Assembly: GCF_963921235.1 (NCBI RefSeq)
Contig: NC_086097.1
Location: 95,296,001-95,360,000, forward strand
Direction of reading: 5' to 3'
DNA: 64,000 bases
Origin: Mobula hypostoma
Taxonomy: Eukaryota
The translations under genes were made by a program, and so were the position numbers. A model generated the notes under the pieces. It had not been told where the DNA came from and did not search any database. It saw only the letters and a list, made by a program, of their open reading frames with translations. Position 1 is the first letter of the stretch; each line of letters starts with the position of its first letter. Positions 1 through 64,000 of this stretch are shown in pieces.

Positions 1-168
1 ATCAGATACAATTACAGCAGTTAAGAAGTATTTGGACAGAGGGTTAAATAGGCAAAGCTTAGAAGGAAATGATCCTAAAGTAGGAAAATGGGAGCAGTAG
101 AGATGGGCAAGGTGGTCAGCGTGGATGTGGAGGCTGAAGGCCTGTTTCTGTGCTACACAAACTCTAGG
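1..168 (+). mobile_element. CR1 LINE 3' end remnant
   Basis: Decayed ORF2 end (..ttaagaagtatttggacag..) and the CR1 3' terminal motif gctgaaggcctgtttctgtgct. Confidence 0.7.
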
Positions 169-431
169 ATTTGTTTGAAAAGGACGCATTGCTAGGATTG
201 GAGAAGTAGGGTGGGGAGAGAGTAACAACACAAACCACTTCAGCCAAATATCTATTCCCTTGCCATATACTATGCACATACTTGGCCGCAAAGAGCATGC
301 AATGTGATCAGAGATATAAAAAGGATGAGGTATTTGTAGAATTTCCACCAGCTGTGTCTTAATAGAACAAACTAAAATACACTTTTAAAATACCTCCGGA
401 TTTTTGATTTCAGACATCACTGAAACATATT

Positions 432-621
432 CACGAGGAAATCTGCAGATGCTGGAAATTCAAGCAACACACACAAAATGCTGGTGGAACGCAGCAGGCC
501 AGACAGCATCTATAGGAAGAAGCACAGTCGACGTTTCCGGCCCAGACCCTTCGTTAGGACTAGTGCTTCTTTCTATGGCTGCTGTCTGGCCTGCTGCGTT
601 CCACCAGCATTTTGTGTGTGT
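432..621. mobile_element. Fold-back non-autonomous Penelope-like (family A) insertion
   Basis: Inverted arms (caacacacacaaaatgctggtggaacgcagcagg / cctgctgcgttccaccagcattttgtgtgtgtt); 15-bp direct repeat tcactgaaacatatt at 417-431 and 622-636; 33-nt tail at 432-464. Confidence 0.85.
525..563 (-). ncRNA. Degenerate minimal hammerhead ribozyme (PLE family A), core CUAACGA
   Basis: Minus strand reads agtc-CTAACGA-a-gggtctgggccg-GAAAC-GTC-gact; G5 of the CUGA turn is changed to A. Confidence 0.6.
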
Positions 622-682
622 TCACTGAAACATATTGGCCTTTTAGACCCTTGAGCCAGTTCTGACACCCAGTCTGATTTAA

Positions 683-1240
683 AGAGTCAGAGTCATACAG
701 CATAGAAATAGGCCCTTCAGCCCATTTCACTCATGCTGACCAAACTGCCCACCAAGCTAGCCCCATTTGCACATATTTGGACTACATCTCTCTAAACCTC
801 TCCTATTAATGTACTTATCCTCGTGCCTTTTAAATGCTGTTATTGTACCTGCCTCAACCATATTCTCTGACAGCTCATTCCAAGTGTGCACCACTCTCTG
901 TATGAAGATGTTGCCCCTCCGCTCCCTTTTAAAATCTTTCATCTCCCATTTTAAACTTATGCCCTCTACTTTTTATTTACACTTCCCTGGAAAAAAAAGC
1001 TCTGTGTGTTCACCATATCAATGCCCCTCATAATTTTATATACCTCTACAAGGTCACCACTCCAAGGAATTAAATCCTAGCCGGCCCAGGTTTCCCCTAT
1101 AACTCAAGTCATAGCAGCATCTTCGTACATCTTTTCTGTACTCTCACTGGTTTAATGATGTCTTTCATTTAACAGGGTGATCAGATCACACGACATTCCA
1201 AGAATGATCTCACCAATGTCCTGCTTAACTCCAACAGTCC
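683..1240 (-). mobile_element. CR1 LINE 3' fragment
   Basis: ORF 757-942 (FIQRVVHTWNEL..VEAGTITAFKRH.DKY) is the CR1 ORF2 C-terminus; 3' tail gggcctatttctatgctgtatgactctgactc. Confidence 0.85.
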
Positions 1241-1284
1241 CTTGTAGTTCACAGTCTTTAATATCCTTGTTCAACATAAACTTA

Positions 1285-1610
1285 AAGATTAAAGATTAGC
1301 TTTATTTGTCACAAGTACATTGAAATGCACAGTGAAATGCGTCTTTTGCATCAAATTAAATCAGGGAGGATTGTGCTAGGCAGCCTGCAAGTGTCACTAC
1401 GCTTCTGGCACCAATATGGCATGCCCACAACTCACTAACCCTAACCATATGTCTTTCAAATATGGGAGGAAACAGGAGCACCCACTGGATACTCACGCGG
1501 TCACAGGGAGAACATACAGACTCCTTACGATCAGCAGCAGTGCTGTAAATCGGTGCTTGCTGGTGTTGTAAAGTGATGCGCTAACCGTTATGCAACCATA
1601 CATAACCGTG
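1285..1610 (-). mobile_element. tRNA-derived SINE with V-domain
   Basis: Minus strand has a tRNA-like head (ggttagcgcatcactttaca), a V-domain (gtatgttctccctgtgaccgcgtg..gtgctcctgtttcctccca) and a tail gtgacaaataaagctaatct. Confidence 0.75.
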
Positions 1611-2754
1611 CTGCCCCACTTTATTCAACTGACCCAGGAACTGTCAGATTTTCCTCACCCGTTGTTGTGGATTCTTCCGTTCCAGGAAACATTTGCTAAC
1701 AACTGCATCAATTCCTTTAATTACTTTAAACAGTGCTCTGAAATCAACCCTTTAATCTTGCCATCAGCACAGCACCATCATAAAACTCCAAACTGCACAA
1801 CTTGCCTTGAGGTTACAAAAGTACCACTAAGGTGGATTTGATAACGTAACTGTGATAAACAAGAATCTGTAATGAGAAACAGCCCACTGGATTCCTTGCA
1901 GCCTTAAGTGTGAATCCAGATTTAGATAGTGCAGATGATAACAACACTGCCCAACAGACAGGGAATGATTCAGTGTGCTAAATTCCAGATTATTGTTTTG
2001 CCGCCAATTTGTTGACCGTCCTCAGGACGAAAATAAACACGAAAATCACCCGGGATACATGGCCCAACATTGCTGACAGCTGTTGCAGACAAGTACAGCT
2101 AGACTTCTGGTGAGGTCAGCTAACACGGCTTGGGCCAAATTGGACCCTGCTCTTCCCCGTGCCAGCTTGCAAATAAATAAAGTAGTCCGGGTGAGGGGTG
2201 GTACATGTGGGATCGCATGTCAACAAGACGTCAGTAATGAGGAAGAAAGAGGAGAGTGGGAAAGAGTTCAGAAACAAGAGTTCTGGGATTCATTTCTCTT
2301 CCCCACCCCCACGAACACATGCCAGGGTCTGGTTACTCTCAGCTAAACCTCCCCTTGAGAAACTCAACTCAAGGCTGACAGGTGCCAAAACACAAAAAGG
2401 CTGCATTGAAGACATGAAGTTCCGGCGTAGGCCAACTGGGGCTGTGTAATTAATCCACAGCAGTTGGATCTAAGCAATGTCTCTTTCCATGACATCAGCT
2501 TGCTCTGCCTGGAATGTTTGCAAGAGTGCTGGGTGATTGACTGCCATCCGAATCCAGTATCAAATCAGAGCACCTTGCAGCTGCAAGCCAGCTGAGGAGG
2601 GTTTAAAGAAAAACTACAGCCAGAACGAAAAGAGGGTCTGATCTTCGGTCCAATTTAACAACCATTTCTCTCAATCAACTGGAGTCTAAAGCTGGGCAAA
2701 AGAACTCCCTGAGAAGGTGATATGCAGGCCTTTCAGGAATGAATTTCAAAGATA

Positions 2755-2920
2755 AAACCTAGAAAAATACAGCACAGGAACATGCATTTCAGTCCACAAT
2801 ATTTTGCCAAGCCAATTAAACAATTAGTTAAAAGCCTAATTAAACTATTCTCTTCTATCTATGCAATGTCCATATTCTTCCATTCCCTGCACATCCATGT
2901 GCCTATCTAAGAGCCTTTAA
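2755..2920 (-). mobile_element. CR1 3' end remnant
   Basis: Minus strand ttagataggcacatggatgtgcagggaatggaagaatatgga..tgttcctgtgctgta. Confidence 0.6.
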
Positions 2921-4012
2921 GATTACCTCTTGGCTTCATTCCTCTGCCCCAGGTCTACTGAAGGTGGCTTCCAGTAGTTGTAGACATGGATTGGGAAACA
3001 TTTCACTGTCAGTGACTTCGATAGTAAGGCCAGACTGCTTCCCGCACCTGGAAACCCCCAATGACATAAATACATTGTTCTGTTTAAAGATTTGGGCAGG
3101 GAATTACTAACCACATCACCCAAACAGTTAGTGAACACAGCTAGGTCAGATGCCTGTTGAAAAACCTCTGGGAACATCACAGTTGCATAACAAAATCAGA
3201 GAAACTTACAACCCAGGACAAGGCCATTTGACCCACTAAACCCAACCAACCAGTTCTAGATGAGTGTTAATTTCAGTTCAATAAGTGCCATATTTAAATT
3301 TACTGATGACACGACTGTGTTGGCCAAATCAAAGCTGGAGATGAATCAGCATATAGGTAGGAGACTGAAAATCTGGCTGAGTAGTGCCACAACAACCTCT
3401 CATTCAAAATTAGCAAGACCAAGGAACTGATTATTGACTTTAGGAGAAGGAAACCACAAGTCCATCAGGCAGTCCTCATCAAGGGATCAGAGGTGGAGAA
3501 GGTCCGCAGCTTTAAATTCTGCAGTGTTATCATTTCAGAGAATCGGCCCTAGGTCTATCACATAAGTGCCATTATGAAGATAGCACAACAGCACCTCTAC
3601 TTTCATGACATCTAAAACTTTGACAAACTTCCAGGTATGTGTGGTAGAGTATTTTGACTGGTGGGATCACAGCCTGGTATGGAAACACCAATGCCTTTGA
3701 ACAAAAAATAGTGGCTATGGCCCAGTCCATCATTGAGCACATCTGCACAGAGCACTGCTACAGGAAAACAGTATCAATCATCAAGGACCCCCACCATTCA
3801 GGCCATGTTCTCTTCTCACTGCTGCTATCAGAAAGTAGGTACAGGAGCTTCAGGATCCCCATCACCAGGTTCACAAACAATTATTATCCCTCAGCCGTCA
3901 AGCTCTTAAACCAGAAGGGATAACTTCACTCATCCCTTCACTGAACTGTTCTTGTAACCTATGGACTCACTTTCAAGGACTCTTCATCTCATGCTCTTGA
4001 TATTTATTGCTT

Positions 4013-5251
4013 CAGTCAGTCAGTAGTTGCCGTCCCGAATCCGGGATTGGCGGCCATGCACCTGAATCTTCTTCCGTTTTGCGGTCTTTTTCTGGCCTCA
4101 GCATAACTCAACCCAGTCCATTGCCTCACATTATCGTACCAAGTGGTTCGCTGCCCTCCTCTTTCCCTCTTTCCTTCTATCATCCCTTCCAATAACGATT
4201 TCTGCAGTCCACCACCTCTTAACAAGTGCCCGGCATATTCCAGCTTCCTTTTCTGCACATTCTTCAGCAACTCCTTTTCTCTCCTCACTCTCTTCAACAC
4301 TTCCATATTACTGACTATTGTAGTGTGGATGAAGTCATCGGAGAGGCAGAGTCACTGGTAGATACAAAGCAGCCTCTTTATTCAACACAAAAGGTACAGC
4401 AGGCATCATACGGACAGAGACGCTTTCGGTAGAAAGGTCTGCTAGCTCAATGTGGGCTCGATATTTATATGCTAAACACAAAGGCAATCGCTACTTAAAA
4501 GTTATAGACAATGCTTCCTTTTGAAGCTACATACAAACATCACACCTTCAAATTTCATCCTTTCTTTCCGACGCCAACATGTCTGGGTTGGTATCCACAG
4601 CCTTTATTTAAATCCACAATACATTTATTTGGCATTTTACGTGCTAACATAGAAGACAATTAATATTTATAATGTACAGATAATACTGTCTTCGAAACTA
4701 CCTGTAAACTTCACACTTACATCCGTAGTGTCTGACTAGTATCCCGATACCACAGCTTTTAGGAAATGCATTGTTGTGGACTCAATCCACAGCACTTTGT
4801 CAAATAGAAGTCTGGTGGCCAAAGTCATTTAAGTGTAAACGAATCATCTACCCAAAAAAACTCACTCTAACACTGACCTTCATCACCCATCTAATTTTCT
4901 GCATTCTCCTTAAACACATTTCAAATGCCTCCAGTCATCGTTGCCCTTCCTTGCATAAGGTCCACGATTCGACTCCATACAACAGACTGCTCCGGACGTA
5001 GCATTTCCAAATTCTACAACGCAGCCCAAAGTCCAAGCTCTTGCCACACAGCACGTCACTCAGGCTCCAGAACGTTGATCTTGCAATCTCAATTCTTCGT
5101 CTAGTTTCTGTATCGCATTTCCCATCCTCTGTGACCATCTGTCCCAAGTACACAAACTTCTTGACTTGCTCTATGCCTACGCCGTTAATTCTGATACTGA
5201 TTTTGGGACTTCTCTCTTCTGTGATACTACCATCATCTTCATCTTTGCAGC
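4013..5251 (-). mobile_element. 5'-truncated RTE-clade LINE, interrupted by a solo LTR
   Basis: ORFs 4935-5153 (YLGQMVTEDGKCDTETRRRIEIAR..CYVRSSLLYGVESWTL) and 4016-4306 (KLEYAGHLLR..LLEGMIEGKRERGGQR); (ACTG)n tail; 11-bp TSD atttattgctt at 4002-4012 and 5252-5262. Confidence 0.9.
4316..4872 (-). mobile_element. Solo LTR (557 bp)
   Basis: Minus strand begins TGTTAGAGTG and ends CACTACAATA (imperfect TG..CA termini); 5-bp TSD ctgac at 4311-4315 and 4873-4877; removal restores RTE frame WVMKVS-NMEVLKR; TATA-like (4461-4470) and AATAAA (4377-4382) on minus. Confidence 0.75.
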
Positions 5252-5998
5252 ATTTATTGCTTATGCATCTATTATTCTTTTTTTTTTGTATTTACTTGTT
5301 GTCTTTTGCATATTGGTTGTTTGTCCGTTTTGTTGGGTATGGTTTGCCTCCCTGGTGTCAGGGACCACTATGTTTCTGAACGCATTCACAATATCCTGAA
5401 AAGGGAGGGTGAACAGCCAGAAGTCGTGGTATATATTGGTACCAATGACATGGGTAGAAGAAGGGAGGAGGTCCTGAAAAAAGAATACAGAGAGTTCTGA
5501 AGGAAACTGAGAAGCAGGACCTCAAGGGTAGTAATTTCAGGTTTGCTGTCTGTGGCACACAACAGTGAGGATAGGAATAGAATAAGGTGGCGGATAAATG
5601 CATGGCTGAAGAGTTGGAGGAGGGGCCAGGGATTCTGATTTCCAGACAATTGGGACTTCTTCCAGACCTGTACAAAAGGGACGGGTTGCACTTGAATTCA
5701 AAGGGGACCAATATTCTTGCGGGCAGATGTGCTAGAGCTGTTGGAAGTGGTTTAAACTAATATGACATGGGGATAGGAATCAGTATGATAGAGCTGAGGA
5801 TGAGCCAGCAGGTTTACAGGTAGATGATAGGTGTAACATGAGGGTAAGGAAGGACAAGCCAATGATTGGATACAAATGCAGACACAGCAAAGAGTTAAGT
5901 TGTAGCACAGCGGCAAAACTCAAAAGGGCGAACCAATGGGTGAAATGGACTTTTAAAATATGGAAAACTGTTATAAAATATAAACTTTGAGGGAGATA

Positions 5999-7534
5999 CA
6001 GATTCCCCCCCGCCATCCGAAGGTACAGCGTTCCTATGAAACGGTTCGTAAGCCGAAATGTCGTAAAGCGAAGAAGCAATTACCATTTATTTATATGGGA
6101 AAATTTTCTGAGCGTTTGCAGACCCAAAAATAACCTACCAAATCGTGCAAAATAACACATAAAACCTAAAATAACAGTAACATATAGTAAAAGCAGGAAT
6201 GATATGATAAATACACAGCCTATATAAAGTAGAAATACTTCTCTACAATGATTGCCTGCACAGATCTCCGTAGCGAAAGTCTCACGCAAGTGCTCTCGGC
6301 AGAAAATCTCACGCAAGCGCTGTTGGCATAAACGCGCTCTCCAGTAACCTTTAAGCTATGAAGCTGCCAAATCTACCAAATAACACGTAAAAATACACAG
6401 CTGATATAATGTATGTACAGTGTAGTATCACTTACCGGAATTGGGAAGATATTGAGCACACTGATGATGGTGTGTTAGACTGAGTCATCGCAGGTTGGGT
6501 GGTGCAATGGCCCCCACCCTCTGGGCCACCGACTGATACATTGCCATGAAGCACGCAAGGGTAGCCGGGAGGCACACAGCACGTCTTTAAGAAAAAAGCC
6601 AAAATAAACATGCTAATTAATTAGGTGCTGCCTGGCACGTAAATGTTGGCGCAGATCAGAGGCGATTGCCGATTGCATCGGCACTGATCTGGGCCGACAA
6701 TTACGTGCTAGGCGGCACCTAATTAATTAGCATGTTTATTTCGGCTTTTCTCTTAATGATGTGCTGTGTGCGTCCCGGCTACTGTTGCATTTTCTGCGGA
6801 TCAGTATCTGTCCGTGGCCTGGGGGTTGGAGTGGTGGGACACTGGGGTGTCATCTCATCGTCGATCAGGGCAGGCAGCTCATCTTCTCCCATGACTGCCT
6901 GCCTCAATGTCGAAGGTCGAGGTTCATCGTCTGCTGTGGCTGATGTGGAAGGCTTGCTTGACTGCTGAGCCTCCTGCATTTTTCTATCATACAGTTCTTT
7001 AATAAGGACTCAAACCATCCTGCAAATATCTCCTAAACCGACGTAGCCTTTCAAAATTAAAAGTCATACTTTATCACTACTCATTCGGTTTCGATTGTTA
7101 TCCTTTTTTCTTCCAATTGTATCAGCTCTTCATCTGTCAGTTCTTGGTGATGGGATGCCAAAACCTCTTCAACATCATGTTCGTCAGCTTCCACAAGCCA
7201 AACTCACTTTGTCCTTACTTAGTTCACCACGATCAAAACGCCTAATTATGTCTAGTTTTACCGTAAGTGTAACACCCTTACGGGCTCTTTCAGACTTTTC
7301 CGATACCATAGAACTCATCTTGCAAATGGCTGCTCACAGACACGTGTTAAAGCAAAGCAGTTCCCAATCCGGGGGAGAGCGGCTGCTCGGGGCGCGCTCT
7401 GCCTTTTATCGCACGCTGAATTTTTTTTTGTAACAGTGAAAACACCTTCTGAAAGCGAAAACAGGGTACTAATGTAGGTCTTTCATAACAGTGAGGTTTC
7501 GTAAAGCGAACGTTCGAAAAGCGGGGGACACCTG
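5999..7534 (-). mobile_element. Internally deleted pogo/Tigger DNA transposon
   Basis: TA flanks at 5997-5998 and 7535-7536; imperfect TIRs (cagattccccccgc / caggtgtcccccgc); minus frames give N-terminal RKGVTLTVKLDIIRRFDRGE and C-terminal EADEHDVEEVLASHHQELTDEEL, with the DDE core missing. Confidence 0.85.
6561..6782. repeat. Long internal palindrome of the Tigger element (about 100-bp arms)
   Basis: gtagccggga..aataaacatgctaattaattaggtgc pairs with gcacctaattaattagcatgtttatt..tcccggctac. Confidence 0.9.
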
Positions 7535-8645
7535 TATTGCTGTTCTTAAATCGTGTGCATATGACTCGGATTTTATGCTGAATAAACTGGACGCTAGATT
7601 TAAAGATTGGACAGCCAAACAAATAACAGTTCTTTGCAATATAATGAAAGAAAGAACACTGATCAGTTTTGAAATGCTTAAAGAGAAAAACTTATTAGAA
7701 AAACAAGACTTTTATCGGTATTTACAGATGCGACAGTATGTTAAAAGGAGGGTTAAAAATGTAACCAAGGTCAGTACATATTTGACACAGCTATTTAGGA
7801 AAGCATATAATTCAGATAACAGTAGTAGAATAATTTCAAGCGTGTATAAGGGTTTGTCAAATCTCAAAACACATTCAACTTCATACATTAAAACAAAATG
7901 GGAGAAGGAAGGAGGGATAATTATATCTGAGGAAGACTGGACAATAATATGGAGGTATCAATGGAAGTGTACCAGTTCACAGAAATGGAGGGAGTTTGGA
8001 TGGAAAAACTTGATAAGATATTTTATTACACCCTCTCAGAAATCCCATTATGATAGTAACCCCCCTGTTTGCAGGAGAAATTGTGGAAATCAAAATGCAA
8101 ACCATTATCATATTTTCTGGGATTGCCCTGTTATCAAAGACTATTGGAGTGGGACACACAATGCTGCACAAGACATCTTTAAATGTGAAATACCCTTAGA
8201 AAATAAGACCATATATTTTGGGCATATACCTCAAGAATGGTTGAAAAGAGATAAATATTTAATGAATAAACTGCTAGTGGCTGGTAAAAAGACCCTTACC
8301 AGGAAATGGTTATCACCGGAGAGCCCAACTTTAAACACATGGATGGAAATTACAATGGACATTTACAAAATGGAGAAGATAACAGCATCTGTTAATCATA
8401 AGCTGGAACAATTTGATTCATACTGGGAAAAATGGTTTAACTACATAACACCTCATAGGCCAGATTTTATTCTCACAAATCAATAAATATGTTGTAAAAA
8501 AACAAGATCACTCCCTACCTGTACATAGTTTTCTCCTTTTGATTGTTCTTTCTTTCCTCTCTTTTCTATAAGTGTATACCTCAGATAAATATTATGTGGA
8601 GATTTGTGGCAAATATGAATATATGATATATATGGATATATAGAT

Positions 8646-9328
8646 TTCGGAGGGAGGAGAAGATGGCGACACAACGCAGCTTACAGAAGCCACTCGGGTG
8701 ATGATGATATCTGTTATCTGTCAAATAGGGTGCCGTGCACAATCTTGATTTGATGGAGACAGACGTGAGAGCACGGAGGAACATCTGGTGAAACTTCTGA
8801 AATGCCTGCTTCACTGCTGCTGCTACTGTGTGGTCCAGAATCTCCGGAGGGGAAGGCCCTGAGTCCTTGGCTTTGCTTGTTGCTCGGCGGCCGGGGCGGG
8901 GTCGAAGCGCTCGGCAGAGGATGCCGCTCAGTGCTCAGGGTCAGATGGCTGGTCGGAGGCTCGAAGTTTTCGGACGGACTCAGAGTCGGCTGCGGTCGGG
9001 TGCTTCCAATGCATCGGCAAGTTTGCAGCGCTTGGAAGTTCATGGCAGAGAGAGTTTCTCCATTCTACTGTCTGCGTGAGATGATGGGGCTATCGGGACT
9101 TGAGACTTCTTTTTTTACCGTGCCCATGGTCTGCTCTTTATCAAATTACGGTATTGCTTTGCACTGTTGTAACTATATGTTATAATTATGTGGTTTTGTC
9201 AGTTTTGGTCTTGGTCTGTCTTGTGTTTCTTGTGATATCTCTCCGGAAGAACATTGTATCATTTTTTAATGCATGCATTTCTAAATGACAATAAACGAGG
9301 ACTGAGTGTCCTCATAATCTAATCTAAT
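8646..9328 (+). mobile_element. Non-coding SINE-like retroposon (about 680 bp), copy 1
   Basis: GC-rich 5' part starting ggaggagaagatggcg; 3' aatgacaataaa, stem-loop gaggac-tgagt-gtcctc and (TAATC)n tail; related copy at 47721-48343. Confidence 0.7.
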
Positions 9329-11682
9329 ATGTACAGTATCTGAAATACATCTTATGGAAATGTTTGTTTGATGATGAACTTCATGGACAAACTCGTGGCG
9401 CAATTAGAGATTGGTCGGTTTGAGGCACTGAGACGTGGCTGAAAGAAAGCCGTAGTTGGGAGTTCAACATCAAAGGATATACTTTCTATCGAAAGGACAG
9501 GCAGGAGGCATAGGTGGTGTTATGGTTCCGTTGGTAAGAGATGGAATTACATCTTTAAAAGGAGGTGACATAGGGTCAGAGAATGCTAAATCTTGTGGGT
9601 GGAGTTAAGAAACTGCAAGGGTAAAAAAAAACCATTATGGAAATCATATCGGCCTCTAAATAGTAGCCAAGATGTGAGGTTGAGATCAAAGGGAGCTGGA
9701 AAAGGTATGTAATAAGGGTAATGACACAATTGTAATGGGGGACTTCAATATGCAGGGAGAGTTGGGAAAATCAGGTTGGTGTTGGATTGCAAGAGAGGGA
9801 ATTTGTTGAATGCCTATGAGATAGCTTTTTAGAGCAGCTGGTGCTTGAGCCTACTTGGGGAAATCTATCTTAGATTGGGTGTTGTGTAATAACTCAGATC
9901 TTATTAGGGAGCTGAATATAAAGGAACCCTGAGGAACCTCTGCAGGATTGAATCCATGCTGCAACCTGAGAGGGAGAAGCACATGTCAGATGTCTCAGTA
10001 TCACAATGGAATAAAGGGAATTACAGAGGCATGAGAGAGGAGCCTGCCCAGGTGGATTGGAGGAGAATACTTGGGGGGGGGGGGGAATGATGGCAGAGCA
10101 GAGATGGCTGACGTTTTTGGGAATGGTTCACAAGGTGCAGGATAGATATGTCCCACAGAAGAGGAAGTTCTCAAACGGCAAGGCTAGGCAACCGGGGCCA
10201 ACAAGGGAATTAAAGGACTGCATAAAAGCCAAGGGAAGGGCATATAAGGTAGCAGAAGAGAGTGGGAATTTGGATGATTGGGAAGCTTTTAAAATCCAAC
10301 AAAAGGCAAACCAAAAAAAGCTGCAAGGGAATAGATGAAATATAAAGCAGGATACCAAAAGTTTTTTCAGTTATATAAAGAGAGAAACGGAGGTGAGAGT
10401 TGATATTGGACCACCAGAAAATTGTGCTGGTGTGATAGTAATGGGGGACAAAGAAATGGCAGATGAACTTAATGGTTACAGTACTTTGCACCACTCTTCA
10501 CTGTGGAAGACACTAGAGGTGTGCCAGAGGTCCGCGAGTGGCAGGGAGTAGGAGTAAGTGCAATTGCTATTACAAAGTGCTATGCAAACTCAAATGTCTT
10601 ACGGTGGATAAGTCACTTGGACCAGAGGGACTAGATCCCAGAGTCCTGAAAGAGGTTGCTGAAAAGATAACTGATGCATTGGTCATGATCTTTCAAGAAT
10701 CACTTGATTCTGGCATGGTACTGGAAGACTGGAAGATTGAAAATGTCACTCCACTCTTTAAGAACTGAGGAAGGCAAAAGAAAGGATATTATAGGCCAGT
10801 TAGCCTAACCTCAGAGATTGGAAAAGTGTTGGAGTCTACTATTATAGATGACGTTTCAGGGTACTTGGAGACTAATGATAAAATAAGTCAAAGTCAGCAT
10901 AGTTTCTGTAAAGAGAATTCTTGCCTGACAAATCTGTTAAGAGTTCTTCAAGGAAGTAACAATCAGCCAGGATATCACTTACTTAGATTTTCAGAAGGCA
11001 TTTGATACGGTGTCACAAATGAGGCTGCTGTAGAGGTAAAATCCTATGGTGTTACAGAAAAGATACTGACATAGATAGAGAAATGGCTGACAGGCAGGAG
11101 GCAACGAGTGGGAATAAAGGGGTCTTTTCTGGTTGGCTGCCAGTGACTAGTAGTGCTCCTCAGGGGTCAGTATTGGGACCACTACCTTTCACATTGTTTG
11201 TCAATGATTTGGATAATGGAATTGATGGCTTTGTGGCCAAGTTTGTGGATGATCCATAGATACAGTTGAAGTCAGAAGTTTACATACACCTTAGCCAAAT
11301 ACATTTAAACTCAGTTTTTCACAATTCCTGACATTTAATCCTAGAAATCATTCCCTGTCTTAGGTCAGTTAGGATCACTATTTTAAGAACATGAAATGTC
11401 AGAATAATAGTAGAGAGAATGATTTATTTCAGCTTTTATTTCTTTCATCACTTTCTCAGTGGGTCAGAAGTTTACATACACTTTGTTAACATTTGGTAGC
11501 ATTGCCTTTAAATTGTTTAACTTGGGTCAAACGTTTTGGGTGGCCTTCCACAAGCTTCTCACAGTAAGTTGCTGGACTCAGAACTGGTGTAACTGAGTCA
11601 GGTTTGTAGGCCTCCTTGCTCACACACGCTTTTTCAGTTCTGCCCACAAATTTTCTATTGGATTGAGGTCAGAAAATGACAT

Positions 11683-12802
<1,120 letters not shown>

Positions 12803-14099
12803 CAAAGTGTATGCAAACTTCTGACCCACCGGGAAAGTGATGAAAGAAATAAAAGCTGAAATAAATCATTCTCTCTACTATTATTCTGACATTTCACGTT
12901 CTTAAAATAAAGTACAGGGTAGTGATCCTAACTGACCTAAGACAGGGAATGTTTTCTCGGATTAAATGTCAGGAATTGTGAAAAACTGAGTTTAAATGTA
13001 TTGGCTAAGGCATATGTGAACTTCTGACTTCAACTGTAGGTAGAGGTGCTGAGGAAGCAATACAATTGCAGCAGGACTTAGACAAATTGGAAGAATGGGC
13101 AAAAAAGTAGCAGATGGAATACAGTGTTGGGAAATGCATGATAATGCATTTTGGTAGAAGGAACGATAGTACAGACTATTATCTAAATGGGGAGAAAATT
13201 CAAACATCAGACGTGCAGGGGGATTTAGGAGTCCTCATGCAAGACTCCCAGAAAGTTAACTTACAGTTTGAGCCTGTGGTAAAGAAGGCAAATGCAACGT
13301 TGGCATTTATTTCAAGAGGAACAGAGTATAAAGTCAAAGAGATAATGCTGAGCCTTTATAAGACACTAGTCAGGCGCACTTGGAGTATTGTCAATAGTTT
13401 TGGGCCCCATATCTCAGCAAGGATGTGTTGTCATTGGAGGGAGTCCAGAGGAGGTTCACAAGGATAATTCTAGGAATGAAGGGGTTAACATCTGAGGAGC
13501 ATTTAGCAGCATTGAGCCTGTACTCACTGGAATGCAGGGGGATCTCACTGAAACCTACCAAACGTTAAAAGGACTAAGGGGAGTGGATGAGGAGAGGATC
13601 TTTCCTATGGTGGGGTTATCCAGAACTAGAGGGCACAGCCTCAAAATTGAGGGGTGATGTTTTAGAACAGAGTAGAGTAGTTTTTTTTTTAAGAGAGAGA
13701 GTAGTGAATCTGTGGAATGCTCTGCAACAGACTGCGGTGGAGGCCAAGTACATGGGTATATTTAAGGCAGAAGTTGATAGTTTCCTGATCAGTCAGGGCT
13801 TCAAATGTTATGGCGAGAAGGCAGGTGTATGAGGTTGAGTGGGATCTGAGATCAGCCATGATGAAATGGCGGAGCAGACTCGATCGTATGAATGGCCTAA
13901 TTCTGCTCCTATGTCGTATGGTCTGTTATTGATTCTATTGTGTGTCTTGGATATACTCTTATGCCTGCAAGAAAATGAATCTCAGGGTTGTCTATGGTGT
14001 CATATATGTACTTTGATAATAGAGTTACATTGAACATCTTTATTGTCTGAAGCACAGTATGCATTAGCAGTGAAACCATGTTAGAACTGTATAAAACAT

Positions 14100-14325
14100 A
14101 AACAAAAAAATTGCTGGAAACACTCAGCAAGTCAGGCAGCATCTATAGAGATTAATGGCCTTTCATCAGATTTGGAAAAGGAAGAAAGCAAGTGGATTTT
14201 AATTTGCAGAATCATGCAAGGATGTATAAAGCTTCTCCTTATCATGATGCTGCCTTAACCTGTTAAATGTTTGAAACATTTCCTGTTTTTATTTCAGATT
14301 TCCAATATCTAGAGTTCTGTTTTTA
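14100..14325. mobile_element. Old fold-back PLE-terminus remnant
   Basis: tgctggaaacactcagcaagtcaggcagcatc opposite gatgctgccttaacctg..atttcagatttcc. Confidence 0.55.
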
Positions 14326-17300
14326 CTTTCAATTTGTGCGCAAAACATTAGGTCACAATTAGTGCACTGCACACAATTCTGGTCACAGCACAACCAGAAG
14401 GATATGATAGCCCTCGAGAGGGTGCATAGGAGATTTACAAGATGTTCCCAGCACCAGAGGGTTTTTGCAGTGACAAGAGACAATCTGAGATGGTTTTGTC
14501 GGGATCATTGAAAAGAACCAATCTCATCACCTGTTTGATAACATTCCACTGAAATGACTTGGAACATATATTACATTAAAAGTGCCATAAAAATACCAGC
14601 CTTTATTACTGGGGAACTAATACAGGTACTACATTCACTGGGGCAAAAGCAGATGCTCATCCAATGTAGCTGCTCTCCCATAAAGTATATTCTATGCATC
14701 TTCCCACAGAACTGCTGACTGAAGCAAAACAGTACAAATAAGGCAAGTGAAAGCACATAATGAAAAAAAAGTTAACATCATTATTGGCCAGAGAAAAATC
14801 AAGATACGTTTAAGAGGAGAGCTTTTTTTCTTTGGATATGTTGGCTTAGCTGATAGAACACTTCCCTCTGAGATTGTTGAGACCCCTTTCAGGGATCAAT
14901 TCTGACACCCCTCGTGAGTGAGCCATTCCCAGAGGTGTGTCTTTTGGACAGCACACTAAAATCTGTCCCCTTCTACACCTTTAGGACATAAAAAGCTCCC
15001 TGGTATTGTTCTAAAATGGAGCAGGAGGTTTCTCCATTTTGTCCTGACTAATACTGGTTCAGAGAGATAGGAGCCAGTGTTCTCAGCTAGAGACTTAAGT
15101 TTGAATCACACCACTGCACTGTCGGTAATGGCGATCACAAAACAACAGGAACACTTACCTGGTACACACACATCTTCCAGAAAATGAAATCTGCCATTCT
15201 CCCCCAGTCTGGCTAGAATGAGACTCTTGCCCAACAATGTAGGTGACACTTTAATTGTCTCAGTTCTGGGACAATCAAGGATGGACAATAAATGTTGACA
15301 CTGGCAGCAACATCTACATCCAGCGAACAAATGATTAGAGGGTGAAGAACATGCTGCAAGCCTCACAGAGACCAATGTCATCACTGGGGTGGGAGAGAAC
15401 AAGCCCAACTTATCCAACAGCTGGGACAAATGATGACAACAGTACAGCCACTCTCCCAAAAATATTAACAATAGAATCAATAAAGCTATGTAATTTTAAA
15501 ATATTAAAAATTAAAACATCTAGAATTATTAAAATGCTGAACAAAGCTCAATTCATTTTAACTTAATTTAACTTTAATTGACTACTTTGTACCTTTCTTC
15601 CTTACACCTATTCTTCTCCAGTAAGTATGGGCTCGCTATTTCTGAACTTGGTAATTCCACATTCTTTCGCTAAGGTCCAATGTTGGAGTGGAGTTGAGGT
15701 TCTAGCAGGAAACCTCTCAAATTTCCTGACACCTACTGGGTAACTATTGGTAGTTCAGCATAGACCTGCCAGCATTTCTCAGCAAATTCACACCCAGTTC
15801 TCTTTAAACAGATATCAGTAATTACTTCTTTATTTCCTTATGATACAGGAACCATTTGGCCCAACAAGTCTACGCCAACTCATAGAGCAATGCCATTCCC
15901 CTGCTAATTTCCCACGTAACCTATTCTCCCCATATTTCCACTCACTTACAGTAGGAGCAATTTATAATGGCCATTTCACCTACCAGTCTGCATGGCTTTG
16001 AGGTGCAAAAGGAAGCCAGACCCCTGGGGAAAGTTGTAGGGCACCCAAGTGGAATACGAGTTGCTGTTCTTCTAATTCATGTTAACAGTGGAGAAAGCTC
16101 AGAGCACACAGATAGGTGCGTCAATGGGGAAGCAAATTAAAATGATGGCTTGACGTTGGTAGTGGGTGAAGGGAAGAGAAAGGTGTTTGTGGTAGACAGG
16201 CCAAGGAGACACAAGACACTGCAGATGCTGGAATGTGGAGCAACACAGTGCTGGAGGAACTCAGCAGGTCAGACTGCCATGAATCCATAGTTATTGGTGC
16301 CAGGGTAGGACACCTTACGACTCATGGTTGCACCAACGCAATACTTTTCCCCATCACACTTTCCTCCTATCTGATTTTCCTCGTCTCTCCACAGAAACTA
16401 ACAAAGGTCGATTTTGATCCATCGAAGAACTATCCGTGCTGTCATTATATTACCAGAGGTTGCTAGCTGAAACTACCGAAATTGAAATTAATTAACAATA
16501 TGGCACCAGCAGCAGAACTGCCTCGTCCCCATAGGAACCAATTTTTGCATGACCCAGCTGAACAAATACGGGACGATTAGACATACCCCCAAGTGGCAGC
16601 TAAACAACTTGCTTAGAGTCAAGGAATGTTCCTTTCTCATCCCAATGGAAAAGTTAATTGCTGGCCTGGAGAGAGCCAAGCATAATGATTTCCTTATATA
16701 AACATGAGGTCCACTATCGGCAGCCAACACAAAGAAACAGAGATGACTACTCCGACAAACACTATATTGCGATGGCCTTTCTCTTCCCTAACAAAATATT
16801 TTGTTTGTCGATAGTGAGGACAGGAAAACTGGGAAGCCAGGTACACTGGCTGCCCTCTCTCCCTTCGATAATATTTTCTGTAAAAGGGTCCAGCAAAACT
16901 TACATAATGAAACCCTCGAGGCGATGGGGGAGGAAGGAAGAAAGAAAAAAATGAGTTAAATCTTTGACCAGACACAATTTATGAGTGGGGGTGGGGGAAG
17001 CAAAAATAAACATTTCACTCTCCAGAAAGTATGAGGTAGAGCCTGCTATATTCATCAAATGCCAGTGGAAACAGTCTCATTCAAGGCCAATTTTGAGCGC
17101 ATGTTCCTTTCAATAAATATTTTGATTCCATTAGTCGAACAGCTGGCAAAGTGTCTGAACCACAATTGTTTTAGCTTTCAGTAAGAGTGTACCAACAGAT
17201 CTCATTCACAGTTACATGATCCCTCTTTACAAGCTCAAATCTCCAAAGCGTTGTGAAGCCTGTTATTTACTGTTTGGAGGGAGGAGAGCAAGAAGCTCCG

Positions 17301-17644
17301 CACCTGTTAACCCTTTGGATACCAATGTTTACTGCTTGTCTCCTCTGCTTTTGCTGCTGGTTCCTTCTACAGCCCAAACCGTCCAACCGGTTCCACCATG
17401 TTGGAGCAGCTCTTATTTGTCTCAAACATTTATACGAAAGCCACGTGAGCAAAGCAAAGTAGCTTAGATGGTTCTCGCGAGAGCAGAGAAGTTCTGATTA
17501 GAAACAGTTTTGATGGAGGTAATAGGGAGACACTGTTGAACTGTTTCTACTACCAGAACAGTCTGCATAAAGAATTAATATAACTTGCAAAAGAGCAAGA
17601 GGAACAAGAGGAGAAATTCTTTGAAAAGTAAATTTCTCACTGGG

Positions 17645-18650
17645 AGACTACAGTCTGTGTGGATCAGAAATACATCTTCACCTCGCTGATAATCAAAACT
17701 GGCACATCTTCACAATGTGTGCTTAGTCCACTATTCTACTCTCTCTACACCTATGACTGTATGGCTAGGCATGGCTCAAATGCCATCTATAAATTTGCTA
17801 ACGGCACAACAATTGTTGGCAGAATTTCAGATGGTGATGAGAAGGCATACAAGAATGAGGTAGGTCAGTAGGTGTTTGAGTGGTATTGTAGCAACAACCT
17901 TGCATTGTGTCAGTAAGACCAAAGAATTGATTGTGGACTTCAGAAAGGGTAAGATGAAGAAACACACACCAGTCCTCATCGAGGGATCAGAAGTGGAAAA
18001 GGTGAACAATTTCAATTTCCTGGGTGTCAATATTTCTGAGGATCTATCCTGGGTCCAACATATCAATGCAGTTACAAAGAAGGCACAACAGTGCTATAAT
18101 TCATTAGTTCGAGAGGATTTGGTATGCCACCAAAGACACTCACAAATTTCTACAGCAGAAGTACCGTGGAGTGCGTTCTAATTGGCTGCATCACTGTCTG
18201 GCACAATGGGATGCACTGCAGAGGATCAAATAAGCTGCAGAAAGTTGTGAACTCAGTCAGCTCCATCATGGACACTAGTCTCTTCAGCATCCAGGACATC
18301 TTCAAGGAATGATGCCTCAAAAAGGTGGCATCCATCATTACGAACCCCTCTCACCCAGGAGATGCTCTCTTCTCATTGCTACCATCAAGGAGGAGGTAGA
18401 GCAGCCTGAAGACACATACTCAACGATACAGGAACAGCTTCTTCCCCTCTGCCATCAGATTTCTGAATGGATATTGAAGCCATGGACACTACCTCACTAC
18501 TTCGTTTTCTCTTTTTGCACTACTTACTGGATTTAACTTTTAAAATATATATACATATACTTCCTACTGCAATTTACAGTTTTACTATGTATTGCAATGT
18601 ACTGATCCCACATAACGGCAGATGACAGTGATATTAAAACTGATTCTGAT
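17645..18650 (+). mobile_element. Rex1/Babar LINE 3' portion
   Basis: Q.CVLSPLFYSLYTYDC, IYKFANGTTIVGRI, SKTKELIVDFRK, FLGVNISEDLSW; tail aaaactgattctgat. Confidence 0.85.
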
Positions 18651-19100
18651 CTGGAATGCACTGCATGAGAGCGGAGTGGAACCAGATGCCATGACATTCC
18701 TCAGAAGGAAATTGGATTAGTAATTCAAGGGGAAACTGCAGAGCGATGGGTAAGGATCAGGAAGAGATTTATGGCCACAATTACTTTAAGTGCTGTATGA
18801 TACCATGATTCACTGTGCGTCAGGCATATTCAAGGTAAAGAATCCACGTTAAAGATGACTCAATGTTTAAACAATCACTGAACTGTTACAGCATAGGAGT
18901 TACCCGTAAGTTCATATCAGCACTTTGTAAAGCAATCGCATCAGTCCCCCTGTACACTTGCACACTACTCTCCCCAGCTTATCCAAATTTGCTTTTGTTT
19001 CTACCAGAATCATAGGTAGCAACTTTCTTGATCAGTACAACACTATTTTCTCACACCTTTCGTGCATTTTGAAGTTGTGTTCCCTGGACAATGAACCATT

Positions 19101-19293
19101 CTCCCAATGTGGCCTTCTATATATTGGCGACACCCGACGCAGACTGGGAGACCGTTTCGCTGAACTCCCAATGTGGCCTTCTATGTATTGGCGAGACCCG
19201 ACGCAGACTAGGAGATAATTTCGCTGAACTCCCGATGTGGCCTTCTATATACTGGGCAAGACCTAACGCAGACTGGGAGACTGTTTCACAGAA
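19101..19293 (+). repeat. Three tandem 64-65 bp copies of the YIG-coding segment
   Basis: Units 19101-19164, 19165-19228 and 19229-19293, each starting ctccc(a/g)atgtggccttcta. Confidence 0.95.
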
Positions 19294-19790
19294 CACCTAT
19301 GTTCTGCTCGCCAGAGAAAGCAGGATCTCCCAGTGGCCATACATTTTAATTCCACATCCCATTCCCATTCTGTTATGTCTATCCACGGCCTCCTCTACTG
19401 TAAAGATGAAGCCACACTCAGGTTGGAGGAACAACACCTTATATTCCGTCTGGGTAGCCTCCAACCTGATGGCATGAACATTGACTTCTCAAACTTCTGC
19501 TAATGCCCCACCTCCCCCTCGTACCCCATCCGTTATTTATTTATATACACACATTCTTTTTCTCTCTCTCCTTTTTCTCCCTCTGTCCCTCTCACTATAC
19601 CCCTTGCCCATCCTCTGGTCCCACCCCTTTCTTTCTCCCTGGGCCTCTGGTCCCATGATCCTCTCATATCCCTTTTGCCAATCAACTGTCCAGCTCTTGG
19701 CTCCATTCCTCCCCCTCCTGTCTTCTCCTATCATTTTGGATCTCCCCCTCCTCCTCCCACTTTCAACTCTCTTACTATCTCTTCTTTCAG

Positions 19791-19829
19791 TTAGTCCTGA
19801 CGAAGGGTCTCGGCCCGAAACGTCAACTG
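19791..19829 (+). ncRNA. Minimal hammerhead ribozyme motif (PLE family A)
   Basis: agtc-CTGACGA-a-gggtc/tc/ggccc-GAAAC-GTC-aact; core intact, one helix I mismatch. Confidence 0.75.
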
Positions 19830-20688
19830 TACCTCTTCCTAGAGATGCTGCCTGGCCTGCTGCGTTCACCAGCAACTTTGATGTTTGTTGCTTGAACCAT
19901 TCTTTTCTCTTTGTTCACCCCATCTAAAACAGTCACAATCATCTTATTACTCCGAATTCTCCTCCAAATCTCTGTGCACTGACAGCACAGCCTCGGCTTC
20001 TGGTTTAACTGAAGCTGAAATGTTGCAGCGCCTAAACCATTCCAATAAATGCATTTTGCACCCTCTCACATTCTCCTTAAATTGTAATAAAGGGAAAAGC
20101 AGAAAAAAATAGAAATAGGGGTAGGCCACTCAGACCGATGAGCCTCCTTTCACTCATATGCAATACACTAGTTGAGACCTAGCCAACGTTTTATAAAGGT
20201 GCAACCTAACTTCCCTCTGACACCTTTATTTATGATGGACAGTCTTCCATATGCTTTACTCACCACTTGCATTTATACTCGTGTATATCCAGGCCCCTTG
20301 CCCCTTCCCACTTCTTAAAGCTAGTCTATTTCTATCTCTTGTTCTTGAGGCAGGGTAAGGATCACAGGGTGAAGTAAACAAGAGAAGTGTAACACCAAGT
20401 CAAGAGGAACAAGGGAGCAAGCTTAAGGTTTAGGAAGCAAGAGTCATAAAGTTACAAAGGAGCCAGTAAGGAGCTTAAGAATTGACTAAGGAAAGCAAGT
20501 AACAGACATGAGAAGGCCTTGGTGAGTAGGGTTAGGAAAAACCCAAAGCAGTCTATACATGAGTAAAGAATAGGAGGATGACTAGAGTGGGATTGAACTG
20601 ATCAGGGATAATAACGAGAAATAATATGTGCCTGAGGTCTGTGGTGAGGGGGTGGGGGATCTTTAATGAATATTTTGCTTCGGTATTG

Positions 20689-20766
20689 CAGGGGTTCCTA
20701 ACCTTTCTAATGCCATGGACCCCTGCCATTAACCAAGGGGTCTGTGGACCCCAGGTTGGGAAACCG
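20689..20766. mobile_element. Small hAT-type MITE
   Basis: Termini caggggttcctaacc / ggttgggaaacc; related copy at 40887-40937. Confidence 0.55.
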
Positions 20767-21075
20767 AGTGAGAGGGAGATTGATGAATAGGAGGACAGCA
20801 CAGAACAGAACAGGCTAAGATGGTGGAACATATTAACATTAATAAAGAGGATGTACTACAACTTTGGAAAAACATTTGGATAGAAAAGTCCCCAGGGCCG
20901 GACAGGATAGATCCCAAGTTGGTAGGAAGGGATGGAAGATATTGCTGCACCTTTGGCAATGATCTTTTTGCATTCTCATTGGCCACAGGAGTAGTACCTG
21001 AAGACTGGAGGGTGGCAAAAGTTATTTGTTTGCTCCAGAAAGATAATAGTAATAACCTTGGGAATTATAGACCGG

Positions 21076-21175
21076 CAACAAACACAAAATGCTGGAGGAA
21101 CTCAGCAGGCCAGGAAGCATCTATGGAAAAGATTAAACTGTCGATGTTTCAGGCCAAGACCCTTCATCAGAACTA
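21076..21175 (-). mobile_element. PLE family A terminus with hammerhead motif (21138-21174)
   Basis: Minus strand gtt-CTGATGA-a-gggtc/tt/ggcct-GAAAC-ATC-gac, followed by gatgcttcctggcctgctgagttcctccagcattttgtgt. Confidence 0.75.
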
Positions 21176-21354
21176 CTTGTTAGGATTTGGAGGGGAAGGT
21201 CATGCCTCACGAGCCTGACTGAATTCTTTGAGGAAGTGCCAAAACAATCTGATGAAGGTTGAGCAGTGCACGTGGTGTATGTGGACTTAAGTAAGGTGTT
21301 AGATAAGCTTCTCCTTGGTAGGCTCATTCAAAAAGTCAGGAGGCATGGATCTCT

Positions 21355-24300
21355 GCTTTCCTCCTCCTGAAGTCTATAAGGCTCCGTGGTCTAGCTGACA
21401 TTCAATAAAAGGTTGTGGTTATCACACCACTCAGACAGATTTTCATTCTCCCTCCTATATGCTGGTTCTTCACCACCTTTGATTTGACTTACGACAGTTG
21501 CGTCATCAGCAAAGTTGAATATGGCAATAGAGCTGTGTTTAGCCTCACAGTCTTAAGTGTAATGTAAGTAGAGCAGGGAGCTAAGCACACAGCCTTGTGG
21601 TGAACCTGTGTTGATGGAGATTGTAGAGAAGATTTAGTTGCCAATCCGAACTGACTGGGGTCTGCAAATAAGGAGATCGAAAACTCAATTGCACAGGGAG
21701 GTATTGAAAACAAGGTCCTGGAGCTTATTGGTTAGCTTTGATGGGATAATGATATTGAATGCTGAGTAGTAGTCAATAAAGGGCATCCTGATGTATGCAT
21801 CTTTTAGAAACATAGACAACCTACAGCACAATACAGGCCCTTCGGCCCACAAGGCTGTGCTGAACGTGTCCTTACCTTAGAAATTACCTAGGGTCACCCA
21901 TAGTCCTCTATTTTTCTAAGCTCCATGTACCTATTGAGGAGTCTCTTAAATTTTCAGTCTAGATGTTCCAGGGTTGAGTGAAGAGTCAATGAGATGGCAT
22001 TTGCTGTGGACCCATTGCTCCAGTAAGCAAATTGGAGCAGATTTAAGTCGCTTCTCAGGCAGGAGTCGATATTTTCATCACCAACTGTTCAAAATACTTG
22101 ATTACTGTGGAATAGTGATTGGGGAATAGTCACTGAGGTACGTCACCACGCTCTTCTTGGGCACAAGTATAATTGAAGCCTGCTTGAAGCAACTGGGTAC
22201 AACACACCTGAAGTGAGAGGTCAAAGATCTCAGTGAACACACCAGCCCAGATCCACACAGGTCTTTAGTACTTGGCCAGGTATCCCATTTGGGCTGAATG
22301 CTTTCCATGGGTTTACCCTCCCGAAGGCTGATCACATGTTGGCTCTAGAGACTGAAATCATAGGATCAATGAGGGATGTGGGAGTTCATGATGGTTTGAT
22401 GGTCAAAATGAGCATAGAAGGCACTGAGCTTATCCGGAAGCAAAGCCCTGCTGTCTCCTATGATGCTTAATTTAATTTCATAAGAGGTGACAGTATTCAA
22501 GCCCTGCCACAACTGTCAAGCATCCTTTGTTGATTCAAGTTTAGACCGGAATTGTCACTTCGCCCATGAGAAGGATTTGCAGAGGTTGTGCCTGGATTCT
22601 TGTAACTTTCTTGGTCACCAGACTCGAATGCTTCTGATCTGGCTCTCAGCAGATTTCGGATCTCATGGTTCATTCAGGGCTTCTGATTGGGGAAGACTCT
22701 GAATAATTCTGTGGGGACAGTCTCATCTACAGCTGTTTTAATAAAGTCCAGTACAACCATGGAGTATTCATTCACGTCATAAGAACATAAGAAATAGGAG
22801 CAGGAGTAGGCCATCCGGCCCATCAAGCCTGCTCTGCCATTCAATAAGATCATGGCCGATCCGGCCATGGACTCATCTCCACCTCCCTGCCTTTCCCCAT
22901 AATCCTATAATTCCCCTACTATGCAACAATCGATCCAACCTTGTCTTAAATATACAGTATTTACTGAGATAGCCTCACTGCTTCATTGGGCACAGAATTC
23001 CACAGATTCACCACTCTCTGGGAAAAGCAGTTCCTCCTCATCTCCATCCTAAATCTACTCCCTGAATCTTGAGGCTATATCCCCTGGTTCTAGTCTCACC
23101 TACCAGTGAAAACAACTTTCCTACCTCTATATTATCTATCCCTTTCATAATTTTACATTTCTATAAGATCTCCTCTTATTCTTCTGAATTCCAGCAAGTA
23201 CAGTCCCAGGCGACTCAATCTCTTCTCATAGTCTAACCCCCTCATCTCTGGAGTCAACCTGGTGCACCTCCTCTGCACCGCCTCCAAAGCGAGTGTATCC
23301 TTCCTCAAGTAAGGAGACCAGAACTGCGCACAGTACTCCAGGTGCGGCCTCACCAGTACCCCGTACAGTTGTAGCATGACCTCCCTGCTCTTGAATTCAA
23401 TCTCTCTAGCAATGAAGGCCAACATCCTATTTGCCTTCTTGATAGACTGCTGCACCTGCAAACCAACCTTTTGTGATTCATGCACAAGCACTCCCAAGTC
23501 CCTCTGCACAGCAGCATGTTGCAATTTTTTTTACCATTTAAATAATAATCTGCTCTTTCATTTTTCTTTCCAAAGTGGATGACTTCACATTTATCAACAT
23601 CGTACTCCATTTGTCAGACTCTTGCCCACTCACTTAACCTATCTATATCTCTCTGCAGACTCTCCGTATCTTCAGCACAATTTGCTTTTCCACTCTATTT
23701 AGTATCATCAGCAAACTTAGATACACGACACTCAGTCCCCTCTTCCAGATCGTTAATGTATATTGTGGACTGTTGCAGGCCCAGCACCGACCCCTGCAGC
23801 ACACCACTCACCACTGATTGCCAACCAGAGTAATACCTATGTATCCCAACTCTCTGCTTTCTATTAGTTAACCAATCCTCTATTCATGCTAATACACCAA
23901 CCCCAATCCTATCCATCCTTAGCCTATGGATAAGTCTTTTATGTGGCACCTTATTAAACGTCTTCTGAAAACCCAAGTAATTAATGTCCACCTGTTCCCC
24001 TCTATCCACTGTGTTTGCTATATCCTCAAGATCCTCAGAAGAGTCCTTGAACATGGCCCAGTCCACTGACTGGAGGCAATTCTGTGGCTGCTCCGCTGCT
24101 TCCTGCGACCACCTCTTTGTTTTCCTAATTTCTGGAGCTTTTCTCTTTAGCCTCCGCTTGTATGGAGGTAGGTGAAGGACAGCCAAGTGATCAGATATCC
24201 CAAATGCGGTCTGGACATGGAATAGGCATTCCTCAGCTTAGTAAAACAGTGGTCTAATATGTAAGGAGCTCCGGTGCTACAGGTAATGGGGCAGGGTTTT

Positions 24301-24385
24301 CTTCAAACAAGCCTGATTGAAGTCTCCAACTCTGATCTGAAATACACTGAGATGGACAGTTTCTTGTTCGGAGACAGCATCATGA
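21355..24385 (-). mobile_element. Rex1/Babar LINE fragments (21355-22770, 24030-24385) split by CR1 insertions
   Basis: Minus frames: VPSCFKQASIILVPKKSVVTYLSDY, PQGCVLSSLLY, FRVFPNQKP, DHLAVLHLPPYKRRLK..QSVDWAMFKDSS. Confidence 0.8.
22780..24028 (-). mobile_element. CR1 LINE 3' portion
   Basis: FQKTFNKVPH, QRDLGVLVH, VRPHLEYCAQFWSPY; 3' end gatggcctactcctgctcctatttcttatgttcttatg. Confidence 0.9.
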
Positions 24386-25034
24386 CTGTTTGATTATAGC
24401 CTTGGCTATGTGGGTTCAGAATTGGCTTGTCCACAGAAGGCAGAGAGTAGTAGTAGATGGAGCGTATTCTACCTGGAGGTCAGTGACCAGTGGTGTTTGC
24501 AGAGATCTGTTCTGGGACCCTTGTTGTAACTGTTCAAAGCAGAGGAGCAAATTCCAGGATAACACTGAGAATTCTGAATCGATCAACTCAGAGCACACGA
24601 AAGCCCAGAGACAACAGTAGAAGCATCACCACCTATCTGTCAACCCGACCAAACGCCTCTGTCTCACTTGTCTAGGAACACCACATAGGCCTTACAGCCA
24701 TTTCAAAAACCAGTGAAATGGTGGCAGCAAGCCATTTCAACATAAATGGGCCCCCATGTAGAAGAATTTAGGACTAGTTTATCACAAACAATCCAACAAC
24801 ATGTGAGAAAGTGAGTCATAAATCGGACACAAAGGATTGAGAAAGGGTAAAATTAGGCAGATCAATTATAATGTGAAAATGTGAGGTTATCCATGTTGGT
24901 AGGAAGAATAGAAAAGCAGATTATTAAAATTTTGATTATATTCAACATCAGCGTTCAAAAAATCTGGGTGCTTCATAAAAACACTGTAAAGCAAGTAATT
25001 AGGAAGGTAAATCAAATGTTAGGTTTCATTGCCA

Positions 25035-28000
25035 GACGTAGAGCCTGATAGAGATACCCACATGGTGTGTTGCCTCCCAGGTGCCAGGGTATGGGATGTT
25101 TCAGATCGGGTGCAGAGTATTCTGAAGGGAGAGGATGAACAGCCAGAATACTTGGTACACTTTGATACCAATGACATAGGTAGAAAATGGGAGGAGATCC
25201 TGAGGAGAGAATTCAGGGAGTTAGGTAGGAAGCTGAAAAGCAGAACCCCTAGGGTAGTAATCTCAGGATTACTGCCTGTGCCATGTGCTAGTGAGTGCAA
25301 GAATAGTTTGATCAGGCATATTAATGTGTGGCTGAGGGACTGGTGTAGGGGGCAGGGCTTCAGATTCCTGGATCATTGGGGCCTCTTCTGGGGGAGGTAC
25401 AACCTGTGCAAAAAGGGCGGGTTACACCTGAACCCAAAGGGGTCCAATATCCTAGTGGGCAGATTTAATAGAGCTGTTAGGGAGCGTTTAAACTAATTTG
25501 GCCGGGGGATGGGAACCACAGTGATAGGGCTGAGGACGGGGAAAACAGAAATAAATCAACGATAGCGTGCAACAGAGATTAGGAAAGAACAGGCAGGAGA
25601 TGAGGCTTAATCAAAGCCAGTGGCATGAGTTACAGGGCAATAGAGGCATGGTGCAGTTAAAACAGAAAGCAACAAATACTAGACTGAGAGTGTTGTATTT
25701 GAATGCACGAAGCATAAGGAATAAAATGGACGATCTTGAAATTCAGCTACAGGTTGGAAAATATGTTGTTGTGGCCATCTCTGAAACTTGGCTAAAGGAT
25801 GGCTGCCATTGGGAGCGGAACATCCAAGGATATATGGTATATCGGAAAGATAGGTTAGTAGGCAGAGGGGATGGTGTGGCTCTGTGTATAAGAAATAATA
25901 TTAAATCATTGGAAAAAGATGACATAGGATCAGAAGGTGTAGAGTCTCTATGGGCTAAATTAAGAAATTGCAAGGGTAAAAGGACCCTAATGACAGTTGT
26001 ATACAGGCCTCCAAACAGAAGCCAGGGTGTGGATTACAAATTACAGCAGGAGATAGAAAAGGCATGTTAGAAGGGCAATGTCATGACAATTGTTGGGGAT
26101 TTTAACATGAAAGTGGATTGGGAAAAATAGGCCAGTACTGGACCTCAAGAGAAAGAAGTTGTAGAATGACTAAGGGATGGCCTTTTAGAACAGCTTGTTG
26201 TTGAACCCACTAGGGGATCGGCTGTGCTGGATTGGGTGTGCACAATGATCTGGATGTGATAAGAGAGCTTAAGGTTAAGGAACCTTCAGGGAACAGTGAC
26301 CACAATATGATTGAGTTCACATTGAAATTTGAGAGGGAAAAAATAAAATCCAATGTGTTGGCATTTCAGTGGAATAAAGGAAATTACAATAGCATGAGAG
26401 GGGAACTGGTCGAAGTTGACTGGAAAGGAACATTTGCAGGAAGGACAGCAGAGCAGCAATGTCTGAAGTTTCTGTGAAAAATGAGGGAAGTGCAAGACAG
26501 ATATATTCCAAATAAGAAGACATTTTCAAAGGGAAGGAGAACACTACAGAGGCTGACAAGTGAAGTCAGAGCCAAAGTAAAAGCAAAAGAGAGGGCATAC
26601 AAGGAAGCCAGAGCTAGTGGGAAGATAGAGGATTGGGAAGATAGAAGGAATGGGAAGATAGAGGGATTTTAAAAACTTGCAGAAGGAAACTAAAAAGGTC
26701 ATTCGGAAGGAAAAGATGAATTATGAGAGGAAGCTGGCGACTAATATCAAAGAAGATACCAAAAGCTTTTTTTAAAGTATATAAAGGGTAAAAGAGAGTC
26801 GAGGGTAGATATAGGACCAATTGAAATTGACGCTGGAGATATTGTAATCAGAGATGCAGAGATGGCAGAGGAACTGAATGCGTATTTTGCATCAGTCTTC
26901 ACAGTGGAAGACAGCTGCAGTATACCAGACATTCAAGAGTGTCAGGGAAGTGAAGTTTGTGTAGTGAAAATTATGACTGAGAAGGTGCTCAGGAAGCTTA
27001 CTGGTCTGAGGGTGGATAAATCTCCTGGAACTGATGGAATGCACCCTCAGGGTCTGAAGGAAGTAGCTGGAGAGATTGCGGAGGGAAGCATTAACGATGA
27101 CCTTTCAAGAATCGATAGATTCTGGCATTGTACTGGATGACTGGAAAATTGCAAATGTTACTCCACTATTTAAGAAGGGTGGGAAGGAAACTATAGGCCT
27201 GTTAGCCTGACATCAGTGGTTGGGAAGTTCTTGGAATCAATTGTTAGGAATGAGATTACAGAGTACCTGGAGGCACAAGACAAGATCGGCCAAAGCCAGC
27301 GTGGTTTCCTGAAAGGAAAATCCTGCCTGACTAACCACTGCAATTTTTTGAGGAAATTACAAGCAGGGTAGACAAAGAAGATGCGGTAGATGTGGAGTAC
27401 TTGGATTTTCAGAAGGCCTTTGACAAGGTGCCGCACATGAGGCTGCTTAGCAAAATAAGAGTCCATGTAAGTACAGGGAAGTTTCTAGCATGGGTGGAGC
27501 ATTGGCTGGTCAGCAGAAAACAGAGAGTGGGAATAAAGGGATCCTATTCTGCCGGTTACCAGTGGAGTGCCATAAGCGTCGGTGTTGGGACCGCTGCTTT
27601 CTACAATGTATGTCAATAATTTGGACTACAGTATTAATGGATTTGTGGCTAAAGTTGCCGATGATACAAAGATAGGTGGAGGAGCAGATAGTGTTGAGGA
27701 AACAGAGAGCCTGGAGGGAGACTTGGATAGTTTAGGGGAGTGGGCAAAGAAATGGCAAATAAAATACAATGTTGGAAAGTGTATAGTCATGCACTTTGGT
27801 GGAAGAAATAAATGGGCAGACTATTATTTAGATGGGGAGAGAATTTAAAATGCAGAGATGCAAAGGGACTTGGAAGTCCTTGTGCAGGATACCCTAAAGG
27901 TTAACTTCCAGGTTGAGTCGGTGGTGAAGAAGGCAAATGCAATGTTGGCATTTATTTCTTGAGGTATAGGATATAAGAGCAGGGGTGTGATGTTGAGGCT

Positions 28001-28572
28001 CTATAAGGCACTCGTGAGACCACAATTGGAGTATTGTGTGCAGTTTTGGGCTCCTTATTTTAGAAAGAATATACTGACATTGGAGAGGGTTCAGAGAAGA
28101 TTCACGAGAATGATTCCAGGAATGAAAGGGCTACCGTATGAGGAACACAGCTCTTGGGCTGTATTCCCTGGAGTTCAGGAGAATGAGGGGGGATCTCATA
28201 GAAACATTCCGAATGTTAAAATGTCTGAACAGATTAGATATGGCAAAGTTACTTCTCATGGTAGGGATTTCTAGGGCAAGAGGGCATGACTTCAGAATTG
28301 AAGGACATCCTTTTAGAACAGAGATGCAGAGAAATTACTTTAGTCAGAGGGTGGTAAATCTGTGGAATTTGCTGCCACGAGCGGCTGTGGAGGCCAAGTC
28401 ATTGGGTGTATTTAAGGCAGAGATAGATAGGTTCTTGTTTAGCCAGAGCATCAAACGGCATGGGGTGAAAGCAGGGGAGTGGGGATGACAGCAAGAATTG
28501 GATCAGCCCATGATTGAATGGCAGAGCAGACTCGATGGGCCGAATGGCCTGCTCCTATATCTTACGCTCTTA
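25035..28572 (+). mobile_element. Near full-length decayed CR1 LINE (ORF1 SGNH esterase-like; ORF2 APE endonuclease plus RT)
   Basis: ORF 25029-25496 (CCLPGA, DTNDIG, GLHLNPKG); 25567-26070 (YLNARSI, ISETWL, YRPPN); DFQKAFDKVPH, ADDTKIGG; 3' end gatgggccgaatggcctgctcc. Confidence 0.92.
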
Positions 28573-29689
28573 TAAAAACAGTGAGTCCTTGTTCCAGCAA
28601 TAGTAGCTTTCACAAGAATCCGTCTTCTTCACCTGCTTATTTAAGAAGCAGTGTTTGTGGCTTTGAAGCTGTGCACCAGGGTCTTGATACCCAAGTGAGA
28701 GTTGAGTAGAATCGGCTTATACCCTTTGGAGTTTAGGTGATCCTGTTGAGACATGGATTACTTGTGGAGCATTATGGGGCACAGTCTTCGTACAAGGGGT
28801 TTGCTAATTAACACAGAAATCAATAGGAGTTTATGAATGAATGGTTGATGGACAGTATGGACTCAATAGGCCAAATGGAATGCTTCCTTACTGTATTGCT
28901 CTACGACTTTATCTCTGTTGCAGAAAGCCATAAATCTACAATTTGAAAACCATAAATGTTGAGTCATTAAGTATATTCAAAAAGTTAAAGTAAAGTTTAT
29001 AATATGAACAGGTATATGCACTCTCATTTACACAGCATCAGATAAGCATCATATAAAATTCACGGCTTTTATAATCAGCAAATTGATTTTGGACTGCGGT
29101 GAAATCAATGGTCATGGCGATCAGGCAGGATGATCAGTTCAGCCGTGATACTAAATCATAAAGCAGACTTGTGGGGTCCTATTGCCCACCTTGTCACCTA
29201 GGAACAGTTTAGCACTGTGGTGTGTACTGGGAATAATTTAGGACTGTGATACATGTGGAATAGTTTAGAGTCAGAATGTATATTGGGAATAATTTATTAT
29301 TTTCTTGTTTTTGATTGCCCATTGGAGGAAAGGGTTTCTAATGAACATTCCCATCAAATCTGTCTGATATTATAAACACCTCTAGCAAATAAATCCTCCA
29401 CACTCAAACAAATGCACGTCAGGGTTATATAATCTGTCCTCTAAGACACCCTGTGAATCAGTGCTGCTTTTCTTCCAATGGATCCCTCCGATGTGCCTGG
29501 CCTAGAACAGAATCAGATTTACTATCACCAGCATATGCCATGAAATTTGTTAACTTAATGACAGCAGTACAACGAAATACATGATAAATAAATATAGACA
29601 AAAAGAACTGAGTGACATGTCCAAATATGTCCAATAAATAGTTAGGTTAAAATAAGTAATCCAAAGGACAGAAAGAAGTGAGGTAGTTG

Positions 29690-29800
29690 AATAAACTCTT
29701 CTCGGGCTTCCAGCTGGGTACAGGTATCGATTATAACCGACATTTCAATGACAAACTCTGCCATCTTCTTCAGGGATGATGCCATCCCTGGCATCAGGAA
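29690..29800 (-). mobile_element. PLE family B terminal repeat
   Basis: aataaactcttctc.ggcttccag motif is shared with 33167 and 33355, the latter abutting a Penelope RT. Confidence 0.7.
29735..29778 (-). ncRNA. Minimal hammerhead ribozyme motif (PLE family B)
   Basis: Minus strand atcc-CTGAAGA-a-gatggca/gagtt/tgtcatt-GAAAT-GTC-ggtt. Confidence 0.65.
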
Positions 29801-31749
29801 TCAGGCATCGTCTTTGGGAAGCATACACCCCTCTGCAGCGACAGTGTAAATTGTCAGCAAGGTGGAGAGGGCAAGACTCTATTAACCTTTCCAAAAACAT
29901 TTTTATCAGCATATAGACTTGTAATAATGACCATAATTTGACTTATTGGTCCTCCACATTTCCTAAGAAAATCTTGCATTTTATTTTGCTTAGGGCTGAT
30001 TATTTCGCTACAATGAATTCCACTAATGGGAATGGAAACAATTTAGAGTTAGGACAGGTATCATGGACACATGAACCATTGACAGCAAGGATGTTTCCAG
30101 GAGTGAGTTTATTAAATTATTTTAGTCCCAACTTAAAAGTCAAATTCCTTAATTAAAGAAAGAAACAGAAATCTGAGTTTATTTTGCTGTAAGTGACGCT
30201 CCACACACCAGGGTACAATAGTTTAATTCAACAGGAAACACTTGTGGTGATCAGGCTGAACCAGACACACAAGAAGGAAAGGCAATGATGAACGGTGCAG
30301 AGTGAGAGGAAAACAGAAGTACTACAGTGTTCAAGGATAACAGGAAGTGTCCAAGGATGACAGGAAGTAGCAACAATAGCTCTCATCAATTAACAACAAA
30401 TAGCAAATCTTGAAAAAAAATCTAGACAAAGGACTGTCATCACAGGATACATTACTAATATAGCCATGATTTCACTGACTAATAAACAATTACAACTCTT
30501 ATCTAGAAAGTACAAGACTGTGTGACTGTGTCGCGCTACAGATTTGATAGGGCTATTTGCTTACTGCACTACGTAACCATAAACACAGCAACATTCAGAC
30601 TGGACAAGCATCAATGTATAGTAGACCAGAGCTGTCCAGCAAAGATCTGCAGCCTTCAGTCCTGGCCCAGTAGTACTCAGCCATCCACCAAAACCAAGTA
30701 CAAAAAGAAGTTTTGAAGAACTTACATTTAAACCAATTTTACAGCCAATTATTGTTTCTGATAATTACAAAATGTAGCCAATTTGTGCAGTAACAACAAA
30801 TAATAATGGCCAGATCAGATCCTGGATGATAGACCAATTCACTGGAAGATTATGTGCACAAAACTCTAAAGAACAGGCATTTCCAATCCCATCCTACCCA
30901 GAGTTTCTTCTCGTAGTGATTCACATCACAAAGAAAATCCCCTGAATCTTTATGGTTGTTGTGGGTTTTTTGTGAGACTGGTGTAAATGGATGGCTGATA
31001 GTTGGCACAGTCTCAAGGGGTCAATGGGCCTGCTTCTGTAATTGAATTCCTATGGTTGTCATCTCATTGCCACACTCTACCAATATTCTGCACATATCTT
31101 TTTCTGTCTCAAATATATAATCATTTCCTATTAAATTATACATTGATAGCAGTCTGAATCACTCCATGTGGAAGATTATTCCACTTCAACACTCACTTTT
31201 AATGCAATTTGTCAGCTTTTGTTCTTGTCTAAACCAACGACTCATATCATTGACTCCTTCACCATTTTTTTCTGTTTGCTCTAATAAAGTCTTTCATTTT
31301 GTAAAGTACATCTGTAACTCAAAACCAGTTTCTCTGCTCCACTGAGGCTAGATCCCAGGATTTAAACTCTCTTCTCTCCTGTAATTCTCCATATGGTATA
31401 TTCTGCTCAAACTAACATTAATTTGCTCCACAACTTCAAAATCTTTTCCATAATCAGACTGCTCTAAATTACTTAGTGTACTAACTAAAGCCAAATCATT
31501 TGCATGCACAAATTTATTACCTCCTTTCCCTTGTATTCTGCAGCCATATTCATGAAGTAACTACAATACTACTGAACTCGTTATTGGAGTGATCCAAAAG
31601 CACTTGGCTTTTTTTGTGAAGGCAGTAATGCATTTGGTTTTCCATGTTTCTCTGTGTACTCAGCTCTTCAACAAATTTTAGTATACCGCACATCACGGTT
31701 CTTCTCCACAAATAAAACCTGTACTGCCTGCCTTTGAACATTGAGTACA

Positions 31750-31990
31750 GTTCAGGCAAATAGGGTTCAACCCCGGCTGCAGCCTGTAAGGAATCTGTAC
31801 ACCCTCCCCATGAAATGCGTGGGTTTCCTTCGGTGGCTCTGGTTTCCTCCACAATCCAAAGACATACCAGTTGGTAGGTTAATTGGTCATCATAAATTCG
31901 GCTCGGGTTAAGTCAGGGGTTGCTGGGCGGCACGGCTTGAAGGGCCGGAGGGCAGGGTGGGCCTGTTCGACACTGTATCGCTCAATAAAT
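31750..31990 (+). mobile_element. V-domain SINE, head decayed
   Basis: B-box-like ggttcaacccc; gcgtgggtttccttcggtggctctggtttcctccaca.tccaaagac; CR1-like tail ggcctgttc..ctgtatc. Confidence 0.75.
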
Positions 31991-32087
31991 TCTGTCTGAC
32001 ATCTTGTGGAGATGGGGGAAATCAGGAAAAAGATGGGATTGATTGAGAAGCATACCAACATGGAGAAGACACTCCAATCCTCACTGA

Positions 32088-32690
32088 GGGGTTGATGGTG
32101 GAAAGAATGAGTAGGTTTAAGTTTCTGGCACCAACATCTCGAAGGATCTATCCTGGGCCCAACAAGTTGATGCAATCTCAAAGGAGGCACACCCATTGCT
32201 CTACTTCTTTAGGAGTTTCAAGAGATTTGCAAACGTCTATAGACTTAGTGGAATGCATTCTGTCTGCTTACATCACAGCCTGGTATGGAGGCTCCATGCA
32301 CAGGATCAGAGTTACAGATTCAGCCATCTCAGCCATCAACCCTGACAACCCACTCAACCATCGAGGATATCTTCAAGAGACAATGCTTCCAGAATGCGGC
32401 ACCCATCACTAAGAGCTCTCACTATCCAGGACATGCCTTCCTCTTGTTACTATTGACAGGAAGGAGGTGCAGGAGCCTGAGGACCTACACTCAATGATTT
32501 GGAAATATTTCTTCCTCTCTGTCATCAGATTTCTGAATGGTCCACAAAATCATGAATACTACTTTGTTACTCCTTTTTCGTACTATTTATTTATTGTAAA
32601 TGATAGTAATTTAATGTCTTTGCATTACACTGTTGCTGCAAAGCAACAAACCTCACATTATATGAGTCAGTGATAATAAACTGATTCTGC
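32088..32690 (+). mobile_element. Rex1/Babar 3' fragment
   Basis: VECILSAYITAWYG, HYPGHAFLLLLLTGRRCRSLR; tail gataataaactgattctg. Confidence 0.75.
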
Positions 32691-33166
32691 TTTGGGTGCC
32701 TCCTGTAAAAACCATTATGCTAATAGTACAAGTTACACTCAGCCTGGAATGGCTCGATTAAGATTCATTTTCAAACTTTCCCCACAAACTGTTAAAAGAA
32801 AAGAGTGGTTCCTGATTCCACTTTTAAACAGCCCAGATATGATCATAAGGCTGATCCAGATTATCTTAATTTGTTGATACCTATTACATCAAATCCTCTA
32901 AACATTTTAAAAGCTCCAATTAGTTTCCTTTCAACCATCAAGTTTCAAGGATCAAATCTGAGTTTATGCAACCTGCCTTCACAATTTAAATCTTTAAGCC
33001 CTGAATTATTCTAATGAATCTACTGTATATTGTGTAAACACTTCCAAGGCATAAAGCTAAAATCTGAAAGCATGAAAAGACAAGCAGTCCCAGTAAGGAC
33101 AACAACTTCTAAACACAGGAGGGTTAAGAAAAAAAAGGATCTAGTGCTTTCCTGGTGTATATGCCA

Positions 33167-34095
33167 AATAAACTCTTCTCAGGCTTCCAGCCGGGTACAA
33201 GTATTGATTATAACCAATGTTTTGATGACAAACCCTGCCATGAAGCTGGTGAGATATGTTTACAATTGGACAGATGTTAGTGCACATGGGTTGCATCACT
33301 GGACAAAGAAAGCAATTTCAAACTGGTAAATTAGCAAACTGGTCTATTAGTATGAATAAACTCTTCTCAGGCTTCCAGATGCGCACAGGTATCGATTTTA
33401 ACGGACATTTTGATGACGAACTCTTAAGGGTTTGTGGATGGTTTTAATCCGGTATTTCTTCAGGTCCTCAAAAGGGCCGTTTTGCTGATACTGAACATTA
33501 CAAAAGGAGAGCAACTGGCCCTCCAGGTGAAACCAACCATCACAATTTTACCAGTGGACAAAGGAAATGCGACGCTCCTGATGTCCTTGGAGGAATACCA
33601 CAGGAAAATCCACCAGATTCTGGACGATTCCTCTTACAGAGTTCTACAGTGGGATCCCACGGATCTGATTGTGAGGATGACCTCCTCTTTACTGAAGAAA
33701 TCTGGACTGCCTGCAGACATATGCAAGACACTTGTACCTCAAGCCATGGTACCACCAAGACTTTATGGGCTCCCTAAGATACACAAGGACAGCTCCCCCC
33801 GAGGCCTATCATCAGTGTGATAGATTCTCCAACTTACTACCTTGCTAAGCATTTAATGACCATGCTGTCTCCCTTTGTTGGGGACAGTGAGCATCAAGTC
33901 ATGAATTGGACCAACTTCGTGAATACAATAACTAGCATCCAGCTGACCCTGGAGGACATAATGATCAGTTTTGACATAGTGTCCCTGCTCACGAGAGCTC
34001 CCATTAAGGAGACCTTGGTCGTCCTGCGGTCAAGGTTTGATAAGGGTATCACTGACCTTTATGAACACACCCTTACATCAACATAGTTCCTCTAT
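33167..34095 (+). mobile_element. Penelope-like (Poseidon-type) RT fragment preceded by inverted family B termini
   Basis: ILPVDKGNAT, PRLYGLPKIHKD, DSPTYYLAKHL, MISFDIVSLLT (ORFs 33434-33820 and 33817-34086); antisense terminal pieces at 33167-33241 and 33355-33424. Confidence 0.88.
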
Positions 34096-34099
34096 TGAT

Positions 34100-35385
34100 C
34101 AGCACATATGATCTATCACAGAGATATTGTTGAAAGAAAGGCAAGACTGGCAATTCAACATTCCAAGGTATAAAATCACAGGCAGGGTGTTTGTAAAAAG
34201 CAGCGTTATTGCAGTGTTCCCTCAGAACTCCATTAGTGCAGTATAGATTGCTGAACGAATATGCAAACCATAACTCTGTTTCAAAGTAGTCATGGAAAGA
34301 AGCAAGGATATTCTGAGAAAAGGTGAAATGAAGTGGGATGGATTTCAATATCATAAAACAGGGTGAGGCAAAAGTAGATTGGGAACGTCTGTTGGCAGGT
34401 AAGTCAGCAAATGCCTTGTAAAAACATGAGGGACTGCAGATAGTAGCATCTGGAGCAACAACCAAGAAGCTGAAGTAAACTTAGTAGGCCAGGCAGAATC
34501 CATAGAGGGAAATGGATAAATGTTTCAGATCACAGACATTCATCTGGATGCCAGTGCCAGGCCAATATGTTCCCATAAGGGTGAAAAGAAAGGATAGCAG
34601 GTCCAAAGAACATTGGATGACAAGGGATATTAATGCCTGCATTAAAAAGAAGGAAGCATGTGGCAGATACAAAAAACTGAAAGGAAGGAAGCTCTTCAGG
34701 AGTATACAAATGTCAGGGAGAAGAGCAAAATCAGCAGAGTAAATAAGGAAACACAAAAAACCACTGGCAAACGCAAAGCATTTTCTCAGTATAATAAGGG
34801 CAAGGGAATAACCAAGGAAAGAGCAGGGCCCATTAGAAACCAAATGGCAACCTACGCATGGAGCCGGAGGATGTATTTGAGGTCTAAGTGAATACTTTTC
34901 ATTTGCACCAAAGATGAGTACATTCTTTCAAGAAATCTTGTAGGGAGATTGGGTAATTTGGGAATATGTTATCTATAAAACGGAAGAGGGATTACATGTC
35001 AGCAGGCTTAAAGGTCGATAGATCACTGGGGACTGACAAGGTGTATCCCAGGTTTTTGTAGGGGCAAGGAAGGGGATTGCTGATCATGGGTAATGTGTCT
35101 AATGACTGGAAGACAGCAAATATGATACCTTTATTAAAGGAGGACAGTAGGGAAAGGCCACATAATTACTGCTTGAAGTCAATGTCAACGTTAAGGAAGT
35201 CAGTGGAAAAAGTTCTAAGGGACAGGGATCATTTACATTTAGAATTAATCGAAAGGGAACAAAATGTACTACTGAGGACAGTGTGTCTGAGGTAGTCTAC
35301 ATGAATTTCTGCAACTAAAGAATCACATGGAAAATTGGTCCAAAATGTTAGTGTCCATGGGACTTCAGGGAAGTTAGCAAATTAA
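34100..35385 (+). mobile_element. Old CR1 ORF2 fragments
   Basis: GQYVPIRVK..EHWMTRDI and DWKTANMIPLLK motifs. Confidence 0.65.
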
Positions 35386-35414
35386 TAATAACAATTTTAT
35401 AAATCACTTTCTAA

Positions 35415-36392
35415 TCTGTGCAGATTAGAAATAACATCTCCACCTCATGGACAACCAACACTGGCACACCTCAGGGATGTGTGCTTAGCCCACTGCTCTA
35501 TTCTGTCTACACTCAGGACTGTGTGGATAGGCACAGCTCAAATGCCATCTGTAAATTTGTTGACGATACAATTATTCTTAGCAGAATTTCAGATGGTGAT
35601 GAGGTGGTGTACAGGAGTGAGATAGATCAACTAGTTGAGTGGTGTCACAGCAAAAACCTTGCACTCAGTGTCAGTAAGACCAAAGAACTGATTGTGGACT
35701 TCAGAAAGGGTTAGACAAGGGAACACACACCAGTCCTCAGAGAGGGATCAAAAGATTCCGGATGTCAACACCTCTAAGGCTCTATCCTAGATCTAACATA
35801 TCAATGCAGTTACAAAGAAGGCATGACAATGGCTATATTTCAGTAGGAGTTTGAGGAGATTTGGTATGTCACCAAAAGCACTCACAAATTTCTACAGATG
35901 TACCGTGGAGAACATTCTAACTGGCTTCATCACCGTCTGGTATAGGGTTGGCGGGGGGGCGTTGGTTGGCTACTGCACAGGATCGAAATCAGTTGCAGAG
36001 TTGTAAACTTAGTCAGCTGTATGATGGCCACTAGCCTCCACCGTATCCAGGACATCGTCAAGGGATGATGCTTCAGAAAGGCGACATTCATCATTAAGAA
36101 CTCCCATCACCAATGTCATGCCTTGTTCTCATTGCTACCATCAGGAAGGAGGTACCGAAGTCTGAAGACACACACTCAACAATTCAAGAACAGCTTCTTC
36201 CCCTCTGTCATCCAATTTCTGAATGGACATTGAACCCATGAACACTACCTCACTATTTTTTAAAAATTTCTATTTTTGCACTATTTAATTTAACTATATT
36301 TACTGTAATTCAATTTTTTATTATTATATATTGTTTTGCACGGATGCCGTAAAGACAACAAATTTCACGACATATCCCAATTCTGATTCTAT
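35415..36392 (+). mobile_element. Rex1/Babar LINE 3' portion
   Basis: TGTPQGCVLSPLLYSVYTQDC, KFVDDT, SKTKELIVDFRK; tail ttctgattct. Confidence 0.88.
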
Positions 36393-36399
36393 ACAGACG

Positions 36400-36946
36400 A
36401 TATAGGTCAAAGTACTTCATAATGGGATAAAGTGCAAACATGAAAATAAAATACAAAAAGGTGTTAGCTAAAAGCAAGTTTAAATAACTAGGTTTTGAGC
36501 TGGTGCTTAAAAGTGTCAACTGAGTCTGCATCCTTTTAGGTATTGAATTCCACAGTTTAGAAGTGTAATTCAAAAAAGCTGACCTACCAATTATCTTTTG
36601 ATAATTGAAAAAGACCTGAGAACTCAAGCAGGATTATAAAACAAAACGATTCTGTGATGTGCTCTGATCCCAGAGCACTGAGAGCTTTAAAAACAAGCAT
36701 AAAAACTTTAAAATCCATTTAAAAAGATACAGGAAGTCAATGCAGAGAAGCAAGGACAAGAGTGATATGTACCCTCATCCTGGTTTTAGTTAAAAGTCTA
36801 GCAGCAGCATTCTGAATGAGTTGTAGATTGCTTTGGAAGGCCAGTAAAAAATAGCATTCTAATTTATCAGATATAAAGGCATGAATTTGCTTTTCAGCAT
36901 CATTACATGACAGAAATAGATACACCTTTGCAATATTTGGATGCAT
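36400..36946 (-). mobile_element. L2-clade LINE 3' fragment
   Basis: LQLIQNAAARLLTKT..HITLVLASLH and GRSAF..KLWNSIP are typical L2 C-terminal motifs. Confidence 0.8.
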
Positions 36947-37253
36947 AAATGGCTTGATAAGTGGAGACGGATGTCAATGGTGATTCTGGGGATTGGAAAC
37001 CTTTATCATTAGGGTAGGATGGTCAGAGTAATGGCCGATGGAACTTAAAGTTAATTGTCATAAATACATAATGATGCACTTTGGGACAACTAAATGGGAA
37101 GTCATTCACAATGACCAGTAAGACCTTAAGTATTGAGGAACAGAGGGCCCTTAGTGTACAAAGGTTCTTGAAGGTGGCAGCTCAGACAGATAAGACATAT
37201 GGGATACTTGTTTTCATTAGCTGTGCAGAAGCTAAGCACGGGGTATTATGGTG

Positions 37254-37418
37254 ACACATACAAAATGCTGGAGGAACTCAAAAGGTTAGGCAGCATCTGT
37301 GGAAAGGGATAAACAGTCAATGTTTCAGGCCAAGACCCTTCACCAGGATGGAGTACCTTCAGCATTTTGTGTATGTCAGTCTGGATTTCCAAACTCTGCA
37401 GAATCTATTGTCTTTTGA
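37254..37418. mobile_element. Older fold-back PLE family A insertion inside a CR1 remnant (36950-37640)
   Basis: 11-bp TSD gtattatggtg at 37243-37253 and 37419-37429; minus-strand hammerhead with mutated core CTGGTGA at 37314-37348. Confidence 0.75.
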
Positions 37419-39165
37419 GTATTATGGTGCAACATTCATTCCGCCAGCACCCTATGGGAAGGCTATCACGGCACTGGTGGTGGAGGTCGGTCCTCTCACA
37501 ACATTAAAGAGGAATCTAAATGAACACCTAAATAACCAAGCATAGAAGTCTGTAGACCAAGACCTGCAGGCGGGACTAGAACAGATGGTGGTTTAGACAT
37601 GGTAGGTTGAAAAGCCTGTTTGTGCACTGCATGACTCTATGACATCGGGTGGGAAGTTAACAAGAAAAAAAAGTGATAGAATCAGCAAATGACCTTTTTT
37701 TCTCTGTTACACTGCTCAGGACAGGGTTTATCATTACCCCACATCCCATTTATACACTTTTATAGCACCTTTCAAGACTGCAGTATAGCCAAGGGTCTCA
37801 TGACAAATAAACTGCCATCAATTACTGTATGTAGTTTTGGAAATGCCGCAGCCAACCTGTACTCACGATAAACCAAAACCAGATAATGTTACCAAATCTG
37901 ACTGATCTTTTTTTGGATGAACAAATACTGACCAGGACATCACCCAGGTCATTTATGTCACAGTGGTGCAAGCTCAAAGACAGCAGTACAGCTCACCTTC
38001 AGCACTGAGACTTATTTTTTGGAATGGAATTTAAGTCCACAAGCTGGTGGTTCAGAGCCACAGCTGACAAATTAAACTAACTTTCTATCAGATGCAATGG
38101 CAAGCAAACAAAAGGAACCAGAGGCCAATACTAAAAGCTGTACTAAATGTTATCAAAAACTAGGAGCGGGTGGAAGATTATAAACAATCAAAAATAAATT
38201 GGGTAAGTAATTAAAGAGGACCAAAATTAAGAGGAAGGAAATTCCTGTCTTTTTCCCAGTAAATAATAAAATACAGGAAGGTCCAAATTTGCCAAATCAT
38301 TCCCTTTGGTCCTGTGGTGCTTTAACATTGGGTCTGATGGAAATATTGCCTGTTATTTTCCAAGTTGCTGATTATTGCCTCTGTCTCAGTTCTGTTTCAT
38401 TGTGCAGGGTGTGCAGATGGGGGAGAAGTCTGCTCTTTGTTCTTCACAGGCACCAGATATTAGGGTATCTAAGTCATGTATCTTCTGACTTTCTCCACTG
38501 GAATATGGCTTGAGTGACACCTAGAAATCTGCCCTCAGTCAGCAGCACTAAACTGGCTGCAGTGTCACTTATACCTAAGCTGTTTTTGACTCTCTTTCAG
38601 AATCAATTGAACCAAGTTTTGAAAGCACACAGATGACATCTACTACACAGCCCTAATAACCAGAGTTGGATGCCTATGCAGTTTTTAATTCTGGTTAACT
38701 GATACAGCCATTTAGAACACAGAATGAAAATTCTCAGAAATGGGTCAAACTTGCACAGGTTGTCCACAAGGAAGAGTTTGAACACAGCTATGGTAAGATG
38801 TGTCAGTGCTAAAGTGGAGATGTTTTTCACTCTCCAAATTGCACAACACTCAGTCTTGCACTCTAAATGGTTTAGAAGTGTAATAGTGTCTAGGCCACAG
38901 TGAACCACCATAGCTTACATCGTTGTTATCCCTCTCAAAACAAACTGAACCTGTTTAGGCTTCATTTGCTGAACTTTCCCCAGCATCCTTCAGCTTCAGA
39001 GCACATATGATTTAATTAGGCAAGGACAAGATAGCCTTCAGTCACAGATTAGTAAAACATAAAAATGTTCAAAGCAAATTTATTATCAAAGTATTTATTT
39101 GTCACCATATACTACAATGAGATTCATTTTCTTGCAGGTGTTCACAGTAGGGCAAAGAAATACAA

Positions 39166-39565
39166 TTGACATATTGGAATGGGAATGGGAAGTAGAATTA
39201 AAATGGGTAGCCACTGGAAGATCCCACTTGTTCTGGCAGACGGAGCATAGATGCTCGGCGAAGCGGTCTCCCAATCTACATCAGGTCTCACCGATGTACA
39301 GCAGGCCACACCAGCATGCACCAAACACGGCAAATGACCCCAACAGACTCACAGGTGAAGTACCACCTCACCTGGAAGGACTGTTTAGGGCCCTGGAGGA
39401 GGTGTAGGGGCAGGTGTAGCACTTGTTCTGTTGGCAAGGATGAGTGTCAGGAGGGAGATCAGTGGGGAGGGACAAATGGACAAGGGAGTCATATAGCAGA
39501 AAGCAGAAAGTGGAGGGAGGAAAAGATGTGCTTGGTGGTGAGATCCCGTTGAAAGTGGCGAAAAT
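39166..39565 (-). mobile_element. PLE GIY-YIG fragment
   Basis: Minus strand GLLYIGET..RLGDRFAEHLCSVCQNKWDLPVATHFNS, homologous to 19101-19380. Confidence 0.85.
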
Positions 39566-39811
39566 TATGGAGAATTATGTGCTATACACCTTTTACACTG
39601 CCTGAAAGAGTGGTGGAAGTCAAGTTGCTGGCAACACTTAACAAAGTTCTTGATGAGCACTAAAATTGCCCAGGTATAGAAAGCTATGGGCCAAGTACTG
39701 GAAAGTGGGATTAAAAAGGATAGGTGCCCACTGTTTGGTATGAACTTGAAATGAATAGCCAGTTTCAATGCTGTTTGATTATGACTGAAGATTTACATGA
39801 GGCTTCTTTAA

Positions 39812-40010
39812 GGAGCAGCACACAATCTGCTGGATGAACTCAGCAGGTCAAGCAGCATCTGTGGGGGACAGGAACTGTCAGTGTTTCAGATCGCAAACCT
39901 GCATCAGAATCTGAGCCAGATCTCAACCAAAAATGTTGACAATTCCTTCAACTCCACACCCCCCCCCACCCCACCCCAACAGATCTGAGTTCCTCCAGCT
40001 CCAGATTTCA
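39812..40010. mobile_element. Old fold-back PLE-terminus insertion with decayed hammerhead
   Basis: ctgctggatgaactcagcaggtc..; minus CTGATGC..GAAAC at about 39875-39910; opposite arm ctgagttcctccagc. Confidence 0.6.
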
Positions 40011-40886
40011 GCCAATGCTTCTTTAGAGGATTGGCCAGAATTCAAAATCTTAGTATTAGCAAAATGAAATGAAGAAAAATAAGATGGATTTTGAGAAGAA
40101 TATTCTTTTTGGAAATCATTAAGGAAGGCTAAAGAATGGACAAAGAAACATTTAGCCAGTGCATTTCTTCATTTGATTATTGCCATGAACCAACTATTTA
40201 ACCAAGAAGAAGGTGGAGAGTACTTCTGCTAGCAGCGAAGAGTTATGATCTGGATGTGTTTTCTGGAAGAGCGCTGGAAGCCAATCCAATTGCATCTTTC
40301 AAATGATAATTGGACAAATATTTAAAATGGAGAAAACACAGAGCCACAGGCTGTGAAAATAATTGCATTTTCAAAAAGCACTACAAGTATGAAGGACTGA
40401 ATAAGTTCCTTTTGTATCGTGAATTTCACAATTCTATTCAATAATTTGTATATATCTAAGACAAATATCACCAGATATTACTCAGGAAAATCAACACAAG
40501 TCAAACAGGAGGCTGCAATTCATTGATTTATTGCCCTAATATTACAGATTATCAGAAATATTCAGTCAAATGCAGATTCAGATTGAAATGTATTTATCCA
40601 ACGCACATCGAAACATACAGTAAAATGTGTTGTTTGCGTTAACAACCAACACACCCAAGGATGCCCCAGGGCACCAACAAGTGCTGCCACATAGAAAAGA
40701 TGCTGCCGAAAATCTGAAATAATACTCTGCAGAAAGCTGGAACAATTCTCCTTCCTGCATTTATCACCACTGTCTTAATGCAACACCAACTGCTACGTGT
40801 CAAGTTGATACTAAGAAAGGGAATGTTGCACTGTGCCCTCATGCAGTCAGGCTCAGATGCTTTAGGAATATTCTCTACATCCAGGG

Positions 40887-40937
40887 CAGGGGCTCCCAAC
40901 CTGGGGTCCATGGCATAAAAAAGTTTGGGAATCCCTG
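40887..40937. mobile_element. Tiny hAT-type MITE
   Basis: caggggctcccaacc..tttgggaatccctg inverted termini. Confidence 0.55.
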
Positions 40938-43900
40938 ATGTAGACAAACAATGTTCTCAATGAACATTCTTGTATTCCAGGTTCCACAAAGTTCTGCTGA
41001 AAATACTAATGGTGGTTACACTGAGTACAGTTGCCCAGCCATGAAAGAGTGACCTTTCTCATTGATAAACACCTTCCTCCCTCTAACTACAATATATCAC
41101 AGAATGGACACTGACTTTTCGCCACGATAATCACTCTTCAATGAATTGCTCCATGGCTGTTTTGTGGCCAGAGGGTTGGAGTGCTGAGGTGCAGGGTGTA
41201 AATTAAACAAAAGACCAACAAACAGGTAGCCTGTCCTGATAATCAAACAGTACGGTTACTTCTGCATGCAGATGGAAAAAGCAGGAACCCATACTGTCCC
41301 AACAGCTGCTTCATGGGGTGAGGGAAGAGTCTGTACACGGCAGGAAATAGGTTACCAGTGAATGTGTGAATGCATGCCCATGCAAATAATGGGCATGGGA
41401 ATATATGACTGAGAAAAGACCTGCATTTTTACGATATTTATCACAAAATATCCAAAAAGTGCCCCAAAATGCTGCGTAGAGCTGAAAAACTACTTTAGAA
41501 ACAAATTATTATTGCAATGTAGGAAAGCTAGCATCTAATCTGTGCACAGCAACATCCCAAAACAGCAATGAAATAATAACTGGGTACCCTTCAGTTAATA
41601 AAGTTGGACAAATGATAAATATTGCCTACTTGCTTTTGAAATGGCTCTTTGGAGATCTTTTACAGTACAGCACTTTCTCAGGAATCCACTGGGATTGTCA
41701 ACCTAGAATGTGCATTCATTTGTCAATTGGGGTATAACAGCAAAATACTTTTCAAACTGAACTGCAGTTATCTTGGACAGCAGTTCAAACTAAAGGCACA
41801 AAAGGTGCAATACCTGTCAACCAAGCAACTTATTCCTGCCAACTTCAACCCCCAAAATGTTAATCAACACCAAACACAGCATTCCTGTTTCTCATTCAGT
41901 TTATCAGAATAGCGTGACTAAATCTGTTAAATTTGGCAAGGGAACATCAGGTGCTGTTAAATAGATAACAGATAAGCATTTTAAAGTAATTTAAGGCAGG
42001 TCTCCAGGTTCATTCTTTGCCTGTTGATATGACTGACAGTTGCTGCAGGGAAGACAAAGAGTTTTCTTCCCTGCATGTCAGCATCAGGTTACCACTAATA
42101 AGGTTATCCTCAGTCCAGAGAAGGGAGAGACAACAAGAAATAGTGCTGACAGCAAAAAACAAAGACACAGTTTAAACAGTTTGTTAGTACTTTTCAGCCT
42201 TCAGGGAGTACATACAAACTGGCCCCAAACCCGCACTCCATAAGAAAACGTCAACACAATTCCAGAAAGCAATAATGCTGCACAATACAGCTAAATCCTA
42301 CAGCTAAGGGGAATATAGATGGAGATGGAGACATTTGGAACAAAAAGGATTTAGAAAAAGGGAGTGTTTCATGCACAGGAAATATAGGCAGGAAAAGGAT
42401 AGACTATAGATATTACAGATAAATAAAGAAGGTATAAGATAAAAAATAAAAATATTGAGAGAGAAAGAAAACAAAGGACATAGCAAGTGAATTAATACAC
42501 GATTGAACCAAAATTAGCCTTAACACACTAAGTTAGGAGAGGTAGAAGCCATCTAGGGTATCACTGCTGATCACCACCTCTCCAGATAAGTATATTTGTG
42601 TGGCTAGTGGAAGGTTGGCTGAGAGAGAAAAAGGTAGTCAACAGCCATGTTTAAGGCACAGTACTTTTAGGATACAGATTATGCAGTGGATGCAAACTGC
42701 AGTAACATGCAGCGCACGAAACAGGCAGTGAGCAAACAGACATAGATCAGACAGTGAACATGCAACCGCCGATCAAGCAGTGAACACAAATATCAGGCAA
42801 TGAATTTTGACCACCACCAGTAAGGGGAATGAGCCAGGGTGGGGAAAAGAAATTGAAGGTATTGAGTGCACTGTAAAATATAGAGAGACTGGGAAAGGAA
42901 CTATTGGTAATCTGTCATTTCTATAAGCAATTGGACAAAAGTTATGCTGTCAAAGTAACAGAAAATAACTTCACTCAGGTCTTTTAACTGATTGTTACTC
43001 AATTGCACAGTCATTCTACATCTGGAAGACATAAAGATTAAATACAAGTTCCATGATGTGCATCTACAGATTTCCAAAAAAAAAATGTTTTGGCCAATTG
43101 ACTGCTTGATACAACTTTTGACAGATACATTTGAACTGCATACAAATGACCCTGGAGCATTTTATTCAGCCTGTAGTATATCGCTAAAGCCAATAACCAC
43201 CTTAAAAGAAACTACTTTTACTACTTCAGCTCTGTAGTGACTTGGCATAAGGATAATATATCAGATTGTATGGGATGGCTTTGCTTAGAAATAATCTTCA
43301 GTGGAATCAGCAAGATAAAGACACCCATTTTAAACTGCCCAGTGTATCTTTTAAATGTATCTCCCCAGCTGCACAGTACCTAAACTGTAAAGTGGTGTTC
43401 GTGACTCTTAAAGAATTCCCATGGTTATACTTGTTGTTTCTTACACTTCCCGCTACATCTGACCTTTCTGTTTTGCTTTACCATAGGCCATTGGTGAAAC
43501 AACAGCGATATTATGAGTAAAACTAACAAGAACACTGTGGAAAAAGTAAATTGGATTAAAAAGAAACTAACTTGTAAAGCAAATCTGTAACAGTTAAACA
43601 GCTTCAAAATTTATATATTTCACTCTGAAACACAATTTAACAAAACTGTCTGTTGTGTCTTTCTCCACCTTTAATATTTTTTACTTCAAGATCTCAGCTC
43701 CCCATACATACCTCAATCATTCTCCACCATTCACTTCAATCATGGCTAGAGTGCATGTTAACTCTGCATATTGAATTTTGCTCCTAAGATTTTGCTACTC
43801 TATATGACAGCATCCACAACCCACAGGAAGAGAAGATTCCAAATTCTCATTAAACTGTGGATGAAAAAAAGTGCTGCTTGATTTTCCCACCCTAAATATA

Positions 43901-46859
43901 ATTTTAATTTAAAAAATTTGCACAATACTTCTCCAATTCAGCACTTTTGAATACTCTTAGGTGCATTTCATTGCCACTAGTCACCATTTTAACTGCGCAC
44001 TGCAGCTTGGAAGTTGAGCAAACGAGCAGAAAAATGGCGGACATGATCTTACATAATGTCTTTCACAACCACAGAACAACTGAAAGCTTTTGCCAACAGT
44101 GAAATAATTTGGAAGAAGAGTTACTATTGTAAAGTTGGAAATGGAAAAGGCAGTTTGCACAGACCACGATCCTTCCTGAAAGTGTAGTGAGAGCATGAGT
44201 TTATTATTTCATCTGAAATGTGGCAAATTCAACAGTGCAGCTCTGTTTTAGTGGATTACATAAATGACAGCCAAGATTCTGTGTGCAGGAACCAGGAGTG
44301 GGATCAGTCTCAGAGGCGATAGCACTGCCCACTGAGCCATAGCCAATACTGCATATGCAGCCGGAGAAAAAGGAACAACAATGCGAGGACTACAGAGACC
44401 AGTTGCTGACACCAACCATGAGCAAGGCTATGGAAATGCACCAGAAAATTTAAGAGCTACAAACAGAAATATCATCAAGGGTGCATTTTTCCTGAATAGG
44501 TTCATATTGAATTCCCCCTCAAAATACACCCGAGGTGCACTCTTCCCTACAGAATATGCTGGATCAGAAAACTTGAATTCATACTATTCGTAAGTGTTTT
44601 AAAACCAAATAATTTGTTTTGCAGACAAGTAATTGACGCCAAAGTGGATATTTGGGAGATATGATTTTCTAAACACTATTGCTATGGCAAAGATTATAAA
44701 CTGGGCACGTTACAGTACTTGTGAAGGAATATGTTACAGAGCATGTGACTTGCTACAAAATATCTTAGGTATTTTTCTCCAATCAATGTGAAATGTGTGT
44801 TTTTCCCTATAGAATAAACTGCATGACTTTCTAGATCTGAAAGTTATAAAGATAGGAATATTTTGGAAGGAACAGCACCAACATGTTATTATCATTGGTT
44901 TATCAACAAGTGGGAAGACCACTTGAGTACAGAATTTCCACGTGAATGCTCATAACACCCAGCATCATCTCATTACATATGCCTTTTGACCCTTCCACTG
45001 TCTTCAGGTTTTTAGATTGCTTATCAACATCTGGTTGATCAGAAATTTCATCCAACCATATATTAGCAGACCAAAACCAATGCCTTCAGTTCCCACGATT
45101 GCCCCACTGGCTCTTCAGAAACAGCTTGAACTTGAACCATGCTATTCACAAATTTCATCATATTTGAGATGAGCTTTGGACCCAAAATTCAGGTCACCAC
45201 CAAAACCATCCATTCTTACTTGAACGCATGGCAAATGAGAAATAATTTTATCCAAGTATGGAATTTCACTGAAATGACAAACATGGGAACAGCCCTTCAG
45301 CCCCAAAGATCTAAGTTGTTGTCTAGACGTTCCTGCCTAAATTCTACCAATATGTTGATTTTGCTACCAGAGGTGAAAATACACAAGATCTGGTTTATAC
45401 CAATATACCAGGTGTCTGTAAAGCAGCCTTTTGACCCCACATTGGACTCTCAGATCACTATCTGTAATGTTAATTCCAGCATACAAACCTGTGATCAAAC
45501 ACATCAAACCAGTTCTAAATGTAGTGAAAACCGGGCCTGAGGGTACGATCTCTGCACTGCAGGACTGTTTGATAATATGAACTGGAGAATGTTCAGGGAG
45601 GTTGCTACCTATGGCAACCATGTTAACATTGAGGAATATGTGGATTCTGTGACCAGCTACACAGGGAAGTGTACTGAGGATATTACCATCACAAAACACA
45701 CCTGGCTGAGGGCCAATCTGAAGCCATTGCTTGATGCAGAGATCCGTTCATGGCTGAGAGATCGCGATTCTGCCTTTAGATCGGGGGATGTGACAACTCT
45801 CAGGGAAGCAGGAACTGTGCTTTCCCACTCCATCAGGAAGGGGAGATAGGAGTGTTCTTAGAGAATTTACAGTCACTTCTGCAATACCAGAGACACGAGG
45901 CGCATATGGCAGGGAATTCAGAAGATTACAGACTACAAGTCTACCTGCACATCAGTGACAAGGATGCTTCACTTCCTGAGAGGCCACATGTCTTCTACAC
46001 CCAGCTTAATGTGCAGAACAAAGTGCAGGCGAGGAAGGCACCCCTCTCCCCAGGGGAGCAGACACCCCATCTGGCTGAAGCTGAGGTGAGGAAGACCCTG
46101 GTCAGGGTCAACCCCCACAAAGCTGTAGCGCCCGCTAATATACCAGGTCGGGATCTGAAAGACTGTGTAACCCAACTGACAGAGGTGCTGATGGACATAT
46201 TCAACGTCTCTCTGAAAGAATCCATTGTCCCCGCGATTTTCAGCGTGGCAACCATCATTCCGGTGCCAAAGAAGGTGACAGTAACCTGCCTAAATGACTA
46301 TCACCCAATGGCATTAACATCAACCATTATGAAATGCCTTGAATGGCTGGTCATGGAGCACATTAAAGCCTTTCTTCCAGCTCCATTGGACCCATTCCAG
46401 TTTGCTTATCGCTCAGATCAATCCACTGACAATCCAATAGTCTCTGCCCTCCACCTTGTCCTGTCCCACCTGGAAAATCAGGTCTCGTATACCAAACTGC
46501 TGTTTACAGGCTTCAGTTCAACGTTCAACACCACCATGCCCAGAAACTGGAGGTGAAACTGTCCTCACTGGGTCTCAACACCTCCCTCTGCAATTGGATA
46601 CTGGACTTCTTAACAGTAATGCCACAGTCAGTCCTTGCAGGCAGCACCATCTCGTCCCATTATGCTGAACACCTGCGTTCCACGAGACGTGTGCTCAGCC
46701 TGCTGCTGTTCACACTGCTGAGGTACGACTGTGTCACAGGATCCAGCTCAAACCAAGTAATCAAGTTTGCGGATGACATAGCAGAGGTTGGCCTCATCGA
46801 GAATGATGACCAGATGAAGAATAGAGAGGAACTGGAGTGGACAATGTTGGAGAAATTTT

Positions 46860-46981
46860 CAAATCTCTTACTAACTCTTCCTTCAGTTAGTCCTGACGAA
46901 GGGTCTTGGCCTGAAACGTCGACTGTACCTCTTCCTAGAGGTGCTGCCTGGCCTGCTGCGTTCACCAGCAACTTTGATGTG
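46860..46981 (+). mobile_element. PLE family A terminal fragment
   Basis: Direct repeat tgttggagaaatttt at 46845-46859 and 46982-46996; near-identical to 19763-19890. Confidence 0.88.
46887..46925 (+). ncRNA. Minimal hammerhead ribozyme motif, best-preserved copy (PLE family A)
   Basis: agtc-CTGACGA-a-gggtc/tt/ggcct-GAAAC-GTC-gact; helix I agtc/gact intact; predicted cleavage after C46920. Confidence 0.8.
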
Positions 46982-47720
46982 TGTTGGAGAAATTTTGTCT
47001 CATTTCTATATATATTATATACATGTATGTAGTTAAATGACAATGAACTTCACTTGACAGTTGGCTAAGATCAAATACTCTCTCTGTTTGCCTCAATGAG
47101 TATAGTCCTGCAAACTGCAATCCATCCCCTGATGGATTGGTGAGAGAAGAACAACCCAAGCTTGAATATGAAGACGACTTTAGAAAGGTGCAGACGAACC
47201 ATCCCCCTCAGTGAACAAGAAGGCACAGCAGCGTCTCTACTTCTTAAGAAGATTGAGGCAAGCGGGCCTCCCCACTCCCACGTTAACTGCGTTTTACAGG
47301 AGTACCATTGAGAACTTCCTGACAAGCTGCATCTCCTGGTATGGGAGCAGTAGAACATCGGACCAGAAGTCCCTACAAAGGACTGTGAGAACAGTTGAGA
47401 GGATCAGAGTGGTCTTCCTACCATTCATCAGGGATATTCATCAGGAGCACTGCGTAAGCAGGGCCCTTACTATTATTAAGAATCCCACCCAGCCATCCAA
47501 CATCCTCTTTGACTTTCTACCATCAGGCAGGAGACTACAATGCATAAAAACAGGAATGGTCAGGATGAGAAACCATTTCTTCCCCAAGGCTATTTGGTTT
47601 CTGAACTCCCCGTTACATCGTATTCGAAGTGTTACTGGCTAATCTGTTCCTTACCTTACAATATTTAATATTATTGCACTTCAGTTTGTTATTTATGTGT
47701 GATTCATCTGTAGAATTTTT

Positions 47721-48343
47721 TTAGATTATGAAGACACGCAGTCCTCTTTTATTGTCATTTAGTAACGCATGCATTAAGAAATGATACAATATTTCCTCCG
47801 GTGTGATATCACAAAACACAGGACAGACCAAGACTGAAAAAAACTAACAAAACCACATAATTATAACATATAGTTACAACAGTGCAACAATACCATAACT
47901 TGATGAAGAAGTCCATGAGCACAGTAGAAGTTCAAAGTCTCTCAAATGTCCCACATCTCACGTAGACAGGAGAAGGAAGAAAAACTCTCCTTGCCATACC
48001 CGACCACGGTCCGACTCTGAGTCATCCGAAAACTTCGAGCTCTGATCAGCTCTCCGACACTGAGTACTGAGCGCCATCTCTATCCGAACGATTCGACCTT
48101 CATCTCGGTCGCCAACAGCAGGCAAAGCCAGGGATTTTGAGGCTTTCCCTCCAAAAGATTCCTGACTGCGCAGTAACGACAGCAGCAAATGAGCGTTTCA
48201 GAAATTTTTCCAGATGTTCCTCTGTGCTTTCACATCCATTTGCCATCAAATCAGAATTGTCCACAGCCCCTATTTAACAGATACGATATCATTTTTCACC
48301 AGAAGGCTGTGCACACGCAGCACGCTGCTTCTCTCTCCTCCCG
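47721..48343 (-). mobile_element. Non-coding SINE-like retroposon, copy 2 (diverged subfamily of 8646-9328)
   Basis: Collinear similarity, including ggaacatctgg..ttctgaaa, gctcgaagttttcgga.gactcagagtcgg and the 3' gaggactgcgtgtcttcataatcta. Confidence 0.75.
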
Positions 48344-48735
48344 CTATCCTTACCTTCATAAGTTATCGGATGTTATGTGTACTACTACACTTCACACCCA
48401 GGTTTGGAGAAATGTTGTCTCATTTCTATATATATTATATGGTTATATACATGATATACATGTATGTAGTTAAATGACAATAAATTTCACTTCACAGTTG
48501 ACCAAGATCAAATATGCTCACTGTTTGCCTCAATGCGTACAGTCCTACAAACTGTAAGAAATCTAACACTATCTAAGTAAATGCAAATTTCTTCTGTCCA
48601 CTATGGTGGCTGTAGTTCAAAATTCAAAGAACATTCAGTATCAAAGTACACCTATGTCACCAAACCTGAGATTAATTTTCTTGTGGGTATTCACAGTAAA
48701 TTCAAAGAAACACAATAGAATCAGTAAAAAACTAC

Positions 48736-49046
48736 GAGGCATCCGTTAATCTTGCAAGACCATGGATCTGTGCCTGGAAAGTCTTCACTCTCCAGCGCGC
48801 AGGCCTGGGCAAGGTTGTATGGGAGACCAGTAGTTGCCCACGCTGCAAGTCTCCCCTCTCCACGACACTGATGTTGTCCAAGGGAAGGGCATTAGGACCC
48901 ATACAGCTTGGCACCAGTGTTGTCGCAGAGCAACGTGTGGTTAAGTGCCTTGCTCAAGGACACAACACGCGTTGCCTCGGCTGGGGCTTGAACCCTCAAC
49001 CTTCAGATCATTAGTCGAATGCCTTAACCATTTGCCACGTGCCCAC
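48736..49046 (-). mobile_element. tRNA-derived SINE with CORE-like central domain
   Basis: A-box tggcaaatggtt, B-box ggttcaagccc, then tgtgtccttgagcaaggcacttaacc. Confidence 0.75.
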
Positions 49047-49682
49047 CAATAAAAATAAAAAACTACACACAACACACAACAAAAATGGACAAATAAACGA
49101 TGTGCAAAAGAAAACAAAATGTGCAAATACAAAAAGAGGGGAAAAACAAAATAATATAATAATAAACAAACAATAAATATTGACAACATGAGTTGTAGAG
49201 TCCTTGAAAGTGAATCCATAGGTTGTTAAACCAGTTCAGTATTGGGTTGAGTAAAGTTGAGTGGAGTTGTCCCCTTTGGTTCAAGAGCAAAAAAACCCAA
49301 ATATAAACACAGAAATAAGTAAGTACATAAGCAATACCAAGAATATGAGTTGTAGAGTGCTCGAGTGAGTCCACAGGCTGTGTTCAGTGATCAGTTCAGT
49401 GTTGAGGTGAGTGATGCTACCCACGCTGGATCCCCACAGGAGCCTGATAGTTGAGGGGAAATAACTGCACCTGAAACTGGTGGGGTGGGACCTGAGGCTC
49501 CTGTATCTCCTTCCTGATGGCAGCAGTGAGAAGAGACACTACCTAGATGGTGGGAGTCTTTGGTGATGTGACAGCACTCCTCGTAGAAGTGATATAACCA
49601 GTCAGTATACTCTCACCACACATCTACAGATGTTTGCCTAAGTTCAAAGTAAATTTATTATCAAAGTGCATATATGTCCAAA

Positions 49683-52600
49683 AGACCATAAGACATAAGA
49701 GCAGAATTAGGCCATTTGGCCTATCAAGTCTGTTCCGCCATTCAATCATGGCTGATCCTTTCCCCCCCAACATCATTCCCCAACCTTCTCCCCATAATTT
49801 TTGATACCATGTCCAATCAAGAACCTATTGATCTCTCTCTTAAATACACACAATGAATCACCCCCACAGCTTAACAATTGACCCCAACATCTTCCCAACC
49901 ACTAAGGTCAGCCTAACTGGTCTATAATTTCTTTTCTGCTGCCTTCCTCTTTTCTTAAAGAGTGGAGTGACATTTGCAAATTTCTAGTCCCCTGGCACCA
50001 TTCCAGAGTCCAACGATTTTTGAAGGATCATTGCTCATGCCTCGACAAACTCTACCGCTACCTCTTTCAGAACCTTAGGGTACAGTCCATCTGGTCTGGG
50101 TGACTTATGTACCCTTACGTCTTTCAGCTTTTGGAACACTTTCTCCCTTGTAATAATAACTGCACTCACTTCTCTTCCTTCACACACTGCAACATTTGGG
50201 TCACTGCTAGTGTCTTCCACAGTGAAGACTGATGCAAAATACTCATTTAGTTCATCTGCCATCTCCTTGGCCCCTGTTATTATTTCTCTGGGCTCATTTT
50301 CTAGTGGTCCTACATCCACTCTCATCTCTCTTTTATTTTTTTACATAGTTGACAAAGCTTTTATAATCCACTTTGATATTGTTTGCTAGTTTGCTTTCAG
50401 GTTTCATCTTTTCTCTCCTAATGATTCATTTAGTTGCTATCTGTAGGTTTTTAAAAGCATCCCAATGCTCTATCTTTCCACTAATTTTTGCTTTGTTGTA
50501 TGCCCTCTCTTTTCTTTTTACATTAGTTTTGACTTCCTTTGTGAGCCATGGTTATACTGTTTTGCCATTTGAGTATTTCTTCATTTTTGGAATACATCTG
50601 TCCTGCACCTTCCTCATTTTTCCCAGAAACTCACACCATTAATGCTCTGTGTCATTCCTGCCAGCAGCTCTTTCCAACTTACTTTGGTCAACCAACACAC
50701 ATAAAAGTTGCTGGTGAACGCAGCAGGCCAGGCAGCATCTCTAGGAAGAGGTGCAGTCGACGTCTCAGCCTGGAACATCGACTGCACCTCTTCTTAGAGA
50801 TGCTGCCTGGCCTGCTGCGTTCACCAGCAACTTTTATGTGTGTTGATTGAATTTCCAGCATCTGCAGAATTCCTGTTGTTTACTTTGGTCAACTCCTCTC
50901 TTGTACCACTGTAATTTCCTTTACTCCATTAAAATACTGCTATGTCAGACTTTACTTTCTCCCTATCAAATTTCAAGTTGAACTCAATCGTATTGTGATC
51001 ACTGGCTCCTAAATCCTCTTTTACCTTAAGCTCTGGTTCATTACATACCACCCAATCCAGTATAGCTGATCCCCTAGTAGGTTCTAAAAAGCCATCTCAT
51101 AGGCATTCAATAAACTCACTCTCTTGAGATCCATTACCAACCTGATTTTCCCAATCAAAGTGCATATTAAAATCTCCCATGACTATCATGACATTGCCCT
51201 TTTGACATGCATTTTCTGTTTTCTGTTGTAATCTGTGGTCCACATCCCAGCTACTGTTGGGAGGCCTGTATATAACTGCCATCAGGGTCCTTTTACCCTT
51301 GGGGTTTCATAACTAAACCCACAAGGATTCAACATCTTCTGATCCTATGTCACATCTTTCTACTGATTTGATGACATTCTTTACCAGCAGAGCCACGCTA
51401 CCCCCTCTGCCTACTTTTCTATCCCTCCAATACAATGTGTAACCTTGGACGTTCAGCTTCCAACTACAACCACCCTTCATCTACAATTCAGTGATGGGCA
51501 CAACATCATACCTGATAATCTGTAATAGTGCAACAAGATCATTCACCTTGTTTGTTACACCCTTTGCATTGAGATATAACACTTTGAGTGCTACCCTTTT
51601 TCATTTTGCATCCCTAATGCACTAATACTCACCCTGCTGGCTACAATTTTGCCCTATCATCTGGCTGCCCTTCCTGAAAGCCTGACTGCACATTATCTTT
51701 GCTTTTTTATCATTCATCCTATCCTGAGTCCCTTCATTCCAGTTCCCACCCCCCTGCCAAATTAGTTTAAACCCTCCCCAGCAGCTCTAACAAACCTGCC
51801 CATGAGAATATTGGTCCCCTTCTGGTTCAGCTGCAACCCATCTACAGGTCATACCTCCCCCAGAAGAGATCCTGAAGCCCTGCCCCCCGCACCAACTTCT
51901 CAGCCACACATTTTTGTGCCAGATCATCCCTCACTAGAACATGGTACAGGTAACAATCCAGAAATTACTATCCTGGAGGTCCTGCTTCTCAGCTTGCTGC
52001 CTAGCTCTCTAAATTATCTCTTCAGGACCTCATTGGTTTTACTTCTTATGTCACCAATATGTACTAAAAAATCTGGCTCCTCTCCCTCCCCGTCTAAAAC
52101 GCTGTGGACATCCCTGACCCTGGGAGGCAACATACCTTGATATCAGAGATGTTCCTGATCCTGGCACCTGGGAGGCAACATACCATCTGGGTGTCCCATT
52201 CACGGCCACAGAGTCTCCTGTCTGTTCCTCTGACTATCACTAACACTCCCCTCTTCTCCCTCTTTCCCTTCTGCACCATGGACCCATGCTCAGTGCTCAT
52301 AACCTGGTCTCCATGGCATTCCGCTGGGAGGTCATCCTCCACACAAGTATTCAAAATTGGTATACTTATTTTTGAGGGGAATGGCAAAGGAGTGCTCTGT
52401 GCTCACTGCCTATTCACATTTCCATTTCTCCTGACAGTCACCCACCTACTTGCCTCCTGCAACTTTGGGGTAACTACTTCCCTGTAACGCTGATCAATTA
52501 TCTCCTCACTCTCCCGCACAAGCTGAGGGTCAGCCAGCTGCTCTCCAGATCCCTAACATGGTCTTCCAGGAGCTGCAGCTGGATGCACTTAACACAGATG

Positions 52601-52900
52601 TAGTTCCCTGGGAGACTTTGGGTCTCCCAGGACTCTAACATCTGGCATGAAGAACACACAACAGCTATTTACTACACTAAGTATTCTGAGAGAGAGAAAA
52701 AAAGGGAACCTTAACAGAATCTTGCTCAGAGCCAATGCCTATTCCAAGCTGAAGCCTCCTTTGAGCCAAAGCCTGACACTCCTACTCTCACCACTAGCCT
52801 ACTCCCAACAATGGCTGCCCCGCTTGTCCCTGCTGTACTTTTATTTAATTCACGGTGCTCTGCTCCCGCCGTTGATTGGGCTTTCAGAATGTCTGAACGC
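49683..52900 (-). mobile_element. CR1 LINE with 5' UTR, ORF1 and endonuclease; most of the RT is deleted
   Basis: Minus: ORF1 VCCLPGAR, EN YRPPNS..MGDFN, ELNEYFASVFT, KSP.PDG; sequence jumps at about 49870 straight to the 3' end tctgctcttatgtcttatggtct. Confidence 0.88.
50693..50879. mobile_element. Fold-back PLE family A mini-insertion
   Basis: About 68-bp near-perfect arms 50693-50760 and 50778-50845; 34-nt tail 50846-50879; 14-bp TSD ttactttggtcaac at 50679-50692 and 50880-50893. Confidence 0.9.
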
Positions 52901-53299
52901 CTGCGAAGCTCTCCTTTTAAGCAAGCATTGTTGACCTGCGAGAACATTGCTCCTGCCACTAACTGGGCCTCCGTGTCACCGTGCCCGACGCAGGCCCCCT
53001 GGGCCTGAGTCGACGTAGTAGTAGTAATGTCACCATATGCAACCCTGAGATTCATTTTCTAGTAGGCACACTCCATAAATCCATAATAGAATAAAAACTA
53101 TCGATGAAAGACCCCACCAACTTGGGCATACAACCAGGGTGCAAAAGACAACACATACCCCTTCAATTGACCTTTGAACTCTATTGGCTCATGTCTTTTG
53201 GGTTCGTAAATGGCATCTATTTCAATATGTTTGTATCTACAAATCCCAAAGAGGCAAAGAGACGCGAATCAATAGAATTCAAAGGTCAAGGGAAGGAGT

Positions 53300-53435
53300 A
53301 GCCAATCAGGACCGAGGAAAACTATGGAGGCCTATATAAACACGAGCACTCCCAGAGAGTAACACCAACAACCACGCACTGAGGATGCCACCTTGACTGG
53401 TGATGAAATGTCTGCAAGCTAATTGCCAAGCTCAG
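53300..53435 (+). mobile_element. Probable PLE family C terminal repeat
   Basis: ccaatcag..tatataaac followed by a hammerhead motif; sequence unrelated to families A and B outside the core. Confidence 0.55.
53375..53416 (+). ncRNA. Minimal hammerhead ribozyme motif (family C)
   Basis: gca-CTGAGGA-t-gccacc/ttgact/ggtgat-GAAAT-GTC-tgc. Confidence 0.7.
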
Positions 53436-53795
53436 AATATAAGGTGCTGCTCTTCCACACTGAGTGAGGATGGCCTCATCTTTGCACTAGAGGAGTCATG
53501 GACCAACACGTGGGAATGGGAATAGGAATCAGAATTAAAATGTTTGGCCACTGGGAGGTTCCACTTGTGACAGATGGTGCGGAGGTGCTTGATGAAGCGA
53601 TTCCCCAATTTATGACAGGGCTCACAAATGTAGAGGAGGCCGCATTGGGAGCACCGGACACAATAGACAACCCTAGTAGGTTCACAGGTGAAGAGTCGCC
53701 TCACCTAGATGGACTGTTTGGGGCCTGAAAAGGGGTGAGGGAGGAGGTGTGCATGTTGCTTTGGATTTCCAGCTTCGGCAGACTTTCTTGTATTT
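53436..53795 (-). mobile_element. PLE GIY-YIG fragment with inverted tail
   Basis: ORF 53432-53704 FTCEPTRVVYCVRCSQCGLLYI..HFNS..EEQHLIF; inverted tail ggatttccagc at about 53763. Confidence 0.85.
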
Positions 53796-54954
53796 AGATT
53801 TTGAAGGAAGTAAAGCAGGAAATGATAGCTAAATTAAAAGGAAATGCCACATGGCTCTCGATGTTATACAGTGCTCAGAGGAAAAAATATGTGGAGTTTC
53901 TAAGGTATAATTAGAATTAAGTGTTGTGGAATGCTTGGATGCAATTTTACACACAAAGAACGCACTTAGATTTTTGGAGAAGAAAAAGAATGTAGATTTT
54001 TGAAGACGTAAAATCTTTGAGATATAATACTGCAGTAAAGGTGCAAAGATCTTTTGCAAAAATTATACAATAAAGGTATGTTGCTTTTTTAGGATAAGTA
54101 CTGGGAAAATGAGAAGCCACAAGAAGTGATAGAATATGAAATGGAGTAGAGAAAACATTTCTTCCTCCTACCAAAATCATCTTGTACAATTCAATGAGGT
54201 TCTTCACAGAACACATCTGGACAACAGCTGGTTCCATGCTTGAGAAAGCTGGTGCTGATCCTTTTCAATTGGGTGTTATGCTTTTTTTCCTAATTTTCTG
54301 GCTTCTTACCTGCCTTGCATGTTGCATCTTCCACAGTACTAGGGGCCTTTCCATTTAAAAAAAGAATTCTTCTTTGCTTGGATTGGAATCTCTTCATTCA
54401 ACAAATACATTTAATTCCTTATTGGGTAAATATACCACACCTCAAAATCTTACTCTAACATAAGGGGCAAAAAAAACTTACTGCATTCAAAATGAACCTT
54501 TCACATTTGTTACTGGGCCAACCTGCCCAAACATATTCACAATCAGCAAATCATTCCAGAAGACTCAAATATCAGTGCTGAAAGACAAGATCATGAAGGG
54601 AGAGCAGGGTGACAAAGGCATGTTCTTACTATAATGACAGCTTCCAACAAGAGTCAGCAGAATCTTTAACTCTTTCATCACAACTCTCCACTTCACTCTG
54701 TCTGTACATCACAGAATTTCCTTTCATATCTCTCTGCACCTAAGAATTTGATCCTTCTCCTTTCTTTCACCATCCTACATGTTTTACTTCACCTTATCTC
54801 TGTACAGTGGAGTCATCAAGACTCCTTCATTCTTGTTCTTTCCCAGGAACTCTTAGTGTCAAACTCCTCCCCTTCTAGTCTTTTCCTGCTAGACTGAGAA
54901 ATAGCCAATTACAGACAGTAAGTTAATAGCCCTGAATTAGTCTGACAGGACATA

Positions 54955-55484
54955 CACTCTGTAGTCACTTTATTAGGTACAGGAGTGGAACCCGGTATGG
55001 TCTTCCACTGCTGTAGCCTATCCATTTCAAGGTTCAACATGCTGTGCATTCAGAGATTCTCTTCTGCACACCACTGTTGTAATGTGTGGTTACTTGAGTT
55101 ACTGTCGGCTTGAACCAGTCTGGCCATTCTCCTCTGAGCTCTCTCATTAACAAAGTCATTTTGCCCACAGAACTGATGCTCACTGGATATTATTTTGCTT
55201 TTCACACCATTCTCTGTAAACTCTGGAGATAATTGTAAATGAAAATCCCAGGAAATCAGCGATCTCTGAGATACTCCAACACTCCGTTTGGCACCAAAAA
55301 TCATTCTAGTCAAAGTCACTTAGATCTCATTTCTTCCCAATCAGATGTTCAGTCTGAACAAAAACTGAACCTCATGACCATACCTGTATGCTTTTAGGCA
55401 TTGAGTTGCTGCATATGATTGGCTGATTAGATATTTACATTAATGAACAGAGGTACAAGCAGATCTGATAAAATGGCCAGAGTG
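54955..55484 (-). mobile_element. Internally deleted Tc1-like element (a family other than SB)
   Basis: TA flanks; termini cactctgtagtcactttattag / ctgataaaatggccagagtg; minus frame remnant SSEHQFCGQ..VNERAQRRMARLVQAD from the paired-like DNA-binding region. Confidence 0.75.
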
Positions 55485-56394
55485 TATTTGCTTTTTCCTT
55501 CACAACCTTCAGCTTGAAAGCAGTTTGCACAAATTGGTGGATGTACCAAGTAATTTCGAGAAACAAAACGACTTGATAAACATGAATCCCAATGCTTTGC
55601 CGCATTGGTATAAGATCAGGTACAGAAAGATTTAAAAATTTAAATGATTCCCTGTCAGGCCTGAACAGGCTGAGTTAATTAATTCCCACATTGTTACCTA
55701 TCATCTCTTATTTTCTACAAGTTTATTTCATGCTTTAACGTGCAAATCCAACAATTTTTTTTAAATAGATAGGGAGAACAAGGGTAAAATACAAATCCTA
55801 CGTGGTGAACACAGTATGGCACATCGCAGTCTGCAACAATCCACAACGTCACTCTGTCCAATTTCAAACTGCTGTTTGATTTGTATATTAAAAAAGGCAG
55901 ACACAAAAAATCTGATTCTGATTCTGATAAACCTATCCTTTTATGCAGCAGCAAATCCCAGGATACTCTCTTTGCATCACTAAAACTTCGGTCTTAATTT
56001 AGGTAATGGGCCTTGGCTATTTCATAAGTTCTAATTTGCCCAATATCAAATTATACTACACAGAATATATACTTTCAGTCTATTCCAATGGCCAATTTGG
56101 GGGCTCCACCAAGCTATGTATTGCATTTGTTAGAAAACAATGTTCACCGTCACTGGATGCACTAACTTTCTTAAGCAGTCACTGGGTCAAGGGCAACTCA
56201 CTTTCACTCCCGTTGCATGGACTCTGAGATCACTGATGTGATAGCCACAGATGATGCTCAAAGGGGTGAGCAGATTGGTTGTATGGGAATTTTTATGTTT
56301 ATTCAAAATATACTTTAATCATAAAAAGTCATGTAATACAGACCACTCAAATCAACATTTTCATAACATGTTATTCCTATTATTTTTATTTTAT

Positions 56395-56655
56395 TTAGAA
56401 ACCCACCAACCTATGCCATCCAGCAAGTTACCTATTTAACCCTAGCCTAATCACAGGGCTGTTTACAGTGAACACTTAACCTACTAACCTGTATGTCTTT
56501 GGACTGCGGGAGGAAATGGGAGCACCCAGAGAAAACCCACATGCACATAGGAAGAACATACAAACTTTCTTACAAAGGACGCCAGAATTGAGTTCCGAAC
56601 TCTGATGCCCCAGGTTGTAATAGCGTCGCACCAACCGCTATGTTACCATGGCACA
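56395..56655 (-). mobile_element. V-domain tRNA-SINE
   Basis: Minus head ggtaacatagcggttggtgcgacgctattaca; V-domain tgggttttctctgggtgctcccatttcctcccgcagtccaaagac. Confidence 0.8.
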
Positions 56656-56754
56656 TTTCCTGTTAACATATCATCAATTAGCAGTCATAGACAATCTTCT
56701 GCAAATAGTTCTGTGGTTTTGGCATGGATTTCAATGAATCAGTGTGCAATGTGC

Positions 56755-57733
56755 AACATGCTTTTTTTCATATTGTATGTGAATAATTTGGATGAAGGAA
56801 TTGATGGCTTAGTGGCCAGGTTTGCGAATGATATGAAGATGGGTAGAAGGGTAGGTAGCGTCGAGGAAGAAAGGTGTCTGCAGGAGGACTTAGACAGATT
56901 GGGGGAATGGGCAAAGTATTGGCAGATGGAATATAATGTAGGGAAGTGTATGGTCATGTACTTGGCAGGAGGAATAAAGAAGTGGACTATTTTCTAATAG
57001 AGAGAAAATTCAAAGATCAGAAGTGCAAAGGGACTTGGGAGCCCTTGTGTAGAACACCCTAAAGGTGAACTTGCAGGTTGAATCGGTGGTGAGAAAGGCA
57101 AATGCGATGTTAGCATTCATTTCAAGAGGACTAAAATGTAAAAGCAAGTATGTAATGGTGAGGCTTTATAAGCATTGTTCAGTCCACACTTGGAGTGTTG
57201 GACCTCTTATCTAATAAAAGATATGCTGGCATTGGAGAAGGTCCAGAGGAGACTCAGGAGAATGATCGCAGTAATGAAAGGGCTACTGTATGGGAAGTGT
57301 TTGATGGCTCTGGGGCTGCATTTGTTGGAGTTTAGGAGAAGAGGCGAGATCTCATTGCATCCTACCATATATTGAAAGGTATAGATAAAGTGTATGTGGG
57401 AAAGATGTTTCCCATAGTGCGGGAGTCTAGGACCAGAGCGCACAGCCTCAGAATTGAAGGACATCCATTTAGAACAGAATTGAGGAAAAAAATTCTTCAG
57501 CCAGAGGGTGATAAATCTGTGGAATATATTCCCACAGACAGCTGTGCAAGTCAAGTCATTAAGTATACTTAAGGCGGAGGTTGATAGATTCTTGATTAAG
57601 CAAGGTGTCAAAGATTATGGGGAGAAGGCAGAAGAATGGAGTTCAGAGGGATAATAAATCAGCCTTGATGGAATGGCAGAGAAGACTCAATGGGCTGAAT
57701 GGCCTAATTGTGTTCCTATGTCTTATGGTCTTA
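56755..57733 (+). mobile_element. CR1 LINE 3' portion
   Basis: FANDMKMG, LQEDLDRLGEWAKYWQMEYNVGKC; 3' end gggctgaatggcctaattgtgttcctatgtcttatggtctta. Confidence 0.9.
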
Positions 57734-57929
57734 TAGCCTTATGTCAGGACTGACCTAAACTGTGACTCTTCCTCCACAGCTCCCCATGATGCACCAAACT
57801 TCAGCGAATTGATCGATCCATTGGCCTAGACCTCTGAGTGATTAGGTTTGCAGCACTTTGTTGTGGGAAGCACCTTGCTCGGGAATACTAGCTAGGCTAG
57901 GGCAAACCACTGGGAATCTTTACTGTGCT

Positions 57930-58680
57930 GATCAAAGTTGGGTTCATTATCATGTGCACAGGTGCCATGAAAAACTTAACTACAGCAACATCACAGGCAT
58001 ATAGCATGATACAAGCAGCATTCACAAGGAAAACCATAAATAACAAATTATGCACAACTTTTGCAAGAAGGAACACTATTAGAACAAAACGAAAGTCCTT
58101 TTAATGCAAGGTGATTAAAATGGTTATAGTGTTGCTACACTGAGGGAGTCTTTAGGGTTCTGCAGTCTGGTTCAAGAACCAAATGGTTGAAGGAGGGAAC
58201 TGTTCTTGAACCTGTGGGGTGGAACTTAAGGCTTCTGTCCTTCCTACCCAATGGTAGCTTTGAAAAGATAGCATGGCCTAGATGGTCAATTCTTTGATGA
58301 TGGATGTTGCCTTGTTGAGGCGGTGGCTCCTGTTGATATTGTGGAGAAGGATGTACCTATGATGAGTCCACTCATCTGCAACTTCTTACATTCCTGTGCA
58401 TTCAATCTGCTGTACCAGACCATGGTGCAACCAGTCAGGATATGTTCAACAGTACATCTGTAGAAGTTTGTTAAGAGTGCCAAACCTCCATAACCTACTA
58501 GGAAAGTAAAGGCACTAGTGTGTCTTCCTTGTGAGTCCATCTATGTGGGACTCAGTACAGATCATCCAATATGCTAACCTCCAGAAATTTACAGATGTTG
58601 CCTCTCTCCACTGCTGAGTTCCCAATGTAGACTGGTGCATGTTTGTACTCCTTCCCCTTCCTAAAGTCAACAATCAGCTT
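57930..58680 (-). mobile_element. Rex1/Babar 3' fragment
   Basis: KLIVDFRKG and LTNFYRCTVEHILTGCTMVWY on the minus strand. Confidence 0.75.
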
Positions 58681-60384
58681 CCCAGAGGCAACTGATAGTT
58701 TCCCATAAGCAACTGATATTTGTTGCAGTATGTAGGAAGTTCTATATTCCTTCTGCTGTTTGTGATGCCAAAGACATGAGGTGTTCAAGCATCTTCCTGG
58801 ATGTTTATTCCCTGTCTTGAGCAACCAGGAATTCCTTTATGATAATATGATGATTATCTCTTTAAGAAGTCTTAAAAATACCTCAAAATACTAAATCCCA
58901 GCATAATTTTCACCAATTCCTAAAATCACGGCTATATTTTCCTCATTCTCTCTGCTCCTGGATAATGTGCTTTATTCCTAACTAGTCTTGGCAGGCCTCC
59001 TCAATTTTCTGGGATTGTGGTAATCAAAGGATCTTTGCTCAGACATTTAACTACCTGATGACAGAATAAAACACTCAAAAAGAAGCAGCCCGAGTGAAAT
59101 AGACGACCTGCCATTCCTCCTCACACTAGCACTTCTTCAATAATGTGTTCATAGTTCAAATGTTTGCAGTTTTGGAAAGCATCCAACATCTCCAGGTTTT
59201 CTTGTGGGAGATGAATAAGATAACCTTCCTGACAGTGAACAATGACTTTGTTGCAAACAATGTCACTGTTTATAGTAAGCTGCCTATACAATTGCTTTTT
59301 TGTTTGAACTATTTGCCAGGTGAAAGGGGTTAGTGCTGGGAAATGGAGTATAATTGAGGACAGAAACTACCTGCCTTTCTTGGTTCTGCAAACAATAGAA
59401 CACATAGAATTTACAGCATGGACACAGGCCATTTGGCCAGTTCAACTTTGATCATGTTTATGCTCCACACAGGGAGGTACTGATATCTATCATCAAGGAT
59501 CCCCAACATCTGGGTCATGCCCTCTTCTCTCTGCTACCATCCAGAGATACAGATGACTGCCCACAACATCAGGTTCAGAAACAACTACTTTCCTACAACC
59601 ATCAGGTAGTTAACCTGACCCGCTCAACTCAAACGCTACCTCATCAATGAAAGACTTCAGACCACCTCTTGTTCTACCATGGACTTGTTTCTAATTGTGT
59701 CCTTTTTTGCACTAAGATCTTGATAATGCAGTCTTTTTTCTCTCTCTCTTCACGTTATGCATAATTTAGGTATTTTCATACTCTGTGTCTCTCTCACTTG
59801 CATTTGAAAGAAGCACAAACTGTTCACACTTCTCAATTAGTTAGAACTTTTATGTGCTGATATCACCTGATAGATGACATGTGAGTTGGGTCCAATAAAA
59901 TCTCAGTGTAAAGGGTCAAGCAAGGCACTGACATTGGCCCAATGTTTACCTCAGACCTCCTCCCTACTACCACACCTCACCTCCAACAAATTCTCACAGG
60001 AGGGAGTTAATTAACAGATTGAATGGCAAAGTGTTCAACTTTCTCAGCTTCCACATCAAAACCAAGATCGCTGAGATACACTTGTTTATACCTATACTTG
60101 GACACTGAGCTCTGAGCCATCACTGACTCATTTACTGGTGTATGACACTAAACATCCAGGAGATATAGCACTTCTACCAACATGTTCCCAGCAGGCTAAC
60201 TCCCCAGCAAAGTGTGGACACACCCTCCACCCCATAACAAAGATCCATAAAGAGATTTTGAAAGTATGGGTCATCTTCTGTATCCTTAGATTCCCCCTCC
60301 AGCATAAGCAGGAATCAATGCCAATGTCACCTCAGGAAAAGAGCATCTGAAGGCCAAGTCCTTTGAACAAATAGAGCCTGTGGG

Positions 60385-61030
60385 ATTAACACTCTCCAGT
60401 CTACATCAGAGGCGCAAGCTATCTATAAGTGGACAGATCCCACTAAGTAAATAGGAAAAGAACTGGAAAATGGACTGTAATGAAGAAAAATATGCCGTTT
60501 GAAGAAGGCACGCCAGTGGCTCTACTTCTTTAAGAATATGAGATTTGTATGTGACCAAATCTTGCAAATTTCTATAGCTGCATGGTGTAGAGCATTCTGA
60601 CTGGCTACATCACAGCCTGGCATGGAATCTCCAATACACAGAATCACAAGAGTATGTAAAGGATTGTATATTCAGCCAGCTCCATTACAGGTACAACCCA
60701 CTTTACTGTTGAGGGCATCTTCAAGCAGTGCTGCCTCAAGAAGGCAGCATCCATTATTAAGAACCCAGACCACCCAAGGCATAACCAGTTCTCATTACGC
60801 ACATCAGGGAAGAGGTACGGGAGCCTGAAGACCCCACTCAACATTTTAGGAACCATTTCTTCTCCTCCACCATCATATTTCTGGACAGTCCATGACCCCA
60901 TGAACACTACTTCATTGTTTATTTTTGAACTATTTTGTAATTTTTAGTAATTATGTATTTGCACTGTAACGTAGCCACAGAACCACATATTTCATAACAT
61001 ATAAATCAGAGATAATAAATCTGATTCTGA
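60385..61030 (+). mobile_element. Rex1/Babar 3' fragment
   Basis: gagcattctgactggctacatcacagcctgg, KKAASIIKNPDHP, SGKRYGSLK; tail gataataaatctgattctga. Confidence 0.75.
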
Positions 61031-61879
61031 TAAACTAATAAAAAACATTTTACCTATATAGTGTGATGTTGAGCAGTTTGAGATGCAGAGGGATTTAGAT
61101 ATTCGAGTGTATCAATAGCAAAGGACTAGTACTGTATTCAGGAACTGCATGCAATTAAGTTAGTTAGTACAAAGTTATAATTTATTGCCAATGGAAATAA
61201 ATACACAAGTAGGGAGGCTATGCTTCAGATCACAACCTTTGACTTTCTCCCGCATGTCATATATAGAGCACTTTGTATGGTATTGGTTCTTATTCAAGGA
61301 AGGATGTTAATGCTTTGGAAGTGGTTTTATCAAACTAATAACTGAAATGGGTGGGTAGTCTTAGGAGGAAAGTTAGCACAAGGTAAGGTTGTATTCACTG
61401 GAGATTTCAAAAGAGAGAAAGGGAACTTGACTTAAAATACAAAATCCTGAGTGGCCTTGACAGGATGGACATTAGGAGGATGCTTCCCTATGCAGAAACC
61501 TAAAGATAAACATCGCTTTTTAAAGGTAAAAGGATACCCATCAGAGATAACGGCTCTGATGGGTATCATCTCTCTTTCTTAGGATTGTGATTTTGGATTT
61601 CTTTTCCTAACGGCAATGGAAGTAGAGTATTTGGCTATTTTCAAACCAGAGGTAAATGGAGGTGAAAGATTAGTCAGAAATGTATGGTTGAGGTTACAAC
61701 CTGCTCAGCCACTATCTTATTAAATGGCAGGGTAGGATTGAGTGGATGAGTAGCCTATTCCTCCTCCTAATTCAAATGTTTCTATGTTTAGCAATACCAC
61801 CTATGCAAAACCTTCAAACCCTCCATTTAGAGTATGATAATTACTCTAACTTGATATCCTCCTCATATCTAAATCTTTA

Positions 61880-61988
61880 GTACAGTTAGTCCTGACGAAG
61901 GGTCTCAGCCCGAAATGTGAACTGTACCTCTTCCTAGAGATGCTGCCTGGCCTGCTGCGCTCACCAGCAACTTTTATGTGTGTTGCTA
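61880..61988 (+). mobile_element. PLE family A terminal fragment with degenerate hammerhead (61886-61925)
   Basis: agtc-CTGACGA-a-gggtctcagccc-GAAAT-GTG (cleavage triplet lost); ends tgtgtgttg. Confidence 0.8.
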
Positions 61989-62519
61989 AAACACAGAAGA
62001 TGCCTTCTCCAAAAATGATACATAGGCTACTGTCAGGAAATGTTATACTAATCACAACTGGAATGCTATGTTTAGTTTTGATTCCACTCAACACAATGGA
62101 TATTGAAGGTTTGTCAGGTGGAAATATTGCAAGTCCTTCTCACCACTAACACTCTCTCAAGCTGGGGGCAAATTGAAAATTTCAAAACAAAAGATAAACT
62201 TACAAGATTTGGAATTAAGATGATTAATTAGAATTTAAATACAATCATTAATGGCATAATTGGTATTTAACAAACATGAGGGGTTGAGTCACCCACTGCT
62301 TTGCTCACACAAAGCAAATTGCAGCAATGCAGTTAGCTTTAATTTCATAATTTTTTATTTATTTTTCTCCTCTTTTGAGCAGCATTTTGTTTGAAGTAAT
62401 GAAAGTTGGAACTTCCTTAACAGTGACGGGGTACTCAGGACCATAGAGGCCAAGTAACTTGACAGAGGTTAGTGACAGAAATGTAGCAAGGAGGACATAT
62501 CTGGTTTACACGGCACCCG

Positions 62520-62818
62520 ACATAGGGAAGTGCGACGTTATGCACTGTGGTAGGAAGAACAAAGGTGTAGACTATTTTCTAAATAGGGAGAAAACTCAGA
62601 AATCAGAGGTGCAAAGAGACTTTGGATTCCTAGTTCAGGATTCCTTCAAGGTTAACTTCCATGTTGAGTTGCTAGCAAAGAAGGCAAATATAATTTTAGC
62701 ATTAATTTTGAAAGGACTAGAACAAAGAACATGCTCAAGGATGCACTGCTGAGCCTTTATAAGATGTTGGTCAGACCAGTGGGTCAAATGTCTAATTCTG
62801 CTCCTGTATCTTATGGTT
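62520..62818 (+). mobile_element. Internally deleted CR1 3' fragment
   Basis: GKCDVMHCGRKNKGVDYFLN..EVQRDFG; 3' end ctaattctgctcctgtatcttatggt. Confidence 0.75.
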
Positions 62819-63299
62819 TCCAGACTGATTACTTCATAGGAAGGCTAGGTAAAGCATCTGACCAATCCATCATCAAAAGCTTTACACCATTGTAATGGGT
62901 AAGATTCCTTCTGCTTCTCATTTTACTTTCTTCTGACTGCTGCTTCACCAAACAGAAAGTAAACACCAGCAGAGCATTTGCACTTTGTCATCTACACCAA
63001 CATCCTGTCAAATGCTGTTTTCTATTAGTCTAAGGTTGCAGATGGAAAAGGAACTGGTGTTATAATTAGCGTGAAGACTTTGGGTTCATTTAATCATTTG
63101 GAGTCCATGTGAAGCAATTATAGCTGTTCACAACACAAACATGCAAGTCCATGTTATTAATACTAAAAATATAAAAGTAAGTGGATTTTTTAAATTTCTA
63201 AAATAAATCTTATGATAAAAAAGATAAACTAAAGAATAAAAACAGTGCAAGTCTATTTACATCCTTCATGTCATTTGGCCAAAACATTCAGTAATGTTA

Positions 63300-63640
63300 T
63301 TACATTATTTGTTGTGCATATCACCCTTGTGGCACCCTGGGGTGATGCACCCTCCCATTGTTTGAGGGGCTACCCCCTCCGTGTCCAGTAGCAAAAGGTC
63401 CTTTCTGACAGAGCCTTAGCATTGGCTGCACCAAGCTTCAATGGATCACTCAGTGTGTACTCCTTTAGCTCCCGAATGTGCCAGTCAGCAGCATTGCTAT
63501 GTGGACAACTCACTGTGCTGGTTGGAAGTAGAGAGCTAGGTAGGCAGGCAGGCAGGCAGGGTAGATGAGGGTAGGGCAGTGAATATTGTCTATTCAAAAA
63601 GGCCTCTGTCAGGGTCCTGCATGTAAACTGGTCTGGAAGG
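63300..63640 (-). mobile_element. Tx1-like (L1 clade) LINE ORF2 3' end
   Basis: LKEYTLSDPLKLGAANAKAL resembles, from memory, the C-terminus of fish and shark Tx1-type ORF2. Confidence 0.55.
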
Positions 63641-63699
63641 GGGTCCCCTGGAACTCAGAGTAAGCTAGTTAGGCGGGTTTAAAATTGGTTCAGGGGTAG

Positions 63700-64000
63700 G
63701 AAGCAGAAGGTGGTGGTTGAAAGCTGTTTATCGGAATGAAGGCCGGCGGCTAGTCATGTGCCACAGTGTTTGGTGTTGGGACCCTCATTATTTATTATTT
63801 ATATAAAAGATTTGGATGTGAATGCTCAATTGTTAATCAGCAGGTTTGGGGATGACACAAATTAGATGTTAAATGTAAAGAAAGTTATTAGAAGGTTAAT
63901 CTTGATTAGTTGGGGAAGAGGTTGAGGAGTGACAGATGATTTCATTACAGGTAAGTGTGAAGCAATGTATTTTGGAAAGTCAAACCAGTATAGAACTATG
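63700..64000 (+). mobile_element. CR1 RT fragment
   Basis: gtgccacag..gtgttgggaccc, FGDDT and KCEAMYFGK motifs. Confidence 0.7.

Follow-up and report, generated by a model that had tools for sequence, protein, structure and literature searches.

The locus raises two questions: whether the short motif at positions 46889-46924 (+) is a working hammerhead ribozyme, and on which RNA it would act, that of host genes, as the preliminary description proposed, or that of the Penelope-like element (PLE) family which carries it. The window referred to below is the whole 64,000-nt stretch of Mobula hypostoma DNA that was analysed (64 kb); signed positions in family copies are counted from the predicted cut.

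The motif and its predicted fold

The letters at 46889-46924 (+) are AGUC / CUGACGA / A / GGGU-CUUG-GCCU / GAAA / C-G-U-C / GACU, with the following features.

46889..46924, + strand: minimal type I hammerhead motif, every consensus position present (sequence, descriptor, folding)
46889..46892, + strand: helix I 5' strand AGUC, partner strand 46921-46924 (sequence and folding model)
46893..46900, + strand: core C3-A9 (CUGACGA) and one extra A (46900) before 10.1 (sequence)
46901..46912, + strand: predicted helix II, 4 bp (G-U, G-C, G-C, U-G) with a 4-nt loop (folding model)
46913..46920, + strand: G12-A15.1, C15.2-G16.2-U16.1 and C17, predicted cut after C46920 (sequence; established hammerhead numbering)
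46921..46924, + strand: helix I 3' strand GACU (sequence and folding model)

The core is complete (C3 U4 G5 A6 N7 G8 A9, G12 A13 A14, A15.1-U16.1, H17), and the ACGU palindrome at 46916-46919 (15.2-16.2 palindromic) forms a helix III without a loop; sequence and descriptor thus confirm the complete core, the helix I and the vestigial palindromic helix III described previously. The descriptor is homology-free and requires the core, helix I, helix II and a self-complementary helix III. It matches the 64-kb window once, at 46889-46924, leaving no second intact hammerhead there by this measure, and has no match in any of 50 dinucleotide shuffles. A loose core pattern alone says little, since its excess over shuffled sequence is small (13 matches in the window vs. 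a shuffled mean of 5.4). The Rfam scan of the window (E up to 1) reports no hammerhead family, as would be expected given the loopless helix III; its 11 matches are all microRNA models on hairpins, mostly PLE fold-backs, and all are below gathering scores.

The predicted topology is type I, with helices I and II of 4 bp each, and depends on the context (helix I probability 0.0-0.9). The folding model disallows the helix II of 5 bp with a 2-nt loop given in the preliminary description; in its best register this helix has 4 bp with a 4-nt loop and is closed by G10.1-U11.1 (pair probabilities 0.87-0.97 in the 36-mer). An alternative A-U register of helix II lacking the extra base was rejected (-4.6 vs. 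-6.0, probability 0.02). The extra A after A9, likened earlier to that of a natural viroid hammerhead, is indeed present, but it is a feature of PLEs rather than a viroid-like oddity: in the study of Cervera and De la Pena (2014, PMC4209133) the consensus of PLE minimal hammerheads has an extra nucleotide after position 9, palindromic 15.2-16.2, and G10.1-C11.1, the last being G-U in the copy at 46889.

For the 36-mer monomer, the best fold (-10.0 kcal/mol vs. -6.0 for the hammerhead-like one) keeps helices I and II and pairs the core GACG (G5-N7-G8) with the cut-site CGUC. The predicted probability of helix I is 0.18 in 71 nt, about 0.5 in 221 nt, and 0.0 in its own 136-nt element context, where an upstream hairpin occupies the core. 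Double-hammerhead pairing of two copies scores -9.5, compared to -30.1 for a non-catalytic duplex, with core interactions unscored. As the model omits these interactions, the unfavourable scores point to a folding problem and not to inactivity, and the predicted misfolding fits the published need for a partner and a protein. Dimer cleavage of PLE hammerheads is also said to have been described by Lunse et al. in 2017. Letters upstream of helix I (46874-46903, +, and the same place in the intact element at locus L062) can pair with the core and the helix II 5' strand; this predicted anti-ribozyme hairpin would form only in transcripts reading in from upstream.

The carrier insertion, its family and the genomic load

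The motif is carried by a 127-bp PLE fragment inserted into decayed LINE sequence.

46845..46859, + strand: left target-site duplication, 15 nt if overlaps with the two ends of the element are included (15-mer found at 46845 and 46982 only)
46860..46986, + strand: 5'-truncated PLE insertion with the 3' UTR end, the hammerhead, and a short-form 3' end approximately +66 from the cut (the ends of the intact L062 unit match at 92-94% identity)
46982..46996, + strand: right target-site duplication (same 15-mer)

This copy starts at -61 relative to the cut, so its template RNA extended further upstream, through an intact hammerhead. A non-LTR retrozyme (in which non-coding units, each bearing a hammerhead, are repeated in tandem) was rejected as the source, the copy being a single truncated insertion with a target-site duplication and its parent being coding. 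The fragment sits at the start of another short repeat (46984-47120; 80% alike 48404-48557), which itself interrupts decayed LINE sequence.

Five recurrences of the motif had been reported in the window (19791, 61886, 525, 21138 and 37314). All of them are homologous to the copy at 46889, but none passes the descriptor, leaving one intact motif of six. These and other pieces of the family were delineated by homology.

19101..19896, + strand: young-subfamily PLE 3' fragment with a broken GIY-YIG C-terminus, 3' UTR and hammerhead 19793-19828 with A at 1.1
61883..61987, + strand: short young PLE copy whose start lies 5 nt upstream of helix I; hammerhead (61888) broken (U15.2, G17, A1.1)
436..622, - strand: fold-back PLE copy; hammerhead 526-561 with A5 and G11.1
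21075..21175, - strand: old-subfamily short copy; hammerhead 21139-21174 with A16.2
37254..37350, - strand: old-subfamily short copy; hammerhead 37315-37350 with G6, A16.2, U17 and altered helix I
39165..39911, - strand: old PLE 3' fragment with an endonuclease remnant and a decayed hammerhead 39876-39911
50688..50881, unstranded: fold-back PLE insertion turning inside the hammerhead, the whole motif being in neither arm
11957..12097, unstranded: fold-back PLE insertion, 3' flank only, inside a Tc1-type transposon
53435..53750, - strand: old PLE endonuclease fragment without a hammerhead

Homology confirms the GIY-YIG frame noted upstream of the copy at 19791 (63% identity to aa 954-1042 of the intact family protein by tblastn, E 4e-40), but this frame is disrupted by an internal triplication and is undetected by Pfam; at 19101-19297 (+) a 64-bp GIY-YIG coding stretch stands in three head-to-tail copies. 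Other repeats of the window include a second, distant Penelope-type RT remnant (33428-34086, +; approximately 30% identical to the main family protein), a Tc1-type transposon (11261-13038) with inverted repeats of about 410 bp and an open DDE frame (12107-12802), split by the PLE fold-back at 11957-12097, and a near-perfect 114-bp inverted repeat (6616-6729), unrelated to the PLE family and possibly a MITE.

Whole elements were sought in the window's own genome (3.48 Gb), where the RT fragment from the neighbour of the motif yields 150 scored near-identical matches among 53,506 candidates. The arrangement hammerhead-ORF-hammerhead, with a spacing of 3,510-3,517 bp, is observed in at least 5 of 20 regions chosen for long frames (at least L057, L059, L062, L071 and L074). 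Whole elements have two hammerheads 3.5 kb apart, of which the first precedes the likely start codon by about 140 nt and the second follows the stop by about 300 nt, so that both terminal repeats of the PLE carry the motif. The element in L062 has a single open frame of 1,043 codons with matches to RVT_1 (E 7e-5) and GIY-YIG (E 1e-3), both below Pfam cut-offs, and its protein contains DKG, YIDD and a CX4CX2C linker (aa 910-918) between RT and endonuclease; by the definition in PMC8557442 this linker would place the family with Neptune or Nematis, not Poseidon. Partial tandems occur in L062, with a third hammerhead 614 nt upstream, and in L071, with two units. The hallmarks of endonuclease-positive PLEs are thus present: partial tandems as pseudo-LTRs, inverted 5' copies, and an optional tail of 30-40 bp. 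In L062 (5150-5420, -) a 16-codon upstream frame opens 21 nt past the predicted cut and has its stop at +71, ahead of the in-frame ATG at +139; an in-frame ATG at +61 exists in some subfamilies only.

Whole elements and published features together support the earlier assignment of the motif to the minimal type I hammerheads of Penelope-like terminal repeats, and the copy at 46889 almost certainly belongs to this class.

The genomic load of the motif is large, as was expected from the window, although the density of six per 64 kb, which would equal about 326,000 genome-wide, proves five- to sevenfold too high. A 34-letter pattern (core, helix II, palindrome and three helix I pairs), matched exactly and genome-wide, occurs 48,191 times in 3.48 Gb, or once per 72 kb, while its reversed control does not occur at all. 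In a 1-Mb sample (100 evenly spaced 10-kb stretches from 6 large contigs) the descriptor finds 19 matches, all of them in the hammerhead PLE family, compared to 0-2 in five shuffles; extrapolation gives approximately 66,000. The same sample contains 186 family 3' ends (approximately 650,000 extrapolated). Among these, 184 were usable and 136 reached the motif by likeness; 29 were dropped because of gaps or junctions, and 107 were scored. Intact motifs were found in 12 of the 107, namely in 11 of 30 young and 1 of 77 old copies.

Such numbers might suggest that host pre-mRNAs are cut by the intact dispersed copies, of which there are tens of thousands, with an effect on host gene expression. 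The count exceeds those given in PMC4209133 for coelacanth (about 4,000) and Xenopus (about 9,000), and, according to a preprint (10.64898/2026.07.22.740005), tandem retrozymes are under-represented in Xenopus genes. On the other hand, in the tests described in PMC4209133 monomers of PLE minimal hammerheads were inactive and dimers weak, and in one vertebrate case, an anole PLE, the hammerhead cuts only with protein (PMC11167929). The copy at 46889 has no intact partner in the 64 kb, and dead copies show neither base-matched excess conservation nor loss in the core (see below). Moreover, the domain scan of 129 frames detected no host exon in the window, a scan by which small exons would be missed. 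These frames comprise 128 of the 158 lying in stretches unmasked by the 1-Mb sample and one more; the rest are known transposon frames. Only two matches were obtained, a transposase HTH and PF09004, which we take to be a domain typical of LINE proteins. The proposed action inside host pre-mRNAs thus finds no footing here, and as a genome-wide explanation it is extremely improbable. With no intact partner in the window and no host exon detected, the lone copy at 46889 is probably an inert passenger; that it cuts host RNA to a degree that matters is very improbable.

Decay of the motif, insertion ends and the copied RNA

Five CpG sites overlap needed positions of the hammerhead, and CpG transitions are the main lesions (G12A in 31, G16.2A in 32, G1.1A in 30, C17U in 27 and C15.2U in 24 of the 77 old copies), so after insertion copies lose the motif mainly through CpG decay. 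The extra nucleotide after position 9 is A in all 30 young and in 76 of 77 old copies.

Selection on dispersed copies was considered, as in a first test the core of old copies was better kept (67/691 vs. 142/1,034 changes, p 0.013), and was rejected: the core is A-rich, the copies were filtered by motif likeness, and the base-matched rates of change outside CpG differ in direction between core and flank (A 5.9 vs. 13.4%, C 7.8 vs. 13.3%, G 14.3 vs. 11.7%, T 9.2 vs. 7.0%). In young copies the difference between core and flank is absent (p 0.47). Given the mixed base-matched comparison, dispersed copies look neutral.

The comparison of subfamilies, made on majority rows of three close subfamilies (48, 13 and 16 copies), gives a different result. 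The 36-mer is identical at 31-32 positions, two differences of the old row being CpG decay (16.2 and 17), while the upstream sequence is identical at 35-42 of 63-64 positions; the 44 nt further downstream are kept similarly to the motif (36-41 of 46-47). No pair has changed on both sides among these subfamilies, only one-sided changes being observed, and no distant relatives that could be used for covariation were found in viral, prokaryote or metagenome contigs. Of the conservation and covariation proposed earlier as a check, there is therefore neither an excess in dead copies nor two-sided covariation; between subfamilies, however, the upstream UTR has changed more than the motif.

Two changes of the motif have each spread in a master lineage. 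One is U at 11.1, found in 74 of 89 copies of the youngest subfamily (G-U at 10.1-11.1), while older subfamilies have G-C. The other is C6 in an older subfamily: the C6-core pattern has 395 exact matches genome-wide compared to 218 for the G6 transition control, and C6 is found in 10 of the 77 old copies of the 1-Mb sample. Of the C6 loci L297-L326, 24 of 30 have old-type flanks (by eye), and several have endonuclease sequence upstream. In this older autonomous C6 subfamily loop II is often of the UUCG type. C6 is a known natural hammerhead variant that is slow in Mg2+ (PMC3088659) and favours Mn2+ (PMC7151607).

The spread of both changes raises the possibility that the motif is a catalytic relic, kept since the same 36 nt act as an internal promoter or as part of a protein-binding 5' structure. 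The downstream 44 nt, which are kept about as well as the hammerhead, are consistent with this, as are the internal promoter of Penelope from D. virilis, lying just inside its start (PMC2377424), and the spread of Naiad and most Chlamys PLEs without hammerheads (PMC8557442). Still, across the three subfamilies, whose upstream UTRs are only 55-66% alike, the palindrome, both helices and the extra A have been retained along with 10 of 11 core letters; the most variable position is the free position 7, and the sole core change to have spread is a variant known from nature, with weak activity. We regard the relic as rather improbable, and the family motif as fairly likely to be able to cut as a dimer or with a protein.

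Ends of insertions can be read as a record of which RNA was copied. They were mapped against L062 in 120 copies, the first 30 matches to each of four exact patterns whose letters are all 3' of the cut; this sample comes from the start of contig 1 and is not proportional to the family. The 3' ends cluster at +64 to +69 (43 copies) and at +100 to +108 (47 copies), two points approximately 36 nt apart that correspond to the known optional tail. Of the 5' ends, 2 are at +1 and 3 lie no more than 2 nt from the cut; 11 fall at -21 to -27 and 22 at -28 to -36, helix I beginning at -32. Per nucleotide at risk, the frequency of 5' ends is 0.5% at the cut, 2.8% at the front edge of the hammerhead, and 0.08-0.15% beyond -100. 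By junction class, 61 copies have inverted, 49 host, and 10 other element sequence; in the 61 inverted ones the mapping is blurred by local symmetry, and some fold-backs are counted via both arms. Of the 49 copies with host junctions, 8 have their end at -31 to -34 (binomial p about 2e-5, post hoc, as these 4 nt were picked after inspection of the data), and a target-site duplication accompanies 6 of these 8; 1 of the 49 ends at +1, also with a target-site duplication. Two further copies, L179 and L201, have a common upstream sequence and both start at +9, which suggests a PLE scrap carried inside another repeat.

These ends bear on the proposal made for PLEs in 2014, in which hammerhead cleavage of tandem transcripts is the routine source of unit-length RNA, and this RNA is then circularised and copied round. 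Two hammerheads do bracket the unit, there are the partial tandems in L062 and L071, and of the two copies beginning exactly at +1 one (L215) has a 9-nt target-site duplication; moreover, a ligated circle would keep an intact hammerhead in its copies, and hence intact junctions do not exclude circles. However, ends at +1 are no commoner than in the adjoining 30 nt (0.5 vs. 0.4% per nt), whereas they are five to seven times more frequent at the front edge, where a circle has no end, and for the anole PLE no reads with an end at the cut were obtained, the substrate being mainly unprocessed RNA (PMC11167929). Routine cutting and circularisation is accordingly unlikely, while it is likely that the copied RNA is mostly uncut.

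The copied RNA likely starts at the front edge of the hammerhead. The pile-up there could instead mark a site of RT stalling or template switching; a hairpin stall would be expected at the 3' side of a helix (near +5 or -19), which makes an RNA 5' end at about -32 the simpler reading. A promoter DPE at the exact spacing from either candidate start was not found, as the by-eye match is off by about 2 nt and was not counted. Assembled contigs of five sequencing runs, compared with the repeat or with positions 38000-57000, likewise list no site where many molecules end, although such contigs do not resolve ends, strand or level. The literature searched for hammerheads in shark, chondrichthyan or elasmobranch species and for start-site truncation showed no paper on the family or on the front-edge pile-up.

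Taken together, we consider it likely that the motif is the pseudo-LTR minimal hammerhead of an endonuclease-positive PLE, with slow dimer cleavage, probably protein-aided, an uncut template, and an inert lone copy at 46889. Two copies would pair through their ACGU palindromes and cleave slowly, probably with the help of the element protein, which may bind the RNA just 3' of the hammerhead, as in the anole element. Reverse transcription would begin inside the RNA at one of two points and then run back through the uncut hammerhead: priming from the 3' repeat would give long, variably truncated copies, and priming from the 5' repeat short ones running off the uncut 5' end. Short copies often stop at helix I, presumably because the element RNA begins there. 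As the insertion ends suggest an uncut template, cleavage would be a conditional side step, either a brake on tandem transcripts or their occasional processing, and not routine template production. Against this reading stand the lack of any pair changed on both sides between subfamilies, U11.1 of the youngest subfamily in place of the published G-C together with the slow-variant C6 of an older one, and the folding model, which puts the double hammerhead far below the non-catalytic duplex.

A more specific version, which we hold to be quite improbable, is that the mRNA starts at the first letter of the hammerhead and the partner-dependent cut is a concentration-sensing brake on retrotransposition, with stranded copies acting in trans. 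If so, a cut in the 5' repeat would remove the cap and one in the 3' repeat would sever the coding body from the RT start site; transcripts of approximately 50,000 stranded copies would supply trans partner halves shutting the active element down. CpG decay would then erode the brake, and master lineages with a weaker core (C6, U11.1) would escape it.

Comparison with known systems

A further PLE minimal hammerhead is what is new here; motifs of this class, and their association with Penelope elements, have been published before. The genome adds scale (about 48,000 perfect motifs) and a handle on what PLE hammerheads do, since young intact elements and three dated subfamilies let insertion ends serve as a record of the copied RNA. 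What this record favours is a template that is uncut and starts at the ribozyme, in agreement with one in vitro study and opposed to routine processing at the cut.

With the minimal hammerheads described in PMC4209133 the motif shares the type I topology, the absence of loop 3, palindromic 15.2-16.2, the extra nucleotide between 9 and 10.1, and a 4-bp helix I, as well as the location in both terminal repeats and copies that are mostly single and truncated. It differs in that helix II has 4 bp, compared to 7-8 bp in Schistosoma, and in that the Mobula family has G-U at 10.1-11.1 in its youngest subfamily and one C6 subfamily. Moreover, the exact count in Mobula exceeds the largest vertebrate count of that study about fivefold. 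Cartilaginous fish terms do not occur in one of the two supplements of that paper.

The closest functional comparison is PAc, the Poseidon element of Anolis carolinensis (Frangieh et al. 2024, PMC11167929). In that system mutation of the hammerhead leaves insertion in vitro unaffected, and the 30-40 bp tail is set by the two internal sites at which RT begins. Common to both are a hammerhead at the pLTR-ORF junction, two 3' ends, and evidence for an uncut template. In contrast to PAc, whose start codon is inside helix II, the likely start codon is here 61 or 139 nt after the cut; the family also has the CX2-5CXXC linker, which Poseidon lacks.

With the Neptune clade, as defined by Craig et al. 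(2021, PMC8557442), the family shares a single ORF, DKG, and the order RT, CX4CX2C, GIY-YIG with internal cysteines, and also partial tandems, inverted 5' copies, and the optional tail, though its placement is by the linker motif, which is common to Nematis as well. The target-site duplications listed here give no sign of the insertion into (TA)n that has been suggested for Neptune. Finally, as in non-LTR retrozymes (PMC7229834 and preprint 10.64898/2026.07.22.740005), the hammerheads are of type I, derived from PLEs and found in vertebrates, one cartilaginous fish being among those described.
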